DNA from: an uncultured Alphaproteobacteria bacterium
GTDB taxonomy: Bacteria > Pseudomonadota > Alphaproteobacteria > CAAHEQ01 > UBA3637
NCBI GenBank assembly: GCA_947586835.1
Contig: CANPXT010000005.1
Coordinates: 3,327-67,326 of the forward strand
Length of the DNA stretch: 64,000 nt
Direction of reading: 5' to 3'
Shown: positions 1-64,000 of the stretch, one piece after another
Position numbering within the stretch: position 1 is the stretch's first letter
Layout: each line of letters begins with the position of its first letter
Translations under genes and position numbers: made by a program
The notes under the pieces: model-generated
The model's database searches: none
Seen by the model: the letters and a program-made list of their open reading frames with translations, nothing else
What the model was told of the DNA's origin: nothing

Positions 1-642
1 GCTCATGCAATTACTGCACGAACAGGCATAGTTACATATTCTGGTCCACATTTTTCGACTTTTGGAATGGAAAAAGGATTGGAATATACAGTTGATTATT
101 TTAGACGTTGTCTTCTTTTAAAGGAAAAATATGAGATTATTTCTTCCGATACTTTTAGTGATGATCCATGGTACTTAAATCAAAAGAATAGGAAATTTAT
201 TCGTAATTTAGGTTGGAATGTTATTCATGATATTCCTCCAGAGGGGATTCAAGGACAATTATATGGAGGCAATCTAACAGCCTTGACTTCTCTTCAAGGA
301 ACGGCATATTATCCTAAAATAAATCGTTCTATTCTATTTATTGAAGATACAGAGGCTATCAATCCATGCAATTTTGACAGATTATTACAAACACTTCTTA
401 TTCAAAGTAACTTCAAGTCTATCAAAGCGTTATTAATTGGTAGATTTCAACTGAGATCTGGAATGAATGAGAATCTGCTTAAAGAAATAATTCACACAAA
501 AAAGAAGTTGCAAGGAATTCCTGTTATTTCTAATGTTGATTTTGGTCATACAACTCCAATTTGTACTTATCCCATTGGGGGAAAAGTTTCATTAAGTAAA
601 AAAATGGGGAAAATATGTCTAACTATAAAGGAAAGAGAATAA
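1..642 (+). CDS. S66 serine peptidase (LD-carboxypeptidase LdcA / microcin-C immunity MccF family), C-terminal part; 5' end lies outside the window
   Basis: The frame is open from base 1 (AHAITARTGIVTYSGPHFSTFGME...). It is collinear with the full-length paralog at 4225-5211 (AHAITSQTGMVTYSGPHFSSFGML, FSDDPW, LIGRFQ, GHTTPI.TYPIGG). Confidence 0.8.
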   Translation, partial: AHAITARTGIVTYSGPHFSTFGMEKGLEYTVDYFRRCLLLKEKYEIISSDTFSDDPWYLNQKNRKFIRNLGWNVIHDIPPEGIQGQLYGGNLTALTSLQGTAYYPKINRSILFIEDTEAINPCNFDRLLQTLLIQSNFKSIKALLIGRFQLRSGMNENLLKEIIHTKKKLQGIPVISNVDFGHTTPICTYPIGGKVSLSKKMGKICLTIKERE

Positions 643-650
643 GTCATTCC

Positions 651-1247
651 ATGAAATCTTTTGCGGAAAATAAATTTGAAGAAATATTGTTGGAAAAATG
701 CCGATCAGCTTTGTCGCTAAAAAATGATATTTCGCACGATATGGCGCATGCTTTACGAGTTATGAAATTGGCAAAATATATTTCCTTTTTTGAAGGGGGT
801 AATTTAAAAATTATCCTTCCTGCTGCTTTGTTTCATGATATCATCTGTTATCCAAAAGATTCGTTACAGACGAAAAATAGTACTACAGAAAGTGCCATTC
901 TCGCTGAACATATCTTAACTCAAGATAATTTACTTTTACCAACAGAAATTCTCGAGGTCAAAAGAATTATAAGTAATTGTTCGTTCTCTAAAAAAATTCC
1001 TTCCACATGTATAGAGGAGGAGATCGTAAGAGACGCAGATTTATTAGAGGCAAGTGGCGCAGTTTCTATTATGAGAACTTTTGCTTCTGCTGGTATAATG
1101 AATCACCCTTTTTATAACCTAACAGATCCTTTTGCAAGACACAGAGAACCAAACGATAAAAAATTATGCGTTAGATCTATTTTTTACACGTTTATTACAA
1201 GTTCGAAAACACTTAAAAACAATAACCGCCAAACAAATTCTAGATGA
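651..1247 (+). CDS. HD-domain phosphohydrolase (YedJ-like), N-terminal portion; the reading frame is lost at the A6T2 run 1158-1165
   Basis: Contains SHDMAHALRV ... ALFHDI ... RDADLLEASGAVSIMRTFA ... DPFARHREPNDK, the HD/YedJ pattern. An ATG at 651 follows an AAGGAAAGAG RBS. The tail after 1165 (LCVRSIFYTF...) is unlike the family. Confidence 0.7.
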   Translation: MKSFAENKFEEILLEKCRSALSLKNDISHDMAHALRVMKLAKYISFFEGGNLKIILPAALFHDIICYPKDSLQTKNSTTESAILAEHILTQDNLLLPTEILEVKRIISNCSFSKKIPSTCIEEEIVRDADLLEASGAVSIMRTFASAGIMNHPFYNLTDPFARHREPNDKKLCVRSIFYTFITSSKTLKNNNRQTNSR

Positions 1248-2070
1248 ACGTGAAGCTTTTTTGAATTCTTTTTTAAAACAGCTTGAAAAAGAAATTGAAC
1301 CTGAAAATGATCTGTTAGAACAAATCAAAGAAGAGGAAAAAAATTGGAGTAAAATTTTTGAAAAAGAAAAAAACAAGCCCTTTAAAAAATTTTCTTCATT
1401 TTGGTGGAAAAAATATTATTCACAAATAACTAAAACTTTGGGGAAATATATCCATCCGGACGACATTATCTTAGAAGCCGGTTCTGGTTCTGGAAAAGCG
1501 AGTTTTCTTCTCGCACCAAACAACAAAAAAATACTTTTGGACATATCTAAAAATGCCCTAAATTATGCAAAATTTTTAGAAAAACAATTAAATTCAAATA
1601 ATACAGAGTACATTATCGGGAATATTTTTAATATGAAAATAGCAGATGAATCTGTTAATTTTTGTTGGAATGTGGGAGTAATAGAGCACTACTCTCTAGA
1701 ACAAGTGAAACTCATTGTGAAGGAGATGTTACGTGTCACAAAAAATGGTGGCTATGTTGCAATTGGCTATCCTAATTTTTGGTCAGGACCTATTTTAAAA
1801 GCATGGCTTCTAAGTTTTCCTTTGTTTAGTAAGTTTCAGGGTTATAGATTGTCTTCTGAACATTTTTATCAAGACAAGAAATTGAAAAAGATTTGCAAAA
1901 TTGTTGATGACGGGAACAGAATTGAATGGGTTAAGACTATTAAAATAGGCAACCCTTTACCAATGGAAACTCCAAAATTAATATTAAAAATAATTGGCCC
2001 GATTTTAAATTTACTATATTACAACAGATTCTTGACATTTATTTTAATCAAAACCAATAAAAAAGGTTGA
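1132..2070 (+). CDS. Continuation frame: YedJ-like C-terminal helices fused to a class I SAM-dependent methyltransferase
   Basis: NYALDLFFTRLLQVRKHLKT.TAKQILDEREAFLNSFL matches the YedJ C-terminus (E. coli [13 protein letters not shown]...). Downstream, ILEAGSGSGKASFLL is SAM motif I (ExGxGxG), followed by LLDIS, GNIFNM and NGGYVAIG. Confidence 0.7.
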   Translation: MQDTENQTIKNYALDLFFTRLLQVRKHLKTITAKQILDEREAFLNSFLKQLEKEIEPENDLLEQIKEEEKNWSKIFEKEKNKPFKKFSSFWWKKYYSQITKTLGKYIHPDDIILEAGSGSGKASFLLAPNNKKILLDISKNALNYAKFLEKQLNSNNTEYIIGNIFNMKIADESVNFCWNVGVIEHYSLEQVKLIVKEMLRVTKNGGYVAIGYPNFWSGPILKAWLLSFPLFSKFQGYRLSSEHFYQDKKLKKICKIVDDGNRIEWVKTIKIGNPLPMETPKLILKIIGPILNLLYYNRFLTFILIKTNKKG

Positions 2071-2132
2071 CGTTTTCTTCAAATTTTGATATAAACTAGG
2101 TGTTCTTGTAATTCTCAACGTGGAGGATGCTT

Positions 2133-3149
2133 ATGACAACACAGATTCCCGCACCACAGTCTTGGAAAAATCCTGAAAAACATTTAGATATTTTATTACA
2201 AAATCCTTGGTATACAATATTAAATTCATTGTATTCAAGTGTTTTTAAGGCGACCCATCATTTTTATGAAAAAGAAGAAATTGAACCATCCCTGTTCCCA
2301 ATTACAACAGGTTCAATCAGTAGCCCTATAGGTTTGGGGAGTGATTCGTTGCCTATAAAAATACAATTGAATGGCCATGAAATCTATTTAGCTGATTCTA
2401 TGCAATTTTGTTTGGAAATTGGCGATCGTTTAAATAAAAAGGGGGCATACTATATTATGCCAACATTTAGGGGAGAAAAAACGGATGCGCGACATTTAAA
2501 TGAATTCGTTCATTCTGAGGTAGAAATAAAAGGAACTATCGACGACATTATGAACTTGGCTGAACGTTACATTAAATCATTAATTCAGTATCTCTTAGAC
2601 CATAATGCAAATGAAATTGTTGCTGTCGCAGGAACGATAGAGCATCTAAAAAAAGCGTTAATAACCAGCTTTAAAAGGATTTCTTATACAAATGCCCTCA
2701 TTGAATTACAAAATATTCCCAATGCCATAAAAATATTAGATGGTGGTTTGAAAGACATTACTCCTATTGGTGAAAAATATTTGCTAGAAAAATATGGAGA
2801 TTTTACTTGGCTGACGGGAATTCCATGGAAGTTAGTTCCTTTTTATCAAGCTCGTCAACCGGAAAATAACGATATTGCTTTTGCTTCTGATTTGTTAGCG
2901 GGTATTGGTGAAATTTTAGGTTCTGGGCAACGCGTGCTAACCGTTGATGATTTGGATATTTCATTAGCTGAGCATAACGTTGGGCAACAGGAATACTTAT
3001 GGTATAGAAGGATGCGTGAACTAAATACTGTCCAAACGAGTGGGTTCGGTTTAGGAATTGAACGTTTTCTCCTTTGGGTTTTGAAACATAATGACATAAG
3101 GGATTGTACTATTTTATTGAGAGATCATAATCAGATAAGCAGTCCCTAA
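2133..3149 (+). CDS. Class IIb aaRS catalytic-core paralog (AsnRS/AspRS-like) without an anticodon-binding domain
   Basis: Motif 2-like FRGEKTDARHLNEFVHSEVEI. AsnRS-type C-terminus GEILGSGQR ... YLWYRRMRELNTVQTSGFGLGIERFLLWVLKHNDIRD. There is no N-terminal OB fold. GGAGG lies 6 nt before the ATG at 2133. Confidence 0.65.
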   Translation: MTTQIPAPQSWKNPEKHLDILLQNPWYTILNSLYSSVFKATHHFYEKEEIEPSLFPITTGSISSPIGLGSDSLPIKIQLNGHEIYLADSMQFCLEIGDRLNKKGAYYIMPTFRGEKTDARHLNEFVHSEVEIKGTIDDIMNLAERYIKSLIQYLLDHNANEIVAVAGTIEHLKKALITSFKRISYTNALIELQNIPNAIKILDGGLKDITPIGEKYLLEKYGDFTWLTGIPWKLVPFYQARQPENNDIAFASDLLAGIGEILGSGQRVLTVDDLDISLAEHNVGQQEYLWYRRMRELNTVQTSGFGLGIERFLLWVLKHNDIRDCTILLRDHNQISSP

Positions 3150-3166
3150 AGTTTGTGAGGTGTATC

Positions 3167-4228
3167 ATGAAATTGAGTGATATTTCAACTTTTAAAAGGG
3201 AAGAAAGTCATGCATACATGGTTTGTATGATAAACGATTATCTTTCATTTTTTCAGGCCAAGGGATATCAATTACATGAGCCTGTTAAAATTGCTTCCAG
3301 AATAGATCCCACAGTTCAGTTTATTGGCTCTCACATAAGTGTACTAAAACCTTACTTCATGTCTCAGACTCTTCCTGAACCAGGATATGTGATGACACAA
3401 CCATGCGTTCGGACAAGAAATTTAAAAAATTACAACGATGATTCTTTTCTTCCTAACTGGGGATCAATGTTTCATAGCTTGGGGACATTAGCAAAATCTG
3501 CACATTTACAGGATGTAACTGCACAAACTTACAGTCTTTTAACCAATGTTTGGGGCTTAAAACCAGATGATATAAAGGTTCGTATTCAATCAATCGACGG
3601 TGATTTATATGAAATATCGAGTAAAGTTTTCTCTCCTTCTTCATTTGAAATAGATACCAAACCAGGACAGTATTATAGACATAAAGTTGGAATAGATGGT
3701 GTTTGGGGGCGCAATTATAATATTGCCATTAGAGAGGGAAAAACTGAAAATTTCAGTGATATAGGTAATGTTATCATTTTAGAAAATAAAGATACAAAAT
3801 TGGGTATTGAAATTGCTTTGGGTACCTCCACTATTCTTAAAATTAACAAAGGGTTATCTCATGTATTAGATTGCCATCCGCTTTTAGGGTTAGAAAAAAT
3901 TGAGAATCCCGCTCTTAAAATTAAAATGGAAGACTGTATTATAACGTCTATGGCCTTGTACCATGATGGATTGTTGCCTTCAAATGCGCATATTACAAAT
4001 CGTTTAATGAAAAAATACATGGATACATTAGCAAGGTTGTTACCCAAAACAGAGATGTCTATTGATACACTAGCGTGCATTTTGAATCGTTATGAGCATA
4101 GAGAATATGGTCACGCAAAACCTGTTTATGCACAACAAATGGTCTCATATTTAAATAAAACTTCCAAAGGAGCTCCTACTCCAACAATCCCAACAATGGT
4201 CGCGGGAAAAAGTAGAGAGAGATGTTAG
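3167..4228 (+). CDS. Class IIc aaRS catalytic-core paralog (AlaRS N-terminal domain-like) without tRNA-recognition, editing or C-Ala domains
   Basis: YLSFFQAKGYQLHEPVKIASRIDPTVQFIGSHISVLKPYF ... TQPCVRTRN ... FHSLGTLA ... GNVIILEN ... GIEIALGTSTI parallels AlaRS FLDFF..KGH, DPTLLFTNAGMNQFK, QRCVRAGG, FFEMLGNFSFG, IWNLVFMQ and DTGMGLERI. GAGGTG RBS lies before the ATG at 3167. Confidence 0.55.
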   Translation: MKLSDISTFKREESHAYMVCMINDYLSFFQAKGYQLHEPVKIASRIDPTVQFIGSHISVLKPYFMSQTLPEPGYVMTQPCVRTRNLKNYNDDSFLPNWGSMFHSLGTLAKSAHLQDVTAQTYSLLTNVWGLKPDDIKVRIQSIDGDLYEISSKVFSPSSFEIDTKPGQYYRHKVGIDGVWGRNYNIAIREGKTENFSDIGNVIILENKDTKLGIEIALGTSTILKINKGLSHVLDCHPLLGLEKIENPALKIKMEDCIITSMALYHDGLLPSNAHITNRLMKKYMDTLARLLPKTEMSIDTLACILNRYEHREYGHAKPVYAQQMVSYLNKTSKGAPTPTIPTMVAGKSRERC

Positions 4229-5211
4229 TGTTTAAGAACTATTATTATTGGCTCATCTTTTGATACGTCCACCTTAATTTCACCACCTATTGGATAGGTA
4301 ATAATAGGAGTCGTATGGCCTATGTCTAAGTTACCAATGATAGGAAGATGTGACAACTCTTTTTTTGCCACAATTTTTTCCAGCAATTTTCTTGTCATTT
4401 TCGTCTTATCTTGAAAACGTCCAATTAAAATTGCCTTTACGCTAGAAAAATCTTTTTGATGAATCAGTGATTGTAGCATGCGATCAAAAACTTCTGGAGA
4501 AACCTCCTCATCTTCCTCTAAGAACAAAACACTGTTTTCTAATCCAGGCCAAAACTTTGTCCCCTGAAGTGAAGCTATACAACGTACATGCCCTCCAATT
4601 AATTTCCCACTTACAATATCCTCTGATCCATGATTCAAAACCCAAAATGGATCATTTTTTCTGAAATCCCGCTTTTCTTGATCTAAAAACCAAGGATCAT
4701 CACTGAAGGTTGAAGAAGGGGATATTTGATAGGGTGCATCACTTAATAAACATTTTTTAAAATAATCAAAGGTATAATCAAACCCTTTCAGCATACCAAA
4801 ACTTGAAAAATGAGGTCCAGAATACGTTACCATTCCTGTTTGTGAAGTGATAGCATGGGCTAAACAAGTTATATCCGAAAAACCACATAAAATTTTGGGA
4901 TTACTTTTAATTAATTCATAATCCAACTTATCAATCAACTGATTGGTATTGAAACCACCAATTGCTGTTAAAATAGCATCTACGCTCGGATCCCTGAAGG
5001 CTTCATGTATATCATCCAAACGTTGTTGAATAGAAGAGGAACAAAAATCATCCATAACATTCACATTTTTAGAATAAGAAACCGAAATTCCCATTTCTTC
5101 GAATCTATCTTTGGCTATCTTACGACAATCCTCAGAAATGATAGCAAAACTTCTAGCTGGGGCTATAACTCGAATATGAGAACCTTTTGTTAATTTTTTA
5201 GGGTAAATCAT
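4225..5211 (-). CDS. S66 serine peptidase (LdcA / MccF family), full length
   Basis: 328 aa. Contains IRVIAPA, the GFSDITCL nucleophile motif and the DIGHTTP His motif. It converges on the AlaRS-like gene with a 4-nt overlap. Confidence 0.8.
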   Translation of the reverse strand: MIYPKKLTKGSHIRVIAPARSFAIISEDCRKIAKDRFEEMGISVSYSKNVNVMDDFCSSSIQQRLDDIHEAFRDPSVDAILTAIGGFNTNQLIDKLDYELIKSNPKILCGFSDITCLAHAITSQTGMVTYSGPHFSSFGMLKGFDYTFDYFKKCLLSDAPYQISPSSTFSDDPWFLDQEKRDFRKNDPFWVLNHGSEDIVSGKLIGGHVRCIASLQGTKFWPGLENSVLFLEEDEEVSPEVFDRMLQSLIHQKDFSSVKAILIGRFQDKTKMTRKLLEKIVAKKELSHLPIIGNLDIGHTTPIITYPIGGEIKVDVSKDEPIIIVLKH

Positions 5212-5283
5212 TTTCTCTCCTTAGGTTATTTTATCATGATTGTAGTATACACATTGTTTTTAAAAAGTCAACCATAAAACCAC

Positions 5284-5312
5284 TTGACTTTTGTCAAGTT
5301 TTATGGTAATAT
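5284..5312 (+). promoter_or_regulatory. Sigma70-like promoter for glyQS (TTGACT-17-TAATAT) embedded in a 37-nt nested inverted repeat (5271-5307)
   Basis: -35 at 5284-5289, -10 at 5307-5312. ACCATAAAAC (5271-5280) pairs with GTTTTATGGT (5298-5307). The inner palindrome is CTTGAC-TTTT-GTCAAG. Confidence 0.45.
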
Positions 5313-5342
5313 AACAACATTTCAATCAACGAAGGAGGTATC

Positions 5343-6773
5343 ATGGCTGTTCGTACTATGGAAGAATTGGTTTCTTTATGCAAGAAACGTGGTTTTGTTT
5401 TTCAATCATCTGAAATCTATGGTGGTTTAAGAGGGGTATATGATTTAGGTCCTCTTGGAGTAGAATTAAAGAAAAATATCCGAAATGCTTGGTGGCGAAG
5501 TTTGGTATATGAACGGGATGATATTGAAGGGGTGGAATGTTCACACTTATCACACAGATTAGTATGGAAACATTCTGGTCACGAGGATACTTTTTCTGAT
5601 CCTTTGATTGAATGTAAAACATGTCACTCTCGTATGAGACAAGACAAAATGAAAGATGAAACGAAATGTGATACTTGTGGTTCATCCGATTTAACAGATC
5701 CTAAAAAATTCTTATTAATGATGAAAACTAATATTGGGCCTGTGGATGATGGAAGTAGTTTTGCTTACTTACGTCCAGAAACAGCTCAAGGGAGTTATTT
5801 AAATTTTGAAAATGTTTTGCTTTCTATGGGGAGAAAACTTCCTTTTGGAATAGCTCAACATGGTAAATCTTTTCGCAATGAAATTACCCCGAAAAACTTT
5901 TTATTTCGACTAAGGGAATTTGAACAAGCAGAAATGCAATTTTTCGTTCCTCCTGAAACCGATATTGAATGGTGGGAAAAATGGAAAAATATTCGCCATC
6001 AATGGTGGCTTGAGCAGGGAATTCCTGCAGGAAAACTACGCTTTAAGGATCACGAACAACTTGCTCATTACGCGAAGTGTGCGACAGATATTGAATACGA
6101 ATTTCCGTGGGGGTTTGATGAAATTGAAGGAATTCATGATCGACAGGACTTTGACCTCGGTTCTCATACAAAATCTCAAGAAGATTTTAAAATCAACGCA
6201 AAAGTTCTGCCTAATAAAGATTCTACCACACGAATGTCTTATAGAGATCCGTTTACAGGGAAAGAATTCATTCCTTTTGTCATTGAAACTGCAGCAGGTT
6301 TGGATAGAGCCATGATTGCCTTGATCAATGAGGCTTATACAGAAGAAAAATTACCAAACGGAAAAACTCGTACAGTTTTGAAATTAAAGAAGCATCTCGC
6401 TCCTATCAAAGTTGCAGTTGTACCTCTGGCAAAAAATAATCCAGATATTATGATGACAGGTATGAAAGTTCGCCGTGTTTTAAGTGAACTTGGCATAGGT
6501 CGGGTTGTTTTTGAAAATAGTAATAACATAGGGAAAGCTTACAGAAGACATGATGAGATAGGCACTCCTATTTGTGTCACTGTCGATTTTGATACGTTGG
6601 AAAAAGAAAACCACCCAGTAACGGTTAGAGATCGGGATACAATGGAACAGGTTAGTGTTAATATTGCAGATATCGGAAAATATGTTAAAAAATTCTATTC
6701 TAGAGAAACACCTCAACAAGATGTTGAACGTTTATACCAATTTTCAAAAATGAAAGAAAAAGGAAGAGAATAA
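5343..6773 (+). CDS. glyQS: Glycyl-tRNA synthetase, homodimeric (alpha2, GlyQS) type
   Basis: MEELVSLCKKRGFVFQSSEIYGGLRGVYDLGPLGVELKKNIRNAWW. CxxC...CxxC insertion. RPETAQG, FRNEITP, REFEQAEMQFF, and a C-terminal anticodon-binding domain. GGAGG RBS. Confidence 0.9.
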   Translation: MAVRTMEELVSLCKKRGFVFQSSEIYGGLRGVYDLGPLGVELKKNIRNAWWRSLVYERDDIEGVECSHLSHRLVWKHSGHEDTFSDPLIECKTCHSRMRQDKMKDETKCDTCGSSDLTDPKKFLLMMKTNIGPVDDGSSFAYLRPETAQGSYLNFENVLLSMGRKLPFGIAQHGKSFRNEITPKNFLFRLREFEQAEMQFFVPPETDIEWWEKWKNIRHQWWLEQGIPAGKLRFKDHEQLAHYAKCATDIEYEFPWGFDEIEGIHDRQDFDLGSHTKSQEDFKINAKVLPNKDSTTRMSYRDPFTGKEFIPFVIETAAGLDRAMIALINEAYTEEKLPNGKTRTVLKLKKHLAPIKVAVVPLAKNNPDIMMTGMKVRRVLSELGIGRVVFENSNNIGKAYRRHDEIGTPICVTVDFDTLEKENHPVTVRDRDTMEQVSVNIADIGKYVKKFYSRETPQQDVERLYQFSKMKEKGRE

Positions 6774-6810
6774 TTTCGTTTCAATATACTCAATCCTTTA
6801 AGCAATTAAA

Positions 6811-7008
6811 AAGTGTAAAACGCTATCCGCGACCTCTCAGGAGATTTTGGCTTTGTTTGCAGAGAATTCACAGCTAGACATTGCGACCATTGTTCAAAAA
6901 ACTGGAAAGAATCGAGAAACTGTCCGCAAAGCGGTTCAGAGCCTTGTTAAAAAAGGATACCTAAACAAAATCGGCTCTACCAGAGGTGTGGTATATTTAC
7001 TATCTTAA
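6811..7008 (+). pseudogene. Remnant of a winged-helix DNA-binding protein (C-terminal about 65 codons, no start codon)
   Basis: The stop-to-stop frame reads ...ATSQEILALFAENSQLDIATIVQKTGKNRETVRKAVQSLVKKGYLNKIGSTRGVVYLLS*. There is no upstream ATG or RBS. Confidence 0.35.
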
Positions 7009-7027
7009 ATTTTTTCAAAAAGAAAGT

Positions 7028-7129
7028 TCAACTTGGGGGGGGGCGGTTTTTACCTTTTTTCTTATTTTTCAATACGGTTAAGAGTGTTGGCAAGATGATT
7101 TGTGCTAAGAGTTTAAGTTGTTTTTCCAT
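7028..7129 (-). CDS. Small 33-aa ORF, hydrophobic helix plus basic tail (type I toxin-like), carrying a C9 tract near its 3' end
   Basis: AAAGGAGAACAC-ATG. The peptide is MEKQLKLLAQIILPTLLTVLKNKKKGKNRPPPS. Hand-translated, and shorter than the ORF-track cutoff. Confidence 0.3.
   Translation of the reverse strand: MEKQLKLLAQIILPTLLTVLKNKKKGKNRPPPS
7035..7043. repeat. G9 (C9 on the minus strand) homopolymer tract
   Basis: Read directly from acttGGGGGGGGGcgg. Confidence 0.9.
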
Positions 7130-7317
7130 GTGTTCTCCTTTCAGTTGAGGGCATCACCATATATGCTCTTATTGACAGATTTATCAACTTATATTTTGAA
7201 AAGGCGCATTTTTGACGATAACCAACACTATTTTTACATACAAGTCATTTGCAAAATACCCCAAAAGCAAAGGACAAATGCCTACTTTTCGTTCAAAAAT
7301 CAAGTAACACCACCAAT

Positions 7318-7348
7318 AAAAAGAGAGTTTTAAAAGCTCTCTTTTTTT
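7318..7348. terminator. Bidirectional rho-independent terminator-like hairpin
   Basis: AAAAAGAGAG-ttttaaaag-CTCTCTTTTTTT. Confidence 0.4.
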
Positions 7349-7532
7349 GATATTCGACACTTTTTCCGTTTTCTTATTTCTTAAAGCATTTTTTTTCAAA
7401 ATTTATGAAAAAATCAAAAATATGCACCGTTTAATATATTTTATCACTTTATGAAGTTCTCAATCTTCAAAAGCTGAAATATTGAGTACCTTGAACAGCT
7501 GAAAAAAAATAACAAATATACCCCCGGGAGTC

Positions 7533-7787
7533 TTATTTTTCAGATAAAGCAAAATCAATGGCGCGTGCCAACTGATCAGCGCAGGAAGTGCCTTTTCCGC
7601 GGCAATCATTATGCCTTAAAATATCGGCAATTTCACGTGCATTTTTTCCTTCCGCCAGTTTGGAAAGAGCTTGTAAATTACCCGGACATCCGCCGATAAA
7701 ACAAATATTGTGAATCATATTATCTTCAATATCAAAACTAATTTGTTTTGAGCAAACACCTTGGGGTTCATATGTAAAATGCGCCAT
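7533..7787 (-). CDS. TSCPD-domain protein (TIGR03905-like small protein)
   Basis: GVCSKQISFDIED..I.N..F.GGCPGNLQA...L..G........L....C..KGTSCADQLARAI. Confidence 0.7.
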   Translation of the reverse strand: MAHFTYEPQGVCSKQISFDIEDNMIHNICFIGGCPGNLQALSKLAEGKNAREIADILRHNDCRGKGTSCADQLARAIDFALSEK

Positions 7788-7989
7788 TAAAATCTCCTTT
7801 TCAATTATAGAATAATCGTAAGATAAATTTTTAAAAAAATCAAGAAAGTTTTTTTCTTTGCTTGCAATTTTAAAACAAATAATATACTTTAAATGTATGC
7901 TAATAAAAAAAGTGTGTTTTCAAATACTCGTTATATTACTTTTTTTGTCATCACCGCCGTTATCAGCCCAAGAAACGAAAGGAAATTCC

Positions 7990-8802
7990 ATGCCGTACGT
8001 TACTCTTAACAATTCAAAACAAATGCCCGTTCTGGGATTAGGTACATGGACTTTTGATGATGATTTAGCCGCCCGAAGTGTTTATACGGCTTTAAAAAAC
8101 GGCTATCGCCTTATTGATACCGCCCGTTATTACGGCAATGAAACAGGTGTGGGAATCGGTGTTCGAAAAGCTATCGACGAAGGCATTTGCAAACGGGAAG
8201 ATGTGTTTATTACCACCAAAATCACACCGTTTTCTTTTGAAAACTATGATGCGCTTATTTCAGAAGCCGACAAAAAGCTGGGGTTGGGCTATATTGACTT
8301 AATGCTGATTCATCAACAAGGACAGGGAGATAAAGAACTTTATCGCGCCATTGAACGCGCCGTTCAAAAAGGGATTGTTAAAACGCTCGGCATTTCAAAT
8401 TTTTATACTTTGACCGATTATGAACGCATTACAAAAGAAGCTGATATTTTGCCGGCAGTTATTCAAAACGAAAATCATTTATATTATCAAAACACGGCAC
8501 TGCAACAAGCGCTTCAAAAAGACGGCGTAATTATTGAATCTTATTATCCCTTGGGCGGCAGAGAACACAATAAAGCATTGCTACAAAATGAAGTTGTTGA
8601 AAGGTTGGCAAAAAAATATCAAAAATCAGCGGCACAAATTATTTTAAGATGGCACATTCAAGCCGGTTATATTGCAATTCCGGGCGCCTCAAACCCCGAT
8701 TATATTGCAGAAAACATCAACATTTTCGATTTTCGTTTAACCGATGATGAAATGAAACAATTAGCTGATTTAAACACGGGGAAAAGATATGAAAACTGGT
8801 AA
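7990..8802 (+). CDS. Aldo/keto reductase (2,5-diketo-D-gluconate reductase-like)
   Basis: MPYVTLNNSKQMPVLGLGTW, GYRLIDTARYYGNE, DLMLIHQ, IGISNF, NQNENH, IPGASN. AAGGA RBS lies before the ATG at 7990. The ORF track extends upstream to a TTG at 7858. Confidence 0.85.
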   Translation: MPYVTLNNSKQMPVLGLGTWTFDDDLAARSVYTALKNGYRLIDTARYYGNETGVGIGVRKAIDEGICKREDVFITTKITPFSFENYDALISEADKKLGLGYIDLMLIHQQGQGDKELYRAIERAVQKGIVKTLGISNFYTLTDYERITKEADILPAVIQNENHLYYQNTALQQALQKDGVIIESYYPLGGREHNKALLQNEVVERLAKKYQKSAAQIILRWHIQAGYIAIPGASNPDYIAENINIFDFRLTDDEMKQLADLNTGKRYENW

Positions 8803-9307
8803 TAAAGAAATGCAATGTTCCGTCGCTGCTCCCGTCAAAGTGTTGTTTGTCTGTTTGGGAAACATTTGCCGTTCGCCCATGGCGGAAATGGTGTTTCGAC
8901 ATATGGTGAACGAAAAAAATCTGTCCGATTCTTTTGAAATCAATTCTGCCGGCACGGAAGAATATAATGCTTTAATCGGTGCAGGCATACACCCCGGCAC
9001 TAAAACTGTTTTACGGCAAAATCACATTCCTTTTACAGAACACACTGCCCGCCTTTTTACACTTGATGACTATCATTATTATGATTATATTTTGGTGATG
9101 GATCATCAAAACAAACGCGATATTTTCAATATCGTCGGCAAAGAGGCAAGTGATAAGGTTTTTTGTTTAATGGATTTTACGTCTCGCCCGAGTGATGTGC
9201 AAGATCCGTGGTACACCGGCCGTTTTGAAGAAACGTATAACGATGTTTTTGAAGGCTGTACCTGTTTTTTAAAATGGATTAAACAACAGAATCTTTTAAA
9301 GTTTTAA
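8789..9307 (+). CDS. Low-molecular-weight protein-tyrosine phosphatase
   Basis: VLFVCLGNICRSPMAE (CX5R P-loop) and a DPWY Asp loop. An alternative ATG lies at 8810. Confidence 0.85.
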   Translation: MKTGNKEMQCSVAAPVKVLFVCLGNICRSPMAEMVFRHMVNEKNLSDSFEINSAGTEEYNALIGAGIHPGTKTVLRQNHIPFTEHTARLFTLDDYHYYDYILVMDHQNKRDIFNIVGKEASDKVFCLMDFTSRPSDVQDPWYTGRFEETYNDVFEGCTCFLKWIKQQNLLKF

Positions 9308-9362
9308 TTTTTAAAATATATACTATGCTTTTTCTATCAATACTTAAATTAAGGAGAAAAAT

Positions 9363-9794
9363 ATGAAAAAATCAGTATCCGTTACAGAAAGAAATAAAGC
9401 CGTTATGCGCCGCTTTGAAATCATGATTAACACAAACGATAAAGTCTTGGCCGATAAATTGATCAGCCCCGATGCTTTGTTTCAAACACCTGTTTCTCCC
9501 ACGCCGTTAAAAGGGGGTACGGGGTATTTATCCGTTGTTGATTTTATGCGTTCCGGCTTTTCCGATGTTCAATGGAAAGCACAACAAATGATTGCCGAAA
9601 AAAACATTGTTGCCGTTCTTTGGCAATTGACCGGCACGCATAACGGCACGTTTCTGGGGGTGAAACCGACCCATCAAAAAATATCAACAACGGTTATGAA
9701 TTTTTATTATTTTAATGAAAACGGGCAAATTATTAATGATATTGCCGCTGAGGGTATGATCGGTATTTTGCGCCCGCTGGGATTATGTCAATAA
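9363..9794 (+). CDS. Ester cyclase / SnoaL-like NTF2-fold protein
   Basis: ERNKAVMRRF ... GTHNGTFLGVKPTHQKI ... NGQIIND pattern. GGAG RBS. Confidence 0.6.
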   Translation: MKKSVSVTERNKAVMRRFEIMINTNDKVLADKLISPDALFQTPVSPTPLKGGTGYLSVVDFMRSGFSDVQWKAQQMIAEKNIVAVLWQLTGTHNGTFLGVKPTHQKISTTVMNFYYFNENGQIINDIAAEGMIGILRPLGLCQ

Positions 9795-9893
9795 AATAAA
9801 ACAGCCCTTTGCAAACGCTTTTTTTAAATCTCATATAAAAAAAGTCTGGTAATTTTAATTCATTTTTGTTATAGTAAAAGAAAGGGCAGAAAA

Positions 9894-10343
9894 ATGACTG
9901 AAAATCAATATATTCCCGATATTTTCAAAAAAGCAACGCTGGGAACGGAAATCCAAACGGAAAATTTGGAAAAAAAAGCCGATCAAGTGATTCACGATTT
10001 AACAGGCACTTTTCTTTTAAGCGCAAAAGAAAATATTTCCCGTTTAAAAGAATTGCTTGTCCTCTTGCAACCGAAAAACAATTCGACAAACGACATAAAA
10101 GAAGAATTTTATCAAACGGCGCACAATTTAAAAGGACAAGGAGCAGTTTTCGGCTATCCTTTAATAACGGCACTCGGCGCCGATATATGCACTGTTTTGC
10201 AAAAAAACAAAGTTTTAACACATGAGGCGCTTCAAATTTTGGAACAAGATATTGCTGATATGGCGCTTGTATTGACTTTTCCGCCACATACGCAAAACAA
10301 AACATTACTTCATATTCAAAAACGACTGGATAAAAACTCATGA
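9894..10343 (+). CDS. Hpt (histidine phosphotransfer) domain protein
   Basis: TAHNLKGQGAVFGYPLI is an Hpt HxxKG motif. The stop overlaps the response-regulator start (ATGA). Confidence 0.65.
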   Translation: MTENQYIPDIFKKATLGTEIQTENLEKKADQVIHDLTGTFLLSAKENISRLKELLVLLQPKNNSTNDIKEEFYQTAHNLKGQGAVFGYPLITALGADICTVLQKNKVLTHEALQILEQDIADMALVLTFPPHTQNKTLLHIQKRLDKNS

Positions 10344-11023
10344 CGGATGTTAATAATAAACCGCACTTGCTTGTTATTGATGATGATACACGTTTGAGAA
10401 AGCTTCTCAACAAATATTTAAGCGAAAACGGTTTTCAAATATCACAAGCGGCCAATGCACTTGAAACAAAAGAACTTTTAACACTCTTCACTTTTGATTT
10501 ACTGATTATGGATGTGATGATGCCCGGACAAAACGGGCAAGATCTCACGAAAGAACTGCGTGCCTCGGGTTTTGATACGCCCATTTTAATGTTAACGGCC
10601 ATGGGAGATATAGACAATCGCATTTCGGGACTTGAAGCCGGCGCCGATGATTATTTAACGAAACCTTTTGAGCCGAAAGAACTCTTGTTGCGCATTAATA
10701 ACATTTTAAAACGACAAATACCGTTTAAAACAACCGATATTTATTTCGGCGCCTGTCGCTATAACACCCAAACGGGGCAATTATATAAAAATGACGAAGC
10801 ACTTTTGCTGACAAATACCGAGCATGATTTATTGAAAATCCTCATTCGTCATATCGGAAATCCCGTCACACGCGAAGCCATTGCCAAACAAATTCAAACA
10901 GAAAACGAACGTGCCGCAGATGTGCAAATAACGCGTTTGCGTAAAAAAATTGAAACGGACATTAAAAAACCGTTGTGTATTCAAACCGTGCGCGGTCAAG
11001 GTTATGTGTTGGTGCCAAAATGA
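10340..11023 (+). CDS. OmpR-family response regulator
   Basis: Receiver domain (LLVIDDD, DLLIMDVMMPG, LTA, KPF) plus a winged-helix C-terminus (RLRKKIE ... IQTVRGQGYVL). Confidence 0.9.
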   Translation: MTDVNNKPHLLVIDDDTRLRKLLNKYLSENGFQISQAANALETKELLTLFTFDLLIMDVMMPGQNGQDLTKELRASGFDTPILMLTAMGDIDNRISGLEAGADDYLTKPFEPKELLLRINNILKRQIPFKTTDIYFGACRYNTQTGQLYKNDEALLLTNTEHDLLKILIRHIGNPVTREAIAKQIQTENERAADVQITRLRKKIETDIKKPLCIQTVRGQGYVLVPK

Positions 11024-12462
11024 CAAAACAAAAATCTCACAAACGTAAAAAATCTTTTCGGCAAAAATTGCTGACTCGTTGGCAACAAAGTTTTTATCGA
11101 TATGTTTTTCAAAACATATCGGCATATGTGCGTTACGGCATTCGCCAGCTGAAACTGCATTTTATGCCACGCAGTTTATTTTATCGGTTTGTGCTGATTA
11201 TTTTATTGCCTCTCATTATTTTACAAACCATTTTGTTTATTTTCTTTTATGATCGTCATTGGGATACCGTCAGCCGTCGCTTGGCTGCCGACATTGCCGG
11301 TGAAATTCAAACCGTGGCCGATTATATACATTATCAAAATCCGACACCCGATGAATTAAGTATGGCACTGAAACGTATGCAAAAAAATTTAGGAATAAAT
11401 ATTTCTTTTTCGTATGATGCCAAACTGGAACAGCAAAATCTTTATTACCATGGTACGGCGTTTCACTTGGCCAGTGCCGTTTTGGCTCTTAAATATCCCG
11501 TGGATATGCACGAGCTTTCAAATCGATATCAACAAATATCTTTGCAACTGCCGAACGGCGTTTTAACAACCGTTGTACCGCGAAAACGCTTTTTCAGCTC
11601 AACCGTTCATGTGTTTTTAATCTGGATGGTCGGCTCATCCGTCTTGTTATTTTGGATTGCCTTTTTGTTTATGAAAAATCAGGTACGATCGATTGAACGA
11701 CTTTCCAAAGCTTCCGAATTATTCGGTATGGGACATGATGTTCCCTTTAAACCGGGCGGTGCAACGGAAGTCAGACAAGCCGGTTATTCGTTTATATTGA
11801 TGAAAAATCGTATTCAAAAATATTTAAGCGAACGAACAGCCATGCTGGCAGGTGTATCGCATGATTTACGAACGCCGCTCACACGAATGAAACTGCAACT
11901 TTCCATGATGAAAGATGATGAAACGGCGACTGATTTACAAACCGATGTTGCCGAAATGGAACAAATGCTTAACGGTTATTTGGCATTTGCCCGCGGAGAC
12001 GGACAGGAAGAACCGCAAAACATTAAGTTAGATGCGCTTTTGGAAGATTTAATAGAAAAGCAGCGAAAAATCGGGCAGAAAATTGATTTTCATACCGAAG
12101 AAAGTATTTGTATTTCAGCCCGTTTAAATGATATTTCACGCGCTATTACCAACATTTTAAGTAATGCCGATCGCTATGCTTCCAAAACAAGTGTATCGTT
12201 AGGGGTACGGGCACAAACGGCACGTATTATTATTGATGATAACGGTCCGGGTATTCCGGAAAACAAACGCAAAGCCGTGTTTAAAGCATTTTATCGGCTG
12301 GATGCTTCTCGGAACAAAGCAACGGGCGGCGTGGGTCTTGGTATGACCATCACACGCGATATTTTATTCTCTCACGGCGGAGATATTACGCTTTCAAAAA
12401 GTCCGCTCGGCGGATTACGCGTGATTATCACCATTCCGACATTGGTTGAGAATAAAAAATAA
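11020..12462 (+). CDS. EnvZ-like sensor histidine kinase
   Basis: Two TM segments, H-box GVSHDLRTPLTRM, N-box NILSNADRYA, DDNGPGIP, GGVGLGMTI. The ATG at 11020 overlaps the regulator stop. Confidence 0.85.
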   Translation: MTKQKSHKRKKSFRQKLLTRWQQSFYRYVFQNISAYVRYGIRQLKLHFMPRSLFYRFVLIILLPLIILQTILFIFFYDRHWDTVSRRLAADIAGEIQTVADYIHYQNPTPDELSMALKRMQKNLGINISFSYDAKLEQQNLYYHGTAFHLASAVLALKYPVDMHELSNRYQQISLQLPNGVLTTVVPRKRFFSSTVHVFLIWMVGSSVLLFWIAFLFMKNQVRSIERLSKASELFGMGHDVPFKPGGATEVRQAGYSFILMKNRIQKYLSERTAMLAGVSHDLRTPLTRMKLQLSMMKDDETATDLQTDVAEMEQMLNGYLAFARGDGQEEPQNIKLDALLEDLIEKQRKIGQKIDFHTEESICISARLNDISRAITNILSNADRYASKTSVSLGVRAQTARIIIDDNGPGIPENKRKAVFKAFYRLDASRNKATGGVGLGMTITRDILFSHGGDITLSKSPLGGLRVIITIPTLVENKK

Positions 12463-12559
12463 CACATCTTAACACTTTTTTAAAAAATGATTCAAAATTT
12501 TCTTTTTATCGACATTGTTTTTTTTATTTATTATTTTTGTCAATTTTTATTTTTATCTC

Positions 12560-12588
12560 TTGACATTTCTTTTGAAATCAGTTATAAT
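12560..12588 (+). promoter_or_regulatory. Consensus sigma70 promoter (TTGACA-17-TATAAT) for the ankyrin gene
   Basis: -35 at 12560-12565, -10 at 12583-12588. AGGAG at 12606, ATG at 12617. Confidence 0.55.
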
Positions 12589-12616
12589 GATACTTCATGA
12601 AATTTAGGAGAAAATA

Positions 12617-14122
12617 ATGGAAAAATTAATTTGGGAAGCCCTTCGTAAAAACCCTTTTACGGATGATTCGATGCAAAGAGTACAACTATTAAAACAAGCG
12701 CTTAATAACGGTGCAAATCCGAACGTTATTCATCCGAAAAAAGGCTTCACACCTCTTCTTTGTGCCATTTTCGGACATCAACCGCAAATGGTAAAAGTTC
12801 TCATTCAACACGGAGCCGACATTAACCTTGCCTGTCAGAAAATAACGCCTTTGGAAGCAGCCATTCAATCTCATTCGCATGATTGTTTGAGTTTATTGCT
12901 GCAAAATAATGTTCAGCTTTATCCGGATAATATGAATCCCATTACTTATGCAATCGCTCACCATAATTTAACGGCTGTCTGGCGCTTGGAAGATGCCGGT
13001 GTTGATATTAATAAACCGTCGGGTCTTGACCAAAACACACCATTAATGTGTGCCGTTTTATTTGAAGATGATGCCCGATATACTTATAACATATTACAAC
13101 TGAAACCCAACCCGAACATTGCGGATCGTGAGGGGAACACACCCCTTTTTGCGGCTATTTGCAAACAATCGATTGAAAAAATCGATTTACTGCTTGAAGC
13201 AAAAGCCAATGTTAATCACAGCAGCAATTTAGGCTTTACACCGCTTTTCTTTGCCGCATGTATCGGAAACGAACGTATTGTTTCAATGCTCCTTCATGCC
13301 GGTGCTGATGTGCATCATCGCGATCATAACGGTGAAACGGCTTTACATGTTACTGCCAATATGCAAATTGCCAATTTATTGATAAAAGCCGGTGCTGATA
13401 TAAAAGCCCAAAACAAACGCGGATTCACGCCGTTCATAACAGCCGTTCAAAACGGTGCTGACGATGTTGTTCAATACTATATACAACAGGGGCAAAATGT
13501 CAATATAAGAGATAACTTCGGAAATTCCCTTCTGATGACTGCCATTTCCCATCAACAACCCTCAGTTACGAAAACTTTAATTCGCGCACATATTAATCTT
13601 GATACGCAAAATCGAGACGGATATTCTCCGCTGATTTATTCCGTTATATCCAATCAACCGAAAATAACTTATCAATTAACAAAAGCGGGGGCAAATATTC
13701 ATTTAACCGATCGAAAAGGAAACAATGCCTTAATTTATGCGATTCAACAAAAAAGTTTGGCATCGGCAAAAGTTTTGCTGGAACACGGTTCCGATCCGAA
13801 CAGCTATGATTTTAAAGGCAGTTCCGCTTTAATGTTAGCTCTTGTCAACACGCCGGAAATTGTGCCGCTCTTAATTCAAAAAGGAGCCGATATAAATTGC
13901 AAAGATGATAACGGTTTTACACCGCTTATGATAGCGGCTTGCATGAAAGACAAACAAAACGTTAAGAATCTTTTAAATGCGGGCGCAGATGTTTCCGCTG
14001 TCAATCCGGCCGGACAAACTTTCCGAAACATCAGCAATTTCGGCGTTAAACTAACCTATTGTCAGCACATTCTGCCCCAAAAACTTAAATCTGTTTTTTC
14101 AAAGCAACAAAATCAACGATAA
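12617..14122 (+). CDS. Ankyrin-repeat protein (about 14 repeats)
   Basis: Reiterated G.TPL..A.......v..LL..GAd.n units across the full 501 aa. Confidence 0.9.
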   Translation: MEKLIWEALRKNPFTDDSMQRVQLLKQALNNGANPNVIHPKKGFTPLLCAIFGHQPQMVKVLIQHGADINLACQKITPLEAAIQSHSHDCLSLLLQNNVQLYPDNMNPITYAIAHHNLTAVWRLEDAGVDINKPSGLDQNTPLMCAVLFEDDARYTYNILQLKPNPNIADREGNTPLFAAICKQSIEKIDLLLEAKANVNHSSNLGFTPLFFAACIGNERIVSMLLHAGADVHHRDHNGETALHVTANMQIANLLIKAGADIKAQNKRGFTPFITAVQNGADDVVQYYIQQGQNVNIRDNFGNSLLMTAISHQQPSVTKTLIRAHINLDTQNRDGYSPLIYSVISNQPKITYQLTKAGANIHLTDRKGNNALIYAIQQKSLASAKVLLEHGSDPNSYDFKGSSALMLALVNTPEIVPLLIQKGADINCKDDNGFTPLMIAACMKDKQNVKNLLNAGADVSAVNPAGQTFRNISNFGVKLTYCQHILPQKLKSVFSKQQNQR

Positions 14123-14140
14123 TCTTGAATTTATTTGATA

Positions 14141-14175
14141 AAAAAAGGCTCTTACAAACAGTAAAAGCCTTTTTT
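14141..14175. terminator. Bidirectional terminator between the convergent ankyrin gene and leuS
   Basis: AAAAAA-GGCTCTTAC-aaaca-GTAAAAGCC-TTTTTT. Confidence 0.55.
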
Positions 14176-14182
14176 ATGTTTT

Positions 14183-16684
14183 TTATCGCACAACAAAATT
14201 AACCAATCGTTTCGGAACATATATTTCTTTGACAATTGTTTTGCCTTCTAAAAAGTTTTGAACGCTGCTCTGTTCTTTTGCCATTCGAATAACATCTTCC
14301 GCCAAAGCATCGGCAGAAACCGTTATCAACGCACGCTTTTTACCCATGACCTGCACAACAATATTCATCGTATCACAAAGCGTCATGGCTTCATCAAACA
14401 CGGGCCATGATTCATAAGCCAGCGAAGCGGTATGACCTAACCGTTCCCACAATTCTTCCGCAACGTGAGGTGCCTGCGGTGAAATCAGCAACACAAAAGT
14501 TTCCATATCGGCTTTTGAAACAGGTTCCGGCGACTTATAAACGGCATTTACAAACTCCATGAGCTTGGCAATAGCGGTATTATAGCTCATCCGTTCCATA
14601 TCTTCGGTAACGCCTTTAATTGTTTTGTGCATAAGTTTTGATAATTCACTGCTGCCCTGATCGGCAATTTTATCAGGCGTTTCAAAAATATTCCATATCC
14701 GACGAATAAAGCGATTAACACCGTTAATACCGTCATCAGACCACGGTTTTTCAGCTTCAATCGGTCCCATAAACATTTCGTATAATCGCATGGAATCGGC
14801 TCCGTAATCACGCACCACATCATCGGGATTAACAACGTTATAGCGTGATTTACTCATTTTTTCAACCTGTGTACTTACTTTTGTTTGTGTATTTTTGACA
14901 AACCACTCATTACCCTTGCGTTCCACTTCGGACGGATAATAATATTTTCCGTTTTCATCTCGATACGAATAAGCCAAAATCATTCCCTGATTGACTAATT
15001 TTTTAAACGGTTCATCACAGGAAACCAAACCGGCATCAAACAACACTTTCTGCCAAAAACGCGCATAAAGCAAATGCAAAACGGCATGTTCCACTCCGCC
15101 GACATAAATATCAACCGGCATCCAGTAAGATTCGGACTCTCGACTCCACGCCTCATGATGATTATGCGGATCACAATACCGTAAAAAATACCACGAAGAC
15201 CCTGCCCATTGCGGCATAATGTTTGTTTCGCGTTTTGCCGGCAACCCCGTTTCTTCATCTATGGTATTCACCCAATTTGTTACCCGTGCCAAAGGCGGCT
15301 CACCGTCAGCCGTCGGTTTAAATTCGGCCAATGGCGGCAATAAAACAGGTAAGTCTTTCATGGGTAAAGACTTGATGGTACCGTCCGCACAGTGAATAAT
15401 CGGAAACGGTTCACCCCAATAGCGTTGACGAGCAAACAACCAATCACGCAATTTATAGTTAACGGTTCCTTTTCCGCACTGATGCGCTTCCAGCCATTCA
15501 ATCATTTTGGCTTTCGATTCTTTCACATGCAATCCGTTTAAAAAATGCGAATTAACAAGGGCACCGTCACCTTCCCAAGCTTCTTTTTCAATATCGCCGC
15601 CTTCAATAACACGAATAATGGGAATATTAAATTTTTTGGCAAAATCATAGTCGCGCTGGTCATGTGCCGGCACAGCCATAATGGCACCGTAACCGTAATC
15701 ACCCAACACATAATCGGCAATATAAATCGGCAGTTTATTACCATTTACCGGATTAATTGCATAAGCACCCGTAAAAGCACCCGTTTTGTCTTTTACATCT
15801 GCCATACGCGCTTGCGCCGATTTATGCGCCGTCGCTTCGACATACGCCTCAACGGCTGCTTTTTGTTCGGGCGCGGTAATTTCTTTCACCAATGCATGCT
15901 CGGGCGCCAAAACACAATAAGTTGCACCGAACAATGTATCGGGACGCGTTGTATAGACCGTAAACTCAGCTTTTGTATCGGCAACTTTAAAACGCACATC
16001 GGCACCTGTTGATTTTCCGATCCATTCTCGTTGCATGGTTTTAATACTTTCCGGCCAATCAACTTTATCCAATCCTTCCAACAACTTTTCGGCATATGCG
16101 GTAATTTTAAGCATCCATTGACGCATGGGTTTTCGAATCACTTCATCACCCGTTTCAACATATTTACCGTCTTTTACTTCTTCATTTGCCAAAACGGTAC
16201 CAAGCTTCGGACACCAATTAACGGGCGTTTGCACTTCATAAGCTAACCCTCTGTCAAAAAGAATTTTAAAAATCCATTGTGTCCATTTATAATATTCCGG
16301 ATCGGTTGTATCAATTTCACGATTCCAATCATATGAAAAACCGACAGATTTTAATTGTTCCCGAAACTTTTTCGTATTCATTTTGACCACATCTGCCGGA
16401 TGCATACCCGTTCGCTCGGCATAACGCTCTGAAGGCAGACCAAACGCATCCCATCCCATCGGATGCAACACGTTAAATCCCTGCATTCGTTTGTAACGCG
16501 CTACAATATCGGATATGGTATAATTTTCCACATGCCCCACATGCAAACCCGCTCCCGACGGATAAGGAAACATATCCAAAACATAATATTTCGGTTTATG
16601 ATTTATTTCCGACCGAAAAGTTTGATTTTCTTCCCAATATTTTTGCCATTTTTTTTCAATTTCCAAATGATTATATTCGCTCAT
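14183..16684 (-). CDS. leuS: Leucyl-tRNA synthetase
   Basis: [12 protein letters not shown] (HIGH) and KMSKS motifs, 833 aa, collinear with bacterial LeuRS. Confidence 0.95.
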
Positions 16685-16924
16685 TTTTTCCTCTTCTTAT
16701 ATTTATAAAAAAAACTTTTTTTCTTATATCATATCTTTTTTTAAAATAAAAGAGGATTTTATGATTTTTATTGATTTTTTCCGAAAATTAAACATACCGC
16801 TCAACAACAGAGTAAAATGTTTAATTTATCTGACAAAATGTTGTTCAGCTTACGTTAAAAGCAGAAAAAATGAAATTTTTGAAAGCAACAAAAATGTTAT
16901 CACGCTGCTTTACAACAAAAGAGA

Positions 16925-17305
16925 TCAATGATTCATAGCGCACCCATCACCTTGCCAAAGGGCTTTGATAACGGTATCTGAGTGAACGACAAAGGTTGTT
17001 TGACAAAAAAGTTTACCTTGCGGTGCGGCTTGCGGATATCCGTCAATGAGTGTCATCGGTCCGACACCGACATCGCCCTCTTCATCTCCGAAAGTAAGAT
17101 TTTCAGCATTCATATAAATGAGATATTGAAAGCCGTCGTTATTAATCACTTGTGTCGGCGATCCCCACGCATTCATTAAAGCCATCGGTGATTCACCGAC
17201 CCAATTCGACGGATTTTCATTGGCATTAAATGTTTCCGTTATACCGTTCGAGTTGCATGCGGTTAAAGCAAGTGTCAAACATAAAAGGCAATTTGATTTT
17301 TTCAT
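16925..17305 (-). CDS. Lipoprotein of unknown function
   Basis: MKKSNCLLCLTLALTAC lipobox (LTAC). Confidence 0.6.
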   Translation of the reverse strand: MKKSNCLLCLTLALTACNSNGITETFNANENPSNWVGESPMALMNAWGSPTQVINNDGFQYLIYMNAENLTFGDEEGDVGVGPMTLIDGYPQAAPQGKLFCQTTFVVHSDTVIKALWQGDGCAMNH

Positions 17306-17309
17306 ACGT

Positions 17310-18284
17310 TTATTCTTTTTGTAAATCGGGAAATAAAGCGCGTTTCAAAACACTGCCGATTAAGCAAAATGCCAAGCGTGTGGGTGTTGTATGTGCCAAC
17401 GGCTGCAGCATTAAAAAGTCGTGAATGGTGCCGTTCATTCGAACGGAAACGGCATTAACACCGGCATCGGAAAGCTTACGGGCATAAGTTTCGCCATCAT
17501 CTCTTGTCGGATCATTTTCGGCAGTAATAATCAGGGTTTCGGGCAATCCTTTCAACTCATTTTCGGGAATAAGCAACGGACTGACCATTGCCTGATTGCG
17601 TAAAGAAATATCCGGTAAATAATTTTCCCAAAACCAACTCATAGTCGCTTTTGTCATCCACGGACCGCGACAAAAAGTTTCATAAGAGTCCATATTCACA
17701 TTTGCATCTAACGAGGGATATAACAGAAGCTGATAATTGACAAAAACCCCTTGTTTTCGGGCATAGTTTGTCAAGACGGCAGCCATGGCGGCACCGGTTC
17801 CGTCTCCGGCAATCACAATCTTATAGGGATCAACCCGATAAATACCGGGATTGTTTAAAATATGATTTAACGCTGTCCACAATTCTTCCAACTGTGTAGG
17901 AAAACGTGCCGTCGGAACGGGTGTATATTCGGGAAAAATAACGGCAGCTCCAGTTTCTTTTGCTAATTTTCTCAACAAGCGATCATATGTCATGGCATCA
18001 CCCGTTACCCAACCGCCGCCGTGAACGTAAAAAATAATCGGCAACCGATCGGTTTCTTCGGTTTTACGAACAATGCGCACGGGAATATATCCTTTAGCAG
18101 AAACAGGCACATCAAAATCGCTGCGTGAAACATCGTCTTTAAATGTTTGAGCAGATTGAATTTTTGAAATAAAGGCCCGCGCGGCTTCAAAGGTATCATC
18201 CTGCATGGGGCGTTTATCTTTCACGGAGTTGACAAACTCTTGAACGCCGTGTGCTAAATTCGGGTTTTCAAACGTTGCTTGCAT
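17310..18284 (-). CDS. Alpha/beta hydrolase, hormone-sensitive-lipase (HSL) family, with an atypical GDGTG in place of GDSAG
   Basis: HGGGW oxyanion motif, ENDPTRDDG, HDF. AAAGGA RBS lies before the ATG at 18284. The ORF track extends to 18383. Confidence 0.75.
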   Translation of the reverse strand: MQATFENPNLAHGVQEFVNSVKDKRPMQDDTFEAARAFISKIQSAQTFKDDVSRSDFDVPVSAKGYIPVRIVRKTEETDRLPIIFYVHGGGWVTGDAMTYDRLLRKLAKETGAAVIFPEYTPVPTARFPTQLEELWTALNHILNNPGIYRVDPYKIVIAGDGTGAAMAAVLTNYARKQGVFVNYQLLLYPSLDANVNMDSYETFCRGPWMTKATMSWFWENYLPDISLRNQAMVSPLLIPENELKGLPETLIITAENDPTRDDGETYARKLSDAGVNAVSVRMNGTIHDFLMLQPLAHTTPTRLAFCLIGSVLKRALFPDLQKE

Positions 18285-18410
18285 AAAAAATCCTTTCAGT
18301 GATGAAATAACTTTCCGAAAAAGAGGTATGAATTTATCAGCTGCAATGCAAGAAAAACACGACTTTTGAACAAAAAAAAGCATAGATTGATATTTTAATT
18401 AAATTTTTTC

Positions 18411-18439
18411 TTGCCAAAACGAAAAAAAGAGAGTATAAA
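18411..18439 (+). promoter_or_regulatory. Sigma70-like promoter for tRNA-Ser (TTGCCA-17-TATAAA)
   Basis: -35 at 18411-18416, -10 at 18434-18439. The tRNA starts at 18451. Confidence 0.45.
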
Positions 18440-18450
18440 AGCGTTTATCA

Positions 18451-18541
18451 GGATGGGTGGCCGAGTGGTTGAAGGCGCACGCCTGGAAAGTGTGTTTAGG
18501 TCTAAAGCCTAACGCGAGTTCGAATCTCGCCCCATCCGCCA
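18451..18541 (+). tRNA. tRNA-Ser (anticodon GGA), CCA encoded
   Basis: Hand-folded. Acceptor GGATGGG/CCCATCC, anticodon loop CTGGAAA, long variable arm, T-arm GCGAG-TTCGAAT-CTCGC. Confidence 0.9.
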
Positions 18542-18889
18542 TTATAAAAGCCTCTGTAAAAGAGGCTTTTTTTATGACGGATAAGAAAGTGAGTTCGAGC
18601 TCGCGTTATCAAGCGAGTTCGGAAGTTAAAAAAAGGCGGACAGAGACGCCGTTTTTGCTCTTGCAAAATTTTTTAACTTAATGGCGATTATCGCCAGCCC
18701 CTTGCGGGTGAGCCGATTTATCGGCGAATAATCTCGCCCCATCCGCCATTATAAAAGCCTCTGTAAAAGAGGCTTTTTTTATGACGGATAAGAAAGTGAG
18801 TTCGAGCTCGCGTTATCAAGCGAGTTCGGAAGTTAAAAAAAAGGCGGATATAAGACGCCGTTTTTGCTCCTTGCAAAATTTTTTAACTT
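18523..18889 (+). repeat. Two direct-repeat copies offset by 207 bp (18523-18679 and 18730-18889) covering the last 19 nt of tRNA-Ser, its terminator and about 115 nt downstream
   Basis: The copies align by eye and differ only by A7/A8, cagaga/tataaga and ctcttgc/ctccttgc. A 50-nt unique spacer holds two small hairpins (GGCGA-tta-TCGCC and GCCGA-ttta-TCGGC). Confidence 0.9.
18546..18573 (+). terminator. Rho-independent terminator after tRNA-Ser (duplicated at 18753-18780)
   Basis: AAAAGCCTCT-gtaaa-AGAGGCTTTTTTT. Confidence 0.7.
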
Positions 18890-18980
18890 TCTTTCATATT
18901 TTCATAAGATTTTTTTACTTTAAAAATATTGTTTTCAATCGTAAATTCAAAGATACAAATATTTAAATCATGATAAATCA

Positions 18981-19012
18981 AAAAAAGCGCCCTAAAAATA
19001 AGAGCGCTTTTC
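18981..19012 (-). terminator. Terminator downstream of the PPIase gene
   Basis: The minus strand reads AAGCGCTC-ttattttta-GGGCGCTT-TTTTTT. Confidence 0.5.
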
Positions 19013-19031
19013 CTTTTAAAAAAAATACCTT

Positions 19032-20150
19032 CTATTTTGCAGGTTTGTCATCTGACTTTTCCACTGCGGGTTCTGCTTGTTGAGAAACAGCTTCCGGCTT
19101 TAAAGCTTTATCAGCGGCTTGCGTAGCGGCATCTTGCGCTGCCAAATCTTCCATAGCTTCATTTTGCAATTGATCTACAGCTTCTGCCGAAGCTGCTTGC
19201 CGCGGCGCCGTTAATGAAGGCACCAACACCTTTACATCATGCTTGACTTCTTCTTGCTTTAAAATAACTTGCAAATTGCGTTCGACAAACATTTGTCGCA
19301 GTTGTTCTTGAACTGCTTCAAACGACGGCAACGGAGCTACTCTTCTGTCTTCAACCAAAACAATATGCCACCCGAACGGTGTTTTAATCGGTTTGGATAA
19401 CTGTCCTTTCTTTAAAGCAAAAACAGCTTCACCGAATTCCGGTATCATCATATTTTTTTGGAAATAGCCTAAATCACCGCCATTACCGTTTTCAGCATCA
19501 AGCGATTTTGTATTAGCTAACATTTGAAAATCAGCACCGGCTTCCAATTGCACCAAAATATCATTGGCTTCTTTTTCCGTTTGCACCAAAATATGACGGG
19601 CATGAACTTCATCGGAACGTTCCATGGTTTTGGTTTCGGCATCATATAATTCTTTTAATTTTTCAGGTGTTGCCAATTCATTAATTTTCTTTTCAAGATA
19701 AGCTTTGCTGATAATGGTATCATGCGCTTCTTTCAAAGCCAATTGAACAGTCGGATCTTTTTGCACATCGGACTCTTGTGCCGATTTATAAATAATTTCT
19801 TTCGTTAAATATTTTTGCAACAACTGCGGATAAATCATATCAAACGGTAAATCGGACAATTGCGGAATTTGATCAGCAACGGCCTTAATTTGCGATAAAT
19901 AAACATTTTTACCGTCAATCGTGGCAACAACCACATCATTTTTTTCATCGTGAAAATATTTTCCGAACAGCGATGCACCGCTATCGGGCGACATAGCCTT
20001 ATAACCTAAAATACCCCACACGGCAGCTGCACCCAATAACAACACACCCGTTATAATGGTGCTTTTCTTTAATTTACCTGTTTTTGTTTCCTCTTCGACT
20101 TCAACAGTTTTTTGTGCTGTTTTCTTGACTTGTTTTTTTTGATTGACCAT
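19032..20150 (-). CDS. Parvulin-type peptidyl-prolyl isomerase (SurA/PpiD-like) with an N-terminal membrane anchor
   Basis: ARHILV ... GGDLGYF ... FGWHIVLVEDRR. GGAGAATAAAC-ATG at 20150. The ORF track extends to 20258. Confidence 0.8.
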   Translation of the reverse strand: MVNQKKQVKKTAQKTVEVEEETKTGKLKKSTIITGVLLLGAAAVWGILGYKAMSPDSGASLFGKYFHDEKNDVVVATIDGKNVYLSQIKAVADQIPQLSDLPFDMIYPQLLQKYLTKEIIYKSAQESDVQKDPTVQLALKEAHDTIISKAYLEKKINELATPEKLKELYDAETKTMERSDEVHARHILVQTEKEANDILVQLEAGADFQMLANTKSLDAENGNGGDLGYFQKNMMIPEFGEAVFALKKGQLSKPIKTPFGWHIVLVEDRRVAPLPSFEAVQEQLRQMFVERNLQVILKQEEVKHDVKVLVPSLTAPRQAASAEAVDQLQNEAMEDLAAQDAATQAADKALKPEAVSQQAEPAVEKSDDKPAK

Positions 20151-20299
20151 GTTTATTCTCCTTCGGTTAATTGTATGGCTAAATGCATAATAGTTTCTTT
20201 TTTTTAAAAAAGCAATCACTTTTTTACATTCCGACGGAAGAAAATGAAAAAATATCATCTATTTCAAAAAATTTCAATGATGAAACTTAAAAAAAACCG

Positions 20300-20722
20300 T
20301 TAAATACTTTCATCACGCCGCCGCCGTAATCGACGGGATAATTCGCCGATAAATCCTTTTGCCAAAGAGGGATGAAGCGCCATAATCTGATATAACTTAT
20401 TGCCGCTGATTCGTAACACGGTTGTTTGCTCAACGGCCTTCAACCCATACGGAATAACGGCAGGACATAACACCGTCGTTTCACCGAAAAATTGTCTGGG
20501 ACCAAACTCCGTCATGGCACCTTTATCATCTTCGCAGTGAATCAAACCGCTTAAAACAATAAACAAATAATGGTTTTCAAGTGTGCGATTAATAATTTCT
20601 TCACCCGATTTATATGTTTTTTCTTCAGCAGCCATAATTAAATCGGATAACGCTGATTCCGAAACATTTTCAAATAATGCAACGTTTTTTAAAATTAAAA
20701 CTTTTTCAAATGTTCCCGACAA
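20300..20722 (-). CDS. Cyclic-nucleotide-binding domain protein (stand-alone; TTG start)
   Basis: FFGETTVL ... A.E.T.VLRI, a cNMP beta-roll pattern. AGGAGGAG RBS. It is in frame with the upstream ORF, separated from it only by a TAG. Confidence 0.7.
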   Translation of the reverse strand: MSGTFEKVLILKNVALFENVSESALSDLIMAAEEKTYKSGEEIINRTLENHYLFIVLSGLIHCEDDKGAMTEFGPRQFFGETTVLCPAVIPYGLKAVEQTTVLRISGNKLYQIMALHPSLAKGFIGELSRRLRRRRDESI

Positions 20723-20731
20723 TTTCTCCTC

Positions 20732-23515
20732 CTAAAATTTTAAAAGTTTATCCAACGGCAGTTTAATAATTTTCGTCGGTGGCAGTGATAATAAAATTCG
20801 CCGCGTCTCAACCGAATCGCCATTTAATCTGTCCAATGCCTGAACGGCCGTTTCCAACACCAACAAATCCGTACTGTTCAGAGCTGCTTTCACGGCAGGC
20901 AATGCCTCTTTATCATTCATTTTTTGCAAACAATAAAGTGCACTGGCAGTTATCCACGCCGGAAAAGCAAACTTGGGAATTAAAATCAAGTTTGATACGT
21001 CTTGCAAAGCCTCTTTTTTTGCAACCGCCGGTAAAACAACTTCTTTTTTATGCAAAAACGGATACTTTGCCGTTTCTTCAATTATTTGATATAAATCACG
21101 CGGTAAAATATCTTGTATCACACCTAATGCCGGCGGATAAGATTCATATTCATCCGATAACAATACGCGTACGGCTTTCTGAAAAAGCGGTGATTTTTTT
21201 AAAAGCAACAGTTCATAAAAAATAAGCTTTCTTGCCGCCGATGCTTCTTCACTCATGGCGCGCGTTAAAAACAAAAAGGCATCTTGCGCCGATAATGCCG
21301 GTGCCTGCTTATATTTTTCAACAAAATGATTTAAAAAACGAATCCGCTCCACATCTTGCAAAATACAGGTTTTCAAAAAAGCATATTTGTCTTTACCGTG
21401 CCAAAAAAGACCGCTGTCAATCATACTGCGAAGAACACTGTTTCTTAATTTACGATGACCGCTTTTTAACACGCGCAGTAGAATTTGCTGACTTTCATTA
21501 TCGTTCCTCTGCGCCAAAAACAAAATAAGCAATCGCTTTCGAACCAACGACGCAGAATCATCAAAAATACTCTTTTCTATGGCAGGATAGGCACGAATTC
21601 CATAACGATCAAGCGCCGTTAAAGCGTTTTCTTGAAAATCAACTTCATCAAGACTATGCAAAATAATCGGCAATGATTCGGGATGTTTAATCAATCCGGC
21701 CACCGATAAAGCCTCATTGGCTATTACGACATTCACACTTTTCAACAATGGCATCAATAAGCGAATTAAACCGACGGACGGCGCCTGTGCCATTACCTGT
21801 AATGCCGCTAATTTATCGCTGATCATTCTACTGTTTGCCAATTTTTGTAAGCCGTCCATTGCCAACAAAGCTTCATGCGAGCCAATGTTTAAAAAACCAA
21901 TCATAGCGCCTGTTTTTAAGCGTCTGTCATCTAAATAAAGCGCATATTTATTCAAAAGTGCCGTATCGTCTTCAGCCGCCGCAATTTGTATTAAAACGGC
22001 CAATGCCTGTGCTTGTACCGAGGCTGATTTATCGGTATTAAACACAAATTGAACCGATGAACGATACCTTAAAAAATTTTGCGATTGAAAAATACGTTTT
22101 AAGGCAAATAACCGAACGGCTTCCGAGGGATGTTTCAATGATTTCAATACCGATTTATAATATTCTTTTGTCGGCGCATTTTCCAAAATACGCAAAAAAT
22201 AAATAATTTCATCGGTAGAAGCGTGCTGCATTTCTTGCCGAATATAATCAATAACCCGACGAGACGTTAACATTAATTGACTGTCCGGCCATTCGCGTAA
22301 TTTTAATAATTTTAAAACAACATCTCCATAAAAAAAGGTAATAAACACCAATAAAATCATTAAAAGAGCACTTAATCCCGACAATAAATAAATCAAAAAA
22401 GACGAACCTGACAAATGTGCCATTAAAATACCGCCCAACATAAACCCGATCGGTTCTGTCAATATCATTCGCTTTTGATGAATACTTTGATTATCTCGTC
22501 TTAAAATAAGCGGTTTTAATAAAATAGTCATATATTCGTGATAACACAGATAATAAATCAGCGCAAAAGTTAAAAATGATAAAAACGACAGAACATAACT
22601 GGTCGATAATAAAGCCATACCTTGTCCCGCCACGGAAAGAATCATAATAAACAATGTACCCGATAATACATAAAACGAACGAGCACGAGCTAATAAAAGG
22701 ACCAAAAGAACTTCCGTCAATCCAAAATATGTCCACCATAATGACATCTGCTTTAAAATACCGAAACCGTTGTGCGTTTCAACCAAATATGCATAAAAAA
22801 CGGCATTCTGCAAACAAAAAGCCGTTAAAGTAAAAAAAGAAAAAACAAGTACGCTTCGGGTTAAACGCTTCGCCGTAAAATCTTGCGCTTCACCGCTGGA
22901 ACGAGAAAATCGTTCCGGCAAAACAGGCATCATTTGCGTCAACAAATAAATACCCGTATACAAAACCATTAAAAGCGCCATGGCATAATATAATAAACTG
23001 TATGCACCTACGGGAGCCACATATACAAACAATCCGCCACAAAAATAACCGCCGGCTTCCGCCGAAATTAAAAACAGATTTTTAAGCGAACGTCTGTCCA
23101 AGGGTACAAACCGAGTTGTTAAACTCCAAAAAACGGCATTGATTAAATAAAAATAGGCGTATTTCACGACAAACAAACAATCATAAACGCCGGGCCATTG
23201 ATATGCCGTTGCCATCACAAGGCCGGTTAATAATGCAATAAACAATGTGATGAGACAAAAACCGCCATAACCCTGATATTTAAAAAGATTTCTTGTTTTC
23301 CAACCGATAAAGGAAAGCAAGACGGATACAAAAATAAAATCAATACCAATACTCAAATGTCCCGTTTTGGTTAAATAAAGTTGCACGGATCCGATATCGG
23401 CAAAAACAAGCATAACGGATTTTAAAAACGCAAAAAATGTCAGACACATTAATAAGCCGATATTAAATGCCGGCAATTGTGAAACGCGTATAAAAAATTT
23501 TTTATAAAATCCCAT
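20732..23515 (-). CDS. Large membrane protein: N-terminal polytopic transporter-like domain (about 11-12 TM; MFS or ATP:ADP-antiporter-like) plus a C-terminal HEAT/ARM-like helical repeat region of about 500 aa
   Basis: Hydrophobic segments run through about aa 400. After that come leucine-rich helical repeats (ALxxL, AV.AL..L). The transporter family is assigned from overall architecture only. Confidence 0.5.
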   Translation of the reverse strand: MGFYKKFFIRVSQLPAFNIGLLMCLTFFAFLKSVMLVFADIGSVQLYLTKTGHLSIGIDFIFVSVLLSFIGWKTRNLFKYQGYGGFCLITLFIALLTGLVMATAYQWPGVYDCLFVVKYAYFYLINAVFWSLTTRFVPLDRRSLKNLFLISAEAGGYFCGGLFVYVAPVGAYSLLYYAMALLMVLYTGIYLLTQMMPVLPERFSRSSGEAQDFTAKRLTRSVLVFSFFTLTAFCLQNAVFYAYLVETHNGFGILKQMSLWWTYFGLTEVLLVLLLARARSFYVLSGTLFIMILSVAGQGMALLSTSYVLSFLSFLTFALIYYLCYHEYMTILLKPLILRRDNQSIHQKRMILTEPIGFMLGGILMAHLSGSSFLIYLLSGLSALLMILLVFITFFYGDVVLKLLKLREWPDSQLMLTSRRVIDYIRQEMQHASTDEIIYFLRILENAPTKEYYKSVLKSLKHPSEAVRLFALKRIFQSQNFLRYRSSVQFVFNTDKSASVQAQALAVLIQIAAAEDDTALLNKYALYLDDRRLKTGAMIGFLNIGSHEALLAMDGLQKLANSRMISDKLAALQVMAQAPSVGLIRLLMPLLKSVNVVIANEALSVAGLIKHPESLPIILHSLDEVDFQENALTALDRYGIRAYPAIEKSIFDDSASLVRKRLLILFLAQRNDNESQQILLRVLKSGHRKLRNSVLRSMIDSGLFWHGKDKYAFLKTCILQDVERIRFLNHFVEKYKQAPALSAQDAFLFLTRAMSEEASAARKLIFYELLLLKKSPLFQKAVRVLLSDEYESYPPALGVIQDILPRDLYQIIEETAKYPFLHKKEVVLPAVAKKEALQDVSNLILIPKFAFPAWITASALYCLQKMNDKEALPAVKAALNSTDLLVLETAVQALDRLNGDSVETRRILLSLPPTKIIKLPLDKLLKF

Positions 23516-24408
23516 TAAACATTAATCCGCTCATTATTCCCCAACAATGCATCAACATAGTCTGATGCCGTAAAGGTATTTAAATCATCAATTTGCTCTC
23601 CCACACCGATGGCATGTATCGGCAAATGAAATTGTTCCGTCAATGCTAACAAAATTCCGCCTTTGGCCGTACCGTCTAATTTTGTCATAATCAATCCCGT
23701 TACTTTTGTCATTTCCGAAAAAGTTTTCACTTGCGACAAAGCGTTTTGTCCGACAGTGGCATCTAAAACCAATAAAGCGGCATGCGGCGCCGTTTCATCC
23801 GTTTTTTGAAGCACACGAACAATTTTTTTCAACTCGTCCATTAAATCCGTGCGATTTTGAAGCCGTCCTGCCGTATCCACAAACAAAATATCATCGCAGG
23901 CCTTATGCGATGCCTGTACGGCATCAAAAATCAATCCGGCAGCATCACCATTCGGTTTTGTATAAACGGGACAGCCGAGTTTTTGCCCCCATGCCTGCAA
24001 CTGTTCGGTTGCCCCGGCACGAAACGTATCACCCGCCACAAAAGAAACCTGATACCCCTGCCGTTGAAACAAAGCACCGAGTTTACCGATGGTTGTTGTT
24101 TTTCCGACCCCGTTCACCCCCGTCATTAACACGATAAACGGCTTTTTATTCGTATCAATTTGAAGTGGTACGGCAACCGGTGTTAAAATTTCAATTAATT
24201 TTTCCCGAATGAGCGCACGCGTTTCCGCTTCGTCTTTCGGATGACGCTCTTTGAGTAAATTCAACAAACTTTCCGTAACCGGTAAGCCGACATCGGCCAT
24301 AATGAGCGATTCTTCCAATGCTTCCATTGAAGAAACATCCATTTTCACACCGCTTAAAATGCGAGCGGTTTTTTTAAGCCCGAACTTTAACTTCTCCAAC
24401 CAACTCAT
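23515..24408 (-). CDS. ftsY: Signal recognition particle receptor FtsY (NG domain only)
   Basis: GVNGVGKTTTIGKL, DTAGRL, TKLDGTAKGG. Confidence 0.92.
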   Translation of the reverse strand: MSWLEKLKFGLKKTARILSGVKMDVSSMEALEESLIMADVGLPVTESLLNLLKERHPKDEAETRALIREKLIEILTPVAVPLQIDTNKKPFIVLMTGVNGVGKTTTIGKLGALFQRQGYQVSFVAGDTFRAGATEQLQAWGQKLGCPVYTKPNGDAAGLIFDAVQASHKACDDILFVDTAGRLQNRTDLMDELKKIVRVLQKTDETAPHAALLVLDATVGQNALSQVKTFSEMTKVTGLIMTKLDGTAKGGILLALTEQFHLPIHAIGVGEQIDDLNTFTASDYVDALLGNNERINV

Positions 24409-25585
24409 TTTCAATCCTTTTTGTTATAAGCACCTGTTCAATTTTTCCCTCTGATGTTGATGACGTATGCACTTTTAAATAATTATCCGTATAACCGCTG
24501 CCGTTTTTTTCAATCAATACCGGATGAACGGTTCCGACGGTTTTATCCAAAAGCTTTTGCTCTAACTTTAATCCCGTCTGACGCAACCGTGCGGCTCGTT
24601 CTTTGCGAACACCGATTTCCACTGCCGGCATTTTGGCTGCCGGTGTGCCGGGACGTGCCGAATAGGGAAATACATGCAATTGTGTAATATTCGCCTCTGT
24701 AACAAAAGTCTCCGTTTGCAACGCCTGCTCTTCCGTTTCGGTCGGAAAGCCCGTAATAAAGTCGGCGCCGAATACAATATCCGGTCGCACTGCTCTTAAT
24801 GCCTGACACGCTTTTAAAACCTGCTCTGCCGTATGACGCCGACCCATACGTTTTAATATTAAATCATCACCCGATTGCACCGATAAATGCAAATGCGGTT
24901 GAAGAACGGCATAAGTTCCCATCAAATCAATAAATTCTTTATCAAGTGCCGTCGGATCAAGCGATCCGAATCGCAATCGTTTTAAACCAGATACCTTTTC
25001 GGCAATCAAGCGCACCAGCCGATTAAAACCTTGCGGATAAGAAGCAATATCAACGCCGGTCAACACAATTTCCGAAAAGCCGTTTTCAACAAAAAGTCGC
25101 GCCTGCTCCAACACTTTTTCGGGCGGTAATCCTTTATTGCGCCCGCGCGCCTGATGAACAATACAAAATGTGCAGGCATGATTGCATCCTTGTTGAATTT
25201 GTAAAAAAGCACGTGTGTGTCCTTCAAAATCCGTCACGGGTTTCAGCACTTCAAAATCAAACAAATCTACATCACCGACACAAACTTTTTCCGTTGTTTC
25301 ATAAGCAGTACGCGTTAATTTTTCGCGATTGCCCAACACCCGAAAAACCTCGGGCATAGCAGCATAAACTTCCGGATTTAATTGCGCAGCACAACCTGTC
25401 ACGATAATTTTTGCTGTCGGATTCTCCCGATAAGCCTTGCGAATTGCCTGACGACACTGTCGCTCGGCTTCTCCCGTCACGGCACAGGTATTTACGACAA
25501 TCACATCATTTAAATCGGCACCGATTTTTTCAATCAGACGTGTTTCAAAAGCATTTAATCGACAACCGAAGGTAATGACTTTCAT
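24374..25585 (-). CDS. mtaB: Radical-SAM methylthiotransferase MtaB (tRNA ms2t6A)
   Basis: [19 protein letters not shown] radical SAM cluster, TRAM-like C-terminus. Confidence 0.8.
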   Translation of the reverse strand: MKVITFGCRLNAFETRLIEKIGADLNDVIVVNTCAVTGEAERQCRQAIRKAYRENPTAKIIVTGCAAQLNPEVYAAMPEVFRVLGNREKLTRTAYETTEKVCVGDVDLFDFEVLKPVTDFEGHTRAFLQIQQGCNHACTFCIVHQARGRNKGLPPEKVLEQARLFVENGFSEIVLTGVDIASYPQGFNRLVRLIAEKVSGLKRLRFGSLDPTALDKEFIDLMGTYAVLQPHLHLSVQSGDDLILKRMGRRHTAEQVLKACQALRAVRPDIVFGADFITGFPTETEEQALQTETFVTEANITQLHVFPYSARPGTPAAKMPAVEIGVRKERAARLRQTGLKLEQKLLDKTVGTVHPVLIEKNGSGYTDNYLKVHTSSTSEGKIEQVLITKRIENELVGEVKVRA

Positions 25586-26511
25586 GTGCGTTTCTTTTTT
25601 TCACCCGAATGATTTTTTTTGTGAAAAGAGAAGCGTTTTGTCGAACTGATTTGTTTTTTCACTTCTTTTAATTGTTTAAATTGTGTAATTTTCACTTTTT
25701 TCACATGACGCGAATCGGCATCAATCACTTCAAAAATCAATCCGCTCGCGTGCGAAACCGTATCACCGATTTTCGGTAATTTTCCAGCCAAATGGGAAAC
25801 AAGCCCCCCAATGGTTTCAAGCTCTTCTTCTTTTTCATCAGACGTTAAAAACGCTCCGATTCTATTTTCCAAATCAACCAATCGAATCCGCGCATCGGCT
25901 TGAATCACACTATTACCGATTCGATGTAACACAGGCGGTGTATCAAGCGCATCATGTTCATCTTCAATTTCGCCGACAATTTCTTCCAATAAATCTTCCA
26001 AGGTAATTAACCCGTCCGTGCCACCGTATTCATCAACCACTACAGCCATCTGCGTTTTTTTTGCTTGCATATCGCGTAACAAATCAAGCGCGCGCATGGA
26101 TGACGGAACAAACAGAACATTGTTTGTCATAACTTCCCGAACCGTTACCTCTTCACGCTCCAAAACGGCACATAACAAATCTTTCACATGAATAACCCCG
26201 ATAATATCGTCCAGTGATTTTTCATAAACGGGTAACCGCGTAAATTTATCGGAAATTACAATTTTTTTTAGCTCTTCCAACGGTGCATCTACCTGAATAC
26301 CGACAATATCAATGCCGGGAATACAGACCTGACCGGCTCGAATATCTTTAAGCTTAAATAAATTTTTAAGCAAGCCCAATTCATCGGGATCTATCAGTAC
26401 TTTATCCCCTCTTTCTTCCCGCTCATCCATAATTTCTTCAATCGTTTCAATAACCTGATCTTCTTCCGGATGCTTGGTAAAAGCCGATTTAATTCTATAA
26501 AATAAATTCAT
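25582..26511 (-). CDS. corC: CBS-pair / CorC_HlyC domain protein (CorC/TlyC family)
   Basis: CBS pair followed by [28 protein letters not shown] and a transporter-associated domain. Confidence 0.85.
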
Positions 26512-26975
26512 TCCGTCATATCCTTATAGGGATTCTCATATCCTAATTGCTTTAACATTTTAATTTCAAGAGCTTCCATTTTTTCCGCCTCTTCCGATGT
26601 TTGATGATCATATCCCTGCAAATGCAAAGCACCGTGCGTTAATAAATGCGCCAAATGGGCATCAAACGTAATGTTTTGCTCTTTCGATTCCGATACCAGC
26701 ACCTGATAAGCGGTAATAATATCACCGGCAGCCCATATATCTTTTTTTCCCGTGGGACAAAAACCCGATTCAAATGATAAAACATTTGTCGGACGATTGA
26801 TATTGCGATATTTTGAATTAAGCTCTTGCACGGTTTTATTATCGGCCAACAAAATCGAAACTTCGGCAGGCTCGCGACTAATCCAAGCATTTTGAATCAC
26901 TTGTTTGCAAAATCGTGTGATACCGCTCAGCCGATAATAACGCTTGTCTTTTATACTCACATAAACATTAATCAT
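26508..26975 (-). CDS. ybeY: rRNA maturation endoribonuclease YbeY
   Basis: [15 protein letters not shown] zinc motif. Confidence 0.9.
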
Positions 26976-27673
26976 TTTTCTTCTTTTGCCTGTTCGTATG
27001 CTTTAACAATTTTTGAAACGAGCCCATGTCGAACGACATCTTTTTCCGTAAAAGTAACAAAGGCAATATCCGAAACGTTTTTTAACACTCGAACGGCATC
27101 GGCTAACCCCGATTGAACACCGCGCGGCAAATCGGTTTGCGTCAAATCTCCGTTGATAATCATACGCGAGCCGACACCCAAACGCGTTAAAAACATTTTC
27201 ATTTGCATGGCGGTCGTATTTTGAGCTTCATCCAAAATTACCACGCAATGACTTAACGTTCGCCCGCGCATATAGGCAAGCGGAGCAATTTCAATTTCAC
27301 CGCTTTCCAGTTTTTTATCAACAATATCAGCCGGTAACATATCATATAACGCATCATATAACGGCCGCAAATACGGATCGATTTTCTCTTTTAAATCTCC
27401 CGGCAAAAAGCCTAAATTTTCTCCCGCTTCCACGGCAGGACGCGTTAAAATAATTCGATCAACCTTTCCCTCCAACATTTCACTCACGGCTTTTGCAACC
27501 GCCAAAAACGTTTTACCCGTACCAGCAGGACCTAATCCGAAAACCATTTCATGCGTATTCATGGCTTCAATGAATGCTCCCTGTGTTTGGGTACGCGGAT
27601 TAATTTGCCGTTTTTTTGTTTTCAGTGTCAATGCCGATGCGGCGTAAGTTTCTTCTTGTTCAGTTGTTACCAT
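26972..27673 (-). CDS. phoH: PhoH-like ATPase (YbeZ)
   Basis: [12 protein letters not shown] Walker A, ILDEAQN, and operon position. Confidence 0.9.
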
Positions 27674-27696
27674 TTTGTTTTCCTTTCAATAACAAT

Positions 27697-29028
27697 CTAT
27701 TTTTTATTTATATCATAAATTAATTCGCCTGACAAGGAGGTGGCGCTTGCTTTTTTAATTTTTAACGGAACGATTTGATTAAGACAGGCATTATCTGCTT
27801 CAACGTGAACCGTTTGCAGATAAGGCGTATAGCCGATCAACTGTCCTTTCTTCTTGCCTTTTTCCGTTAACAATACATCCATTGTTTTTCCGACGGTTTT
27901 TTCATATGCTTTTTTTTGTTGATCCAATAATAAAGCCTGCAAACGCATTAACCGTTCCGTTTTAACCTCTTCCGGCACTTGATTTTTCATTAATGCCGCC
28001 GGCGTTCCCGGGCGCGGACTGTATTTAAACGAATAGGAAGACGCATATTCCACTTGACGCACCACTTCCAGCGTTTGTTCAAAATCTGCCTCCGTTTCCC
28101 CGGGAAAGCCGACAATAAAATCAGAGGAAACGGCAATATCGGGACGCGCTTTTCGAAATTGCTCGACAATATCGATATATTGTTCCGCCGTATACTGCCG
28201 ATTCATTGCCTTTAATATAGCATTACTGCCTGATTGAATCGGCAAATGAATATAGGGCATTAAATTTTCGATTTCGGCATGCGCTCTGATCACGCTTGAG
28301 GTAATTTTGGAGGGGTAAGATGTGGTATACCGCAATCTTTTTAATCCTTCCACCTGTGCGACCAAATAAAGTAATTCGCCAAAATTCGCCGCACCGTTGC
28401 CGTGCCAACAATTTACGTTTTGCCCCAAAAGCATAATTTCTTTGGCACCGGTGTCAACCAATTGACGTGCTTCATCAATAATCTCGGCAGCGGAACGGGA
28501 ATATTCGCATCCGCGCGTATAAGGCACAACGCAATAAGTGCAAAAATTGTCACATCCTTCCTGAATGGCCAAAAAGCTGGAAGCCGAAGTTGCCTTTGTT
28601 TTCGGCAGATAATCAAATTTAGATTCGGCAGGAAAATCAGCTTTTAACACTCGCCCGTTTTTTCGATGAAACCGCGCAACCATTTCCGGTAATAAATGAT
28701 AATTTTGCGGACCCACGGCAATGTCCACCGCATGTGATCGCTTTAAAATTTCGCTTCCTTCCGCCTGAACAACACAACCGCAAACAATAATTAACGTTTC
28801 TTTTCCCTGCCGAGACCGTTCTTGCTTAAAAGCATTTAATCGTCCGATTTCAGAAAATAACTTTTCCGATGCTTTTTCCCGAATATGACATGTATTCAAC
28901 AATAAAATATCTGCCTCTTCAGGCGCGGTTGTTTCTTCATATCCCAGTGTCCCCAACGCATCACGAATACGCGCGGAATCATAAATATTCATTTGACAAC
29001 CGAATGTTTTAATAAAAATTTTACCCAA
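27697..29028 (-). CDS. miaB: tRNA-i6A37 methylthiotransferase MiaB
   Basis: FIKTFGCQMN, CDNFCTYC, TRAM C-terminus. Confidence 0.9.
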   Translation of the reverse strand: MGKIFIKTFGCQMNIYDSARIRDALGTLGYEETTAPEEADILLLNTCHIREKASEKLFSEIGRLNAFKQERSRQGKETLIIVCGCVVQAEGSEILKRSHAVDIAVGPQNYHLLPEMVARFHRKNGRVLKADFPAESKFDYLPKTKATSASSFLAIQEGCDNFCTYCVVPYTRGCEYSRSAAEIIDEARQLVDTGAKEIMLLGQNVNCWHGNGAANFGELLYLVAQVEGLKRLRYTTSYPSKITSSVIRAHAEIENLMPYIHLPIQSGSNAILKAMNRQYTAEQYIDIVEQFRKARPDIAVSSDFIVGFPGETEADFEQTLEVVRQVEYASSYSFKYSPRPGTPAALMKNQVPEEVKTERLMRLQALLLDQQKKAYEKTVGKTMDVLLTEKGKKKGQLIGYTPYLQTVHVEADNACLNQIVPLKIKKASATSLSGELIYDINKK

Positions 29029-29040
29029 TCAAAATCTCCG

Positions 29041-29793
29041 TTATTTTAAATATTCTTCCACACGCTCTTTCAATTGCGTTATGGCTTGCTGACGCGCAAA
29101 TGCATCGGCATTACCCTTTTTCGGATAAACCGTATCCATAAAGGTATTATACGCATCAACCGTTAAGACTTCACGCGCCGTTTCTTGCATTTTGCGCTGT
29201 TTCCAAAGGCTGCCCGTTTTCATCAAAGATGCTTTCTTTTCGGGGGGAACTTGATACGTTTGTAAAATAACACGCGCTTCATTATCTGTTTTATGAACGG
29301 TCGGATAATACCATTTTTGAGCAGCATCTTCCTGTGCTAAAGTTAATAACACATACGGATGCAACATTTCACCTTTAAACGGCATGTTTTTTTCTTTCAT
29401 CACAGCTTGTATTTGATCCATGTATGATGCCAACGTTTCACGTTCGGATTCTTCGGAATCCATTTTCAACAAAACTTTTGCCAATGCTACCTGAGCGGTG
29501 GCATTTCCGTTTTCTGCCGCCAAATGATAAAACAACAACATCTTCATAACATCTTGATGGCTTTGATTTTGCTTATTTTGATAAAAACGCGCCAACCAAA
29601 ATTGCGATTCTTCATCATTTTCATTTACGGCACATTGAGAAAAATCGGCAATTGCCTGTTTCTGATTTCCCTGACTTAATGCCTTTTGAGCTGCAACACA
29701 TTGAGCATAAGCAGGAAAAGCAAATACGCTTGAAAAAATAATTCCAATCGATAAAAGACGGCAGAACGTAAAAATATATTTTATTTTATTCAT
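29041..29793 (-). CDS. Secreted Sel1/TPR-like repeat protein
   Basis: Signal peptide ending AYAQC. Sel1-type units are present (A..W.A..Y, AAENGNATAQVALAKVLL). Confidence 0.65.
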   Translation of the reverse strand: MNKIKYIFTFCRLLSIGIIFSSVFAFPAYAQCVAAQKALSQGNQKQAIADFSQCAVNENDEESQFWLARFYQNKQNQSHQDVMKMLLFYHLAAENGNATAQVALAKVLLKMDSEESERETLASYMDQIQAVMKEKNMPFKGEMLHPYVLLTLAQEDAAQKWYYPTVHKTDNEARVILQTYQVPPEKKASLMKTGSLWKQRKMQETAREVLTVDAYNTFMDTVYPKKGNADAFARQQAITQLKERVEEYLK

Positions 29794-31672
29794 CAAAAAC
29801 AACCTCCACATGACTTACTTGTTCCGGTGCCGGAACAACACTTGAAAAAAAGGCTTGAACGGAATTACCGTCAATTTCCGGTTGAGATAAAATAATGCGT
29901 TTTCGTGCAACCGGCATATCATTTTGATCATAAACAACAGCTTTTAGTTGCGGAATCACAACTTTTGTCAATTCCGTATTGACAACAACGCCTTTAATCA
30001 TCAGACGCAAAACACCTGCTTCATTTTGCGAGATTTCATAAGCAATATCTTGTATTTTTAAAATACGATTTGCTTCGGTTGTGTTGAGTTGTTTAGCTTT
30101 TATCGGCTCACCGACCGTAAAGACAGGATTATTTTCCGTTTCAGTCGTCAATGCTTGCTGTTGCATCGGTGCTTGTATGGATTGTTGCAAAGCTTGCTGC
30201 GGTGTCGGAGCCGACTGCTGCGCCTGTTCTGACTGAGGCACCGCTGCTTGCGGCTGTGCTTCTTGCGACGGCTGTAGCGTCGGCTGTGGCGTCGGCTGTT
30301 GTTGAGGTTGTTGTGCCGAAGATGACGGTTGCAACGACTGTGGCATCGGTTGTTCCGAAACTTTCACCGGTTCCGATGTTGCCTGATCTTTCGAAGGTGA
30401 TTCTTCCGCTGTTTGAGCATTATTTTCCGATGAAGTCGGCTCAGATTCCGATGTTGCTGAGGCTTCACTTAATATGGCTCGCGACAAATGATGTTCGGCT
30501 GCCAATGCAGCTACTTCATTTTCCAAGTTTTCTTCCGCTGCCCCTTGTTCCAATTGTTCATCCAACAATTTCGCTGCTGTTTTTGCTTGTTCGGATGAAT
30601 TTTCCGAATTTAAAGATGTCGGCTGTTGCACCTGTTCCGAAACCGGCTGTTGCGCCTGTTCCGATTGTGACGTCGCTGCTTGCGGTTGTTCTGCTGCTTG
30701 CGACTGTTCTTCTTGCGCCGATTGTTGCGCTTTGGCTTGTTGAGCCATTAATCGGGTTGGCTTCGGTGCTTGTGCCATTTGTTGATTCATGGCCACTTGC
30801 GGAACTGGCTGAACTGCCGATTCCGACTTTGATACCGATTTTGTATCCGCCGGTTGCGTTTCTTGGGCAGACTCTTTGGCACTTGATTGCACTTTTTCTT
30901 CACCGGCTGTCGGTTTTTCCGACTTTATCGGCGGAAGCGACTGAGACTGATCACCCGAATTATTTTGAATCTGTTGAGATGTTTTCGACGTCGGTTGCAA
31001 ATCTTCGGCTTGATTAATTTTGTTATTTTTTTTGACCGAAACAGTTTTTTTCTCTTTCGAAACATAATTTTTATCTAATTTCGAAACGATAAAATCTTCC
31101 GTTTTTTCCATAAACGGATATTGTGTCAACAAATAAAGGGAACCGTAACAAATACCGCCTGCCACACATAACCAGAAAAGCGCACTGATAACGGAAGTTT
31201 TTTTCTTTTTTGTTTCCACCGGTTTAAAAGCTTCCGGCAATGCATCTAACCGATCGGAATCCTGTGGTGTTTCATTGGCCAACAAAGCAAGCGAATCGGC
31301 ATCGGAAAAAATCGGATCCGCTCTTTTGACATTTTGATTTGACTCCGAAAGAGGCGGATTTATATTTTCATTTACTTTATTCGATTCGTTTTTCTCATCA
31401 ATTTTTTCATCGGATTCGGTTGATGATGAATTTATTTCAGGCACCGAAACCATTTCTTCATACTGCCCGCCTGCTTCATTCATCACGGCCGAAACGGTGG
31501 GAATTTCCTCATCTTCCGAGGAAGCATCATCGCCGTAAAACCCAGTCTGACGCTCACTTCTTAAGGTAAAATAGTTTCCACAGGCAGAGCAATGAAACTT
31601 TTGTCCTTCGGGTACTTTAATCTCATCTGAAATGACATATTGTGTAAAACATTTTGGACATATAACTAACAT
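29786..31672 (-). CDS. ZitP-like protein: MJ0042-type zinc ribbon, one TM helix, long Q/P/S/E-rich low-complexity region, DUF3426-like C-terminus
   Basis: MLVICPKCFTQYVISD...FHCSACGNYF (CPxC...CxxC). TM helix VISALFWLCVAGGICYGSLYLL. C-terminal beta-rich domain LRLMIKGVVVN...VEVVF. Confidence 0.6.
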   Translation of the reverse strand: MLVICPKCFTQYVISDEIKVPEGQKFHCSACGNYFTLRSERQTGFYGDDASSEDEEIPTVSAVMNEAGGQYEEMVSVPEINSSSTESDEKIDEKNESNKVNENINPPLSESNQNVKRADPIFSDADSLALLANETPQDSDRLDALPEAFKPVETKKKKTSVISALFWLCVAGGICYGSLYLLTQYPFMEKTEDFIVSKLDKNYVSKEKKTVSVKKNNKINQAEDLQPTSKTSQQIQNNSGDQSQSLPPIKSEKPTAGEEKVQSSAKESAQETQPADTKSVSKSESAVQPVPQVAMNQQMAQAPKPTRLMAQQAKAQQSAQEEQSQAAEQPQAATSQSEQAQQPVSEQVQQPTSLNSENSSEQAKTAAKLLDEQLEQGAAEENLENEVAALAAEHHLSRAILSEASATSESEPTSSENNAQTAEESPSKDQATSEPVKVSEQPMPQSLQPSSSAQQPQQQPTPQPTLQPSQEAQPQAAVPQSEQAQQSAPTPQQALQQSIQAPMQQQALTTETENNPVFTVGEPIKAKQLNTTEANRILKIQDIAYEISQNEAGVLRLMIKGVVVNTELTKVVIPQLKAVVYDQNDMPVARKRIILSQPEIDGNSVQAFFSSVVPAPEQVSHVEVVFDE

Positions 31673-31761
31673 TTATCTTTTCCTTTTCAAAAAAATGGTG
31701 TAAGTATTATATATACAATTTTTAAAAAAGTTACAACTTATTTTTAAAAAAGGATGAAAAC

Positions 31762-32493
31762 GTGTTTGAAAAAAATAAACTTTCCACACCCATTGCCGAA
31801 TTTAACGGCGTTTCTTTTCGATACGGAAGCGGCAGTGATGTTTTAAAAGACATTCAAGTAACTTTACAACCGGGGTCGTTTCATTTTATGACGGGGGAAA
31901 GCGGTGCGGGCAAAACTTCATTACTCGGATTGCTGTATATGAATCATTTACCAACACGCGGACGTGTTCGTTTGTTCGGCAAGGCGGTTGATACGCTCTC
32001 TCGTGCCGAAAAATCACAAATTCGGCGACAAATCGGTGTTGTGTTTCAAGATTACCGCTTGCTCAATCATTTAAACGCTTTCGACAATGTTGCGTTACCG
32101 TTACGCATTGCCAATGTGAAAGAAACCGAAATTAAACGACATGTGAGCGAACTGTTAGCTTGGGTCGGATTGGAAAAACAGCTTCGCGCTTTTCCGCCCG
32201 AACTGTCCGGCGGCGAAAAGCAACGGATTGCCATCGCACGCGCCGTGATTAATCGACCGCAGCTGCTTTTGGCAGACGAACCGACCGGTAATGTTGATGA
32301 TGCCATGGCTAAACGTTTGCTTTATTTATTTTTAGAACTCAATAAACTGGGGACCACCATTGTCATTGCCACGCACAATCAAAGTTTAATCAAGCACTTT
32401 AAATTTCCGCAACTTCATTTATCACACGGACGTTTAGAACATATTGCAACCCCTGCTGCGCGCAGCAATAATTTTACGGAGAACAAAGAATGA
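31762..32493 (+). CDS. ftsE: Cell-division ABC ATPase FtsE
   Basis: GESGAGKTS Walker A, LSGGEKQR signature, LLLADEPTGN. GTG start. Confidence 0.88.
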   Translation: MFEKNKLSTPIAEFNGVSFRYGSGSDVLKDIQVTLQPGSFHFMTGESGAGKTSLLGLLYMNHLPTRGRVRLFGKAVDTLSRAEKSQIRRQIGVVFQDYRLLNHLNAFDNVALPLRIANVKETEIKRHVSELLAWVGLEKQLRAFPPELSGGEKQRIAIARAVINRPQLLLADEPTGNVDDAMAKRLLYLFLELNKLGTTIVIATHNQSLIKHFKFPQLHLSHGRLEHIATPAARSNNFTENKE

Positions 32494-33383
32494 CAAAAGC
32501 TGCCGATATTCCTTTTGCTCAAGATTCATCCACTTTTTTTATTTGTTGGATTAGTATGTTAATGGTTTTTTTATCCGTTCTGACATTGGCTTTTTCTCTG
32601 GTAACGCATACATCCGTACAAAGCTGGTATAAAAATATTGCCGGCTCAATGACAGTTCAAATTCCAACTTTTACTGCCGATGGAAAAGAACGCAGTGAAT
32701 TGGTACAAACGGATATTGATGCCGCTTTGGGGATTTTGCTTTCCACCGACGGCGTGATTGATGCACAAGTTTTAAGCGAATCGCAAATGGATTCGTTAAT
32801 GGCACCATGGATGGGCGACAATGCCTCAACGGCAGAATTACCGCTTCCGAAACTGATTGATGTGAAAGTTGATACCAATCATTTGCCCGATTTAGATCAA
32901 ATCAAAGCCGATTTTGCCGAACAAGTGCCGTTGGCCGTGTTAGACAGTCATCGTATTTCTTTGGCAGAGTTGGTAAAACTGGCGCAAAATTTAACGCGTC
33001 TGACCGGTTTAATTTTGCTTTTAATGCTGACAAGTATGGCATTTTCCATTATTTTTGTGACAAAATCGGGGCTAAAAGTACATCGACAAGTGATTGCTTT
33101 GATTCATATGATGGGAGCCGGTGATTTTTACATTACGCGTCAGTTTGCCAATCGCAGCGGCGGATTAGCTTTCAGCGGCGGATTAATCGGATTTATGCTG
33201 TCATTACCCGTTATGGCATTTATTGCTTATTATTTAAGCGACTTAACGGGCGGATTTATTATTCAGGCCTCATTAAGCACAATGCAGTGGCTGCTTTTGT
33301 TATCCGTTCCATTAATTGCATCATTATTAGCCTATTTAACGGCAGCTTACACGGTCTTTTCGGAATTAAAAAGAAGTTTGTAG
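32490..33383 (+). CDS. ftsX: Cell-division permease FtsX
   Basis: Four-TM topology with a large first periplasmic loop. Translationally coupled to ftsE. Confidence 0.8.
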   Translation: MTKAADIPFAQDSSTFFICWISMLMVFLSVLTLAFSLVTHTSVQSWYKNIAGSMTVQIPTFTADGKERSELVQTDIDAALGILLSTDGVIDAQVLSESQMDSLMAPWMGDNASTAELPLPKLIDVKVDTNHLPDLDQIKADFAEQVPLAVLDSHRISLAELVKLAQNLTRLTGLILLLMLTSMAFSIIFVTKSGLKVHRQVIALIHMMGAGDFYITRQFANRSGGLAFSGGLIGFMLSLPVMAFIAYYLSDLTGGFIIQASLSTMQWLLLLSVPLIASLLAYLTAAYTVFSELKRSL

Positions 33384-33384
33384 T

Positions 33385-33975
33385 ATGAAACAAAAGCATA
33401 TTTCGCATTTAATTTTATATTGTCTGGCATTAACCTTTTCCGTCTGGTTAATCGGGTTTGCCATATTTTGCGTTTATGCTTTATCTTTGCAATCGGAGAG
33501 CAACAAACCAAAAGATGCGGTCGTTGTGTTAACAGGTGGCAACAATCGAATCGGCACCGCGTTAGATGTTTTTAAAAAACATCATGCAAAATACATGCTT
33601 ATATCGGGCGTTAATAAAAAAGTTACAAAAGAAAAACTTTTAAGCAGTATTTCCGTATCCGAACAGGAAAAAATCACACTCGGATATGAAGCCGAAGACA
33701 CCGTCGGAAATGCGCGAGAAATTAACAATTGGATTCAAGATAAAGATATTTCTTCCATTTTACTGATTACCAGTTTTTATCATATGCCGCGCAGCATTTT
33801 TGAAATCGGACGAAAAAATCCCACCCTTAAAATTGCGCCGTGGCCTGTGTTTCCGACAGAGTTTGATCAATCAGTCGAATGGATTAAAACACGCTATGCA
33901 TGGCAATTGTTGTTAGAATATCACAAATTTATTTTTGTTCAAGTTAAATCACTCATACAATCCGGAGGTTTTTAA
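33385..33975 (+). CDS. DUF218 / YdcF-ElyC family protein
   Basis: N-terminal TM helix, VVVLTGGNNR, LISGVN, ITSFYHMPR. Confidence 0.7.
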   Translation: MKQKHISHLILYCLALTFSVWLIGFAIFCVYALSLQSESNKPKDAVVVLTGGNNRIGTALDVFKKHHAKYMLISGVNKKVTKEKLLSSISVSEQEKITLGYEAEDTVGNAREINNWIQDKDISSILLITSFYHMPRSIFEIGRKNPTLKIAPWPVFPTEFDQSVEWIKTRYAWQLLLEYHKFIFVQVKSLIQSGGF

Positions 33976-33976
33976 G

Positions 33977-34717
33977 ATGTATCAGATTGGTTTATGGATT
34001 CGTTCTGTTTTATTTCTCATAATATTATATGTCGGCACCTTTATTTTATTCTTCGTTTTTATACCGACACTGTTTTTTACCCGAAAAATGTCGGGTTGTT
34101 TTCCGCGTTTTTGGGCAACGGTTATGCCCAAAGCGTTACGTTTTGTTTGCGGAGTCAAACTCAATATTGAAGGTTTGGAAAATTTACCGAAACTAAACGG
34201 CTATATTATTGCGTCCAAGCATCAATCTGCTTTTGAAACAATGGTATTTCACGCCATTGTACCGAACGTGTTTTATGTGTTAAAAAAAGAATTGATGTAT
34301 TTGCCCATTGCCGGCATTTATTTTTTAAAAACAGGGTGTATTCCCATTGACCGTAAAGGCGGCGCTAAAACAATGCGTCATATGTTAGCGGGTGTTAAAA
34401 CTCGCTTACAAGAAGGAATGAACTTAATTATTTTTCCCGAAGGCACACGCACAAAACCGGGAACAAAAAAACCTTATACGCCGGGTGTTGCGTTTTTGTA
34501 TGAGCAATGCAACGTGCCGGTGGTACCGGTGGCTCTCAATACGGGTTATTGCTGGCCCAAAAACAAAGTGAAGAAATATCCCGGTCAACTGACCATTCGT
34601 TTTTTACCGCCTGTTGCTCCGGGATTGGATAAACGTGTTTTTCTGAATACGCTTTATGAACAAATTGAATCGGCACAAGATTTACTGCCCGATCCCTTTC
34701 GAAAAGAGGTAAAATGA
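33977..34717 (+). CDS. plsC: 1-acyl-sn-glycerol-3-phosphate acyltransferase
   Basis: SKHQSAFET (HX4D-type block) and FPEGTR. GGAGG RBS lies before the ATG at 33977. Confidence 0.85.
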   Translation: MYQIGLWIRSVLFLIILYVGTFILFFVFIPTLFFTRKMSGCFPRFWATVMPKALRFVCGVKLNIEGLENLPKLNGYIIASKHQSAFETMVFHAIVPNVFYVLKKELMYLPIAGIYFLKTGCIPIDRKGGAKTMRHMLAGVKTRLQEGMNLIIFPEGTRTKPGTKKPYTPGVAFLYEQCNVPVVPVALNTGYCWPKNKVKKYPGQLTIRFLPPVAPGLDKRVFLNTLYEQIESAQDLLPDPFRKEVK

Positions 34718-35811
34718 TTATTGAGCAAAAAACCGCCGTCGGAATTTATTCGGATTCCGGTTTAAACTGCGTTGAAGTGGCACTTTTACAAACGGACGGG
34801 CTTGATCTGTTCGGAGAAAATGAGCAACTCATTCGCCCCTATCCTGCCGATTTACGGGAAAAAGTATTCAACTTTATTTTAAAAGGCGATTATACCCGCA
34901 CGCAAGAAATGATTGATATTGATACGGCTTTGACAGACTTTCACTTATCCGTTTATCAAGAATTTCGCACGCAAACCAAACGAACCTATCCCAAAATTGA
35001 TGTAATCGGTTATTCGGGGCATGTGGTCTACCATAAACCGAAAGAAAAAATCTCCATTGCACTCGGAAATCCGCAAACGTTAGCAAATCAGACCAAAACA
35101 ACGGTTGTTTCCCGCTTTATTCAATCTGATTTAAAGCAAGGCGGTCAAGGCGGACCGTTATTCGCCTCGTATTACGGAGCTTTAACGCAATCCATTGAAA
35201 AGCCGCTGGGGATTTTATCAATCGGCGGCATTATCACGTTAACGGTTATCGGTCCGCTCGGAGAATTACAAGCATTTGACGTGGGAATCGGAACGGCTTT
35301 ATTGGATTATTGGATGATGCGCCGAACCGGTGCGGAAATGGATTTTGACGGCACGACAGCCGCTAAAGGAACCGTTGATGAGCGATTGGCAACGCGGTTA
35401 TTAAAACAAAAATATTATGCCGTTCATCCGCCGAAAACGGTGAATAAAAATGATTTTATTCCGCTGTATTCGCAGGTGGAAGGATGTTCTGTCGCCGACG
35501 GAGCAGCAACATTAACGGCAGTCATTGCCCGCAGTATTCAAGAAGCGCGCGCTTATTTAACCATGCAACCCGTTCAATGGATAATAATCGGCGGTGGAAC
35601 GTATAATCCCGAAATTGTGCGACAGATTAAAAATATCTTACCTGAAAAAACCGTTTTGGGTAAAGATGTCGGTTGGAAAAATGACACTTTAAATGCACAA
35701 AGTTATGCTTTTTTAAGCGTGCGTTCTCTGGCCGGTCTTCCGATCAGCTTTGAGCAAACAACGGGCGTAAATATCCCCACAACGGGCGGTCGCCTGTTTT
35801 TACCCGAATAA
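34714..35811 (+). CDS. anmK: Anhydro-N-acetylmuramic acid kinase
   Basis: GGQGGPLFASYYGAL, SIGGI, FDVGIGTALLDYW. The N-terminal phosphate-1 motif is divergent. Confidence 0.75.
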   Translation: MIIEQKTAVGIYSDSGLNCVEVALLQTDGLDLFGENEQLIRPYPADLREKVFNFILKGDYTRTQEMIDIDTALTDFHLSVYQEFRTQTKRTYPKIDVIGYSGHVVYHKPKEKISIALGNPQTLANQTKTTVVSRFIQSDLKQGGQGGPLFASYYGALTQSIEKPLGILSIGGIITLTVIGPLGELQAFDVGIGTALLDYWMMRRTGAEMDFDGTTAAKGTVDERLATRLLKQKYYAVHPPKTVNKNDFIPLYSQVEGCSVADGAATLTAVIARSIQEARAYLTMQPVQWIIIGGGTYNPEIVRQIKNILPEKTVLGKDVGWKNDTLNAQSYAFLSVRSLAGLPISFEQTTGVNIPTTGGRLFLPE

Positions 35812-35854
35812 ATATTTTGTTTAATAAGGCTTCGCAAAAGCTTTAAGTGCTCAT

Positions 35855-36607
35855 CTATTTCAACGGACGCACCAAATCGGTAATAACGCCGTGCAGCGTT
35901 TTTATTTCCGAATGCGTCAGCGGCAAACGCGTAAAAATATTCCGTAAATTATTTTTCATCCGCTCTTCTTTATCCGGAAAACGAAAATATCCTCTCAACC
36001 GTAATTCTTGTTCCAAGTGCGTCAGAAAAGAGTCCACTTCTCCCTTGTTTGCCAAAGCGGAACCACCGGTGTTATAATGCGAACAATCACTGAAATGTCG
36101 TTTTTGAAACAACTCATACCCGATCAGTAATACCGCTTGTGATAAATTTAATGAACAATGCGCCGGATTTAAAGGAATTTCAATTATTTTGTTTGCACAA
36201 ACAATTTCTTCATTTTCAAGCCCTGTTCGCTCGGCTCCGAATAATACTGCCGTTTTCTGCTCTTGATTTTCTGCCTGCCACAGCTCCTCAACGGCTTTCA
36301 CGGGTGATAAAACAGGTTTTGTCATATCCCGCGGACGAGCCGTTGTGGCAAAAATAAGCTGACAATCGGCTACGGCATCCGACAAAGAGTCATAAACAAC
36401 TGCTTTTTCCAAAATTTCCTGCGCACCCGATGACGCTGCCAATGCTTTTTCCGACAAATGATTATCTCGCGGCATCACAAGCCGTAAATTCGACAATGCA
36501 CAGTTCATCATGGCACGCGCGACCATTCCCATATTTTCAGCTAACTGCGGTCGTACCAAAATAATACTCGGTGCCTTTTCAAAAAACGCACATTTGACTT
36601 TTTTCAT
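35855..36607 (-). CDS. SpoU/TrmH-family RNA 2'-O-methyltransferase (TrmJ-like)
   Basis: ILVRPQLAENMGMVARAMMN, LFGAERTGLENEE, IEIPLNPAHCSLNLSQAV. Confidence 0.8.
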   Translation of the reverse strand: MKKVKCAFFEKAPSIILVRPQLAENMGMVARAMMNCALSNLRLVMPRDNHLSEKALAASSGAQEILEKAVVYDSLSDAVADCQLIFATTARPRDMTKPVLSPVKAVEELWQAENQEQKTAVLFGAERTGLENEEIVCANKIIEIPLNPAHCSLNLSQAVLLIGYELFQKRHFSDCSHYNTGGSALANKGEVDSFLTHLEQELRLRGYFRFPDKEERMKNNLRNIFTRLPLTHSEIKTLHGVITDLVRPLK

Positions 36608-36610
36608 TTT

Positions 36611-37321
36611 TTAATTGAATGTATCCGGATTCAATGCATAAGACTTCACACCCAACCGCTTTTTCGGCTTTGCCGTCAGTGCACCGCTTGTCGGACGCAA
36701 AGAAATACTTCCCACCGATTGAACAGATCGGCGATTATTATTGGCTACCCCTGTCGGCAATGATTGTTGTGCTTGTTGCGCCTGCGGTTTTGCATTCGGA
36801 TGCGATGCAGCAGCTTGCGTTTCTTCTTCGGGGGCTTTCTTTTTCAATTGTTGCGGTAAAAAGGCTTTATTAATCGAGACCGACGAAGTCAAATCGCTTA
36901 ATGCTTGCACCGGATTGCCATCAATGGATGGAACAAAAGTATTGACTTGATTTTCCGATATTTGATAATTTATCGGCACTTGCTTATTGTCATACAAATC
37001 CGCTGCCTGTTGCAATTGACTGTCATCATATTTAAACGTGTCGGCCATTTGCTTTAAAGTTCCTGTTTTATTGTTTTGGTTATGCTTACTTTTTAACATT
37101 TGCCGATAAATTAATTTTGTTTCGTACGGACCGAAATTCGGATTTTTTTCAAATACTTTTTGAAGTGATTCCGTTAAGCGCGGATCACTTTCCGCCTCAG
37201 TATTTGCCGAAGCCGCTGACGCCGAAGCACCTGCCTGTTGAGCCGAAGTTGCCGCTTGTTGTGCCAAAGCCGGAAAACATACGGAACCGACAATCAAACC
37301 GACTAAAAGTTTTTTAAGCAT
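36611..37321 (-). CDS. Secreted protein of unknown function (signal peptide, Q-rich)
   Basis: MLKKLLVGLIVGSVCFPALAQQ. No motif recognised. Confidence 0.5.
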   Translation of the reverse strand: MLKKLLVGLIVGSVCFPALAQQAATSAQQAGASASAASANTEAESDPRLTESLQKVFEKNPNFGPYETKLIYRQMLKSKHNQNNKTGTLKQMADTFKYDDSQLQQAADLYDNKQVPINYQISENQVNTFVPSIDGNPVQALSDLTSSVSINKAFLPQQLKKKAPEEETQAAASHPNAKPQAQQAQQSLPTGVANNNRRSVQSVGSISLRPTSGALTAKPKKRLGVKSYALNPDTFN

Positions 37322-38108
37322 TTTTTTCTCTCCCCTCTGTTTTTCTTAATTTTAAAAACCATCCGATTCCGATTGGAATGGAAATTAAATAACAAATACC
37401 CAATAAACTGAGTGTAATCCATGGCATTGAAACCAATCCCGCCAAAACAAAAATGGTAATAATCAATAACAATGACGAATATTCTGCCGAAATATGCACA
37501 TGTTTTAAACAAAACGTCGGGATTTTGCTGGCCATCATCACGCCGCTTAAAATTAAAAATGCACCGGCAAATAAGGGATGCCGAAAAAATTCAATATTCG
37601 TTGCCAACCAAAAAATAAGCGGCAAAATTGTTAAATAGGCACCCGCCGGTGCGGGAACCCCCATAAAAAAATGTTTCCAATACGGCGGTTGTTCCGTATC
37701 AATCAACGAATTAAACCGCGCCAATCGAGTCGCACAACACATGGACACAAACAACACCAATGCCCAATAAATACCAATGGCTTCACTGCGTCCGGCCTGA
37801 TGTTGCAAAACACTGATTCGCGTCTCGGCATCCATGGTCCATAAATACATTAAAAATGCCGGCGCTACACCAAAACTGACAAAATCCGATAACGAATCCA
37901 ATTCGGCGCCGAAACGAGAGGAAACATTCAACATACGTGCAATTTTTCCGTCCAGAAAATCAAAAACACCGGATAAAGCAATAAAAACGACAGCAAATGT
38001 CCAATGTCCCCAAAAGGCCATATTAACCGAGGAAACACCGAATGCCAACGCCGTCATGGTCACGGCATTCGGAAACAACGGACGAATGTTAATTTCTTTT
38101 TCTGACAT
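37314..38108 (-). CDS. pssA: CDP-diacylglycerol--serine O-phosphatidyltransferase
   Basis: DFLDGKIARMLNVSSRFGAELDSLSD (CDP-alcohol transferase motif). Confidence 0.88.
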   Translation of the reverse strand: MSEKEINIRPLFPNAVTMTALAFGVSSVNMAFWGHWTFAVVFIALSGVFDFLDGKIARMLNVSSRFGAELDSLSDFVSFGVAPAFLMYLWTMDAETRISVLQHQAGRSEAIGIYWALVLFVSMCCATRLARFNSLIDTEQPPYWKHFFMGVPAPAGAYLTILPLIFWLATNIEFFRHPLFAGAFLILSGVMMASKIPTFCLKHVHISAEYSSLLLIITIFVLAGLVSMPWITLSLLGICYLISIPIGIGWFLKLRKTEGREKNA

Positions 38109-38119
38109 TTTTCATCCCG

Positions 38120-38869
38120 CTATTCACTCATATCTGCCAAAACGGTTTCACCCGCCACGCAAACTTGCCCGAGCAACACTTTCGGCTCAACTCCTTTCGG
38201 CAAAAATACATCTAATCGACTGCCAAATCGAATCATACCGAAAATTTGACCGGCTTTCAACTGATCACCGATTTGCAACGGACAGTATATCCGTCGTGCG
38301 ATTAAACCTGCAATCTGCACAAACCCGATACGTTTTTTATTTTCGGCAATCATACAAATTTCTTGGCATTCATTATCTTCACTGTCTTTATCTGCCACAC
38401 TGACGAACTTGCCCGGGCGATAAAACAACGCATCAACCGTTCCGCTCACGGGTGCACGGTTGACATGAACACTGAATACGCTCATAAAAATGCTGATGCG
38501 TAACAACGGTTCTTCGCCGAGTGATAATTCTTTGGGCGGAACAACATATTTAATATTGCTGACAAGCCCGTCGGCCGGTGCAATGATAAAATTCGGATTT
38601 TGCGGCGTTTCACGCGTGGGATTCCGAAAGAAATAATAGGAAAACACAAGCGTCGGCAAACCGATAATCCAACTCCATTCATCGGTCAACATCCCCAACA
38701 GGCAAAAAATAATCAGCATACCGCCTAAAATAGGCCATCCTTGCGGATGAATAGCCGGCAACAAATATCGCTGCCATGAAGTATCAACATGATTTTCGGT
38801 CGGCACTTGATATGTTGACTTTTTCGATGAGCGCGCTGTTTGTGATAAAGTTTCTTTTTTTGTTTTCAT
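38120..38869 (-). CDS. psd: Phosphatidylserine decarboxylase proenzyme (short type)
   Basis: FGSRLDV self-cleavage GS site. Adjacent to pssA. Confidence 0.85.
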   Translation of the reverse strand: MKTKKETLSQTARSSKKSTYQVPTENHVDTSWQRYLLPAIHPQGWPILGGMLIIFCLLGMLTDEWSWIIGLPTLVFSYYFFRNPTRETPQNPNFIIAPADGLVSNIKYVVPPKELSLGEEPLLRISIFMSVFSVHVNRAPVSGTVDALFYRPGKFVSVADKDSEDNECQEICMIAENKKRIGFVQIAGLIARRIYCPLQIGDQLKAGQIFGMIRFGSRLDVFLPKGVEPKVLLGQVCVAGETVLADMSE

Positions 38870-38977
38870 AAAAAACTCCTTTTTTTGTTATCATAAACCA
38901 TCTTTCAAAAAAATTCAAAGATTTTTTTAAATATCGGTTCAAAAAAACATTTTTAAAAGGCGTTTCAAAAAATTTAC

Positions 38978-39006
38978 TTGACAGAAACAATTTGTTTTTA
39001 TATGAT
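38978..39006 (+). promoter_or_regulatory. Sigma70 promoter for tRNA-Leu (TTGACA-17-TATGAT)
   Basis: -35 at 38978-38983, -10 at 39001-39006. The tRNA starts at 39017. Confidence 0.55.
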
Positions 39007-39016
39007 AATGTCGCTT

Positions 39017-39103
39017 GCCCGAATGGCGAAATTGGTAGACGCGCCAGCTTCAGGTGCTGGTACCGTAACAGGTATGGAGGTTCGAGTCCTCTTTCGGGCA
39101 CCA
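39017..39103 (+). tRNA. tRNA-Leu (anticodon CAG), CCA encoded
   Basis: Acceptor GCCCGAA/TTCGGGC, anticodon loop TTCAGGT, long variable arm, T-arm GGAGG-TTCGAGT-CCTCT. Confidence 0.9.
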
Positions 39104-39112
39104 ACTTTGTCG

Positions 39113-39137
39113 AACGCCTTTTTTCGGCGTTTTTTTT
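39113..39137 (+). terminator. Rho-independent terminator after tRNA-Leu
   Basis: AACGCC-ttttttc-GGCGTT-TTTTTTT. Confidence 0.65.
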
Positions 39138-39217
39138 ATGCCGTCAAAAATGTTTTTCGTTGCTTTTTAAAAACAAATGTTGTATAAGGATATATTATTT
39201 ATAAAAAGGGATAATAA

Positions 39218-39829
39218 ATGAATCAAATTTCTGTTTATCAAGGCGATTTGCCTGCCGATATTGAATTTTCCGATGCGGTAGCCGTTGATACCGAAACAAT
39301 GGGCTTAAATTTACATCGTGACAGATTATGTCTTGTCCAACTTTCGGCCGGTGACGGAACAGCTGTTTTGGTGCAAATTTTGCCGCAAACGGATTGCCCG
39401 AATTTAAAAAAATTGCTGACAAATAAAAATATTTTAAAAATTTTTCATTTTGCGCGATTCGACATTGCCAAAATTAAGCACGATTTAGGTGTGATTACCA
39501 CGCCCGTTTATTGTACGAAAATTGCCTCAAAACTTGCTCGAACTTCATCACCTTCGCATAGTTTAAAATCGCTTTGCCACGATTTATTAAATATTGATTT
39601 GCAAAAAGAGCAACAAACATCCGATTGGGGTGCTGCAAGCTTAAATGAAGAACAAAAAAAATATGCGGCAAACGATGTTCTTTATTTACATCAACTAAAA
39701 GAAATAACAGAAAATCTGCTCAAACGCGAAGGACGCTATGAGTTGGCTCAAGCCTGTTTTCACTTTCTGCCGATTCGCGCCGAACTTGATTTGCAAGATT
39801 TTAACGATCCTGATATTTTTGCACACTAA
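39218..39829 (+). CDS. DEDDy 3'-5' exonuclease (short RNase D-like)
   Basis: VAVDTETMGL (ExoI), FHFARFD (ExoII), YAANDVLYL (ExoIII). Confidence 0.8.
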   Translation: MNQISVYQGDLPADIEFSDAVAVDTETMGLNLHRDRLCLVQLSAGDGTAVLVQILPQTDCPNLKKLLTNKNILKIFHFARFDIAKIKHDLGVITTPVYCTKIASKLARTSSPSHSLKSLCHDLLNIDLQKEQQTSDWGAASLNEEQKKYAANDVLYLHQLKEITENLLKREGRYELAQACFHFLPIRAELDLQDFNDPDIFAH

Positions 39830-39844
39830 ACAAGGAGTTATTTT

Positions 39845-40813
39845 ATGCAAGCAACCGAAATTATCAACAGTGCCGTTCGGGCAATCGATGCGGAAATTAA
39901 AGGCTTGGAGGCCATGAAATCTACCTTCGGAGACTCATTTGTAAGTGCCGTTCAAAAAATTGCCGGCATCAAAGGTCGCGTTATCATTTCCGGCATGGGT
40001 AAAAGCGGGCATATCGGTCAAAAAATTGCGGCGACCATGTCTTCTACCGGCACACCGGCATTTTTTGTTCATCCGGGAGAAGCCAGTCACGGTGATTTAG
40101 GTATTTTAACGGAAGATGATATTTTAATTACCATCTCGAATTCCGGCGAAAGTAAAGAAATGGGCGATATTATTTCTTATTCTCGTCGTTTCGGTATTCC
40201 CATGATTGCCATAACCAGCAATCCCGATAGTTCCATGGCAAAAGCTGCCGACTTAACGTTACTTATTCCCGATAAAAAAACGGCACCGGAAGCTTGCCCG
40301 CTGGGATTAGCGCCCACAACTTCCACAACAACGACATTAGCTATGGGAGATGCTTTAGCCGTGGCACTTATTGAACAAAAAGGTTTTTCCGCCGATGATT
40401 TCAGACAACGGCACCCGGGCGGAAAACTCGGCAACAGCTTACTGCGCGCCAAAGATATTATGGCAACGGGCGATGAATTACCGCTTGTCACGGAAGACAC
40501 ACCCATGTCGGAAGCATTAATTGTCATGACGCAAAAAAGCTGGGGTTGCTTGGGTGTAACAAATCAAAAAGGCGAACTTATCGGCATTATTACCGATGGG
40601 GATTTACGTCGTCATATTGTTGATATTATGTCCAAAACGGCACGCGATATTATGTCAAAAAACCCGAAAACCATTATTCCCGATATGCTGTGCGCCGAAG
40701 CACTTCACATTATGAATACAAAAAAGATTACGTCTTTGTTTGTCATTAACGGTGAAAACAAACCTTTAGGGTTGTTGCATATGCACCCGCTTTTAATGGC
40801 CAAAATTGCATAA
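39845..40813 (+). CDS. kpsF: Arabinose-5-phosphate isomerase (SIS + CBS pair)
   Basis: GRVIISGMGKSGHIG, VHPGEASHGDLG, CBS pair. Located upstream of the lpt genes. Confidence 0.88.
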   Translation: MQATEIINSAVRAIDAEIKGLEAMKSTFGDSFVSAVQKIAGIKGRVIISGMGKSGHIGQKIAATMSSTGTPAFFVHPGEASHGDLGILTEDDILITISNSGESKEMGDIISYSRRFGIPMIAITSNPDSSMAKAADLTLLIPDKKTAPEACPLGLAPTTSTTTTLAMGDALAVALIEQKGFSADDFRQRHPGGKLGNSLLRAKDIMATGDELPLVTEDTPMSEALIVMTQKSWGCLGVTNQKGELIGIITDGDLRRHIVDIMSKTARDIMSKNPKTIIPDMLCAEALHIMNTKKITSLFVINGENKPLGLLHMHPLLMAKIA

Positions 40814-40822
40814 AGGAAACAA

Positions 40823-42439
40823 ATGTTTACACCCCGGCTGCTGAAACTTAAAATACATTCTCAACGCGTTTCCGTTTTCAAGCGCCTTTTGCCGATTTGC
40901 GCTTTTTTATTAACGAGTGTTATGATTGCATGGCCGGCATTAAAAGAACAAAAAGATACTTTTACTGTAGCGGTTCCTTCCAAAAATACTTTAAAAGATG
41001 CTCAAAATGATATGGAGCAAGTGCGCTTCTTTTCAAAAGACAACAATCAAAATCCGTTCACCGTTGTAGCCGAAAGTGTGCGTGAAACAGATCCGGCTCG
41101 ACAAATTGTTTTAATGGAAAAACCAACAGCCACATATCGCATGAAAAATAATACGATTCTAACGGGAATGACACCTTTCGGGATGGCTTTCCAACAAGAA
41201 CATTATTTGTATTTCGAAGAACCGGTTGATATTACTTCAACCGATGGTTATCAAGGTCTTTCATCGAAAGTAATTTGCGAATATGAAAAAGGTCGACTGG
41301 GCAGCGATTCAGATATTTTTGTGAAAGGACCCGCCGGAATGCTGACGGCACAAGGATTTTTTGTCAAAGATAACGGTGATTACATTCATTTTAAAAATCA
41401 TACGGAAAGTTTATTATTTCATATTCCGAAAAATATTTCTGAAATCGATTCGCTTCAATATACAGCCATGCGCGATTATTTAAAGCAAAACGAACAAAAT
41501 ATTTTTATAACATCCGATAACGGTTTAATCATTAATCAGGCACAACAAACGATTACCGCTTTAAAAAATGTAAACATCACCCAAGGAAACGGCTTGTTAA
41601 CCGCTCCCGAAGTTATTCTGACCTATCAAAAACGCAAAAACGGTGAAACGGTGATAACAAAACTTCAAGCCGAAAATAAAGTGCACATCACGAAACCAAA
41701 TCAAAAAGCAACGGCTCAAAAACTCACTGTTTATAAAGATTCAAATGAAATTAACATCTATCTTCAAGAACAAACATCATTTCCGGAGCTGAAAACAACG
41801 CAAAATATCGGTCAAATAATTGTTTTGTCGGGACAAGCCGTCTTACAAGATAAAGAAAACTCTTTGAAAGCCGAGTATATTACGGCCATTTATGAAAGCA
41901 CCGGTAACAAAATCGAAAAAGTAATTGCCGATCAAAATGTGATTGCCGTACAACAAGACAAAATGCTTTCGGGCAACCGATTGACCATTTATCAAAATCC
42001 GGAAGAAATTCAAACCGTTTTAAAAACTTTACCTGCTATAAAAGAATTAAATACGGCTCAGGCACCGGGACAAATCATTGTGATTGACGGAAATGCTGAA
42101 GCTTACGAAAAACCTAACAAACTATCAGCCGATAAATTATATGTATTCTATGATTCAAAAGGAGAAAAAATTGAAAAAAGTGTTGCCGTCGGAAATATGG
42201 TTGCGCAAAACGAAACACAAAAAATTCAAGGCGAATATGGTGTTTACACAACGGCAACCGAAGTGGCAAGCGTTTATAAAAATGTTATTTTATCCGAAAA
42301 AGACAGTGTGTTAAAGGGCAGTTATGCCTCATTAAATATGAAAACGGGTATCAGTTCTTTAACAACACCGAAACAGAAAAACGGACAAAAGGGACGTGTC
42401 AAAGGAAGCATTGTTCCGAACAATTTTAAAGGAGAGTGA
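40823..42439 (+). CDS. LptC-like membrane-anchored protein fused to two tandem LptA/OstA-like modules
   Basis: N-terminal TM helix plus an LptC-size beta domain, then two units of about 85 aa (KLTVYKD...GQIIVLSGQAVL...AEYITAIYES.GNKIEKVIA and RLTIYQN...GQIIVIDGNAEA...ADKLYVFYDSKGEKIEKSVA). It sits between kpsF and lptB. Confidence 0.6.
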   Translation: MFTPRLLKLKIHSQRVSVFKRLLPICAFLLTSVMIAWPALKEQKDTFTVAVPSKNTLKDAQNDMEQVRFFSKDNNQNPFTVVAESVRETDPARQIVLMEKPTATYRMKNNTILTGMTPFGMAFQQEHYLYFEEPVDITSTDGYQGLSSKVICEYEKGRLGSDSDIFVKGPAGMLTAQGFFVKDNGDYIHFKNHTESLLFHIPKNISEIDSLQYTAMRDYLKQNEQNIFITSDNGLIINQAQQTITALKNVNITQGNGLLTAPEVILTYQKRKNGETVITKLQAENKVHITKPNQKATAQKLTVYKDSNEINIYLQEQTSFPELKTTQNIGQIIVLSGQAVLQDKENSLKAEYITAIYESTGNKIEKVIADQNVIAVQQDKMLSGNRLTIYQNPEEIQTVLKTLPAIKELNTAQAPGQIIVIDGNAEAYEKPNKLSADKLYVFYDSKGEKIEKSVAVGNMVAQNETQKIQGEYGVYTTATEVASVYKNVILSEKDSVLKGSYASLNMKTGISSLTTPKQKNGQKGRVKGSIVPNNFKGE

Positions 42440-42445
42440 GGATAA

Positions 42446-43180
42446 ATGATTATTTCCGAACAAGGATTGGCAGTTAAAAACTTAAATAAAAGTTATAAAA
42501 AACGATCTGTTTTACAAGATGTTTCGTTGGTTGTCCGTCAAGGAGAAGCCGTCGGGTTATTAGGTCCGAACGGCGCCGGAAAAACAACCTGTTTTTATTG
42601 CGTAACGGGATTAATTTCACCCAACTCGGGAAAAATTCTCTTAAACGGCATTGATATTACGCAATTTCCCGTTTATCGGCGGGCACGATTAGGTATCGGT
42701 TACCTGCCGCAGGAAGCTTCTATTTTTCGGGGATTAAATGTTGAAGACAATATTCGCGCCGTCTTAGAAATTGTTGAAAAGAATAAAGATAAAAGAGAAC
42801 AGGAATTAGATTCACTTTTAAAAGAATTTTCCATTGAACATTTGCGTTATTCGCCATCACGGGCATTATCGGGCGGTGAGCGACGTCGATTGGAAATTGC
42901 AAGAGCCTTGGCATCAAAACCGTCCTACATTTTGTTAGATGAGCCTCTTGCCGGAATTGATCCGATTGCGGTCGGAGAAATTAAAGAGCTTGTCGGACAA
43001 CTCAAACACAGAGGACTGGGTGTTTTAATAACGGATCACAACGTGCGTGAAACGTTAAGCATTATCGATCGGGCTTATATTTTACATGACGGGGTTGTTT
43101 TAAAACACGGCACACCCAAAGAAATTATTTCTGATGAAAATGTGCGAAAAACGTATCTCGGCAAAGATTTTACATTATAA
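42446..43180 (+). CDS. lptB: LPS export ABC transporter ATPase LptB
   Basis: GPNGAGKTT, LSGGERRR, LLDEPLAGIDP, and the TYLGKDF C-terminus. Confidence 0.92.
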   Translation: MIISEQGLAVKNLNKSYKKRSVLQDVSLVVRQGEAVGLLGPNGAGKTTCFYCVTGLISPNSGKILLNGIDITQFPVYRRARLGIGYLPQEASIFRGLNVEDNIRAVLEIVEKNKDKREQELDSLLKEFSIEHLRYSPSRALSGGERRRLEIARALASKPSYILLDEPLAGIDPIAVGEIKELVGQLKHRGLGVLITDHNVRETLSIIDRAYILHDGVVLKHGTPKEIISDENVRKTYLGKDFTL

Positions 43181-43202
43181 TACGAAATAACGGAGGAGTA
43201 AA

Positions 43203-44291
43203 ATGAAAGAAACAAAAAAAATAGGAATATTAACCAGCGGCGGTGATTGCGCCGGTTTAAACACTGCCATTCGAGGGGTTGTATTTGCAGCTACATTTAA
43301 AGGCTGGGAAGTCATTGGCATCAACGAGTCAACGGACGGACTTTTTTCACGTCCGATGCGTTATAAAGCACTGAATATTGCTGATTTTGACTTTCCCTAT
43401 GCGGCACTGGGCGGAACCATGCTCGGCAGTAACAACACGGGAAATCCGCATATGCAACGTAAGGCCGACGGTTCCATGGAAGAATTAACCGATGACGAAT
43501 TGGATCAACGTTTTCAAGACGGCATTAAAGAATTGGGTATTTCGGCATTAGTTGTTGTCGGGGGAGACGGCTCTATGGCCATTGTCAGCAAATACTGCAA
43601 ACGCGCGGGCATTTCCATGATCGGCATTCCGAAAACCATTGATAACGATGCGCCGGGTACCGACTTGGCTATCGGATTCGAAACAGCCGTAAGTGTGGTA
43701 ACCGATGCCTTGGACAAACTCACGACAACCGCCACGTCGCACAATCGAATTATGATTGCGGAAGTGATGGGACGCGGTGCCGGTCATTTGGCATTAACGG
43801 CCGGTATCGCCGGTTTTGCCGATGTGATTTTAATTCCGGAAATTCCTTATACATATGAAGGTGTCGTAAAAAAGTTACACGAAGTCCAAGCCAAAGGAAA
43901 GCGGTTTGGGTTAATCGTCATTGCGGAAGGAACACGCAAACCTGACGGGCATCATTCTTTTGCCGGCAACGGAAAAACATTCCGCGGTATATCCGATTAT
44001 TTCACGCAACGCCTGTTAACTGACGGATTTAACGTGCGCGGTAATGTATTGGGGCATATTCAACGTGCGGGTAATCCTGTTCCGGAAGATCGCTTGTTAG
44101 CCACACAGTTTGCCGTCCGTGCCGTTGATTTAATTGCTGCCGGCAAATCGAATCGGGTTGTTGTTTGGGACAAAGGCACTCTTCGGGATGTAGCATTAGA
44201 CGACGTTTTAAAAATTGCCAACACACCGGTTAATCCGGAAGGCGAATTGGTAAAAACCGCTCGTCAACTCGGCATTTACATCGGCGATTAA
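43203..44291 (+). CDS. pfk: 6-phosphofructokinase (phosphoryl donor not assigned)
   Basis: GILTSGGDCAGLN, GGDGS, GIPKTIDND, MGR. Confidence 0.85.
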   Translation: MKETKKIGILTSGGDCAGLNTAIRGVVFAATFKGWEVIGINESTDGLFSRPMRYKALNIADFDFPYAALGGTMLGSNNTGNPHMQRKADGSMEELTDDELDQRFQDGIKELGISALVVVGGDGSMAIVSKYCKRAGISMIGIPKTIDNDAPGTDLAIGFETAVSVVTDALDKLTTTATSHNRIMIAEVMGRGAGHLALTAGIAGFADVILIPEIPYTYEGVVKKLHEVQAKGKRFGLIVIAEGTRKPDGHHSFAGNGKTFRGISDYFTQRLLTDGFNVRGNVLGHIQRAGNPVPEDRLLATQFAVRAVDLIAAGKSNRVVVWDKGTLRDVALDDVLKIANTPVNPEGELVKTARQLGIYIGD

Positions 44292-44350
44292 AAATAATTG
44301 CTTTTTCAAATAAAATGAATTATAATAAAATTGTTAAAAAGGAGAATACC

Positions 44351-44521
44351 ATGGAAAAATTAGAAAAACACTTAACCGCATTAAAAGCGAAACATGCAGA
44401 ATTAGATGTCAAACTTCTGGAAGAAGAAGCCAGACCTTTGCCTGATACACTGAAAATTCAAGAATTGAAAAAACAAAAACTGGCCGTTAAACAAGAAATT
44501 GAAAAAATTGAAAAAAAATAA
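44351..44521 (+). CDS. DUF465 (YdcH-like) small coiled-coil protein
   Basis: L...H.ELD..L..EE.RPLPDTLKIQELKK.KL..K.EI. GGAG RBS lies before the ATG at 44351. Confidence 0.65.
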   Translation: MEKLEKHLTALKAKHAELDVKLLEEEARPLPDTLKIQELKKQKLAVKQEIEKIEKK

Positions 44522-44540
44522 ACGGCAATTAAAAATTTAA

Positions 44541-44570
44541 AAACTCCCCGTAAATACGCGGGGAGTTTTT
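44541..44570 (+). terminator. Rho-independent terminator
   Basis: ACTCCCCG-taaatacg-CGGGGAGT-TTTT. Confidence 0.7.
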
Positions 44571-44603
44571 ATTCAATAAATACGTATTCAAGCATTTTAT
44601 ACC

Positions 44604-44632
44604 TTGACTTCATACACAAAAAACCTTACAAT
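44604..44632 (+). promoter_or_regulatory. Sigma70-like promoter (TTGACT-17-TACAAT) for the MFS gene
   Basis: -35 at 44604-44609, -10 at 44627-44632. Confidence 0.45.
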
Positions 44633-44666
44633 GGCGACATAGCGTATAATAAGGGGATAGGGACAT

Positions 44667-45938
44667 ATGATTAAAATTGCTCCGAAAAAAATTTTTTGTA
44701 AATCTGATGATCATTCATTAGGAATTTTTAATTTTTCCACTTTTTTACAAACACAAATATTAATGTTGCCGGTTTTGTTACTTTTTTATCAGGAAAACGG
44801 GCTGACTGCCGGCGATTTATTTTTATTTCAAGGCATTTTTAACATTACGGCCTTATTATTTGAAGTACCGGCAGGGTATATCGGTGATATTTTTCCGCGA
44901 CGAAACGTTCTTATTTTCTCTTATCTTTTATTTTTGGCACGTTTATGTTTATGGTCGCTTTTCAAGGGCTATTGGATTGTTTTGGCGGGCGAAATTTTAT
45001 ATTCGCTTTCAAAAGCCTTTTATTCGGGTGTTGCCGACGGTTATGTTTATGATTACTTAAAATCAAAGCATAACACATCGAAAATGTTGCACGGATACGG
45101 TAAGCTCAATTTTTTCATGAGTATCGGAACGGCGCTGGCTTCGTTGGTCGGCCCTGTTTTATATGAGCATTTTAACAGTTTTATGGTTTTAATCGTGATT
45201 GAAATGATTTTAAACACATCTGCCATTTTATTATTGTTATTATTGCCGAAAGTGCCGTCGGTTCATCATAAAACGAAAGGGATTAAAGAAAAATATATCG
45301 AATCATCACAAATCATTAAAGACACGCTTTCGAACCCTCTTTTAAAACCCTATATCATTTATTCGGGCATATTGGTGACAGCCACTTTAATTTTCGTGTG
45401 GAGTTTTCAGCCTTTAATGGTATTGATGAGTATTCCGACAGCCATGTTCGGCATTGTTTATTTTTTCAATCATGCCTTTCGGGCAGCAGCAGGGCTTTTG
45501 TTACCGCATACCATTCATTTTGTACCGCTTGAAAAATTAGGAAAATTAACTTTTATTCTGTTTATTTGCGCTTTTTTATCGGTTATTTTCATAACGCATT
45601 TTCATTCTGCCGTTATCGGTATGGGCTTATTGATTTTCATTTGTTTTGTTATCGGCTGTCAGCTTTCGTTTACCATGGCAAGCGTTTCCCGATTACATGC
45701 CTTAACGCCGTCGGCCATTCGCTCGACAACTTCATCGGTAAACAATATGGTTTCACGAGCTCTTGCGGGTTTTATGCAAATTATGTTTAAGTTTGTGCTT
45801 GACGGGTTTGATTTATCGCAATCATTCATCATTTATTTAATTGCTTTTTGCTTGAGTATCATTCCGTTATATCAAATACTCAAACTGCCGAAAGCGAAAG
45901 AAGAAACACAGCGTTTAAAGCAATTGCAAGCGGCTTAA
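44667..45938 (+). CDS. MFS transporter
   Basis: About 12 hydrophobic segments and a GDIFPRR loop 2-3 motif. Confidence 0.7.
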   Translation: MIKIAPKKIFCKSDDHSLGIFNFSTFLQTQILMLPVLLLFYQENGLTAGDLFLFQGIFNITALLFEVPAGYIGDIFPRRNVLIFSYLLFLARLCLWSLFKGYWIVLAGEILYSLSKAFYSGVADGYVYDYLKSKHNTSKMLHGYGKLNFFMSIGTALASLVGPVLYEHFNSFMVLIVIEMILNTSAILLLLLLPKVPSVHHKTKGIKEKYIESSQIIKDTLSNPLLKPYIIYSGILVTATLIFVWSFQPLMVLMSIPTAMFGIVYFFNHAFRAAAGLLLPHTIHFVPLEKLGKLTFILFICAFLSVIFITHFHSAVIGMGLLIFICFVIGCQLSFTMASVSRLHALTPSAIRSTTSSVNNMVSRALAGFMQIMFKFVLDGFDLSQSFIIYLIAFCLSIIPLYQILKLPKAKEETQRLKQLQAA

Positions 45939-47203
45939 TCAATTCGTTTTAAGTTTTTAAATGCATTTGTGATTGGCAAAAACAAAATGAATGTAAGGAA
46001 AAACAAACCGTACCAATTTCCGTTCGGCACGGAAAACATTTGCGATATTTTTGCAGCAATTGTCATAAAGCTACCGCCCGCAACCGAACCGATCGCACCG
46101 CAAAAAGCAATAACGGAAGAATTAACCGCCAAATAAACTACGGCCGAGCGTTTGGGAATAAACAACAACGACAGATTATTCGAACCGAGCGCAACGGCCG
46201 CCTGCCCCACGCCTAAACAGATATGCGCCGCAATTAAAAGGGTCCAAAAAAGAACAACCGGCATTTTTACGGTAAAAAGAAACACAAAACATGCCAACAC
46301 AACCGGATAACTCGGCAATAAAATCGTCATCATGCGCGGCAATCCTTTGGAATCGGAAAGTGCACCGATTTTTTTAATGGCAATCACATAAACCACTTGC
46401 GGAAAAAGAGTTAAAAACACAACGGTCGGCATGGAAAGATTGAGTTTTTGCAACAAAAAGACGGTTAAAAACGGTGTGACAAAATTAACAACAAAGTTTA
46501 AACACCCCAGCACCGTCATTAAATGCACAAACTCTTTTTTTTTCATACACATTTTTATTTTTTGAACAAAACTCATTTTTGAGGGCGTGGAAACTTTCAC
46601 ATCGGCAACTTGTGTAGTGGTATAAACACCGAAAACGGAAATAAGAAACGAAAGCAACAACAAATAAAAATAAGCATGCAATTCCTGCGCGGGAAAATAG
46701 CGACGATAATATTCCAAAATGAGCCAACAAAAAGCAAAACACACGATTTTGGCAATCATCATTCCTTTAAAACGACTGCTGAAAAATGATCCCATTAAAC
46801 GATTCGGCACCAAATTTTTCATCCACGGACGCCATGCACCGCCGGCAATATTTCCGATGGAATAAACCATTAACAAACAGCAAATTAAAGTGGGCACAAC
46901 CCAATCGGAACGGGGAAAAAATGCCAAAACGGCAGCCACCAAAAAAAACGGACGGGAAACGGCGGACGTAACAATCGATAATTTTTTAACCGAAAAGCCT
47001 TTTTCCAACAAAAACGCTGCGAAAATATGCATTAAATTCCCGATAAACGGCACGGCGCCCAATAAACCGATGGCAAAATCCCCCGCACCCAATAACAAGG
47101 CATAAGCGGTAATGAGCGTACCAGTTGCAAACGTATCTGTCGCCGATTGTGCAATACCGCCCCAATAAACCCAATTCAGAGATTTTCTTAAAACATCGGT
47201 CAT
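45935..47203 (-). CDS. MFS transporter
   Basis: About 12 hydrophobic segments. Converges on the previous MFS gene with a 4-nt overlap. Confidence 0.65.
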   Translation of the reverse strand: MTDVLRKSLNWVYWGGIAQSATDTFATGTLITAYALLLGAGDFAIGLLGAVPFIGNLMHIFAAFLLEKGFSVKKLSIVTSAVSRPFFLVAAVLAFFPRSDWVVPTLICCLLMVYSIGNIAGGAWRPWMKNLVPNRLMGSFFSSRFKGMMIAKIVCFAFCWLILEYYRRYFPAQELHAYFYLLLLSFLISVFGVYTTTQVADVKVSTPSKMSFVQKIKMCMKKKEFVHLMTVLGCLNFVVNFVTPFLTVFLLQKLNLSMPTVVFLTLFPQVVYVIAIKKIGALSDSKGLPRMMTILLPSYPVVLACFVFLFTVKMPVVLFWTLLIAAHICLGVGQAAVALGSNNLSLLFIPKRSAVVYLAVNSSVIAFCGAIGSVAGGSFMTIAAKISQMFSVPNGNWYGLFFLTFILFLPITNAFKNLKRID

Positions 47204-47350
47204 TTATTATTCCCTTGTTCAAACGAAAAAGAGTTTATCAAAAAAACGAAAAAAAGGCAATGGAAAATTAAATCGAAAAGACAAGAGGCATCAGTGTTAA
47301 AAAAATGCACTTAAAAAAATACGCCGGGGGTATCAAAATGATGAATAACA

Positions 47351-47384
47351 AAAAATCACCCGTCAATTAACGGGTGATTTTTTT
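47351..47384 (-). terminator. Terminator downstream of the CC-repeat gene (bidirectional hairpin)
   Basis: AAAAA-ATCACCCG-tcaattaa-CGGGTGAT-TTTTTT. Confidence 0.65.
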
Positions 47385-47416
47385 ACAACCGAGTGATTTT
47401 GCCCGAAAAGTCGTTA

Positions 47417-49393
47417 TTAATAACACATCGTAGTTGACTGTCTCACCTCTTTTTTCGCGCAACACCAGCTGCCTTTCCATTCGCCATTGGCATTCTCACA
47501 ACATTCTTGTCTTCTCTTCTTGGTTAAAAAATCCTTGGATGAGTCCTTTTCACAACAAATGTTTGATTTTGAGTTCCATGAGGCAGTTATATTTGCTTCA
47601 CAACATTCTTTATCTGGCTTGCCATCATAACTCTTCCCGTTGTTGCAACAGTTTTCTGTATCTATTGCTCCGGTGGAAACATTTATCGACCCAGAGCAAC
47701 AAGTATAGTTGCGACCTATCGAACCAACACCTTTAGTGCAACATTGTGTAGTATACTCTTGAGTTTGCATATTGCGACCCTTATTATCGCAACAAGTACT
47801 TTCAACCCACGTACCGTCTTCAGCGTTACAGCATTTCTCATCAACCATACCAGTTGCTACATTTTTGATACCTTCACAACAAACACCATCATGCCAATTG
47901 CCTTTAGGACAACATGTTTCAGCAGGTTCATCCGTTGCTTGATCAATGATTCCCTGACAACAAATCTGCTCTTGTGCATGCCATTCACCATCACAACAAT
48001 TCTGATCTAGTTGACCGGTCTCTACATTAACACCATCCTTACAACAAGTCTCATTAATCACCGTAGCCTCTTGATCCACTTTCTGACAACATACCGGATC
48101 AACAGTATCTGTTCTCAAATTTTTTATGCCTATACAACAACTCAGAGAGTCCTCCAGCCACGTGCCACCACCAGGATACTTTTCGCAACACTCTTTAGTA
48201 GGCTCTAAAGTAGACGCATCCTTACCTTCACTGTTACAGCATGTAGTACCACCCCAATAATTTGTTGATGTCTCATCTTGCTCACAACACCATACACTCT
48301 GCTGATTTGTATACAAATTAATAGCTGAGTTTTCTTGACAACAAACCCCCGCGTCCTCAATATAAGTCCCACCGTTTTCTTTACAACAAGTACCGTCATC
48401 CTCCAAATCATGATGGGAAACACTTCTTTTCGGTTTATAACCATCACAGCAACCGGCCTTATCAATCTGACCTGTATACACATTCATTGCATTATTGCAA
48501 CAATGCCAACCGGTCCACACGCCACCATAATCTCGACATTTCTTAATATTGTACGGCTCATCATCGGGATCCGAATCATCGGGGTCCGAATCATCGGGAC
48601 CGCCCGGGTCGTCCGGATTATCAGGGTCGCCCGGGTCGTCCGGATCATCCGGGTCATCAGGATCACCCGGGGTATGGCTTTCAAGAGGCACACGTTCATA
48701 TCCCGGTCCCGTTCCGTCATCATCAGCCACACCAAAAGCTTCAGCATAATATAACACCAAAGCATTATGCCCTGCATCTTTAAAATTCACCGTTGATGTT
48801 TTTTCGTTCTTGCCGATTTCTTCTTGCAAAGCTGACCGGCGCACAAACCCGCTGTGAGCATTTTCAAATTTCATACAGTCTAAGTTTTGTAATGCAACAC
48901 AATCCGGCGTCGGATATAAAGTTGTTCCGTTTTTGTCAATACCGGCACAGGTTTCACCCCAATCGCCGCTCTTAATGCTCTCGCAAACTTCTCTCGAAAT
49001 ACCGCGAATTCGAACCGTATATCCCCTATCGTCTTCAATTCGCACCTGAACCGGCGAGCCGATTGCCGTTGTAAAATCATCTTCACGCGTATCATATTTT
49101 GTGGAAACAACCGAGTTCGGCTTGACAACACAGGGGGTTTGAGGAAAACCGTCACACTTATAAACATAATTTTGCATTAACTCAGCCGTTCGGGCACCGG
49201 CCGTTGCCACGCTGAATGCGTGAACCGTTTCATTTTCTTTATAAATTTGCATGGCATACTGTATGCCGACAACACCAATAACGGATAACACGCCGATAAT
49301 CGCCAAAACGCACAGCATTTCAACCATTGAGCGCCCTCTTTCAATTAAATAGATACCGCTCTTCTTTTCGCGTTGATATTCCGACTTTTTCAT
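47417..49393 (-). CDS. Prepilin-like N-terminus + globular domain + Asp/Pro linker + 373-aa CC (vicinal cysteine) repeat array; novel surface protein
   Basis: The ATG at 49393 gives MKKSEYQREKKSGIYLIERG/RSMVEMLCVLAIIGVLSVIGVVG, with Gly at -1, Glu at +5 and a hydrophobic helix. There are 23 CC dipeptides at 9-20 aa spacing, bounded by single Cys residues. Confidence 0.7.
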   Translation of the reverse strand: MKKSEYQREKKSGIYLIERGRSMVEMLCVLAIIGVLSVIGVVGIQYAMQIYKENETVHAFSVATAGARTAELMQNYVYKCDGFPQTPCVVKPNSVVSTKYDTREDDFTTAIGSPVQVRIEDDRGYTVRIRGISREVCESIKSGDWGETCAGIDKNGTTLYPTPDCVALQNLDCMKFENAHSGFVRRSALQEEIGKNEKTSTVNFKDAGHNALVLYYAEAFGVADDDGTGPGYERVPLESHTPGDPDDPDDPDDPGDPDNPDDPGGPDDSDPDDSDPDDEPYNIKKCRDYGGVWTGWHCCNNAMNVYTGQIDKAGCCDGYKPKRSVSHHDLEDDGTCCKENGGTYIEDAGVCCQENSAINLYTNQQSVWCCEQDETSTNYWGGTTCCNSEGKDASTLEPTKECCEKYPGGGTWLEDSLSCCIGIKNLRTDTVDPVCCQKVDQEATVINETCCKDGVNVETGQLDQNCCDGEWHAQEQICCQGIIDQATDEPAETCCPKGNWHDGVCCEGIKNVATGMVDEKCCNAEDGTWVESTCCDNKGRNMQTQEYTTQCCTKGVGSIGRNYTCCSGSINVSTGAIDTENCCNNGKSYDGKPDKECCEANITASWNSKSNICCEKDSSKDFLTKKRRQECCENANGEWKGSWCCAKKEVRQSTTMCY

Positions 49394-49459
49394 AGACCGT
49401 CCCTTTCGTCTGTTCCTTTTAAACGGGAATTTACAATTTTCCCCATATACCTGATTTGT

Positions 49460-49488
49460 ATAATAACAAATTCTGAAAGAAACGTCAA
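49460..49488 (-). promoter_or_regulatory. Sigma70-like promoter (TTGACG-17-TATTAT on the minus strand) for the CC-repeat gene
   Basis: -35 is the reverse complement of 49483-49488. -10 is the reverse complement of 49460-49465. It lies in the 137-nt gap after uppS. Confidence 0.45.
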
Positions 49489-49530
49489 TGCTTTTTTTCA
49501 AAAAAAATAAATGTTTTTTTCTTTTTTTAC

Positions 49531-50247
49531 TCAAACTTTTTGTTTATTTTCTAAACCGCCATAGCGCCGTTGGCGTTTTTGATACGATTCCAACGCTTCA
49601 TCAAATGCCGTTTCATTAAAATCCGGCCATAAAACAGGCGTGAAATATAATTCCGCATATGCCATTTCCCACAGTAAAAAATTACTGATTCGCTCTTCAC
49701 CGCTCGTACGAATCACCAAATCAGGCGCGGGCATACGAGTCGTTGACAAATGCGCCGCGAAAGTTGTTTCGTCAATATCATCGGGCGTCATCTGCCCGCT
49801 CGCTGCTTTTACCGCCAGTTGACGCGCGGCATTGATTATATCGTCTCGCGCTCCGTAACTGATTGCCAAAACAACGTGAAAACCTTGAAAATCAGCCGTT
49901 TGACTTTCTAATCGATTCATTTGTTCTCTTAAATCAGGCGCCAACTTTTCGCGCGCACCGATAAATGAAACCCGAATGCCCTTTTTTACCAATTCTTTCA
50001 CGTCTTCTTTCAAATAAGCGCGAAATAAATCCATTAACGTTTGCACTTCTTCTTTCGGACGTTTCCAATTTTCCGATGAAAATGCAAAAAGCGTTACAAC
50101 TTCAATGCCTTTCTTTTGCGCATATGTTAAAACTTTTTTTAAAGTTTCGGCGCCCGCTTTATGTCCTGCCGTTCTTGGTAATCCGCGCTTTTTCGCCCAA
50201 CGCCCGTTTCCATCCATAATAATCGCTATGTGCTTTGGTAAATTCAT
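49531..50247 (-). CDS. uppS: Undecaprenyl-diphosphate synthase
   Basis: HIAIIMDGNGRWAK, AFSSENW, RTSGE.R.SNFLLW. Confidence 0.92.
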   Translation of the reverse strand: MNLPKHIAIIMDGNGRWAKKRGLPRTAGHKAGAETLKKVLTYAQKKGIEVVTLFAFSSENWKRPKEEVQTLMDLFRAYLKEDVKELVKKGIRVSFIGAREKLAPDLREQMNRLESQTADFQGFHVVLAISYGARDDIINAARQLAVKAASGQMTPDDIDETTFAAHLSTTRMPAPDLVIRTSGEERISNFLLWEMAYAELYFTPVLWPDFNETAFDEALESYQKRQRRYGGLENKQKV

Positions 50248-50371
50248 GTGAAAAAAACCTATTTCATCATAAACGGTACCGAAGAAACAACATCAGATAA
50301 CCGAATGCCGATCATTAATAACGCAATCATAATAAAAAAAACGGAAAAACGACAATTTTGCCGAAAATATT

Positions 50372-50791
50372 TCATGACAGCCTCAATTCATTTAATGCGT
50401 TCAATAAATCGCGCTCCGTTTCCGATAAATCTAAATCATTCACGTTCGGAATCTGCTCCGGCGCCAAGGACGAGCGCTTAGTCTTGGCATAATCCATTAA
50501 GTGCGTTTTTTGATCAATTTTTTCCAATAAACGCGTTAACTCTTCCTTCATCACGGTGGCTTTATCTATTTGATTCATTAACTCCTGATGCATTTCACGC
50601 TCGGCATTTTGTACCGTCGTTAATTCTTCCTGCACGTTTTGCGAAACTTGATAAAATTGTTCAATTAAATGCGCTAACTGACGATAATTTTCTTTCGTTG
50701 CCGATAAATGCGAATCCAAAATAACGGCATAAATAATCGCCGCAACCAACAGCGTTATGATAACAACATCGAAAATGACGGTTATCGACAT
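50372..50791 (-). CDS. N-terminally membrane-anchored coiled-coil protein, unknown function
   Basis: TM helix ITVIFDVVIITLLVAAIIYAV followed by heptad-rich sequence. C-terminal SETERDLLNAL. Confidence 0.5.
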   Translation of the reverse strand: MSITVIFDVVIITLLVAAIIYAVILDSHLSATKENYRQLAHLIEQFYQVSQNVQEELTTVQNAEREMHQELMNQIDKATVMKEELTRLLEKIDQKTHLMDYAKTKRSSLAPEQIPNVNDLDLSETERDLLNALNELRLS

Positions 50792-51002
50792 TTCTTCCTC
50801 CTTGTTTTGATACTATACCCGACAATTCTTAACAAGAAGTTATCAAATGATAAAAAGAATTAAAATATTTGCAAAATATTAAATTTCTCCCGCCGAAATA
50901 AAATTTTTTTGTCTTTTTTCAAAAATAATGCTTTTCATTATCGTTATTTTGTGATAAAATATTATCAGAACAAGAACGAAATACAACAAAAAGGAATAAA
51001 AA

Positions 51003-52208
51003 ATGGGAACATATAAACAACCTGTCGGCATCAGAAACAATAACCCCGGTTGTATTCGCGGAAAAGGCGGCAAAGGTTATGCCAATTACCCCACAGTTGA
51101 AGAGGGTTACAACCATTTAATCAATTTATTAATTAAGCGATACAATGATAAAACGGCATACCAAATTTTAAAAGTCTATGCCCCTTACAGCGATGGGAAT
51201 AATTCTAAAGCTTATGCCAATTTTCTTGTCGGGCGATTGCAAAAAATCGACCCGAGTATCAATGCTTCTACCAAGTTGAATATGAGGGATCCCCAAATTC
51301 TAAAGGCTGTATGCATGTCCATCAGTCAAATGGAATGCGGTAAAATTTTGGATCCGACTGCACTGGAAGCAGCTTTGGCAACCAATTACAGCAAACTGAC
51401 ACCTCAACCGACTTTGGTCGCTCAACCACAAAAACAAGCAAAACCCTCTTTTTGGAAAAGATTGTTTTCACGCAAAAAAAAGGCCGTTGCTGCTGCTTCT
51501 CCTCAAAAAGTCATATCTTCCGTTAGAGCCAAAACAACAGCCAATTCAAAGCCTTATCCGGCTCTTGTTAAATTGTATTATGAAAAATTACGTTCCATGA
51601 ATGCCATCAATCGGAAAAAAACACCGTTGCGTTGGCGACAAGCTCAACAAGGTATCATTTCCAATGTCAATATACCGCGTCTGAAAGATTCGTTTGAAAA
51701 TAACGCTGTTCACACAATGGCAACAATAGAAGACTTTATTTCGTCAAATTCACATCTCGCTCTTCAACAGCAAATACCAACAATTTTTGCCATCCAGGCA
51801 CAATTGATGAAAAATGATATTTTGGCAAAAGATCCGCGCTGTCAAGAGACTTTAATCTCAATGACAGGCGCTGCCATGGTAGAAATTTATCAACGTCAAG
51901 GAAAAAATTTAACACAGGAGGAAGTAAATAAATTATATAACACCGCGCATGATTTGGTTTCCAGTTCCTGTTTGCAGAAAGATCCGTCTCGCTTTTTGGC
52001 ACAATGCAATAATATCCTTACTCCTACCAATATTAGTCCCGCCGGTAATACACCACGTTTGAAAAATCGGTTGGCTCATGCAGAAACATCCCTCATAGCG
52101 GAGCAGTTGGCTCAAGCAGAAACCGTCCATAAGGAGATGTCCTACTCAGAGTCTGAGGCGATGTGGAAACGAGTTGTTAACAGAGCTAATAAAAACAGAA
52201 TCAGTTAA
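51003..52208 (+). CDS. Hypothetical protein with an N-terminal RNNNPG-motif domain
   Basis: GIRNNNPGCIRGKG..GYANY.T.EEGY..L..L. The remaining 280 aa or so have no motif I recognise. Confidence 0.45.
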   Translation: MGTYKQPVGIRNNNPGCIRGKGGKGYANYPTVEEGYNHLINLLIKRYNDKTAYQILKVYAPYSDGNNSKAYANFLVGRLQKIDPSINASTKLNMRDPQILKAVCMSISQMECGKILDPTALEAALATNYSKLTPQPTLVAQPQKQAKPSFWKRLFSRKKKAVAAASPQKVISSVRAKTTANSKPYPALVKLYYEKLRSMNAINRKKTPLRWRQAQQGIISNVNIPRLKDSFENNAVHTMATIEDFISSNSHLALQQQIPTIFAIQAQLMKNDILAKDPRCQETLISMTGAAMVEIYQRQGKNLTQEEVNKLYNTAHDLVSSSCLQKDPSRFLAQCNNILTPTNISPAGNTPRLKNRLAHAETSLIAEQLAQAETVHKEMSYSESEAMWKRVVNRANKNRIS

Positions 52209-52224
52209 TACAATTTCAGTCAAT

Positions 52225-52258
52225 AAAAAACCGGAAGATTGTTCCTTCCGGTTTTTTT
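52225..52258. terminator. Bidirectional terminator between the convergent hypothetical gene and secA
   Basis: AAAAAA-CCGGAAG-gattgtt-CTTCCGG-TTTTTTT. Confidence 0.7.
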
Positions 52259-52271
52259 ATAAGCCTTGTTC

Positions 52272-54962
52272 TTATTTGATGGCTCCGTGACAATGCTTAT
52301 ATTTTTTGCCCGATCCGCAAGGACACGGTGCATTTCGGGGAATTCGTTCGTCAATCCCGTCAAACGAATTGCCGGAAGTTGCTTGCGCCCACATGGAATC
52401 GCTTTGCGGATTCGACCGAAACGGCGTTTCCTGTTGCGCTGCCACTGCCGATTGCGGCAACGGGTGACTTTCTTGTGTTTGAACCGGCGCACGTTCTTGA
52501 ATTTGAAATTGCATGTGGCAAATCACCTGCGTAACTCTCTCGCGCACGCGCGATAACAGATTCTCAAACAAAATAAATGCTTCCCGTTTATATTCATTCA
52601 ACGGATTTTTTTGCCCGTATGCCCGTAAATTAATGGCTGTTTTCATAAAATCAAGCGTTTGCAAATGTTCTTTCCATGATTGGTCAATCACCTGAATTAA
52701 AATGCTTTTTTCCAAATGATGGCGCACATCTTCGGGCAAAATTTTCATCTTTTCCGCAACCGACTTATCTGCTTCGCTTTGTAACCGTTCCACCATGGTT
52801 TCGGGAATCATGCCCGGTTCTTTAATCCAAGCGGCAAACGGAACATCAATGCCCAACAAACGTCGTGTTTGATTCTCTAAATCTGTCGCGTTCCAATTTT
52901 CGGGAACGGATCGACTCGGCGCCAATGCATAAACCATATTCTCAATGCAATCATCGCGCATTTCTTTTAACGTTTCCGTTACCGATTCAGCCACCATCAA
53001 TTCTTTGCGCTGTTCATAAATTACTTTACGCTGATCATTCATCACATCATCGTATTTCAACAAATTTTTACGCACGTCAAAGTGATATGATTCCACCTTG
53101 CGTTGTGCAACGGCAATGCCTTTGCTTAAAAACGAATGCGCCAACGCTTCCCCTTTTTTCATACCCATGGTTTTTAGCATTTGTTGAATGCGTTCGGAAC
53201 CGAATATGCGCATCAAATCATCTTCCAGAGAAATATAAAATCGCGATAAACCCGGATCACCCTGACGACCTGATCTTCCGCGCAACTGATTATCGATTCG
53301 CCGACTTTCATGCCGTTCGGATCCCAACACATACAATCCGCCGGCAGCCAAGGCAATTTCTTTTCCTTTGGCAATTTCCGCCTTAATTTTGGCAGATAAT
53401 TTTTCTTTATTTGCCGTCGGATTTTTTTCCAATTCTTCCGCCAAACGCATTTCAAAGTTACCGCCCAACTGAATATCCGTTCCGCGTCCCGCCATATTCG
53501 TTGCAATGGTCACGGCACCCGGTACGCCGGCTTGCGCTACGATTTTTGCTTCCTGCTCATGATGACGAGCATTCAACACGTTAAATTGAATATCGGAGCG
53601 TTTGCGTAGCAAATCTGCTAAAATCTCCGATTTTTCAATCGACGTCGTACCGACTAAGATCGGCTGTTTTCTTTCATGCGCGGCTTTAATTTCTTCAATA
53701 ATGGCATCATATTTTTCTTCTGCCGTGCGATAAATCACATCGTTTTCATCTTTTCGAGCTGATGGCTTATTGGTTGGAATTTCAATCACTTCCAAATGAT
53801 AAATACTGTCAAACTCACCGGCTTCCGTCATAGCCGTACCCGTCATACCTGCCAATTTCGGATACATTCGGAAGTAATTTTGGAACGTAATGGAGGCCAA
53901 TGTTTGATTTTCAGCCTGAATGGTCACACCCTCCTTGGCTTCAATGGCTTGATGCAAACCGTCGGAATAGCGCCGACCTTCCATCATACGCCCCGTAAAT
54001 TCATCAATAATAATAACCTGGTCATTTTTCACGATATAATCTTTATCCCGCGTGAATAAAACATGCGCTTTTAAAGCCTGATCCACATGATGTACAAAGG
54101 CAATATTTTGCGTATCATATAATGAACCTTGGATTAATCCCGCTTCCTGCAATAAACCCTCAACAAACTCCGTACCGGCTTCCGTCAACGTTGCAGTACG
54201 GTGTTTTTCATCTTTTTCATAATGCTCGGGACGTATGGAGCGCATCAGCCTGTCCACTGCAATATACCGTTCGGACGAATCTTCCGCCGGACCGGAAATT
54301 ATCAAAGGCGTTCGGGCTTCATCAATTAAAATCGAATCGACTTCATCGACAATGGCATAATAAAACGGCCGTTGCACCATATCTTTTAATTCAAAGCGCA
54401 TATTATCCCGCAAATAATCAAATCCCAACTCATTGTTGGTGGCATAAGTTATATCTGAATTATATGCGGCACGTCGTTCTTCAACAGTTAAATCATGAAC
54501 GATACAACCGACACTTAATCCCAAAAAGCGATAAATCTGCCCCATCCATTCACTGTCACGTTTAGCCAGATAATCGTTTACCGTCACCACATGAACGCCT
54601 TTTCCCGTTAAAGCATTTAAATAAACCGGTAACGTAGCAACCAATGTTTTACCCTCACCGGTACGCATTTCGGCAATTTGCCCGTTATTCAAAATAATAC
54701 CGCCCAACAGCTGCACATCAAACGGACGCAGACCCAATGTTCTTTTCGCTCCTTCCCGAACGCTGGCGAAGGCTTCCGGCAACAGGCTTTCCAACGATTC
54801 GCCGTTTTGAATGCGCGTTTTATATTCTTGCGTTTTATCACGCAATTGATCATCGGTTAATTTTTCATAAGAGGCTTCCAATTCATTAATTTTGGCGATT
54901 GTTTTTTTAAATTTGCGCAAATATCTGTCATTTGCCGACCCAAACAGTGATTTTAATATCAT
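52272..54962 (-). CDS. secA: Preprotein translocase ATPase SecA
   Basis: [39 protein letters not shown]-terminal [14 protein letters not shown] zinc finger. Confidence 0.95.
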
Positions 54963-55077
54963 TTCCATCCTTTCATATTTCAATTGATTTATATGAAATA
55001 ATCTATTTTTAGCCGAAAGTCAACCCTTGAACGATATATTTTGCATATTATTCAATGCAGCCGCTGTTAAATTAATG

Positions 55078-55860
55078 TTACCGATTTTTCAAATAAGAAA
55101 CCAAAGCTTCAATATCTTGAACTGCCGGTGAATCGGGATAAGTCGTTAAAAACGGCACCTGTTGACGCACACATTCTTTAATATGCGATTCCTGATGAAT
55201 AATTCCTCCCAAAGACAATTCGGTATTTAAAAAATTTTGACAAGCTTTTAAAAGCGTTTGATATGTTCGTTCCCCCTCTTTTTGCGTGTTGGCCATATTG
55301 ACCACCACACTAAACCGCGGCGGTTTCGGTCGTTCAGACAAATATTTCACCAGCGTATAAGCATCGGCCAACGAAGTCGGATCCTCCGTACACACAATAA
55401 GAACCGTCCCCGCCGAACTGCCTAAAAGTGTAATTGTTTTTTCAATCCCCGTTCCTAAATCAATAAAAACATAATCATAATGTTGCGCCAAAATATATAA
55501 ATCATCTCGCAATAATTGTAACTGACCATCGCCTAAAAATGTTGTCGCCGACAGACCTAAATGACCGGATAATACATCACATCCGATGGCAGGGACAAAA
55601 GAAACGGCTTGATTCATCGGTGTTTTGCCCGTTAGCACCTGACCTAAATCATAAGTTGTGTTTAAACCGAGTTGAATATCAATATTGGGTAAACCCAAAT
55701 CACCGTCGACCAACAAAACTTTTTCTCCGCTTGTTGCAAAAGCATGGGCCAACGTGACGGATAAAAACGTTTTACCGACTCCTCCTTTACCGGAAGCTAC
55801 AGCAATAATGTTTTGTCCGTCCAAACGCTCATAAATATTTGAAATATTTTCTTGTGCCAT
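55078..55860 (-). CDS. flhG: MinD/ParA-family ATPase FlhG (FleN)
   Basis: Deviant Walker A SGKGGVGKT, DGDLGLPN. Lies immediately downstream of flhF. Confidence 0.75.
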   Translation of the reverse strand: MAQENISNIYERLDGQNIIAVASGKGGVGKTFLSVTLAHAFATSGEKVLLVDGDLGLPNIDIQLGLNTTYDLGQVLTGKTPMNQAVSFVPAIGCDVLSGHLGLSATTFLGDGQLQLLRDDLYILAQHYDYVFIDLGTGIEKTITLLGSSAGTVLIVCTEDPTSLADAYTLVKYLSERPKPPRFSVVVNMANTQKEGERTYQTLLKACQNFLNTELSLGGIIHQESHIKECVRQQVPFLTTYPDSPAVQDIEALVSYLKNR

Positions 55861-56820
55861 TTAATCATCCTCTCGTTTGTAAAGCATTCCTCGAATAATG
55901 TTATTTAATGTACCACTGCCGGCCTCCAAAAGATAATCCGTTAATTTATTGCTTTTACTCCATCCGCCCCATTGATACGATCCGAAAAGCGCCGTCTGTA
56001 ATAAGCCGCCGACAGAGTGTGCCAAATCTAATTTCGTTCCCAGCAAAACCGTACACCCCGCTTTCGCAAACAATGCACCTTGTGTTTCGGCTTCCTTGCA
56101 ATCAAGACCCGCCTGTTGCGTATAAATCATTTCCGCATCCGAAAGCTGTGTTTTAATTTCGTTAATTTGCGCCAAATCTGCCGGATTATAGGGATTATAA
56201 GCCGGCGTATCAATTAAAATCACATCATGTGATAATCTTAAAACGGTTACGGTTTCATTAAGTCTTGCCAAATCATTCAAACATGTGCAAACAATATTCA
56301 TCCAACCGGCCGATCGTTCCAATTCGGCCGCACCGCATACCTTTTGCCGATCCAGTGTGATACATGCCACTTTTAAGCGGTTGGATTTTGCTTGAAAAGC
56401 CGCTTTGATAAGGGCGGTTGTTTTTCCGCTGCCGGCCGATCCCAAAAAAACATAAACATCATTTTTTTTAAGAGGTGCAATTGATTTATAAACATACATT
56501 TCTTCCAAAGCGGTTACCAACCACTTTTCTTCCGTTAATTTAACGCTTTTACGCGAAAGAGCATTTAAAAGTCGTTCATAATATGAATCAAAAACACCGT
56601 GGGATGCCAACAAATTTTGAAAATAAGCCGCTCGCTTTTGTCGAATTTCTTGATCAAGCGAATTTTGTTCCGGATTATTTTCTTCAATGGCAACAACTAA
56701 CCGAACTTGATGATTGGGCAAACGTCCCGATGAGATAATGACGGCATTTTCGCCGAATGTTTGTTTAACGGCCATCATGGCTTCGGGAATGTTGTCGGCA
56801 AAAAATGTTTTCAGTTTCAT
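55861..56820 (-). CDS. flhF: SRP-type GTPase FlhF (divergent G3 motif)
   Basis: N-terminal MKLKTFFADNIPEAMMAVKQTFGENAVI, G1 GSAGSGKTT, G4 TKLD. The G3 position reads DTPA instead of DTAG. Confidence 0.7.
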   Translation of the reverse strand: MKLKTFFADNIPEAMMAVKQTFGENAVIISSGRLPNHQVRLVVAIEENNPEQNSLDQEIRQKRAAYFQNLLASHGVFDSYYERLLNALSRKSVKLTEEKWLVTALEEMYVYKSIAPLKKNDVYVFLGSAGSGKTTALIKAAFQAKSNRLKVACITLDRQKVCGAAELERSAGWMNIVCTCLNDLARLNETVTVLRLSHDVILIDTPAYNPYNPADLAQINEIKTQLSDAEMIYTQQAGLDCKEAETQGALFAKAGCTVLLGTKLDLAHSVGGLLQTALFGSYQWGGWSKSNKLTDYLLEAGSGTLNNIIRGMLYKREDD

Positions 56821-58700
56821 AACATCTTTCCTTTACATTTTCGGGTATCAATTAACAATTGCGCCCGTTGAATTATTTTGGCTTGAGCTTCTTCGGTTTT
56901 TTGTATGTTTTCAATACCGAAAGCCGTTGTTTTTTGTAAGATTTCAACCCATTTTTTCGGCTCAATCACGCGAACAAAAGCTTCTTTAACGTTATCTCCT
57001 GCCTGACTTAACGCAGCGACCAGCGTTTCTTCATCAATGTGTTTTAAAAGAGTTTTTAAATCTGTTTCGCTCCAAAAGGAAAAGTCATCAAACGTGATGA
57101 GTCGCTTCGACAATATTTCGGCTGTCTGCGGAGCCGTTTGCGCCATATATGACAATAATTTTTTGCGCCGAATTATCTCCGTTAAACTCAAAATGGCAGC
57201 TGCTTTTATTTCACCCGAAGAAACCGGTTTTAACTTTTCATCAATCGAGAAAAAAGAAAAAACAGGCGATTGAAAATCTTCATTATTAAAAGCGCTGATT
57301 CGCAACAAAATTTCTGCCGCCAATCGAAAAGACAACGGCTTTAACACACGCGTTGCTTTTTCTGTTGACAATCGATAAAGAAGCTCAGCCGATGTTTGCG
57401 GATATTCATGCGATAAAAAAGCGCTTATTTTGCTATCAGGCACTTTATTTAATTTTTCCCACAACGATTTTCCGAAAACAGGCTTATTTAACTCTTTAAT
57501 TAAGGCTTGGGCGCGTTCTTTCGTTAAGTTTGCACGCAAAAGCGCTTTTGTTTGTTCTTGAGGCGGAACAATATCTTGCGGATGAAGCATTTGTCGATAA
57601 AAGCGCATTAAAATCGGATGAATATCAATGGCTTTGACACTACCTAATCCGGCTATGATATGTAAAAAGGTTTTCATTTCGGCATCACTCATTTGCTTAA
57701 ACATAAGTTGAACGCACTGATCCCCCAAACAAAGCAAAATAATGGCGGCTTGTTGCGCCGGAGAAAACAAGCTGTCATGGTTTGACTTAAAAGATGAATG
57801 ATCATACAATCGACAGCGCAATGCATTCACGGCAATTTCCGGCATTTGAACACAAACCGTTTGAACACGTGAAATTAAATTTTCTTCAAGATCTCCGATT
57901 ATTTGATGACGAAACATATTATTCGTTTCTTTAGGACGAACAAGTGAAAAATTCATTTTTTTCCGATAATGTCGCATCAGCCACAGCCAACACGCATATA
58001 CCAGCATGACTAATCCGGCAACGGTTATTAAAGCTACTGCGATTATTTGCCGATATTGAATTTTTTGAAAAGCAATCGGCGCAAATGACAAGGCGGACGG
58101 GAAGTCAACAACTTGAAACGTATCTCCTCTTTGCGGATTATACCCAATCATCATTTGCACATTTTTCAACAAATTGTTTTTTTTGAGCTGAAAAAATTGA
58201 TTACGTTGTTTATCAGTCGTTTCTGCAAAAAAAACAAACGCATTTAACTTTTTAACATGATATTTTGTGACTTGCGTCACGATTTTCCGACTTGTCTGAC
58301 CGGGCAATGAATAATTTTCGTTTACCTCATCGACCGACACAGTGGGTGTTACTTTTTCTTCAATCGTTTTCTTTTTTTGAATCTCTAATTCCGCCCGAAC
58401 CACCGCTTTGACGGATTCTTCCCCCAGAAAAGGCACAAAAACGGCTTGAATTTTTTTTTCGAGATACGAATCATATTGCGATTGCAGTAATGTATTTTCT
58501 TTAGGCAGTGATTTTTCGACAATTTGATGAATAAATTTATTTTGTTGAGCAACCGAAGGGACTTGATACCGCAATGACGGCGAAAAATAGCCGATACCGG
58601 CGACAACAAATGCACCGAAAACAATAAAAAAATATTTAACAAGCTTTTTTGACAAAGCGCAATCCCTTAACCAAATTTGATTGCGTATATTTTCGCTCAA
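56817..58700 (-). CDS. Fusion of a truncated FliF (MS-ring, C-terminal periplasmic part plus TM2) with full-length FliG (rotor/switch)
   Basis: FliF-like: YLEKKIQAVFVPFLGEESVKAVVRAELEI ... GYNPQRGDTFQVVDFP ... TM helix. FliG-like: AAIILLCLGDQ, FLSHEYPQTSAELLYRLS..KATRVL, LKTLLKHID.ETLVAALSQAG, EEAQAKIIQ. Non-ATG start (TTG at 58700, or TTG at 58655 after AAGGGA). Confidence 0.65.
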   Translation of the reverse strand: MSENIRNQIWLRDCALSKKLVKYFFIVFGAFVVAGIGYFSPSLRYQVPSVAQQNKFIHQIVEKSLPKENTLLQSQYDSYLEKKIQAVFVPFLGEESVKAVVRAELEIQKKKTIEEKVTPTVSVDEVNENYSLPGQTSRKIVTQVTKYHVKKLNAFVFFAETTDKQRNQFFQLKKNNLLKNVQMMIGYNPQRGDTFQVVDFPSALSFAPIAFQKIQYRQIIAVALITVAGLVMLVYACWLWLMRHYRKKMNFSLVRPKETNNMFRHQIIGDLEENLISRVQTVCVQMPEIAVNALRCRLYDHSSFKSNHDSLFSPAQQAAIILLCLGDQCVQLMFKQMSDAEMKTFLHIIAGLGSVKAIDIHPILMRFYRQMLHPQDIVPPQEQTKALLRANLTKERAQALIKELNKPVFGKSLWEKLNKVPDSKISAFLSHEYPQTSAELLYRLSTEKATRVLKPLSFRLAAEILLRISAFNNEDFQSPVFSFFSIDEKLKPVSSGEIKAAAILSLTEIIRRKKLLSYMAQTAPQTAEILSKRLITFDDFSFWSETDLKTLLKHIDEETLVAALSQAGDNVKEAFVRVIEPKKWVEILQKTTAFGIENIQKTEEAQAKIIQRAQLLIDTRKCKGKML

Positions 58701-58805
58701 AAAAATGAAAATTCCGTTAATAAAAAACGATTTTCATAAAAATGATAAAAAAAATGGTGACCAATAAACTTTTTTCATCTTCAAAAACGATTTTAAATGT
58801 TTTTT

Positions 58806-59144
58806 TTAATGTAATTGAATCACGGTTTGTAAATACCCCGTTTGCGGATAAATCACGAAAACACGACTTTGTTTATCAGCATTTTTTGTAATCAAACACA
58901 TATTATCGCCACAAGCAAAAGCCGTTAAAACTTCTTCATCGGGCATTAAAACGGAAAGTTTAACATTTTCGTTGGGAATCGCCGGTATTTGTGTCGTTTC
59001 GGACAAAGAAATAACCGGTGATTGTGTTTTTATCTTGCTTTGTAGTCCGGTATCTGCTATCCTATAAGCAATAAAAGTAAAACCTGCCAACAACAAAATT
59101 GAAAAAATGAAGACTAAAAATTTTAAAAACAATAAGGCTTTCAT
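58806..59144 (-). CDS. Small membrane-anchored protein, unknown function
   Basis: MKALLFLKFLVFIFSILLLAGFTFIAY plus a soluble domain of about 85 aa. The ORF track extends to 59228. Confidence 0.45.
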   Translation of the reverse strand: MKALLFLKFLVFIFSILLLAGFTFIAYRIADTGLQSKIKTQSPVISLSETTQIPAIPNENVKLSVLMPDEEVLTAFACGDNMCLITKNADKQSRVFVIYPQTGYLQTVIQLH

Positions 59145-59176
59145 TTGTTTTCTCTCACCGAACAGAAAGGATTTAA

Positions 59177-60181
59177 ATGCCTGATTTTCTTTCAGACGAA
59201 ACATTCTCTGATGACATATTATATACACAAAATGAAAATTTTGTCACGCAAAAAGTAACGGCAGAAACAAAAAATATGCGTCTTGATAAATTTTTGGTTT
59301 TATCTTTTCCGCAATATTCGCGCAATCAACTGATTCGTTTTATTGAAAGCGATTGCGTTAAAAACCAAAATCAAGAAATAATCGATAAAGCCGATTATCG
59401 TGTTCGATCTGACGAGTTTTTCAGCATTTTTCCGCCTCAAGCGCAACCCGCCGTTCCGCAACCGGAAAAAATCGCGTTGGATATACTTTATGAAGATAAT
59501 GATGTTTTGGTGGTGAACAAACCGGCGGGAATGGTGGTTCATCCGGGTGCGGGAAATATGAGCGGAACTTTGGTCAATGCGCTTCTGTACCATTGCCAAG
59601 ATTCGCTTTCGGGAATCGGCGGCGTCATTCGCCCGGGCATTGTACATCGCATTGATAAAGATACCAGCGGTATATTGGTTGTGGCAAAAAACGATATGGC
59701 GCATCAACGGTTATCGAAGCAATTTTCGGCTCACACGATTGAACGGATATATCAAGCATTTGTTTGGCAAAAAGTATTAAACGAAACGGGAATTGTTACC
59801 GGTGCCATCGGGCGCAGTCCGACAAACCGGCAAAAAATGTCTATTGTCAAGGTTAACGGAAAACCTGCCGTTACGCATTATGAGCGCATTGCCGTATATC
59901 AAACGGGACCGGCCTCTTATATTCGTTGCGTATTGGAAACGGGACGCACGCATCAGATTCGCGTGCATATGGCCTCTGTTAATCATTCCTTAATCGGGGA
60001 TACGATTTACGGCATTATTCCCAAATCGGCGCCGGAATATTTGCGTTACTTTCCGCGACAAGCCCTGCATGCCGGATTTTTGGGATTTATTCATCCGATG
60101 ACGGGAAAACATTTGTCATTTGAAGTCCCGCTCCCTTCGGATTTAACGGAACTTAAAAATTTTTTGGAAACAAACGGATAA
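59177..60181 (+). CDS. rluD: 23S rRNA pseudouridine synthase, RluA/RluD family
   Basis: S4 domain (RLDKFL), HRIDKDTSG, RTHQIRVH. Confidence 0.88.
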   Translation: MPDFLSDETFSDDILYTQNENFVTQKVTAETKNMRLDKFLVLSFPQYSRNQLIRFIESDCVKNQNQEIIDKADYRVRSDEFFSIFPPQAQPAVPQPEKIALDILYEDNDVLVVNKPAGMVVHPGAGNMSGTLVNALLYHCQDSLSGIGGVIRPGIVHRIDKDTSGILVVAKNDMAHQRLSKQFSAHTIERIYQAFVWQKVLNETGIVTGAIGRSPTNRQKMSIVKVNGKPAVTHYERIAVYQTGPASYIRCVLETGRTHQIRVHMASVNHSLIGDTIYGIIPKSAPEYLRYFPRQALHAGFLGFIHPMTGKHLSFEVPLPSDLTELKNFLETNG

Positions 60182-60185
60182 AAAA

Positions 60186-60217
60186 ATACGCGACGCCCAA
60201 GGATAAACGTCGCGTAT
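60186..60217. terminator. 10-bp perfect hairpin between the convergent rluD and OMP gene
   Basis: ATACGCGACG-cccaaggataaa-CGTCGCGTAT. Confidence 0.5.
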
Positions 60218-60242
60218 GCCCCAGTATTTTTAAGAGAATATC

Positions 60243-60830
60243 TTAAAAATAGTATCTGGCCGAAAGTTTCACATCATTCGACCGCATATCGCTTTTGGTC
60301 TGTCCGATGTAATCTTCTTTATATTTTACACGGGCTTGACCTAAATCTGTATAACGATAGCCTAAATCAAATGAAAGACAGGTATTGACATAATAGTCAA
60401 GACCAACTCCCGCCGTCCAAGCAAAATTAGATTTTGTAGCACCTTTGGCTTCGGGCAAACTATCCGTTTTATTCCAAGCCATACCTAAACCGCCCATACC
60501 GTAAATACTGATATTGTCATAAACAGGATACGTCAAATATAAATTGGCTAAAACAGGCAAAGACCATACATCTGTTTTTCTTTGACCTTCACTTTTCATA
60601 TTTACATCACCCCAACCACGATAGCCGACCGTTATGTCGCCCCGAGCAAATTCATTGAAGTGATACCCCATGCCAACACCTAATAATCCGGCATCTCCGG
60701 TGTTTTTAATACCGAATGAATAACCGGCTTCACCCACGATATAAGGTTTGCTGAAATCAATAGCTTGCGCACCGGCAGAATACATCATTAAGCCGGCGAT
60801 TGCCAAACCTGATAATAAATACTTCTTCAT
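60243..60830 (-). CDS. Outer-membrane beta-barrel protein (OmpA-like_N / OmpW-size porin family)
   Basis: Signal peptide MKKYLLSGLAIAGLMMYSAGAQA, alternating beta pattern, C-terminal ...LSARYYF. GGAGAATAAC-ATG at 60830. Confidence 0.75.
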   Translation of the reverse strand: MKKYLLSGLAIAGLMMYSAGAQAIDFSKPYIVGEAGYSFGIKNTGDAGLLGVGMGYHFNEFARGDITVGYRGWGDVNMKSEGQRKTDVWSLPVLANLYLTYPVYDNISIYGMGGLGMAWNKTDSLPEAKGATKSNFAWTAGVGLDYYVNTCLSFDLGYRYTDLGQARVKYKEDYIGQTKSDMRSNDVKLSARYYF

Positions 60831-61118
60831 GTTATTCTCCTTTCTTAAAAATATACGAAGCCTACTAACAATAGGAATGGGAAAAGCACTTGTCCAGCTT
60901 TTCACACTAAAATATTTAAAAATAAATATTCCGGTATGCCAAAAACATAAAATTTTATGTTTTCAATTAATTATTTCAATCATGATTTCAAAAAACGCTT
61001 ATTTTGACACCCCGTCATACTCGCACGATTCATTATATATATCGGCACTATCAATCGGACAGCAATGACGCCTCAACCTCGCATTCGAATTGATTAAATT
61101 TTACGAAAGCCGAATTTT

Positions 61119-62573
61119 TTACTTAACAATTTTAGAACATATACATTGATCGTTTCCATAAAAGGCAATCGACCCTTCCGGACAATTGATTTCATCGGCA
61201 CACCGGTGTTCACACACTTTACCAAACACGTTTTCCGGACATTCACATGCGCAGACTCCGTTTTTATAAACAGCTTTTCCGCCATTAATGCAATTAATTT
61301 GATTGGCGCAATTCATTTCGCATGTATCACCAAAATAACCGCTGTAACATTCGCATCCGCAGGCTCCGTTTTTATAAACGGTATAACCGTAATTACAGGT
61401 ATTTGTACATTTTTGAGAACAATCTTCGCCATAATAGCCGTTATAACATTCGCATCCGCATCCTTCCGGTTTATAGACCCGATATCCCGACTTGCAAACA
61501 TTTAAACATTGAAAAGAACAATTCTCGCCGAAATAACCTTGATTGCATTGACAAAAACTCTGTCCGTTTAAATAAACGCGTTGCCCTTGCGGTGCATACT
61601 GAGACGTACCGCACGGCAACAGAGCCATAGATTGCTCACAATTTTTTCCGAAAAATCCCTCTGCGCACTCGCAAAAACCGTACCCGTGTATTTCACCGTG
61701 TCCGCTGCATTCCTGACTTTTATCCGTTAATTCACAACGCCGACCGTAAAAGCCCTCTTGACAATCGCATCCGCCCCCCAGTTTACTTTCTACCGAAGCA
61801 TTATACCAATAAAAATCTTTTCCGTGTCCGTTACATACATCTCCGCTCGGATCAAACTGTTCGCAATGTTCGCCGAAATAACCCATCATGCATCTTTGGC
61901 AACTGCATGTCGGATTAAATTCGACGGCAGTGGCATGTCCGTTACAAAAAGTATCAATCGTACATAATTCCCGCTGAGCCGACACATAGCACCTACCGTT
62001 TGAATCTTGGCTGTCATAACCGGCTGCGACATCGCATTTTTGACATCTGTTTCCGGTATATCCCGGCTCACAAACACATTTTTCACCGTTCCATGTACCG
62101 AAAATCGTACATCCTTCAACATCAGCATCAGCATGTGCGGAAAGATTATTTTTAAACGAGTAAGTAATTGATTCGCACTTTCTGTTCACGATATTCGGCA
62201 AAACTTCATAGGGCAAAGACCAATTCCACGCGGCTAACTTTCGACATTCGTTTAACGACAAACCCTTAATTTGAATCGTAAAGTGATCTTCATACCCTAC
62301 GGCCGTATAATAGTAGCCTGATTTTAAATTTGCGCCTTTTTCCAACACGCTTCCTTCCGTGGGAATCATAGCCATTTGTTGCATACGAATTGAAAAATCG
62401 TTTGATAAAAATTTCAGCTCATCGATTACATTATCACAATGCCGATAAGTCATAAAAAAACTATATGCCCACCAACCAAAGAACAAAACAGCAAACCAAA
62501 TCGCAACCGTACGCACAAAATCTTTGGCAGTCATACCCAATTGTTCAGATTGTTTTTTAAATTGCGCTTTCAT
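61119..62573 (-). CDS. Membrane-anchored protein with eight tenascin/teneurin-type EGF-like repeats (eukaryote-like)
   Basis: AAGGAG RBS lies before the ATG at 62573. TM helix VAIWFAVLFFGWWAYSFF. Repeats: CVCEPGYTGNRC, CDCQEGFYGRRC, CECAEGFFGKNC, CQCNQGYFGENC, CECYNGYYGEDC, CECYSGYFGDTC, CECPENVFGKVC and CSCQRCMMGYFGEHC, several preceded by C.GHG. Confidence 0.75.
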   Translation of the reverse strand: MKAQFKKQSEQLGMTAKDFVRTVAIWFAVLFFGWWAYSFFMTYRHCDNVIDELKFLSNDFSIRMQQMAMIPTEGSVLEKGANLKSGYYYTAVGYEDHFTIQIKGLSLNECRKLAAWNWSLPYEVLPNIVNRKCESITYSFKNNLSAHADADVEGCTIFGTWNGEKCVCEPGYTGNRCQKCDVAAGYDSQDSNGRCYVSAQRELCTIDTFCNGHATAVEFNPTCSCQRCMMGYFGEHCEQFDPSGDVCNGHGKDFYWYNASVESKLGGGCDCQEGFYGRRCELTDKSQECSGHGEIHGYGFCECAEGFFGKNCEQSMALLPCGTSQYAPQGQRVYLNGQSFCQCNQGYFGENCSFQCLNVCKSGYRVYKPEGCGCECYNGYYGEDCSQKCTNTCNYGYTVYKNGACGCECYSGYFGDTCEMNCANQINCINGGKAVYKNGVCACECPENVFGKVCEHRCADEINCPEGSIAFYGNDQCICSKIVK

Positions 62574-62834
62574 ATGCGAACTCCTTATAAACACCTGTTA
62601 TATTCCGTTATATTTGCAAAAAGTATAACACTCATTGGAAAGAGAATCAACAATATATTTCAGAAATCATCATTTTTTTATAACAAAAGCGGAATCAACA
62701 ATTGAATTTTCACGAAAAATCTGTTTTTTTTAAGAATAATCACTGTCTAAAAAGACAGCATACCGAAAATGCATTCGTGATTTTGATTTTCAGTAACAGG
62801 GCACCCGTGCGTTACGATTTTGACAACAACAAGA

Positions 62835-63887
62835 TTAAAACCACCACCAACTTGTTGTCTCTGCCGTTGTAGCCGGAGTGTGCGTAGTTGTGTTGATCGG
62901 CATTGTCTGATTATTATTCGTTGTTGTATTGGTTGTCGTGGTCGTCGTCGTTTTACCTGTAGTAGTCGTTGTGCCCTTTGAATTTGTCGTCGTTGCCCGC
63001 GTGGTCGTTGTTGCCCGCGTGGTCGTTGTCGCACGTGTAGTTGTTGTAGTCGTATGCGTGGTTGTTATCGGCGTCGGCGTTCCCGTTGTCGTTATTGGCG
63101 TCGGGGTTTGCCTGCTCCTCGTTGTAGTCGTATGCGTGGTTGTTATCGGCGTTGGCGTTCCCGTTGTCGTTATTGGCGTCGGTGTCTGCGTGCTCGTTGA
63201 CGTTGGAGTCGTCTGTTCCGGCGTCGTCTGTATCGGTGTTGTTACCGATGTCGTCGATGGCGTCGTAGTCGTCGTTGTCCATGTCGTAGTCGTCGGTGTC
63301 TGCGTTGTTGACGTTGATGTCAGTGTTGACGTTGACGTCGGCGTTTGCGTTGTTGACGTTGATGCCCGTGTTGACGTCGACGTCGGTGTCTGCGTTGTTG
63401 ACGTTGATGTTAGTGTTGACGTCGACGTCGGTGTCTGCGTGGTCGTTGACGTTGGAGTCGTCTGTTCCGGCGTCGTCTGTACCGGTGTTGTTGACAACGA
63501 TGTCGTCGTTGGCGTCGTAGTCGTCGTTGTCCATGTCGTGGTCGTCGGCGTCGGCGTTGTTGACGTTGATGTCCGTGTTGATGTCGACGTTGGCGTCGGG
63601 GTCTGTGTGCTCGTCGTTGATGTCGACGTCGGCGTCGGTGTCTGCGTGCTCGTCGTTGTGGTAGACGTCGGCGTCGGTGTCTGCGTGGTCGTTGACGTCG
63701 GAGTCTGTGTACTCATCGTTGTGGTTGTTCCCCCCGGAGTTGTGGTTATGGTTGTACATTTCCCGTCATAGAATACGTCACCAAGTTCCTTTACTTTACA
63801 ACACTCGTCTAAGCTGTCATAATCATGCTCCTCCGGGTGTTTCAGAACATAGTCGCAATATTCTATGATCAATTTTAATGCTGTCAT
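62835..63887 (-). CDS. Thr/Pro/Ser-rich mucin-like repeat protein (no evident signal peptide from this ATG)
   Basis: The longest frame over the repeat DNA has a non-repetitive N-terminus (MTALKLIIEYCDYVLKHPEEHDYDSLDECCKVKELGDVFYDGKC), then about 300 aa of T/P/S repeats ending SWWWF. Confidence 0.55.
   Translation of the reverse strand: MTALKLIIEYCDYVLKHPEEHDYDSLDECCKVKELGDVFYDGKCTTITTTPGGTTTTMSTQTPTSTTTQTPTPTSTTTTSTQTPTPTSTSTTSTQTPTPTSTSTRTSTSTTPTPTTTTWTTTTTTPTTTSLSTTPVQTTPEQTTPTSTTTQTPTSTSTLTSTSTTQTPTSTSTRASTSTTQTPTSTSTLTSTSTTQTPTTTTWTTTTTTPSTTSVTTPIQTTPEQTTPTSTSTQTPTPITTTGTPTPITTTHTTTTRSRQTPTPITTTGTPTPITTTHTTTTTTRATTTTRATTTTRATTTNSKGTTTTTGKTTTTTTTNTTTNNNQTMPINTTTHTPATTAETTSWWWF
62995..63720. 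repeat. Nested imperfect tandem repeats (units of about 15, 45, 78 and about 250 bp) inside the Thr-rich gene
   Basis: 15 bp x3 near 62995-63040 (TTTRA x3). 78 bp x2 from about 63043 and 63121. 45 bp x3 at 63303-63437 (QTPTSTST.TSTSTT). Long copies of about 105 bp at about 63198 and 63448. Confidence 0.8.
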
Positions 63888-63975
63888 TTGTTATCACGGC
63901 CATAACTTGCGGATGAATGTATTTGTAAAACCATAAAATCCAAGAAAATATTACCGTTCCGAACAGAATCCACAT
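63823..63975 (-). CDS. Possible 50-aa TM ORF overlapping the start of the Thr-rich gene in another frame (possible frameshifted N-terminus)
   Basis: Hand-translated as MWILFGTVIFSWILWFYKYIHPQVMAVITNDSIKIDHRILRLCSETPGGA*. The frame stays open to the window edge (KPVIFYPQ...). Confidence 0.25.
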   Translation of the reverse strand: MWILFGTVIFSWILWFYKYIHPQVMAVITNDSIKIDHRILRLCSETPGGA

Positions 63976-64000
63976 TTGCGGATAAAATATAACAGGTTTA

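Follow-up and report, generated by a model that had tools for sequence, protein, structure and literature searches.

Among leads against tRNA synthetases, the best validated are natural mimics of aminoacyl-adenylates, such as microcin C, agrocin 84, albomycin and ascamycin, and to our knowledge very few pathways leading to such compounds have been described. Two of the producer systems are directly relevant here. In ascamycin biosynthesis, the 370-amino-acid protein AcmF is a truncated AlaRS-like protein which carries a D232E exchange and has lost the ATP residues. AcmF does not activate an amino acid and takes the aminoacyl group from an aminoacyl-tRNA; its donor is Ala-tRNA, which is charged by AcmD, an AlaRS of the same cluster, and the hydrolase AcmE is encoded between AcmD and AcmF. 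In the agn cluster of plasmid pAgK84, AgnA is annotated as agrocin 84 synthetase, and its role in forming the phosphoramide has been proposed in a review but not demonstrated. According to the annotation, this cluster also encodes a SAM-methyltransferase beside agnA, a resistant LeuRS (AgnB2), an MccF-like peptidase (AgnC5) and a radical SAM enzyme.

The window analyzed here, a 64,000-nt stretch of DNA from an uncultured alphaproteobacterium, opens with an accessory island of seven genes that encode, in this order, an S66 peptidase, an HD hydrolase, a SAM-methyltransferase, an AgnA-like protein, an AlaRS-like protein, a second S66 peptidase and a GlyRS. The island covers positions 1 to 6773 of the window and an additional 366 nt upstream. 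It is a mobile cassette with relationships to the pathways for agrocin 84 and ascamycin, and the chemistry of its product is inferred below.

Two truncated class II synthetase-like proteins

The original prediction described two adjacent stand-alone class II catalytic cores, one resembling AsnRS and the other AlaRS, without the domains that canonically read tRNA. The listing of open reading frames, Pfam, NCBIfam and structure models confirmed both reading frames and the motifs quoted for them. The AsnRS-like frame runs from position 2127 to 3149 on the forward strand (340 amino acids), and the gene call takes the second ATG of this frame as the start (2133 to 3149, +), so that 338 amino acids are encoded. 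The protein contains intact motifs 2 and 3, including FRGEKTDARHLNEF and GFGLGIERFLLW...IRD, and matches PF00152 with 112 bits. Its alignment with the AsnRS profile begins at approximately position 137 of 451, and Pfam gave no match to PF01336, the OB-fold anticodon-binding domain. The structure model (pLDDT of 90.2) superposed best on the AsnRS of Pyrococcus horikoshii (1x54; TM score of 0.86). All residues required for adenylation are kept, namely the motif-2 Arg, the motif-3 Arg and the Mg/ATP acids: counted from the ATG at 2127, R115, E117, H123, E131, E133, D255, E262, R269 and G306-R313 are conserved in 29 cassette-linked homologues, and the same catalytic residues are invariant in a further alignment (A2) numbered from the ATG at 2133.

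A homology search with this protein returned 618 matches. Comparison with AgnA of pAgK84 (43.2% identity, 99% coverage, E value of 2e-85) showed the protein to be a full-length AgnA homologue. Archaeal asparagine synthetase A (AS-AR; 3p8t), a paralogue of AsnRS, likewise consists of an AsnRS core without the anticodon domain, but its match was weak (E value of 1.7e-4) and the window protein is far nearer to AsnRS cores and AgnA. Because every adenylation residue is kept, the predicted role of an adenylating or ligating enzyme that acts on a non-tRNA acceptor fits this protein.

The AlaRS-like frame extends from position 3155 to 4228 (+) and encodes 353 amino acids from the ATG at 3167 (3167 to 4228), in which FFQAKGY, DPTVQFIGSHISVLKPYF, PCVRTRN and GIEIALGTSTI are all present. 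The protein matches PF01411 with 35.9 bits (cut-off of 30.3) over residues 27 to 159 only, and its family profile detects AlaRS in the PDB with an E value of 1.7e-7. The structure model (pLDDT of 92.5) was matched best in Foldseek by AlaRS catalytic fragments, with TM scores of 0.69 to 0.74 over about 360 columns. The proposed similarity to AlaRS was therefore upheld, but the similarity does not end soon after residue 250: four helices at residues 252 to 337 match the AlaRS tRNA-recognition domain, and the fold as a whole equals residues 1 to approximately 380 of AlaRS, comprising the aminoacylation domain and part of the tRNA-recognition domain. The editing and C-Ala domains are missing. A full AlaRS (895-aa frame) is encoded elsewhere in the same genome.

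The active site of the AlaRS-like protein is altered. Across 33 aligned family members, the motif-3 Arg is lost and replaced by a nearly invariant Thr (T226), and Asp235 of AlaRS is exchanged for an invariant Glu (Glu219), so that GIEIALGTST stands where AlaRS has DTGxGLER. A global hhalign alignment placed a gap within motif 3; we preferred the ungapped match of IE-IALG-TST to ID-TGxG-LER, which agrees with the strand-helix boundary in the model. The motif-2 Arg86 and Asn205 are retained and invariant. Since the loss of the motif-3 Arg and the Asp235Glu exchange match what has been published for AcmF, the AlaRS-like protein, lacking the arginine for the ATP gamma-phosphate, is probably not an adenylating enzyme. 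The predicted role of an adenylating or ligating enzyme with a non-tRNA acceptor is thus not supported for the AlaRS-like protein, in which the tRNA-recognition domain is also partly kept. By analogy to AcmF, it is more likely that the AlaRS-like protein uses tRNA after all, as the aminoacyl donor.

The likeness to AcmF was drawn from the published features of that protein. Both proteins are AlaRS-like, approximately 350 to 370 amino acids long and reduced to aminoacylation and tRNA-recognition parts; both have lost ATP-activation residues and carry a Glu in place of the Asp at the amino-group-binding position (E232 in AcmF, E219 here). They differ at the position of AlaRS Asn212, where the Asn is kept here (N205) and AcmF has N219Q. 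We also looked for AcmF by cluster names among the long members of the AlaRS-like family, and none of the 10 names looked up was informative. This family is unannotated and, when its members with E values of at most 1e-30 are clustered at 50% identity, amounts to 309 clusters.

Identity of the two proteins as EpmA, BirA or HisZ was rejected, the EpmA, LysRS and PheRS profiles scoring weakly, and neither protein is a gene fragment or pseudogene, as each short form constitutes a conserved family. Collectively, these data supported the assignment of both synthetase-like proteins to non-translational chemistry.

The genes around the synthetase-like pair

The first S66 gene begins 366 nt upstream of the window (contig position C5:2961), as seen when the upstream part was read, and its 3′ two-thirds occupy positions 1 to 642 (+; PF17676, 99.6 bits). 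It is followed by the gene of an HD phosphohydrolase of the YedJ/PRK10119 type (615 to 1247, +; PF01966, and NF007515 at profile positions 18 to 185). Comparison of the frames with intact homologues revealed a frameshift at an A-run around positions 1157 to 1165, which puts the 3′ end of the HD gene into another frame. The displaced HD C terminus of about 50 amino acids is found in the next frame (1132 to 2070, +), whose residues 10 to 62 match NF007515 positions 167 to 219 and which continues without a stop into a class I SAM-methyltransferase (PF13847, PF08241 and PF13649). Given this frameshift, the island copy may be partly decayed.

The second S66 serine peptidase (4225 to 5211, −) is encoded convergently to the AlaRS-like gene, the two genes sharing 4 nt, and is 53% identical to the first. 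In PDB searches, it matched the MccF-like protein BA_5613 with an E value of 4e-102 and MccF with E values between 2e-40 and 5e-32 along one uninterrupted stretch that takes in the inter-domain insert (residues 3 to 318 for Bacillus anthracis MccF and 41 to 317 for Escherichia coli MccF), whereas LdcA was matched only with an E value of 1e-18 and in two separate stretches (13 to 140 and 199 to 313). Full-length alignment with MccF structures, an identity of roughly 55% to BA_5613 and Lmo1638 (estimated by eye from the alignment) and the presence of the Ser/His/Glu motifs complete the picture, and the comparisons showed that the flanking peptidases group with the MccF clade and not with the LdcA clade. 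MccF confers self-immunity to microcin C; in contrast to that system, the island has no peptide-adenylation system of the MccA/MccB type.

The island ends with an extra, divergent glycyl-tRNA synthetase of the dimeric type (5343 to 6773, +; NF003211, 547 bits). It sits on a long branch of the GlyRS tree and shares 56% identity with a second intact GlyRS encoded on contig C1. The window GlyRS is a candidate for a resistant target and/or a supplier of Gly-tRNA. The island holds no intact exporter, only a weak MFS fragment being present upstream. No Rfam element (T-box or riboswitch) was found in positions 1 to 8000, and a promoter and terminator scan yielded hits at chance level.

This gene content resembles that of the agn cluster of Rhizobium rhizogenes K84. 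Both combine an AgnA-like enzyme, a SAM-methyltransferase and an MccF-like S66 peptidase, although the two methyltransferases (the window enzyme and AgnB1) share no likeness detectable by BLASTP. The second S66 peptidase is 27.7% identical to AgnC5 (E value of 8e-33). Both carry an extra synthetase copy, the LeuRS AgnB2 in one case and GlyRS in the other, and both encode a second truncated class II synthetase-like protein, which is ProRS-like in the agn cluster (AgnC1) and AlaRS-derived here. The tailoring genes for the pentanamide, opine and 3′-deoxy-arabinose moieties (agnC2-C7, D and E) are absent from the island. The island also shares with the AcmD/AcmE/AcmF set of Streptomyces sp. 80H647 / JCM9888 the presence of a full synthetase and an aminoacyl-removing hydrolase alongside the AlaRS-like protein. 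It differs from that set in pairing the AlaRS-like protein with GlyRS instead of AlaRS and in having an S66 serine peptidase where the set has an alpha/beta-hydrolase. The genes for sulfamate formation are absent as well, which requires an acceptor other than the one used in ascamycin synthesis.

Distribution of the cassette

We compared 48 loci, from many phyla, that carry the AlaRS-like gene. An S66 peptidase gene adjoins it in 40 of them and an AgnA-like gene in 31, and the methyltransferase is its neighbor in most class A loci. These counts show that the module recurs across phyla, and the juxtaposition of two synthetase-like proteins of different specificity, considered unusual in the original prediction, is a conserved arrangement with a parallel in AgnA and AgnC1. 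The pair is not obligate, since the closest relatives of the AlaRS-like protein (54 to 65% identity) reside in cassettes without an AgnA-like gene. The nucleotide enzymes differ from locus to locus and include HD and HIT proteins, a dCTP-deaminase-like pair, a P-loop kinase, radical SAM enzymes and a GARS-like ATP-grasp protein; ABC exporters are present at several loci.

A GlyRS gene adjoins the AlaRS-like gene in 12 of the 48 loci (dimeric type in eight, glyQS type in four). It is an extra copy in every one of these 12 genomes, each of which has at least two GlyRS genes. GlyRS is encoded once in three genomes whose cassette has no GlyRS beside it. The cassette GlyRSs cluster by phylum in the tree, which indicates that they were recruited repeatedly and independently. 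ValRS, AspRS, LysRS (locus L002) and IleRS (locus L030) genes near cassettes were rejected as resistance genes, being the sole housekeeping copies. The cassettes contain no dedicated tRNA gene; tRNA genes lie near some loci and are of no consistent identity.

The cassette occurs sporadically in Gram-negative bacteria, in CPR bacteria and on plasmids. In 24 related genomes, the AlaRS-like and AgnA-like genes are both missing and GlyRS is encoded by a single gene, the extra copy being absent. The sole trace of the AlaRS-like gene in 20 congeners is a remnant of 55 amino acids in one genome (G005), and it adjoins an intact S66 gene whose product shares 88% identity. This peptidase looks like an orphan immunity determinant.

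Predicted product and alternative explanations

Taking these observations together, we consider it probable, though far from certain, that the island is an accessory biosynthesis and immunity cassette for an uncharacterized aminoacyl-nucleotide that mimics an aminoacyl-adenylate, the aminoacyl group being most likely glycyl. In such a pathway, the AgnA-like enzyme would use ATP to link a nucleotide to an amino acid in an N-acyl phosphoramidate type of bond, or would form its amine or amide precursor, as has been proposed for AgnA. The AlaRS-like enzyme would hold a nucleoside or nucleotide in its old ATP site and, like AcmF, would move a small aminoacyl group (Gly) from an aminoacyl-tRNA to an amine. 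The cassette GlyRS would charge the donor tRNA and/or be insensitive to the product, while the HD hydrolase and the methyltransferase may tailor the phosphate or the nucleoside. Finally, the producer would be immune to its own product because the two S66 peptidases split the bond between aminoacyl group and nucleotide within the cell. Counting against this explanation, GlyRS accompanies only about a quarter of the loci, the island lacks an intact exporter, and its HD gene is frameshifted. A more specific version, in which the AlaRS-derived enzyme takes Gly from Gly-tRNA and the AgnA-type enzyme supplies the N-P nucleotide linkage, so that a natural glycyl-adenylate mimic arises by an undescribed route, is offered only tentatively.

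The missing exporter would also suit a locus that makes no product at all, at which the two synthetase-like proteins, acting by modification or sequestration, join the S66 peptidases and the spare GlyRS in guarding against an aminoacyl-nucleotide toxin released by neighbors. MccF homologues are frequently stand-alone resistance genes according to a review, and the relative G005 retains just the S66 gene. Nevertheless, we regard pure resistance as unlikely: the AgnA-like protein is a homologue of a biosynthetic enzyme and its adenylation site is complete, the presence of the methyltransferase and of diverse nucleotide-tailoring enzymes covaries with that of the cassette, exporters are found at other loci, and a conserved operon of five to seven genes exceeds known immunity needs. 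Rather improbable, too, is a defense or signaling module, for example against phages, in which a modified or aminoacylated nucleotide is used within the cell and not exported. Some loci do lie in settings that resemble defense islands (CBASS E2, Fic, AbiEii and restriction genes), and viperin-like radical SAM and dCTP-deaminase-like genes occur in class B and C cassettes. PADLOC, however, gave no match for the AlaRS-like, AgnA-like, S66 or HD proteins, several loci encode ABC exporters, and duplicated target-type synthetases and MccF-type hydrolases are, as reviewed, hallmarks of producers of synthetase inhibitors.

Fem/MurM enzymes draw on Gly-tRNA and Ala-tRNA for peptidoglycan cross-bridges, and UDP-MurNAc-peptide is a nucleotide substrate. 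The island might accordingly serve a tRNA-dependent envelope pathway in which the AlaRS-like protein adds Gly or Ala to a peptidoglycan precursor, the AsnRS-like protein amidates it or adds Asp or Asn, and the S66 proteins, assigned to the LdcA family by Pfam and NCBIfam, are LD-carboxypeptidases acting on stem peptides. This is very unlikely, given that the S66 peptidases are far nearer to MccF-type structures (1e-102 and 1e-40) than to LdcA (1e-18), that the partner genes encode HD, HIT, dCTP-deaminase-like and kinase proteins and include no mur or fem genes, that the cassette is sporadic and missing from close relatives, and that homology to AgnA indicates antibiotic synthesis. We give the least credence of all to ordinary metabolism, with the 338-amino-acid protein being an archaeal-type asparagine synthetase A that supplies Asn next to unrelated genes. 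Its top NCBIfam match is indeed named asparagine synthetase A (NF005055) and AsnRS was not found in the genome, but the score of 224.4 bits is well under the cut-off of 389, none of the 24 relatives has the gene, 31 loci show it in tight linkage with the AlaRS-like, S66 and methyltransferase genes, and the closest named homologue of the protein is AgnA.

We know of no earlier natural aminoacyl-nucleotide inhibitor of GlyRS, and a glycyl product of the cassette would be the first. The literature searched contained no GlyRS-targeting pathway of the aminoacyl-adenylate-mimic kind, and for a cassette of AlaRS-like, MccF and GlyRS genes only the AcmF papers and a Trojan-horse review turned up. If the tentative version with a natural glycyl-adenylate mimic is true, it would represent a minimal, portable and tRNA-dependent route to warheads of the microcin C and agrocin type, with a wide distribution among CPR bacteria and other uncultured lineages. 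If the preferred explanation, an aminoacyl-nucleotide cassette, is true, reduced-genome symbionts and CPR bacteria would be armed with chemical weapons made by recycled translation enzymes. The cassette unites parts from two pathways, AgnA and AcmF, its candidate resistance gene points to the target, and with five to seven genes it is small enough for expression and reconstitution. A function would also be assigned to two families that are annotated as hypothetical or wrongly, the AsnRS-like family and the AlaRS-like family with its more than 300 sequence clusters. In current annotations, members of the former are labeled asparagine synthetase A or asparaginase.

Two aaRS-like proteins encoded in one island

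Both open reading frames of the original prediction are present, with all the motif strings quoted for them found in their translations, and the called proteins of 338 aa (ATG at 2133 to 3149) and 353 aa (ATG at 3167 to 4228) match the protein entries P0081 and P0001 in length. They belong to a co-directional run of an S66 peptidase gene (starting 366 nt before the window and ending at 642), an HD phosphohydrolase gene (615 to 1247), a SAM methyltransferase gene (ending at 2070), the AsnRS-like gene and, as last member, the AlaRS-like gene. A second S66 gene (4225 to 5211) is convergent and is followed by a divergent GlyRS gene (5343 to 6773); no intact exporter was found within the island. 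The reading frame of the HD gene shifts at GATAAAAAATTATG (A-run at about 1157 to 1165, within 1132 to 1320), and its last ~50 residues run on in the methyltransferase frame without an intervening stop, the C terminus being fused in frame to the methyltransferase. In other loci the two are separate, overlapping genes, and the frameshift and fusion read in the window copy could be real or an assembly error.

The 338-aa protein had been predicted to be an AsnRS-like core without the OB anticodon-binding domain, and this domain is indeed absent. The protein scored 112 bits against Pfam PF00152, and its top NCBIfam model, the AsnRS-like "asparagine synthetase A," gave 224 bits, below the cut-off of 389. 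The nearest solved structures are AsnRS cores (1x54, E value of 8e-27), whereas AsnA of Pyrococcus abyssi gave an E value of only 1.7e-4. Its AlphaFold model (pLDDT 90.2) superposed on AsnRS with a TM score of 0.86, and every adenylation residue is kept, both among 29 homologues linked to cassettes and across a broader alignment of 32 sequences. By tblastn against plasmids, agnA of pAgK84, annotated "Agrocin84-synthetase," matched over 99% of the length at 43.2% identity (E value of 2e-85). We consider this match decisive for the protein, which is thereby placed in the AgnA family. AgnA is proposed, though unproven, to link the amide precursor to AMP via a phosphoramide bond (PMC8323819).

In the 353-aa protein, sequence similarity to AlaRS is confined to residues ~24 to 160, and its model (pLDDT 92.5) superposed on AlaRS catalytic fragments over ~360 columns with TM scores of 0.69 to 0.74. 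The protein had been described as matching some 250 AlaRS residues and ending soon afterwards; the truncation stands, but the profile-profile alignment extends from AlaRS residue 1 to ~380, and thus the protein comprises the aminoacylation domain and about two-thirds of the helical tRNA-recognition domain. Among 33 family members, the motif-2 arginine R86, the aromatic F106 at the adenine-stacking position and N205 (equivalent to AlaRS Asn212) are invariant, while E-I-A-L-G-T-S-T stands where AlaRS has D-T-G-x-G-L-E-R. Asp235 is therefore replaced by an invariant glutamate (E219), Gly237 by alanine, and the motif-3 arginine, which in AlaRS holds the ATP gamma-phosphate, by threonine. The notion of two adenylating or ligating enzymes consequently fits the AsnRS-like protein and its retained adenylation residues but is at odds with the loss of this arginine from the AlaRS-like one.

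These changes fit the published description of AcmF. This 370-aa truncated AlaRS-like enzyme of ascamycin biosynthesis is devoid of the ATP and alanine-activation residues, carries D232E, with Glu232 being essential, and takes Ala, as well as Gly and Ser, from aminoacyl-tRNA that AcmD, the AlaRS of the cluster, has made; the acceptor is the sulfamate nitrogen of a nucleoside that sits in the old adenylate site. In contrast to AcmF, the family keeps Asn at the position of AcmF N219Q. The family comprises 309 clusters at 50% identity (E<=1e-30) and is unannotated, every named cluster being "hypothetical."

A recurrent, mosaic cassette

Genes within 7 kb of the AlaRS-like gene were classified in 48 loci from Alpha- and Gammaproteobacteria, many Patescibacteria, Bacillota, Bacteroidota, Actinomycetota, Bdellovibrionota and a Calothrix plasmid. 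An S66 peptidase was nearby in 40 loci, an AgnA-like gene in 31 and a class I methyltransferase in most; several contained ABC exporters and histidine kinases. The other genes differ between loci and encode nucleotide enzymes, namely HD, a 270-aa HIT protein accompanied by a P-loop kinase and a radical SAM enzyme, two dCTP-deaminase-like (DCD-like) proteins, or a GARS-like ATP-grasp. The nearest AlaRS-like relatives (54 to 65% identity) lie in HIT/kinase/radical SAM cassettes without AgnA, and the cassette is hence mosaic. The 1.3-Mb window genome carries another cassette, a distant one (contig C4, 97890 to 102978; L028:5890-10978), which encodes an AgnB1-like methyltransferase, two DCD-like proteins, an AlaRS-like protein (360 aa, with FGFGIETF), an S66 peptidase and a radical SAM enzyme, and adjoins a 905-aa helicase-like gene and a pair of serine recombinases. 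About 10 congeners have S66 genes of this type. The Draconibacterium locus sits among CBASS-E2, Fic, DUF2326 and transposase genes.

The window S66 peptidase is ~55% identical (by eye from the alignment; E value of ~1e-100) to the "MccF-like" BA_5613 of Bacillus anthracis and to Listeria Lmo1638. It aligned with MccF structures in one stretch (residues 3 to 318 for B. anthracis MccF and 41 to 317 for Escherichia coli MccF; E values of 2e-40 to 5e-32) and with LdcA murein carboxypeptidases in two pieces only (1e-18). Natural fusions of AlaRS-like and S66 (692 aa, Parcubacteria MAG) and of methyltransferase and S66 (607 aa, Catabacter MAG) were found (L046:5245-7323 and L064) and support the view that these parts are functionally coupled.

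In the agn cluster, agnA is followed by genes annotated as a SAM methyltransferase, the agrocin-resistant LeuRS AgnB2 and the ProRS-like AgnC1, and further on by the "MccF-like protein" AgnC5, 28% identical to the second S66 of the window, and a radical SAM enzyme. A Xenorhabdus bovienii megaplasmid shares the core of AgnA-like protein, methyltransferase, S66, nucleoside phosphorylase, LeuRS, aaRS-related protein and MFS transporter. In strain CS03 this agrocin-84-like cluster (L085:8941-19005) has no AlaRS-like gene, includes two VOC proteins, a plasmid-borne LeuRS and a class IIa aaRS-related protein, and adjoins a cyclophane RiPP cluster. On Pantoea agglomerans plasmids, genes bearing the annotation "GNAT family N-acetyltransferase" cover an AgnA-like coding sequence (~43% identity), suggesting an AgnA-GNAT fusion or misannotation. 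The cassette parts are of known kinds (AgnA, AcmF-like, MccF-like and resistance-type aaRS); in the literature searched, neither their combination nor any member directed at GlyRS is described. The test of AgnA homology and the AgnA-like/AlaRS-like pairing statistics are new here.

Additional GlyRS copies and a proposed route

A GlyRS gene adjoins the cassette in 12 of the 48 loci, being of the dimeric type in eight (the window, three Patescibacteria and four Bacillota) and of the unrelated glyQ/glyS type in four (Humibacillus, Arthrobacter, Dysgonomonas and a Bdellovibrionales MAG). In all 12 genomes it is an additional copy, a rule newly described here over both GlyRS types. Contig C1 of the window genome encodes another intact GlyRS (56% identity), the four glyQS genomes also encode a normal dimeric GlyRS elsewhere, and the Patescibacteria and Bacillota genomes (0.6 to 1.5 Mb) have two or three. 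A single GlyRS is present in three cassette genomes where none adjoins the cassette, and likewise in all 24 same-family relatives (56 to 60% identity to the window copy, with one at 70%). The ValRS, AspRS, LysRS and IleRS genes near two cassettes, taken as a control, are sole copies. The dimeric type is unusual for Alphaproteobacteria; it is the GlyRS of this family of small genomes (the window genome and the 24 relatives), and glyQ was not found in the window genome. In the GlyRS tree, cassette copies cluster with their own phylum, which indicates repeated local recruitment rather than co-transfer, and the window branch is long (0.43 versus ~0.05 to 0.12).

A duplicated target synthetase within the cluster is known immunity logic in agrocin 84 (AgnB2) and albomycin (PMC8323819), and in the AcmD-AcmF logic a dedicated synthetase supplies the tRNA-dependent transferase. 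By analogy, the cassette GlyRS may serve resistance, aminoacyl-tRNA supply or both, as either role would suit the cassette.

Alongside the observed homologies, folds, residue patterns, gene linkage, GlyRS extra-copy status and accessory distribution, the following route can be proposed. The AgnA-like enzyme would spend ATP on a nucleotide-amide linkage of the N-acyl phosphoramidate type or on its precursor. The AlaRS-like enzyme, having presumably lost amino acid activation, would bind a nucleoside or nucleotide in the former ATP place and pass a small aminoacyl group from aminoacyl-tRNA to an amine. Glu at 235 and Ala at 237 should narrow its pocket; taken with the linkage to GlyRS and, in Bacteroidota, the GARS-like partner, this points to glycine. 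Gly-tRNA could react with a nucleoside phosphoramidate, or with ammonia to give glycinamide that is then N-adenylylated; both orders would lead to the same product class. HD and methyltransferase may tailor the product, and the S66 enzymes would hydrolyze the aminoacyl-nucleotide bond inside the producer. In Bacteroidota loci L001 (12037-13332) and L067, a phosphoribosylglycinamide-synthetase-like ATP-grasp, another glycine-handling fold tied to the cassette, follows the AlaRS-like/S66 genes.

Accessory status and island boundary

None of the 24 relatives has the AgnA-like gene, and the AlaRS-like gene is missing from 20 same-genus genomes save for a 55-aa C-terminal remnant in one of them, G005, beside an intact S66 gene 88% identical to that of the window (L016:1525-2761, contig C17). 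This sequence arrangement is the pattern expected of a decayed producer with immunity retained, and such an orphan-immunity relative is likewise new here. Immediately upstream, this G005 locus has an MsbA-like ABC exporter.

The island has a higher AT content than the sequence after 7 kb and starts ~770 bp past tRNA-Ala(GGC). The region upstream of the window (contig C5, 1396 to 2892; L029) holds a RimL/MccE-type GNAT (199 aa), this tRNA gene (2117 to 2192) and a 184-aa weak MFS fragment, followed by the first S66. The tRNA gene is a possible island boundary, with a decayed exporter.

Follow-up and report, generated by a model that had tools for sequence, protein, structure and literature searches.

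The gene studied here lies on the minus strand of a 64-kb stretch of DNA, analysed as a whole and referred to as the window. Its product has the make-up of a modular pilin: a pilin module (residues 21-216), a linker (residues 217-285) and a PF24748-positive ladder of paired cysteines (residues 286-658). The coding sequence and the signals that flank it are as follows.

47417..49393, minus strand: coding sequence of the modular pilin, 658 aa plus TAA stop (open reading frame list and translation)
49400..49406, minus strand: Shine-Dalgarno-like AAAGGGA, 6 nt 5' of the ATG (read from the sequence)
49460..49488, minus strand: candidate sigma-70-like promoter, TTGACG-17-TATTAT, with 10 of 12 matches and a TG extension
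47350..47383, minus strand: intrinsic terminator with a 15-bp stem, a 4-nt loop and a T run, 34 nt past the stop codon

The product is 100% identical to P0001 of the protein collection. An alternative TTG start at 49534 gives a 705-aa reading of the same open reading frame, but the ATG at 49393 is the better start, because the longer reading would take in the promoter-like sequence and extend over the stop codon of uppS. The uppS gene (49531-50247) directly precedes the pilin gene, as the first-pass annotation had noted, and the candidate promoter falls in the interval from the uppS stop (49531) to the ATG. Since promoter-like sites were not enriched in the window (8 observed versus 6.0 +/- 2.4 in shuffles), the promoter is a consensus match only; thus, of the promoter and terminator that had been assigned to the gene as its own, the terminator is present, whereas the promoter is reduced to such a match. 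The position after uppS is common to relatives at two other loci (L001 and L079), and a more distant family member has an unrelated gene context; the earlier remark that many bacteria carry cdsA at this position proved to have no functional meaning. Downstream, the terminator is followed by two MFS transporter genes, and neither a recombinase nor alternative cassettes were seen in this 3' flank. The GC content of the ladder (41.6%; GC3, 32.6%) is typical of the window's genes, and with this native composition a recent horizontal acquisition is not supported.

The N-terminal part of the protein carries the following features.

49334..49393, minus strand: leader peptide, residues 1-20, basic and ending in Gly20, which is invariant in 89 aligned relatives
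49265..49333, minus strand: class III signal core and membrane segment, residues 21-43 (RSMVEMLCVLAIIGVLSVIGVVG), identified by TIGR02532 and the invariant R21 and E25
48746..49333, minus strand: mature type IVb-like pilin module, residues 21-216, identified by hhalign, profile matches and AlphaFold2

The N-terminus reads MKKSEYQREKKSGIYLIERG followed by RSMVEMLCVLAIIGVLSVIGVVG, so that the putative cleavage context is ERG/RSMVE, with Gly at -1, Arg at +1, Glu at +5 and a hydrophobic helix after GRSMVE. The hallmarks of a class III signal (Gly -1, Glu +5, a hydrophobic stretch and a basic leader) are therefore all present, and the ATG, the Gly-ended leader and Glu +5 were found exactly where the first-pass annotation had placed them. 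G20, R21 and E25 are invariant across 89 aligned lineage pilins, and the G-R-S-M-x-E motif is kept without exception in 89 sequences, which belong to a family that numbers over 1,300 proteins; Arg +1, previously called atypical, is thus no oddity in this lineage. Type IVb pilins have a long leader, a variable +1 residue other than Phe and a larger size, the pilin domain being about 190-200 aa. The 20-aa leader, Arg +1 and the 196-aa mature module of the present protein place it in this class, leader length being a subclass criterion for type IV pilins (PMC7248040).

Profile comparisons extend the likeness beyond the signal. TIGR02532 (NCBIfam) was passed at 20.2 bits (cutoff 16.3), the Pfam N_methyl score stayed below threshold (13.8 versus 21.2), and the target sequence alone did not reach the threshold for Pfam Bundlin or PilS. 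When profiles were compared with hhalign, however, the target family matched the lineage pilins that carry Pfam Bundlin and PilS (99.7%, E = 3e-25, 128 columns), and the joint profile matched the solved pilins BfpA (1zwt, 1.6e-9), TcpA (8uhf, 1.6e-6), PilS (1q5f, 5.8e-5) and CofA (9iuf, 2e-4). AlphaFold2 predicted a helix at 23-69 and strands at 114-121, 124-130, 149-153 and 211-217, with pLDDT values of 86-96 over most of the head, while a Foldseek search of the whole three-part model against the PDB gave no significant pilin match (TcpB, E = 1.2). On these profile comparisons, the N-terminal ~200 aa are homologous to type IVb pilins, beyond the hydrophobic segment and into the beta sheet, and the earlier prepilin reading, supported by hhalign, the joint profile and TIGR02532, can be widened to this whole region. 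The globular part, formerly put at about 230 aa, is nearer 150-195 aa after the helix. The protein contains 55 Cys, 7 within the first 173 residues (six of them in the head) and 48 within the last 373.

The pilin module is followed by a linker that contains a repeat at the DNA level.

48539..48745, minus strand: Asp/Pro-rich acidic disordered linker, residues 217-285 (composition, low pLDDT)
48560..48671, no strand assigned: DNA tandem repeat with 9/18/27-nt units, encoding the D-P repeats of the linker

The linker holds 22 Asp and 14 Pro, has a net charge of -23, and is predicted by AlphaFold2 with pLDDT <50 over residues 220-279. The 39-aa Asp/Pro linker described earlier corresponds to its core of ~39 aa, whereas the whole low-confidence linker spans about 60-69 aa (residues ~217-285).

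The remainder of the protein is made up of the cysteine ladder.

47420..48538, minus strand: galaxin-like di-cysteine ladder, residues 286-658 (Cys pattern, PF24748, AlphaFold2)
47423..47557, minus strand: conserved distal cap, the last three CC rungs and the final Cys (CC-x16-CC-ENANGEWKGSW-CC-x11-C)

The ladder follows the pattern C286-x11-(CC-x9-19)x23-x11-C657, with no stray Cys and a median spacing of 14, which bears out the pattern reported for the last 373 aa except that spacings of 9-19 replace the 9-20 written earlier. Its 48 Cys in 373 residues amount to 12.9%, it is strongly acidic (pI 4.6), it lacks the CxC and CxxC motifs typical of metal sites, and its 23 CC pairs compare with a maximum of 13 in 20,000 shuffles of the tail. 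Long rungs of 14-16 residues (G-[IV]-x-N-[VL]-x-T-G-x-x-D) alternate with short Trp rungs of 9-13 residues; this alternation of two rung types, reported earlier for the ladder at large, is clear from about rung 8 onward but looser before. The orthologues P0002 and P0003 display a very regular 14/8 alternation. The distal cap (spacings 16 and 11, motif ECCExAGGxWKGSWCC) is the only ladder block kept in every relative that bears a ladder, even behind an ordinary signal peptide. No DNA tandem repeat was seen in the ladder region, and an origin by recent tandem duplication was rejected on this ground.

The structure prediction that the first-pass annotation had proposed was carried out with AlphaFold2, and the ladder-only model (mean pLDDT 82.7) displayed a repeating hairpin pattern in its DSSP string, the rungs being predicted with confidence as ordered hairpins (pLDDT 80-93) in a model that contains no metal. 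This secondary structure and the published galaxin models (bioRxiv 10.1101/2025.02.06.636789) are consistent with the earlier idea of a rigid rod of stacked hairpins that would need oxidative folding. No significant match to the ladder model was obtained with Foldseek in the PDB or BFVD, and phmmer against PDB sequences returned only a chance match.

Granulins contain a 12-Cys motif, C-C-CC-CC-CC-CC-C-C, in which a pair of single Cys on either side encloses four CC pairs and the spacings are 4-8 residues; they form a beta-hairpin stack stapled by disulfides from the CC pairs, which link alternate pairs (i to i+2). The first-pass annotation had taken the ladder for an extended granulin-like repeat, but its Cys pattern fails the granulin motif, Pfam Granulin (PF00396) gave no match at E <= 10, and Foldseek against the PDB returned no granulin. 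The galaxin/calcarin type fits instead. Galaxins and calcarins have been described as containing 10-23 di-Cys motifs at intervals of 10-15 residues, flanked on each side by a lone Cys (bioRxiv 10.1101/2025.02.06.636789), and the ladder fits every item of this description. AlphaFold models of galaxins consist of disulfide-linked beta-hairpin rungs. It also passed Pfam PF24748 (Galaxin_repeat) with 51.8 bits (cutoff 28), as did P0002 (30.4) and P0003 (40.8). In a control, however, Cys-fixed shuffles of the ladder scored 34.6-50.4 bits and the reversed sequence 37.7, compared with 49.5 for the native ladder and 154.6 for the galaxin-like P0146, indicating that the match holds no information beyond Cys spacing and that common descent with animal galaxins is unproven. 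The rung motifs (G-I-x-N-V-x-T-G-x-x-D and G-x-W) differ from those of galaxins, and similarity beyond Cys was not found at the sequence level. For annotation, this control means that passing the Pfam threshold of a family defined by its Cys pattern is uninformative on descent. The galaxin-type fold has been reported in animals (coral and sponge galaxins), other eukaryotes and archaea, and our literature search found no publication on a bacterial or pilin-fused ladder of this type; the claim that no bacterial counterpart had been described thus holds, within this search, for the pilin-fused bacterial example, whereas the repeat itself was already catalogued as PF24748.

The profile search that had been suggested for the ladder retrieved 18 proteins among 1.84 billion representatives, one of them the galaxin-like P0146 (E = 1e-4). 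A single-sequence search with the ladder alone in a 5.8-billion-protein collection returned nothing, not even the query itself, probably because of composition-bias filtering, and cluster look-ups gave no names for the protein family. The orthologues P0002 and P0003, the latter at the same uppS-flanked locus, contain exactly 23 CC pairs each, with 43 of 44 and 44 of 45 aligned Cys columns conserved and a non-Cys identity of 26-29% in an alignment that is anchored on Cys. Family members retain the pilin module and swap the C-terminal module, which can be a ladder, a mucin-like Thr/Pro region, a WxxW module or a CxC-rich module. P0004 and P0006, for example, share 98% identity across 246 aa but show no relationship after that point, and their divergence starts inside the linker. 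This exchange at the linker suggests that the ladder is a cargo that can be swapped, one among several. The same lineage also has ladder proteins whose signals are of the ordinary Sec or lipoprotein kind, and thus a pilus is not needed for ladder function. Sister proteins and neighbouring genes carry eukaryote-type modules, namely Mucin2_WxxW and teneurin-type EGF. The mucin-like and WxxW modules of the sister proteins lend some indirect support to the earlier suggestion that the protein may be an adhesin or a host-mimicking ligand. The EGF-rich open reading frame at 61119-62594 was considered as a paralogue of the pilin, but hhalign against the pilin profile gave a probability of 1.9%, and paralogy was not shown.

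The first-pass annotation had also proposed a search for PilD, for T4P, T2SS or Tad systems and for Dsb genes. No pilus-machinery gene was found in the 64-kb window, so the connection with a pilus comes from relatives. MAGs of related Alphaproteobacteria from the gut contain a type IVb pilus cluster of the R64/Tcp-like kind: at locus L006, genes for TcpQ, Secretin, PAP_PilO, T2SSE, T2SSF, two pilins and a second T2SSE form a complete cluster that adjoins GRSMVEM-type pilins, and a 560-aa ATPase lies upstream of such pilins in ~40 of 78 loci. The combination of TcpQ, secretin and PAP_PilO beside Bundlin/PilS-type pilins indicates a type IVb pilus layout and not a T2SS. At L079, the subfamily member P0010 is located ~7 kb from TcpQ and secretin, with a DsbA-family gene 8 kb upstream. 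The search thus yielded a type IVb cluster and a DsbA-family gene in relatives but neither in the window, where no Dsb gene was found and a regular expression for DsbA-type CxxC was negative on all open reading frames. A prepilin peptidase (A24) was found neither in the window nor in 1.39 Mb of related loci, whether with GxGD[VI]K or relaxed motifs or by tblastn with a PilD query. The pilin genes of the lineage are scattered in housekeeping contexts, and a literature search on pili in RF32 returned nothing relevant.

On a slight balance of probability, we propose that the gene product is a modular type IVb minor pilin that displays a disulfide-stapled ladder on a pilus. The class III signal would insert the protein into the inner membrane, and a prepilin peptidase would remove the 20-residue leader after Gly20. 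The R64/Tcp-like type IVb machine of the lineage, with TcpQ, secretin, PilO, a GspE-type ATPase, a GspF-type platform and Bundlin/PilS-type major pilins, would take up the pilin module 21-216, most probably at the pilus tip, as for TcpB, CofB and PilV, because the appendage is bulky. This appendage would comprise the flexible acidic Asp/Pro linker and the 373-residue galaxin-type ladder with its 24 predicted beta-hairpin rungs, in which, by analogy with the AlphaFold models of galaxins, each hairpin may be stapled to its neighbour by a bond from the second Cys of one CC to the first of the following CC, so that a chain of 24 consecutive disulfides would form in the periplasm. The ladder could serve as a protease-resistant stalk of tunable length that holds the cap, ECCExxxGxWKGSWCC...C, off the filament, and this distal cap may bind a ligand on the host, on mucus or on another cell. 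Across strains, the pilin module would stay and the C-terminal module would be exchanged at the linker.

We consider it unlikely that the pilin-like protein instead stays in the envelope, as an inner-membrane anchor with a periplasmic ladder or as a T2SS-like pseudopilus cap. Such a location would be consistent with the lack of a secretin or ATPase in the window, with the scattered housekeeping contexts of the lineage pilin genes and with the names 'type II secretion system protein' and 'PulG' that some databases give to relatives; however, the lineage cluster with TcpQ, secretin, PAP_PilO and Bundlin/PilS-type pilins has the type IVb layout, and a 373-residue acidic rod on a flexible linker, like the mucin-like modules of sister proteins, suits the cell exterior. 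The invariance of G-R-S-M-x-E in 89 sequences, the size of the family (>1,300 proteins) and a pilin homology that reaches into the beta sheet make it very improbable that the N-terminus is an ordinary Sec signal or anchor (cleavage near VVG43/IQ) of a secreted or anchored protein with no pilin link, even though Pfam N_methyl was below threshold, ladders behind ordinary signal peptides exist and searches of the window and of the 1.39 Mb of related loci gave no prepilin peptidase.

Different accounts of the tail itself were also weighed. That the ladder is a true galaxin homologue, acquired from a eukaryote and mimicking a host extracellular-matrix protein, is suggested by the PF24748 match, by the reach of the ladder profile to P0146 (E = 1e-4) and by the Mucin2_WxxW and teneurin-type EGF modules in sister proteins and neighbours, but Cys-fixed shuffles score near the native ladder and far from the true galaxin-like P0146, the rung motifs are unlike those of galaxins and the GC and GC3 values are typical of the window. 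Galaxins are not known from mammalian gut hosts, which also counts against this origin, and we regard it as quite improbable. There is also little likelihood that the CC pairs are reduced thiols that ligate metal in a metal-binding or redox-buffering tail suited to an anaerobic gut: the pattern C...(CC)n...C gives each Cys a neighbouring partner, as in galaxins, the hairpins are predicted as ordered (pLDDT 80-93) without metal, CxC and CxxC motifs are lacking, and a DsbA-family gene lies near a relative's locus, against which can be set the Cys content (12.9%) and strong acidity of the tail and a presumably anoxic habitat, given the gut-MAG origin. Finally, we give almost no credence to an extended granulin/epithelin-type module; both would be hairpin stacks held by CC disulfides, yet the ladder has one single Cys per end and spacings of 9-19, compared with two per end and 4-8 in granulins, and the Pfam (E <= 10) and Foldseek PDB searches gave no granulin match.

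If the modular pilin reading is true, the galaxin-type disulfide-ladder fold extends to bacteria, an extreme architecture is added to the modular-pilin concept, and a tractable system becomes available for the folding of 24 consecutive disulfides and for rod function. It would also suggest that an abundant but uncultured gut lineage has a type IVb pilus whose eukaryote-like tips can be exchanged, a matter of interest for attachment in the mucus layer. A wider proposal, possible but doubtful, is that this gut Alphaproteobacteria lineage has a type IVb pilus cassette system, in which a conserved pilin carrier is recombined at the acidic repeat linker with eukaryote-like modules (galaxin-type ladder, mucin-like Thr/Pro, WxxW and EGF) to tailor host-mucus attachment. 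Under this proposal, bacteria would have invented the galaxin-type ladder independently, or might even be an ancient prokaryotic origin of a fold that has until now been assigned to biomineralisation or the matrix in eukaryotes (and archaea).

Compared with known ladder proteins, the tail resembles galaxins and calcarins in its 23 tandem di-Cys motifs, the upper end of their range, with flanking single Cys and spacings near 10-15, in a repeat unit of ~30 aa that holds two di-Cys motifs, in an acidic domain ahead of the repeats, as in Amgalaxin-like proteins, and in its predicted beta-hairpin rungs and probable extracellular location. It differs in being bacterial and fused to a pilin instead of a Sec signal peptide, with its own rung motifs and no link to biomineralisation. 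With granulin/epithelin (PF00396) it would share stacked beta-hairpins and disulfides from CC pairs, but not the number of CC pairs (23), the spacings, the single terminal Cys or the predicted connectivity.

There is established precedent both for modular pilins and for type IVb minor pilins at the pilus tip (PMC8179133, PMC7248040, PMC9045228). The modular type IV pilins PilB and PilC of Streptococcus sanguinis, described with a dataset of 264 architectures by Raynaud et al. 2021 (PMC8179133), likewise link a pilin module to a non-pilus module for display by the filament, although the cargo here is a ladder instead of a vWA or lectin module, the pilin is of type IVb in a diderm host, and the linker is acidic and ~69 aa long instead of a short loop. 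TcpB of Vibrio cholerae, CofB of ETEC and PilV of R64/TP114 differ in that the C-terminal part of the present protein shares no sequence or significant structural similarity with theirs (TcpB, E = 1.2) and that its gene lies outside a pilus operon. The arrangement of a PilV-type shufflon adhesin, with sfx-flanked 3' cassettes and rci, was not seen in the 3' flank, which holds the terminator and two MFS genes; in contrast to PilV, the gene has neither a shufflon nor a recombinase beside it, and the C-terminal variation occurs between strains, not within a clone. Like TcpB, CofB and PilV, however, the protein would be a large type IVb minor pilin with a constant pilin N-terminus and a C-terminal domain that may bind, and just as the C-termini of PilV vary while the N-terminus is kept (PMC9045228), P0004 and P0006 share a 98% identical N-terminus and carry unrelated C-termini.

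We read the target gene from the ATG at 49393, which has AAAGGGA 6 nt on its 5' side; an alternative TTG start would give a 705-aa protein, crossing a promoter-like site and overlapping the uppS stop. The gene and its product are laid out as follows.

47417–49393, minus strand: target coding sequence, 658 aa, start ATG at 49393
49488–49460, minus strand: sigma-70-like site, TTGACG-17-TATTAT with TG extension, consensus match only
47383–47350, minus strand: terminator with a 15-bp stem
Residues 1–20: basic leader ending in Gly20
After the leader, to residue ~216: RSMVEMLCVLAIIGVLSVIGVVG (Arg +1, Glu +5) and then the head
Residues 217–285: linker of 69 residues with 22 Asp, 14 Pro and a net charge of −23
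Tail: 373 residues with 48 Cys

The first-pass annotation gave the gene its own promoter and terminator. Both elements are present, but the promoter is a mere consensus match, because the number of such sites (8) is close to that in shuffled sequences (6.0 ± 2.4). The DNA encoding the Asp/Pro linker is a tandem repeat of 9-, 18- and 27-nt units (window 48560–48671), the linker length is probably polymorphic, and residues 220–279 were disordered in the AlphaFold2 prediction.

The prepilin signature proposed at first reading (Gly −1, Glu +5 and a hydrophobic helix) was borne out. The target passed NCBIfam TIGR02532 (20.2 versus a cutoff of 16.3) and scored below the cutoff of Pfam N_methyl (13.8 versus 21.2), and G20, R21, E25, L30, G34 and L36 were invariant in an 89-sequence alignment. 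Therefore, Arg +1, previously described as atypical, is the rule in this lineage rather than an oddity. A search with the profile of the subfamily head returned 1,350 proteins, mostly ~220-aa pilins with Pfam Bundlin (PF05307) and PilS (PF08805) matches, some of the 1,350 being named PulG, PilE or T2SS protein by the source databases. Profile–profile comparison of this head with the Bundlin/PilS pilins gave a probability of 99.7% (E = 3e-25, 128 columns), with the match running from the helix into the beta sheet (GYTVRIRGISxEVCExIKxGxWGE versus AFxIEYxGLSxEACVTxATGDWGSG), and the joint profile matched the solved type IVb pilins bundlin (1zwt, 1.6e-9), TcpA (8uhf, 1.6e-6), PilS (1q5f, 5.8e-5) and CofA (9iuf, 2e-4). 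The AlphaFold2 model of the target, built from the 89-sequence alignment (mean pLDDT 77.3), contained a helix at residues 23–69, a four-strand sheet (pLDDT 86–96) and a confidently modelled ladder. From these comparisons of sequence and profile, the N-terminal module is very probably homologous to pilins. Within the membrane helix, Cys28 (window 49310–49312; MLCVLA) is shared with the relative P0005, and nearly all other relatives have Gly (MLGVLA).

The tail was found to follow the pattern C286-x11-(CC-x9-19)x23-x11-C657 with zero stray Cys, its 23 CC pairs exceeding the maximum of 13 obtained in 20,000 shuffles; the ladder of two alternating rung types originally described is thus present, with spacings of 9–19. 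Rungs of 14–16 residues with the motif G-[IV]-x-N-[VL]-x-T-G-x-x-D take turns with shorter ones of 9–13 residues that contain Trp, giving a two-rung unit of ~27–31 aa. As the ladder DNA is not repetitive, its rungs are old and diverged. The relatives P0002 and P0003 have exactly 23 CC pairs each, and family members have between 7 and 33. In alignments with these two relatives, 43/44 and 44/45 Cys columns were kept at a non-Cys identity of 26–29%, a contrast somewhat overstated because the alignments were anchored by Cys. The cap, comprising the last three CC rungs and the final Cys (spacings 16 and 11; ECCExAGGxWKGSWCC...GGMC), recurs in all ladder proteins, whether fused to a pilin or not. 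The varying number of CC pairs and the retention of the last three rungs suggest a stalk of variable length, tipped by a conserved cap with a functional or fold-nucleating role. Structure prediction agreed with the proposed ladder: the ladder-only AlphaFold2 model (mean pLDDT 82.7) repeated a strand-turn-strand hairpin in each rung. Foldseek found no significant match to this model in PDB (best E = 9.6) or BFVD, and phmmer found no solved relative among PDB sequences.

The ladder had been compared with granulins, in which each end carries two single Cys and the four CC pairs have 4–8-residue spacings. The target differs on all of these points and has no Pfam Granulin match; we therefore rejected this identity, and a granulin-like tail is hardly credible. 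The galaxin pattern fits instead. Galaxins and calcarins have 10–23 di-Cys motifs spaced 10–15 residues apart, plus a lone Cys on either side at a comparable distance; each di-Cys opens a short beta-hairpin and is bonded through its first Cys to the second Cys of the hairpin before it, so that the disulfides make up an unbroken backbone (bioRxiv 10.1101/2025.02.06.636789). In the number and placing of its Cys, the target ladder matches this description on every item. Two further features are paralleled in corals, namely the ~30-aa galaxin repeats with two di-Cys each and the acidic domain preceding the repeats of Amgalaxin-like proteins (PMC2726143). A galaxin-type hairpin ladder is thus likely, in which neighbouring CC pairs would, by analogy with galaxins, be disulfide-paired. 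The tail might alternatively be a Cys-rich metal binder with reduced thiols, which we judge very improbable beside the predicted hairpin rungs. The target, P0002 and P0003 all passed PF24748 (Pfam Galaxin_repeat; 51.8 bits for the target, cutoff 28), and this match was controlled by shuffling non-Cys residues with every Cys fixed in place.

PF24748 scores of the ladder and its controls
Native ladder: 49.5 bits
Four Cys-fixed shuffles: 34.6–50.4 bits
Reversed ladder: 37.7 bits
Two full shuffles: no match
P0146, a real galaxin-like protein: 154.6 bits

Because the Cys-fixed shuffles scored near the native ladder, the Pfam match speaks for identity of the Cys pattern only, and shared ancestry with animal galaxins is unproven. 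A search with a profile of the ladder, akin to the rung search suggested in the first-pass annotation, matched only 18 of 1.84 billion representative proteins at E ≤ 0.001, and the ladder is very rare in current databases. Apart from the known family, the matches were a handful of others, one of which resembles a eukaryotic galaxin (E = 1e-4). An origin of the ladder from a eukaryotic galaxin, with a role in mimicry, could draw on this resemblance; with rung motifs peculiar to the bacterial family, and GC (41.6%) and GC3 (32.6%) typical for the window's genes, we regard it as improbable. Five of the proteins outside the known family (P0138, P0139, P0141, P0142 and P0147) combine the same C-terminal cap with ordinary Sec or lipoprotein signals, and one protein of this kind clusters with a protein named from an Alphaproteobacteria MAG. 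In a related locus, L079, a CC-ladder protein of 619 aa (14341–16200), which has an ordinary signal peptide and likewise ends in ...GSGGMC, lies two genes downstream of the pilin-fused subfamily member P0010, so that in this lineage the ladder is a self-standing extracellular module. A 120-aa TrbC-family gene, TcpQ and a secretin follow this ladder gene within 10 kb. A plain Sec signal is thus known on ladders, but for the N-terminus of the target, with its invariant G20 and E25, it is a very unlikely reading.

The pilin-head profile matched >561 stretches, and 78 loci were kept, several often coming from one genome. Almost all were from uncultured gut Alphaproteobacteria MAGs of rabbit, deer, ruminants and humans, a lineage that probably corresponds to GTDB order RF32, and one was from 'Proteobacteria bacterium CAG:495'. 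The full N-terminal ~220 aa were common to 17 proteins, and the sequence after this domain differed.

Modules found C-terminal to the pilin head
CC ladders: P0002–4, P0007–8, P0013–17
CxC/CC-rich repeats: P0010–12
Thr/Pro mucin-like tracts: P0005, P0006, P0009
Mucin2_WxxW domain: P0009

P0004 and P0006 had 98% identity across residues 1–246 and no similarity thereafter: a short CC ladder follows in one, a Thr/Pro-rich tract with a few CC pairs in the other, and the divergence point falls within the acidic linker. This break indicates that the carrier stays constant while C-terminal modules are exchanged by recombination. In locus L001, the orthologue P0003 shares the flhF-flhG-secA-...-uppS context of the target, and a more distant family member has an unrelated context. 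P0009 (L081, 10001–13225) joins the same head to Thr/Pro tracts and the eukaryote-type Mucin2_WxxW domain (PF13330), and among the proteins encoded next to it are Ank/Sel1-repeat and Chlam_PMP-like ones.

Several other window genes were recorded.

61119–62594, minus strand: 491-aa ORF, N-terminal membrane segment then many EGF-type Cys repeats; Pfam EGF_TEN (teneurin EGF) 50.8 bits, under the cutoff of 65
62835–63887, minus strand: 350-aa ORF, almost all Thr/Pro/Ser mucin-like repeats, no Pfam match; GC 53%, highest among window genes
56817–58700, minus strand: 627-aa ORF matching YscJ_FliF_C (residues 138–201) and three FliG domains (residues 313–618)
55078–56820: flhF-like and flhG-like genes, after the preceding ORF
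12617–14122, plus strand: ankyrin-repeat protein, by eye
29041–29811, minus strand: Sel1-like repeat protein, by eye

EGF_TEN also occurs in the lineage pilins P0087, P0091 and P0136; the 491-aa ORF itself had no significant hhalign match to the pilin head (1.9%). P0005, P0006 and P0009 have Thr/Pro tails that the 350-aa ORF resembles. The 627-aa ORF appears to be either fused FliF and FliG or FliG joined to a FliF of unusually small size, and the last two ORFs would, by eye, be further eukaryote-like repeat proteins in a host-associated genome.

The genome check for pilus and Dsb genes gave a divided answer: no such genes were found in the 64-kb window, but machinery and a DsbA-family gene were present in relatives' loci. 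A cluster conserved in the lineage, at 1580–11718 of the related locus L006, encodes, in order, TcpQ, Secretin, PAP_PilO, a 435-aa protein without assignment, a 560-aa T2SSE ATPase, T2SSF, two Bundlin/PilS pilins and a second T2SSE ATPase (321 aa), possibly for retraction. This order is the R64/Tcp-type type IVb pilus layout. The 560-aa ATPase lies 2–4 kb upstream of a GRSMVEM-type pilin in ~40 of the 78 loci. In L079, P0010 directly follows uppS, like the target, with TcpQ and secretin ~7 kb away and a DsbA-family gene 8 kb upstream. The L006 cluster has no A24 prepilin peptidase gene and none was found in 1.39 Mb of fetched related DNA, which is the main gap of the pilus model.

The analysis establishes that a pilin module of type IVb is followed by an acidic, disordered linker and a ladder of galaxin pattern, that the lineage has pilus machinery, and that modules are exchanged while the carrier stays constant. 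We propose that the target would be inserted into the inner membrane and cleaved after Gly20, that periplasmic oxidation of the ladder would form 24 consecutive disulfides, and that the protein would be incorporated as a minor pilin, probably at the pilus tip, displaying a protease-resistant stalk whose cap may bind a ligand. TcpB and CofB (PMC7248040) and PilV (PMC9045228) are large type IVb minor pilins at the tip, and exposure at the tip is expected of modular pilins generally (PMC8179133). We slightly favour the whole chain, a modular minor pilin displaying a stalk; tip display itself we hold more tentatively, at a little under even chances. Retention in the envelope, or capping of a pseudopilus, would accord with the T2SS names of some head relatives and the lack of a secretin or ATPase in the window, but it is unlikely given the type IVb pilus layout of the lineage's gene cluster. 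For the displayed minor pilin, a role as spacer or adhesin in the gut mucus layer fits, because the sister modules with mucin-like Thr/Pro tracts are also extended and stalk-like.

Our literature search found no paper linking galaxin repeats with pilins and none on bacterial examples. The target is of interest to pilus biologists and to students of galaxin origins but does not represent a system of a new category: a published catalogue of modular pilins lists 264 architectures (PMC8179133), and the di-Cys ladder is already catalogued in Pfam and reported from animals, other eukaryotes and archaea.

What the first reader, a model, noticed from the sequence alone, without database searches (positions are those of the whole stretch)
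56817..58700. Natural fusion of an N-terminally truncated FliF with FliG in one ORF
**Seen.**
- Residues 1-240 or so contain a TM helix and a periplasmic segment of about 170 aa. That segment matches only the C-terminal part of the FliF periplasmic region (YLEKKIQAVFVPFLGEESVKAVVRAELEI ... GYNPQRGDTFQVVDFP). A second TM helix follows.
- The remaining 380 aa or so are collinear with FliG: N-domain AAIILLCLGDQ...MSDAEM, middle domain LSHEYPQTSAELLYRLS..KATRVLK, C-domain LKTLLKHIDEETLVAALSQAG...EEAQAKIIQ.
- I could not recognise the conserved charged residues of the torque helix (the region reads KKWVEILQKTTAF).
- The start codon is non-ATG.

**Established.**
- FliF is normally about 550 aa with three ring-building motifs.
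- Its cytoplasmic C-terminus binds the FliG N-domain 1:1.
- Engineered FliF-FliG fusions assemble in Salmonella.

**Inference.** This is a streamlined, covalently coupled MS-ring/rotor remnant, possibly repurposed as a polar scaffold or secretion platform rather than a motor.
Basis: partly seen in the sequence, partly recalled or inferred. Interest (0 to 1): 0.65.

Follow-up and report, generated by a model that had tools for sequence, protein, structure and literature searches.

The report
Short FliF–FliG fusion with FlhF/FlhG
An uncultured gut alphaproteobacterium keeps only the first building block of a flagellum, a shortened membrane-ring protein fused to the rotor protein plus the two proteins that normally decide where flagella are built, and this kit has lost the marks of a working motor and looks reused as a stand-alone ring at the cell pole.

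Summary
ORF 56817..58700 (-), 627 aa, encodes TM1, a FliF S-ring module only (RBM3 plus beta-collar), TM2, the FliF C-terminal FliG-binding helices, and a complete FliG (N, M and C domains).

- **Real gene.** The same protein was assembled in 8 contigs from at least 5 samples. Intact orthologues of 575-640 aa occur in more than 20 uncultured Alphaproteobacteria MAG lineages, and dN/dS is about 0.19.
- **Operon.** It is the first gene of a translationally coupled operon with a divergent FlhF and an FlhG/FleN homologue.
- **Lost motor features.** RBM1/RBM2 are absent. Four of the five stator-contact charges of the FliG torque helix are gone. FlhF motif III lacks Gly and Arg. FlhG has no membrane-targeting tail.
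- **Reduction series in relatives.** Short FliF + FliG + FliN + MotA + FlhF + FlhG, then fusion + FliN + FlhF + FlhG, then fusion + FlhF + FlhG (this window).
- **No other flagellar genes** in 435 kb of held DNA.

Most likely this is a flagellum-independent polar ring placed by FlhF/FlhG, possibly a polarity or division landmark. The decisive gap is a whole-genome flagellar gene inventory, which these tools could not provide. I rate it a new variant of a known kind; Chlamydiaceae have a different FliF-FliG fusion.

The parts
56817..58700 (-). Whole fusion ORF, 627 aa, TTG start. A possible alternative TTG start lies at 58655 (codon 16).
58572..58649 (-). TM1 (residues about 18-43). The basic residues KK lie before it, on the cytoplasmic side.
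   Evidence: Hydropathy; helix 2-44 in the model
58080..58568 (-). Periplasmic domain (residues about 45-207). It is the FliF RBM3 with the beta-collar hairpin, i.e. the S-ring module. RBM1/RBM2 are absent.
   Evidence: Pfam YscJ_FliF_C and no PF01514 hit; TIGR00206 positions 229-289; PDB FliF 238-506; Foldseek 7d84_A/6sd1_A
57972..58061 (-). TM2 (residues about 214-243), followed by the basic stretch RHYRKK on the cytoplasmic side.
57801..57884 (-). FliF C-terminal FliG-binding helices (residues about 273-300, with the near-invariant core LEENL...MPE.AVN.LR).
   Evidence: Invariant columns in A1; helices 275-299 with pLDDT about 80; the profile aligns from position 260 to the FliF tail of the engineered Vibrio FliF-FliG chain 8z4d
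57483..57764 (-). FliG N-terminal domain (residues 313-406).
   Evidence: PF14842, 1.2e-15
57288..57431 (-). FliG middle domain (residues 424-471). The EHPQR motif is kept as EYPQ...R.
   Evidence: PF14841
56847..57146 (-). FliG C-terminal domain (residues 519-618).
   Evidence: PF01706, 1e-14
56910..56960 (-). Equivalent of the torque helix (PKKWVEILQKTTAFGIE). Only the R281 position stays basic. The acidic pair D288/D289 is replaced by Q and K.
55861..56820 (-). FlhF homologue, 319 aa. Its start overlaps the fusion's stop codon (ATGA).
   Evidence: TIGR03499 4.7e-31 (below the curated cut-off), PF00448; junction; motifs
55078..55860 (-). FlhG/FleN homologue, 260 aa. Its ATG directly follows the FlhF TAA.
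   Evidence: Best PDB matches are FleN and FlhG at 2e-34, against MinD at 1e-20; junction
58806..59144 (-). Small conserved membrane protein (112 aa as called) directly upstream on the same strand. It may be co-transcribed. Its role is unknown.
   Evidence: Weak DUF6476 hit; syntenic homologues; called as 112 aa; promoter-like site at 59247-59218

Best explanation
The three-gene operon (short FliF-FliG fusion, FlhF, FlhG) is a stripped-down flagellar initiation module that now works without a flagellum.

**Proposed mechanism.**
1. The fusion inserts in the inner membrane with two TM helices.
2. Its periplasmic RBM3/beta-collar domains oligomerise into an S-ring-like ring.
3. Each subunit carries its own FliG on the cytoplasmic face, at 1:1 stoichiometry fixed by the covalent link.
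4. FlhF (an SRP-type GTPase) marks the site, presumably a pole, and nucleates the ring.
5. The MinD-family ATPase FlhG limits ring number and/or is concentrated there.

The ring does not rotate and does not house an export gate. The most likely use is as a polar landmark. The best-precedented concrete function is FlhG-dependent suppression of division at the poles, or general polarity control.

**Shown:** the domain content, the conservation, the operon structure, the loss of motor-specific residues and the reduction series in relatives.

**Inferred:** ring formation, polar placement, absence of the rest of the flagellum from the genome, and the cellular use.
For: - **Architecture.** TM, RBM3+collar, TM, FliF C-terminal helices and FliG N/M/C domains, with no RBM1/RBM2.
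- **Purifying selection.** dN/dS is 0.19 for the fusion, 0.07-0.10 for FlhF and 0.06-0.08 for FlhG. The identical protein occurs in 8 contigs.
- **Operon conservation.** The trio is adjacent in 12 of 12 gut MAG loci and in more distant lineages L014 and L025. The genes are translationally coupled.
- **Reduction series.**
  - L021: unfused 286-aa FliF, FliG, FliN, MotA, FlhF, FlhG.
  - L016, L017, L023: fusion, FliN, FlhF, FlhG.
  - The window clade: fusion, FlhF, FlhG.
- **Torque-helix charges.** They are near-canonical only where MotA or a real flagellar operon is present (L021, P0084/L024). They are lost in the window clade.
- **FlhF and FlhG changes.** FlhF motif III reads DTP[AS]xNPY instead of DTAGR in all 13 clade members. 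FlhG lacks a C-terminal amphipathic tail.
- **No other flagellar gene** is found in 435 kb of window plus 20 related loci.
- **Literature.**
  - FlhF recruits FliF to the pole, and FlhG binds C-ring proteins (PMC7226244).
  - In C. jejuni, FlhF, FlhG, FliF, FliM and FliN suppress polar division, whereas the rod and sigma54 are not needed and single T3SS components have little or no effect (PMC3228812).
  - Genome-reduced gut Alphaproteobacteria of order Rs-D84 are reported to lack flagellar machinery (PMC12306168).
Against: - No whole-genome inventory was possible. Alphaproteobacterial flagellar genes are typically scattered (own knowledge: in Caulobacter the fliF operon is fliF-fliG-flbE-fliN-flbD). 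Their absence from the neighbourhood is therefore weak evidence.
- Assignment of the window to Rs-D84 is circumstantial: gut MAG sources and GC of 35-43%. The named relatives are only '[Alphaproteobacteria bacterium]'.
- The FliM-binding EHPQR motif is retained as EYPQ..R. This could mean that a FliM-like partner still exists.
- One distant lineage (L023) has flaF next to its fusion.
- In C. jejuni the fliG mutant did not give minicells, so that precedent is imperfect.
- The AF2 model is of moderate quality (pLDDT 69.7, 10-sequence alignment). Oligomerisation was not modelled.
Confidence: 0.5

Rival explanations
1. It is a working flagellar rotor. The bacterium is flagellated, the remaining roughly 30 flagellar genes lie elsewhere in the genome, and the fused short FliF-FliG is an unusual but functional MS-ring/C-ring core.
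For: - All FliG domains and the EHPQR motif are kept.
- FlhF and FlhG are classic polar-flagellum regulators.
- Engineered full-length FliF-FliG fusions form rings (papers listed).
- A natural full-length fusion sits in a normal flagellar operon (L024).
- Flagellar genes are dispersed in many Alphaproteobacteria (own knowledge).
- L023 has flaF nearby.
Against: - RBM1/RBM2 are absent in the whole family. The MS ring normally houses the export gate (PMC8270960 abstract).
- Four of the five stator-contact charges are lost, with charge reversal at the D288/D289 positions.
- FliN and MotA, which are present in the operon of relatives, are gone here.
- No other flagellar gene is found in 435 kb.
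- A genome survey of reduced gut Alphaproteobacteria (Rs-D84) reports no flagellar machinery.
Confidence: 0.22
2. It is a secretion platform. The ring is the base of a reduced flagellar-type or injectisome-like export apparatus, as proposed for the Chlamydia flagellar remnants.
For: Chlamydiaceae keep a FliF-FliG fusion together with FlhA and were proposed to link it to the injectisome protein SctQ (PMC4768692). A FliN/SctQ-type SpoA protein is present in relatives.
Against: - No FlhA, FlhB, FliPQR, FliI or Sct homologue is found in any held locus.
- RBM1/RBM2 are missing.
- FliN has been lost in the window clade.
Confidence: 0.08
3. It is a non-functional relic. The genes are decaying leftovers of a lost flagellum.
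For: - The fusion evolves faster than its neighbours: 28-71% identity against 76-97% for SecA.
- Functional residues are lost.
Against: - ORFs are intact in every lineage examined.
- dN/dS is 0.19 overall and 0.08-0.2 in the globular domains.
- There are more than 100 invariant columns, including a new invariant Trp in the former torque helix.
- Translational coupling is preserved.
- Such genomes are reported to be compact, without pseudogene accumulation.
Confidence: 0.04
4. It is an assembly or frameshift artefact that joins separate fliF and fliG genes.
For: None found.
Against: - The identical 627-aa product occurs in 8 contigs from ENA and four Logan runs.
- The same continuous ORF occurs in 13 species-level genomes and in about 35 clusters at 50% identity.
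- There is no Shine-Dalgarno sequence before the conserved internal Met286.
Confidence: 0.01

Closest known systems
Chlamydiaceae FliF-FliG fusion (CT719-type; Bergeron 2016, PeerJ, PMC4768692)
   Same: It is a natural fusion of a shortened FliF, with two TM helices and a reduced periplasmic region, to FliG-like sequence. It occurs in a lineage thought to be non-flagellated and host-dependent.
   Different: - The chlamydial protein is about 330 aa. It keeps an RBM2-like domain plus one unassigned RBM, and carries only a FliG middle-domain-like tail.
- It co-occurs with FlhA and an injectisome, not with FlhF/FlhG.
- The protein here has RBM3+collar only, the FliF C-terminal helices and all three FliG domains. 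It is in an operon with FlhF and FlhG, in Alphaproteobacteria.
Canonical FliF + FliG (Salmonella/E. coli MS ring and C-ring top) and the engineered or spontaneous full-length FliF-FliG fusions (Salmonella; Vibrio, PDB 8z4d/8z4g)
   Same: Shared features are the RBM3/beta-collar fold, the two-TM topology, the FliF C-terminus joined to the FliG N-domain at 1:1, and the FliG N/M/C folds.
   Different: - The canonical and engineered proteins keep RBM1/RBM2 and the torque-helix charges, and they work inside complete flagella.
- The protein here has neither feature and has no flagellar neighbours.
- The natural full-length fusion P0084 (L024) behaves like the canonical type.
C. jejuni FlhF/FlhG plus MS ring/switch complex as a polar division-inhibition system (Balaban & Hendrixson 2011, PMC3228812)
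   Same: It is nearly the same protein set (FlhF, FlhG, FliF, switch proteins) carrying out a motility-independent task at the poles.
   Different: C. jejuni has complete flagella. FliM and FliN were needed there and FliG was not. Here FliM was not seen and FliN is absent from the operon.
SpoIIIAG (sporulation channel ring)
   Same: It is an RBM3-like domain with a beta-collar insertion that forms large rings without a flagellum. Foldseek gives E = 1.6e-2.
   Different: It has no FliG part and comes from a different phylum and context. Similarity is at the fold level only.

Membership tests
FliF (flagellar MS-ring protein, TIGR00206 / PF01514+PF08345) | Two TM helices flanking a periplasmic region | tested here: met
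   Hydropathy peaks at 18-43 and 214-243; model helices
FliF (flagellar MS-ring protein, TIGR00206 / PF01514+PF08345) | RBM1 and RBM2 (the SctJ-like PF01514 region) | tested here: not met
   No PF01514 hit at E<=1. Only about 25 residues lie between TM1 and the start of RBM3. The positive control P0084 does carry PF01514.
FliF (flagellar MS-ring protein, TIGR00206 / PF01514+PF08345) | RBM3 with beta-collar (PF08345) | tested here: met
   27.7 bits against a cut-off of 23.8; 6scn 238-506 at 3.6e-7; Foldseek S-ring chains at about 1e-5
FliF (flagellar MS-ring protein, TIGR00206 / PF01514+PF08345) | Reaches the curated equivalog score | tested here: not met
   31.3 bits against a cut-off of 129.75
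FliF (flagellar MS-ring protein, TIGR00206 / PF01514+PF08345) | Assembles into a ring of about 33-35 subunits | not testable with these tools
   No multimer modelling or experiment was available.
FliG (rotor/switch protein, TIGR00207 / PF14842, PF14841, PF01706) | N, M and C domains in order | tested here: met
   All three are above Pfam cut-offs; full-length FliG structures at 1e-31
FliG (rotor/switch protein, TIGR00207 / PF14842, PF14841, PF01706) | EHPQR FliM-binding motif | tested here: met
   EYPQ...R in the window and 9 of 10 clade members
FliG (rotor/switch protein, TIGR00207 / PF14842, PF14841, PF01706) | Conserved charged residues of the torque helix (E. coli K264, R281, D288, D289, R297) | tested here: not met
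   The positions read S, K, Q, K, N. Only the R281 position stays basic.
FliG (rotor/switch protein, TIGR00207 / PF14842, PF14841, PF01706) | Reaches the curated equivalog score | tested here: not met
   93 bits against a cut-off of 226.7
FlhF (SRP-type flagellar GTPase, TIGR03499) | Conserved N-terminal B-domain start, NG domain, and motifs G1 and G4 | tested here: met
   MKLKTFFA...ENAVIISS; GSAGSGKT; TKLD; TIGR03499 at 4.7e-31
FlhF (SRP-type flagellar GTPase, TIGR03499) | Motif II DTYR, motif III DTAGR, and the curated score | tested here: not met
   The motifs read TLDRQK and DTPAYNPY in the window, and DTP[AS]xNPY in all 13 clade members. The score is 108.8 bits against a cut-off of 174.15.
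FlhG/FleN (MinD-type flagellar number regulator) | Deviant Walker A, and closer to FlhG/FleN than to MinD | tested here: met
   SGKGGVGKT; FleN 5j1j and FlhG 4rz2 at 2e-34, against MinD 4v03 at 1.5e-20
FlhG/FleN (MinD-type flagellar number regulator) | C-terminal amphipathic membrane-targeting helix and N-terminal DQAxxLR FlhF-activating motif | tested here: not met
   The protein ends about 10 residues after the core fold. The tails are not conserved. The N-terminal Gln is not conserved across the clade.
Chlamydiaceae-type FliF-FliG fusion | About 330 aa, an RBM2-like domain plus one further RBM, and a FliG_M-like tail only | tested here: not met
   627 aa, RBM3 only, and all of FliG N, M and C
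Complete flagellar system | Export gate, ATPase, rod, hook, filament and stator genes in the genome | tested here: inconclusive
   None were found in 64 kb of window plus 371 kb of related loci.

The most novel reading that the evidence does not exclude
A large radiation of uncultured, host-associated Alphaproteobacteria has turned the first assembly intermediate of the flagellum into an organelle of its own. That intermediate is an FlhF-nucleated S-ring with covalently attached FliG, counted by FlhG. The result would be a rod-less, stator-less, export-less polar ring used for polarity or division-site control, or as an anchoring platform for cell-cell contact in partner-dependent bacteria. 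It would be the first known flagellum-derived structure kept for a purely positional role after the flagellum itself was lost.
Probability: 0.4. Interest if true: 0.85.

Novelty: new variant of a known kind. Interest (0 to 1): 0.68.

Why it matters
- **A natural minimal system.** It asks what FliF RBM3, FliG, FlhF and FlhG can do on their own. The 1:1 FliF:FliG stoichiometry is hard-wired. The family also shows nature's own deletion series: loss of RBM1/2, then MotA, then FliN, and in some lineages the FliG N-domain.
- **Open questions it makes testable.** How does FlhF nucleate the MS ring? What does FlhG recognise? Do these proteins have a motility-independent role in polarity or division, as hinted in Campylobacter?
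- **An annotation gap.** NCBI names these proteins 'hypothetical protein'. Surveys that score 'flagellar machinery absent' would miss the module.
- **If the rival is true** and these bacteria are flagellated, a motor built on an RBM3-only FliF fused to FliG without the canonical stator charges would be equally unexpected.

Tried and rejected
- **Internal initiation.** I looked for a start that would give a separate FliG from the invariant Met286. No Shine-Dalgarno-like sequence precedes it in any of 9 orthologues.
- **Other flagellar, chemotaxis and Min genes.** I searched the held DNA with all E. coli proteins by phmmer. Only response regulators and F1-ATPase subunits appeared as false friends.
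- **Taxon assignment.**
  - The SecA search returned only '[Alphaproteobacteria bacterium]' names.
  - Cluster look-ups gave no names for the close clade.
  - The RGIG MAG supplement did not contain RGIG4106 or RGIG7750 in the stored text.
  - The Rs-D84 paper has no held supplement.
  - The link to Rs-D84/RF32 therefore stays an inference.
- **Literature searches** for natural FliF-FliG fusions, and for FlhF/FlhG in organisms without flagellar genes, found only the engineered fusions and the Chlamydia case.
- **Walking along the long contigs** (for example the 514-kb contig of L008) was considered. I dropped it because each look-up adds only about 10 kb.
- **Rfam** found only two tRNAs in the window. 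**Promoter and terminator scans** gave only consensus-level matches.
Full report
**1. The observation**

Pfam finds four domains, all above their gathering cut-offs:
- YscJ_FliF_C at residues 138-201
- FliG_N at 313-406
- FliG_M at 424-471
- FliG_C at 519-618

The model for the N-terminal half of FliF (PF01514, which covers RBM1/RBM2) gives no hit. NCBIfam's fliF model aligns residues 61-120 to positions 229-289, where RBM3 begins. The fliG model aligns 313-614 to positions 10-318. Both scores are far below the equivalog cut-offs.

A profile of the family matches full-length FliG structures at about 1e-31. It matches Salmonella FliF residues 238-506 at 3.6e-7. It also matches the engineered Vibrio FliF-FliG chain from the FliF tail onward.

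Two hydrophobic stretches (about 18-43 and 214-243) flank the periplasmic part.

The AlphaFold model is of moderate quality (pLDDT 69.7, from a shallow 10-sequence alignment). It shows helix 70-92, two long strands 97-119 and 135-159, helix 164-185 and strand 194-200. That is a ring-building motif with a beta-collar hairpin. Two helices follow at 275-299, then the FliG domains. Foldseek matches the periplasmic part to the FliF S-ring/RBM3-collar chains (7d84_A, 6sd1_A; about 1e-5 over about 147 columns). SpoIIIAG matches more weakly.

The protein therefore reads TM1, S-ring module, TM2, FliF C-terminal FliG-binding helices, complete FliG.

Both candidate start codons are TTG. The second, at codon 16, has AAGGGA 7 nt upstream. 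Gene callers use the first.

**2. Real, and under selection**

The identical 627-aa product is encoded on 8 contigs from an ENA assembly and four separate Logan runs. Ten full-length homologues of 611-631 aa, at 37-99% identity, were found in the protein collection. Eleven species-level MAGs of 'uncultured Alphaproteobacteria' carry it. They come from rabbit, buffalo, roe deer, human and other guts.

An exhaustive profile search adds about 35 clusters at 50% identity, of 450-650 aa, with the same plan. NCBI copies are named 'hypothetical protein [Alphaproteobacteria bacterium]'.

Against the two closest species, dN/dS is as follows:

| Gene | dN/dS |
|---|---|
| Fusion (whole) | 0.19 |
| Fusion, globular domains | 0.08-0.21 (one FliF C-terminal comparison 0.31) |
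| Fusion, TM2 | 0.45 |
| FlhF | 0.07-0.10 |
| FlhG | 0.06-0.08 |
| SecA | 0.03 |

No ribosome-binding site precedes the invariant internal Met286. The ORF is neither an artefact nor a pseudogene.

**3. The operon**

The fusion's stop codon overlaps the start of the next gene (ATGA). That gene's TAA is followed directly by the ATG of the third gene.

- **Gene 2 (55861..56820)** is an FlhF homologue. It has the characteristic N-terminus MKLKTFFA...ENAVIISS, an SRP54-type G domain and a TIGR03499 hit at 4.7e-31.
- **Gene 3 (55078..55860)** is an FlhG/FleN homologue. Its best solved relatives are FleN and FlhG at 2e-34, well ahead of MinD at 1e-20.

The trio is adjacent in all 12 gut loci and in the more distant L014 and L025. 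It usually lies between rluD and secA.

**4. Signs that this is no longer a motor**

- **RBM1/RBM2 are missing in the whole family.** According to the literature the MS ring houses the type III export gate (PMC8270960 abstract). That the inner RBM2 ring is the part involved is my own knowledge.
- **The torque helix has lost its stator-contact charges.** Aligned to E. coli FliG, K264, R281, D288, D289 and R297 read S, K, Q, K and N/I. Across the clade only the R281 position tends to stay basic, and the acidic pair is replaced by K/Q/T/I. An invariant Trp appears instead.
- **Controls behave as expected.** The natural full-length fusion P0084 sits in a flgB-flgC-fliE-...-fliH operon and has K, R, E, E, R. 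The unfused FliG of L021 has a MotA gene in its operon and reads K, N, E, D, R.
- **FlhF motifs have drifted.** Motif III reads DTP[AS]xNPY in all 13 clade sequences instead of DTAGR. Motif II reads D[RT]xK instead of DTYR. The P-loop and TKxD remain. This suggests nucleotide binding with altered hydrolysis. That reading is an inference from general knowledge of SRP GTPases.
- **FlhG is trimmed.** It keeps the deviant Walker A but has no C-terminal amphipathic tail and no conserved DQAxxLR-type N-terminus.
- **One feature is retained.** The FliM-binding EHPQR motif survives as EYPQ...R. This is a point in favour of a remaining partner.

**5. Relatives show a reduction series**

| Locus | Gene order |
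|---|---|
| L024 | flgB-flgC-fliE, full-length FliF-FliG fusion, fliH (canonical flagellar operon) |
| L021 | rluD, then a 286-aa RBM3-only FliF, a separate FliG, FliN, a MotA homologue without MotB, FlhF, FlhG |
| L023 | FlaF, DUF1153, fusion (no FliG N-domain), FliN, FlhF, FlhG |
| L016, L017 | fusion, FliN, FlhF, FlhG |
| Window, L001-L012, L014, L025 | fusion, FlhF, FlhG |

In L016 and L023 the fusion has even lost the FliG N-domain and the FliF C-terminal helices. Those parts become dispensable once the two proteins are covalently joined.

**6. Other flagellar genes**

I searched every E. coli flagellar, chemotaxis and Min protein by phmmer against six-frame translations of the window plus 20 related loci, 435 kb in all. 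The only hits were the fusion, FliN, the L021 MotA, FlhG, response regulators and F1-ATPase subunits.

This is suggestive but not decisive. Flagellar genes are often dispersed in Alphaproteobacteria, and whole genomes could not be read here.

A published survey of genome-reduced gut Alphaproteobacteria (order Rs-D84, Ca. Enterousia, under 1 Mb, GC about 39-44%) states that flagellar machinery is missing (PMC12306168; PMC8035907). The window (GC 39.7%) and its relatives (GC 35-43%; gut MAGs) fit that description. The window also carries ankyrin, EGF-like and galaxin-like repeat proteins. I could not prove membership of that order.

**7. Most likely mechanism**

The retained proteins are exactly those that act first in polar flagellar assembly:
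- FlhF recruits FliF to the pole and promotes MS-ring formation.
- FlhG binds C-ring proteins and limits flagellar number (PMC7226244).

I therefore propose a self-assembling inner-membrane ring: an S-ring in the periplasm with one FliG per subunit below it. FlhF would place it and FlhG would control it. It would have no rod, no export gate and no stator.

For its use, the best precedent is C. jejuni. There FlhF, FlhG, FliF, FliM and FliN keep division away from the poles. The rod and sigma54 are not needed, and single T3SS components have little or no effect (PMC3228812). A polarity or division landmark is thus the leading idea. An anchoring platform for cell contact in a partner-dependent bacterium is an alternative.

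Ring formation, polar location and function are inferences.

**8. Rivals**

| Rival | Confidence | Main point |
|---|---|---|
| Functional rotor in a flagellated cell | about 0.22 | Cannot be excluded without the genome |
| Secretion platform | about 0.08 | Disfavoured by loss of RBM1/2 and the lack of any export gene |
| Decaying relic | about 0.04 | Contradicted by selection and intact ORFs |
| Assembly artefact | about 0.01 | Refuted by independent assemblies |

**9. Comparison with what is known**

The only natural truncated FliF-FliG fusion in the searched literature is the chlamydial one. It is about 330 aa, has an RBM2-like part and a FliG_M-like tail, and has no FlhF/FlhG (PMC4768692). 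Engineered full-length fusions in Salmonella and Vibrio form rings (papers listed).

The protein here meets the fold-level definitions of the FliF RBM3 and of FliG. It fails the equivalog scores, lacks RBM1/2 and lacks the torque charges. It works like part of an MS ring with the top of a C ring. It should not be filed as an orthodox FliF or FliG.

**10. Verdict**

This is a real, conserved and unannotated variant of flagellar core proteins, with a coherent set of operon partners and a clear evolutionary trajectory. Its cellular role is unproven. The single decisive missing item is a whole-genome flagellar gene inventory. Interest 0.68.

Noticed in passing
L021:8184-12964: A related uncultured lineage has the unfused ancestral-looking form of the cluster next to rluD. 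It comprises a 286-aa RBM3-only FliF, a separate FliG with near-canonical torque charges, FliN, a MotA homologue with no MotB beside it (channel prolines P173/P222 kept, R90/E98 not), FlhF and FlhG. It could be a minimal rotor-stator system in its own right.
   Followed up: partly
L024:6147-8756: A natural full-length FliF-FliG fusion of 869 aa with PF01514 present and a canonical torque helix. It lies inside an ordinary flgB-flgC-fliE-...-fliH operon of a different, flagellated-looking organism. It is seen on one metagenome contig only, so a frameshift error is not excluded.
   Followed up: partly
window 12617-14122, 47417-49534, 61119-62594: Eukaryote-like repeat proteins: a 501-aa ankyrin-repeat protein (245 bits), a 705-aa protein with galaxin-like repeats, and a 491-aa Cys-rich protein with teneurin-type EGF repeats. 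They suggest a host- or partner-associated lifestyle.
   Followed up: partly
window 58806-59144: A small single-TM protein (112 aa as called; weak DUF6476 hit) sits directly upstream of the fusion on the same strand. It is syntenic in most relatives, with a strong sigma70-like match (11 of 12) just upstream at 59247-59218. It might be a fourth operon member.
   Followed up: partly
window 56826-56843 (fusion residues 620-625): The C-terminus carries an invariant basic/Cys motif (R/K-K-C-K-G) in the gut clade. It is absent from canonical FliG and from the more distant fusions. Its function is unknown.
   Followed up: no
window 52272-54983: SecA lies immediately downstream of FlhG in most lineages of the family and is unusually conserved (69-97% identity across the whole group). 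It is probably ancestral synteny, but the constant pairing of an SRP-type GTPase operon with secA is noted.
   Followed up: no
window 20300-23515: A 927-aa polytopic membrane protein with C-terminal HEAT repeats is followed by a 140-aa ORF. No family assignment was found beyond HEAT_2.
   Followed up: no
window 50372-50791: A 139-aa membrane protein with a weak DUF6468 match (E = 4.6e-4, below the cut-off) lies about 4.3 kb beyond the FlhG end of the operon (secA and one ORF in between). It is conserved only in L004.
   Followed up: no
P0016, P0020, P0025-P0044 (sequences): A large sister subfamily of the fusions has replaced the EHPQ...R FliM-binding motif with xxPE...H and also lacks the torque charges. 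It has diverged even further from FliG function.
   Followed up: partly
L001:2100-6813: A run of genes with weak phage-tail, collar and YadA-stalk domain hits lies upstream of the locus in one relative. It may be a tail-like or adhesin cluster.
   Followed up: no
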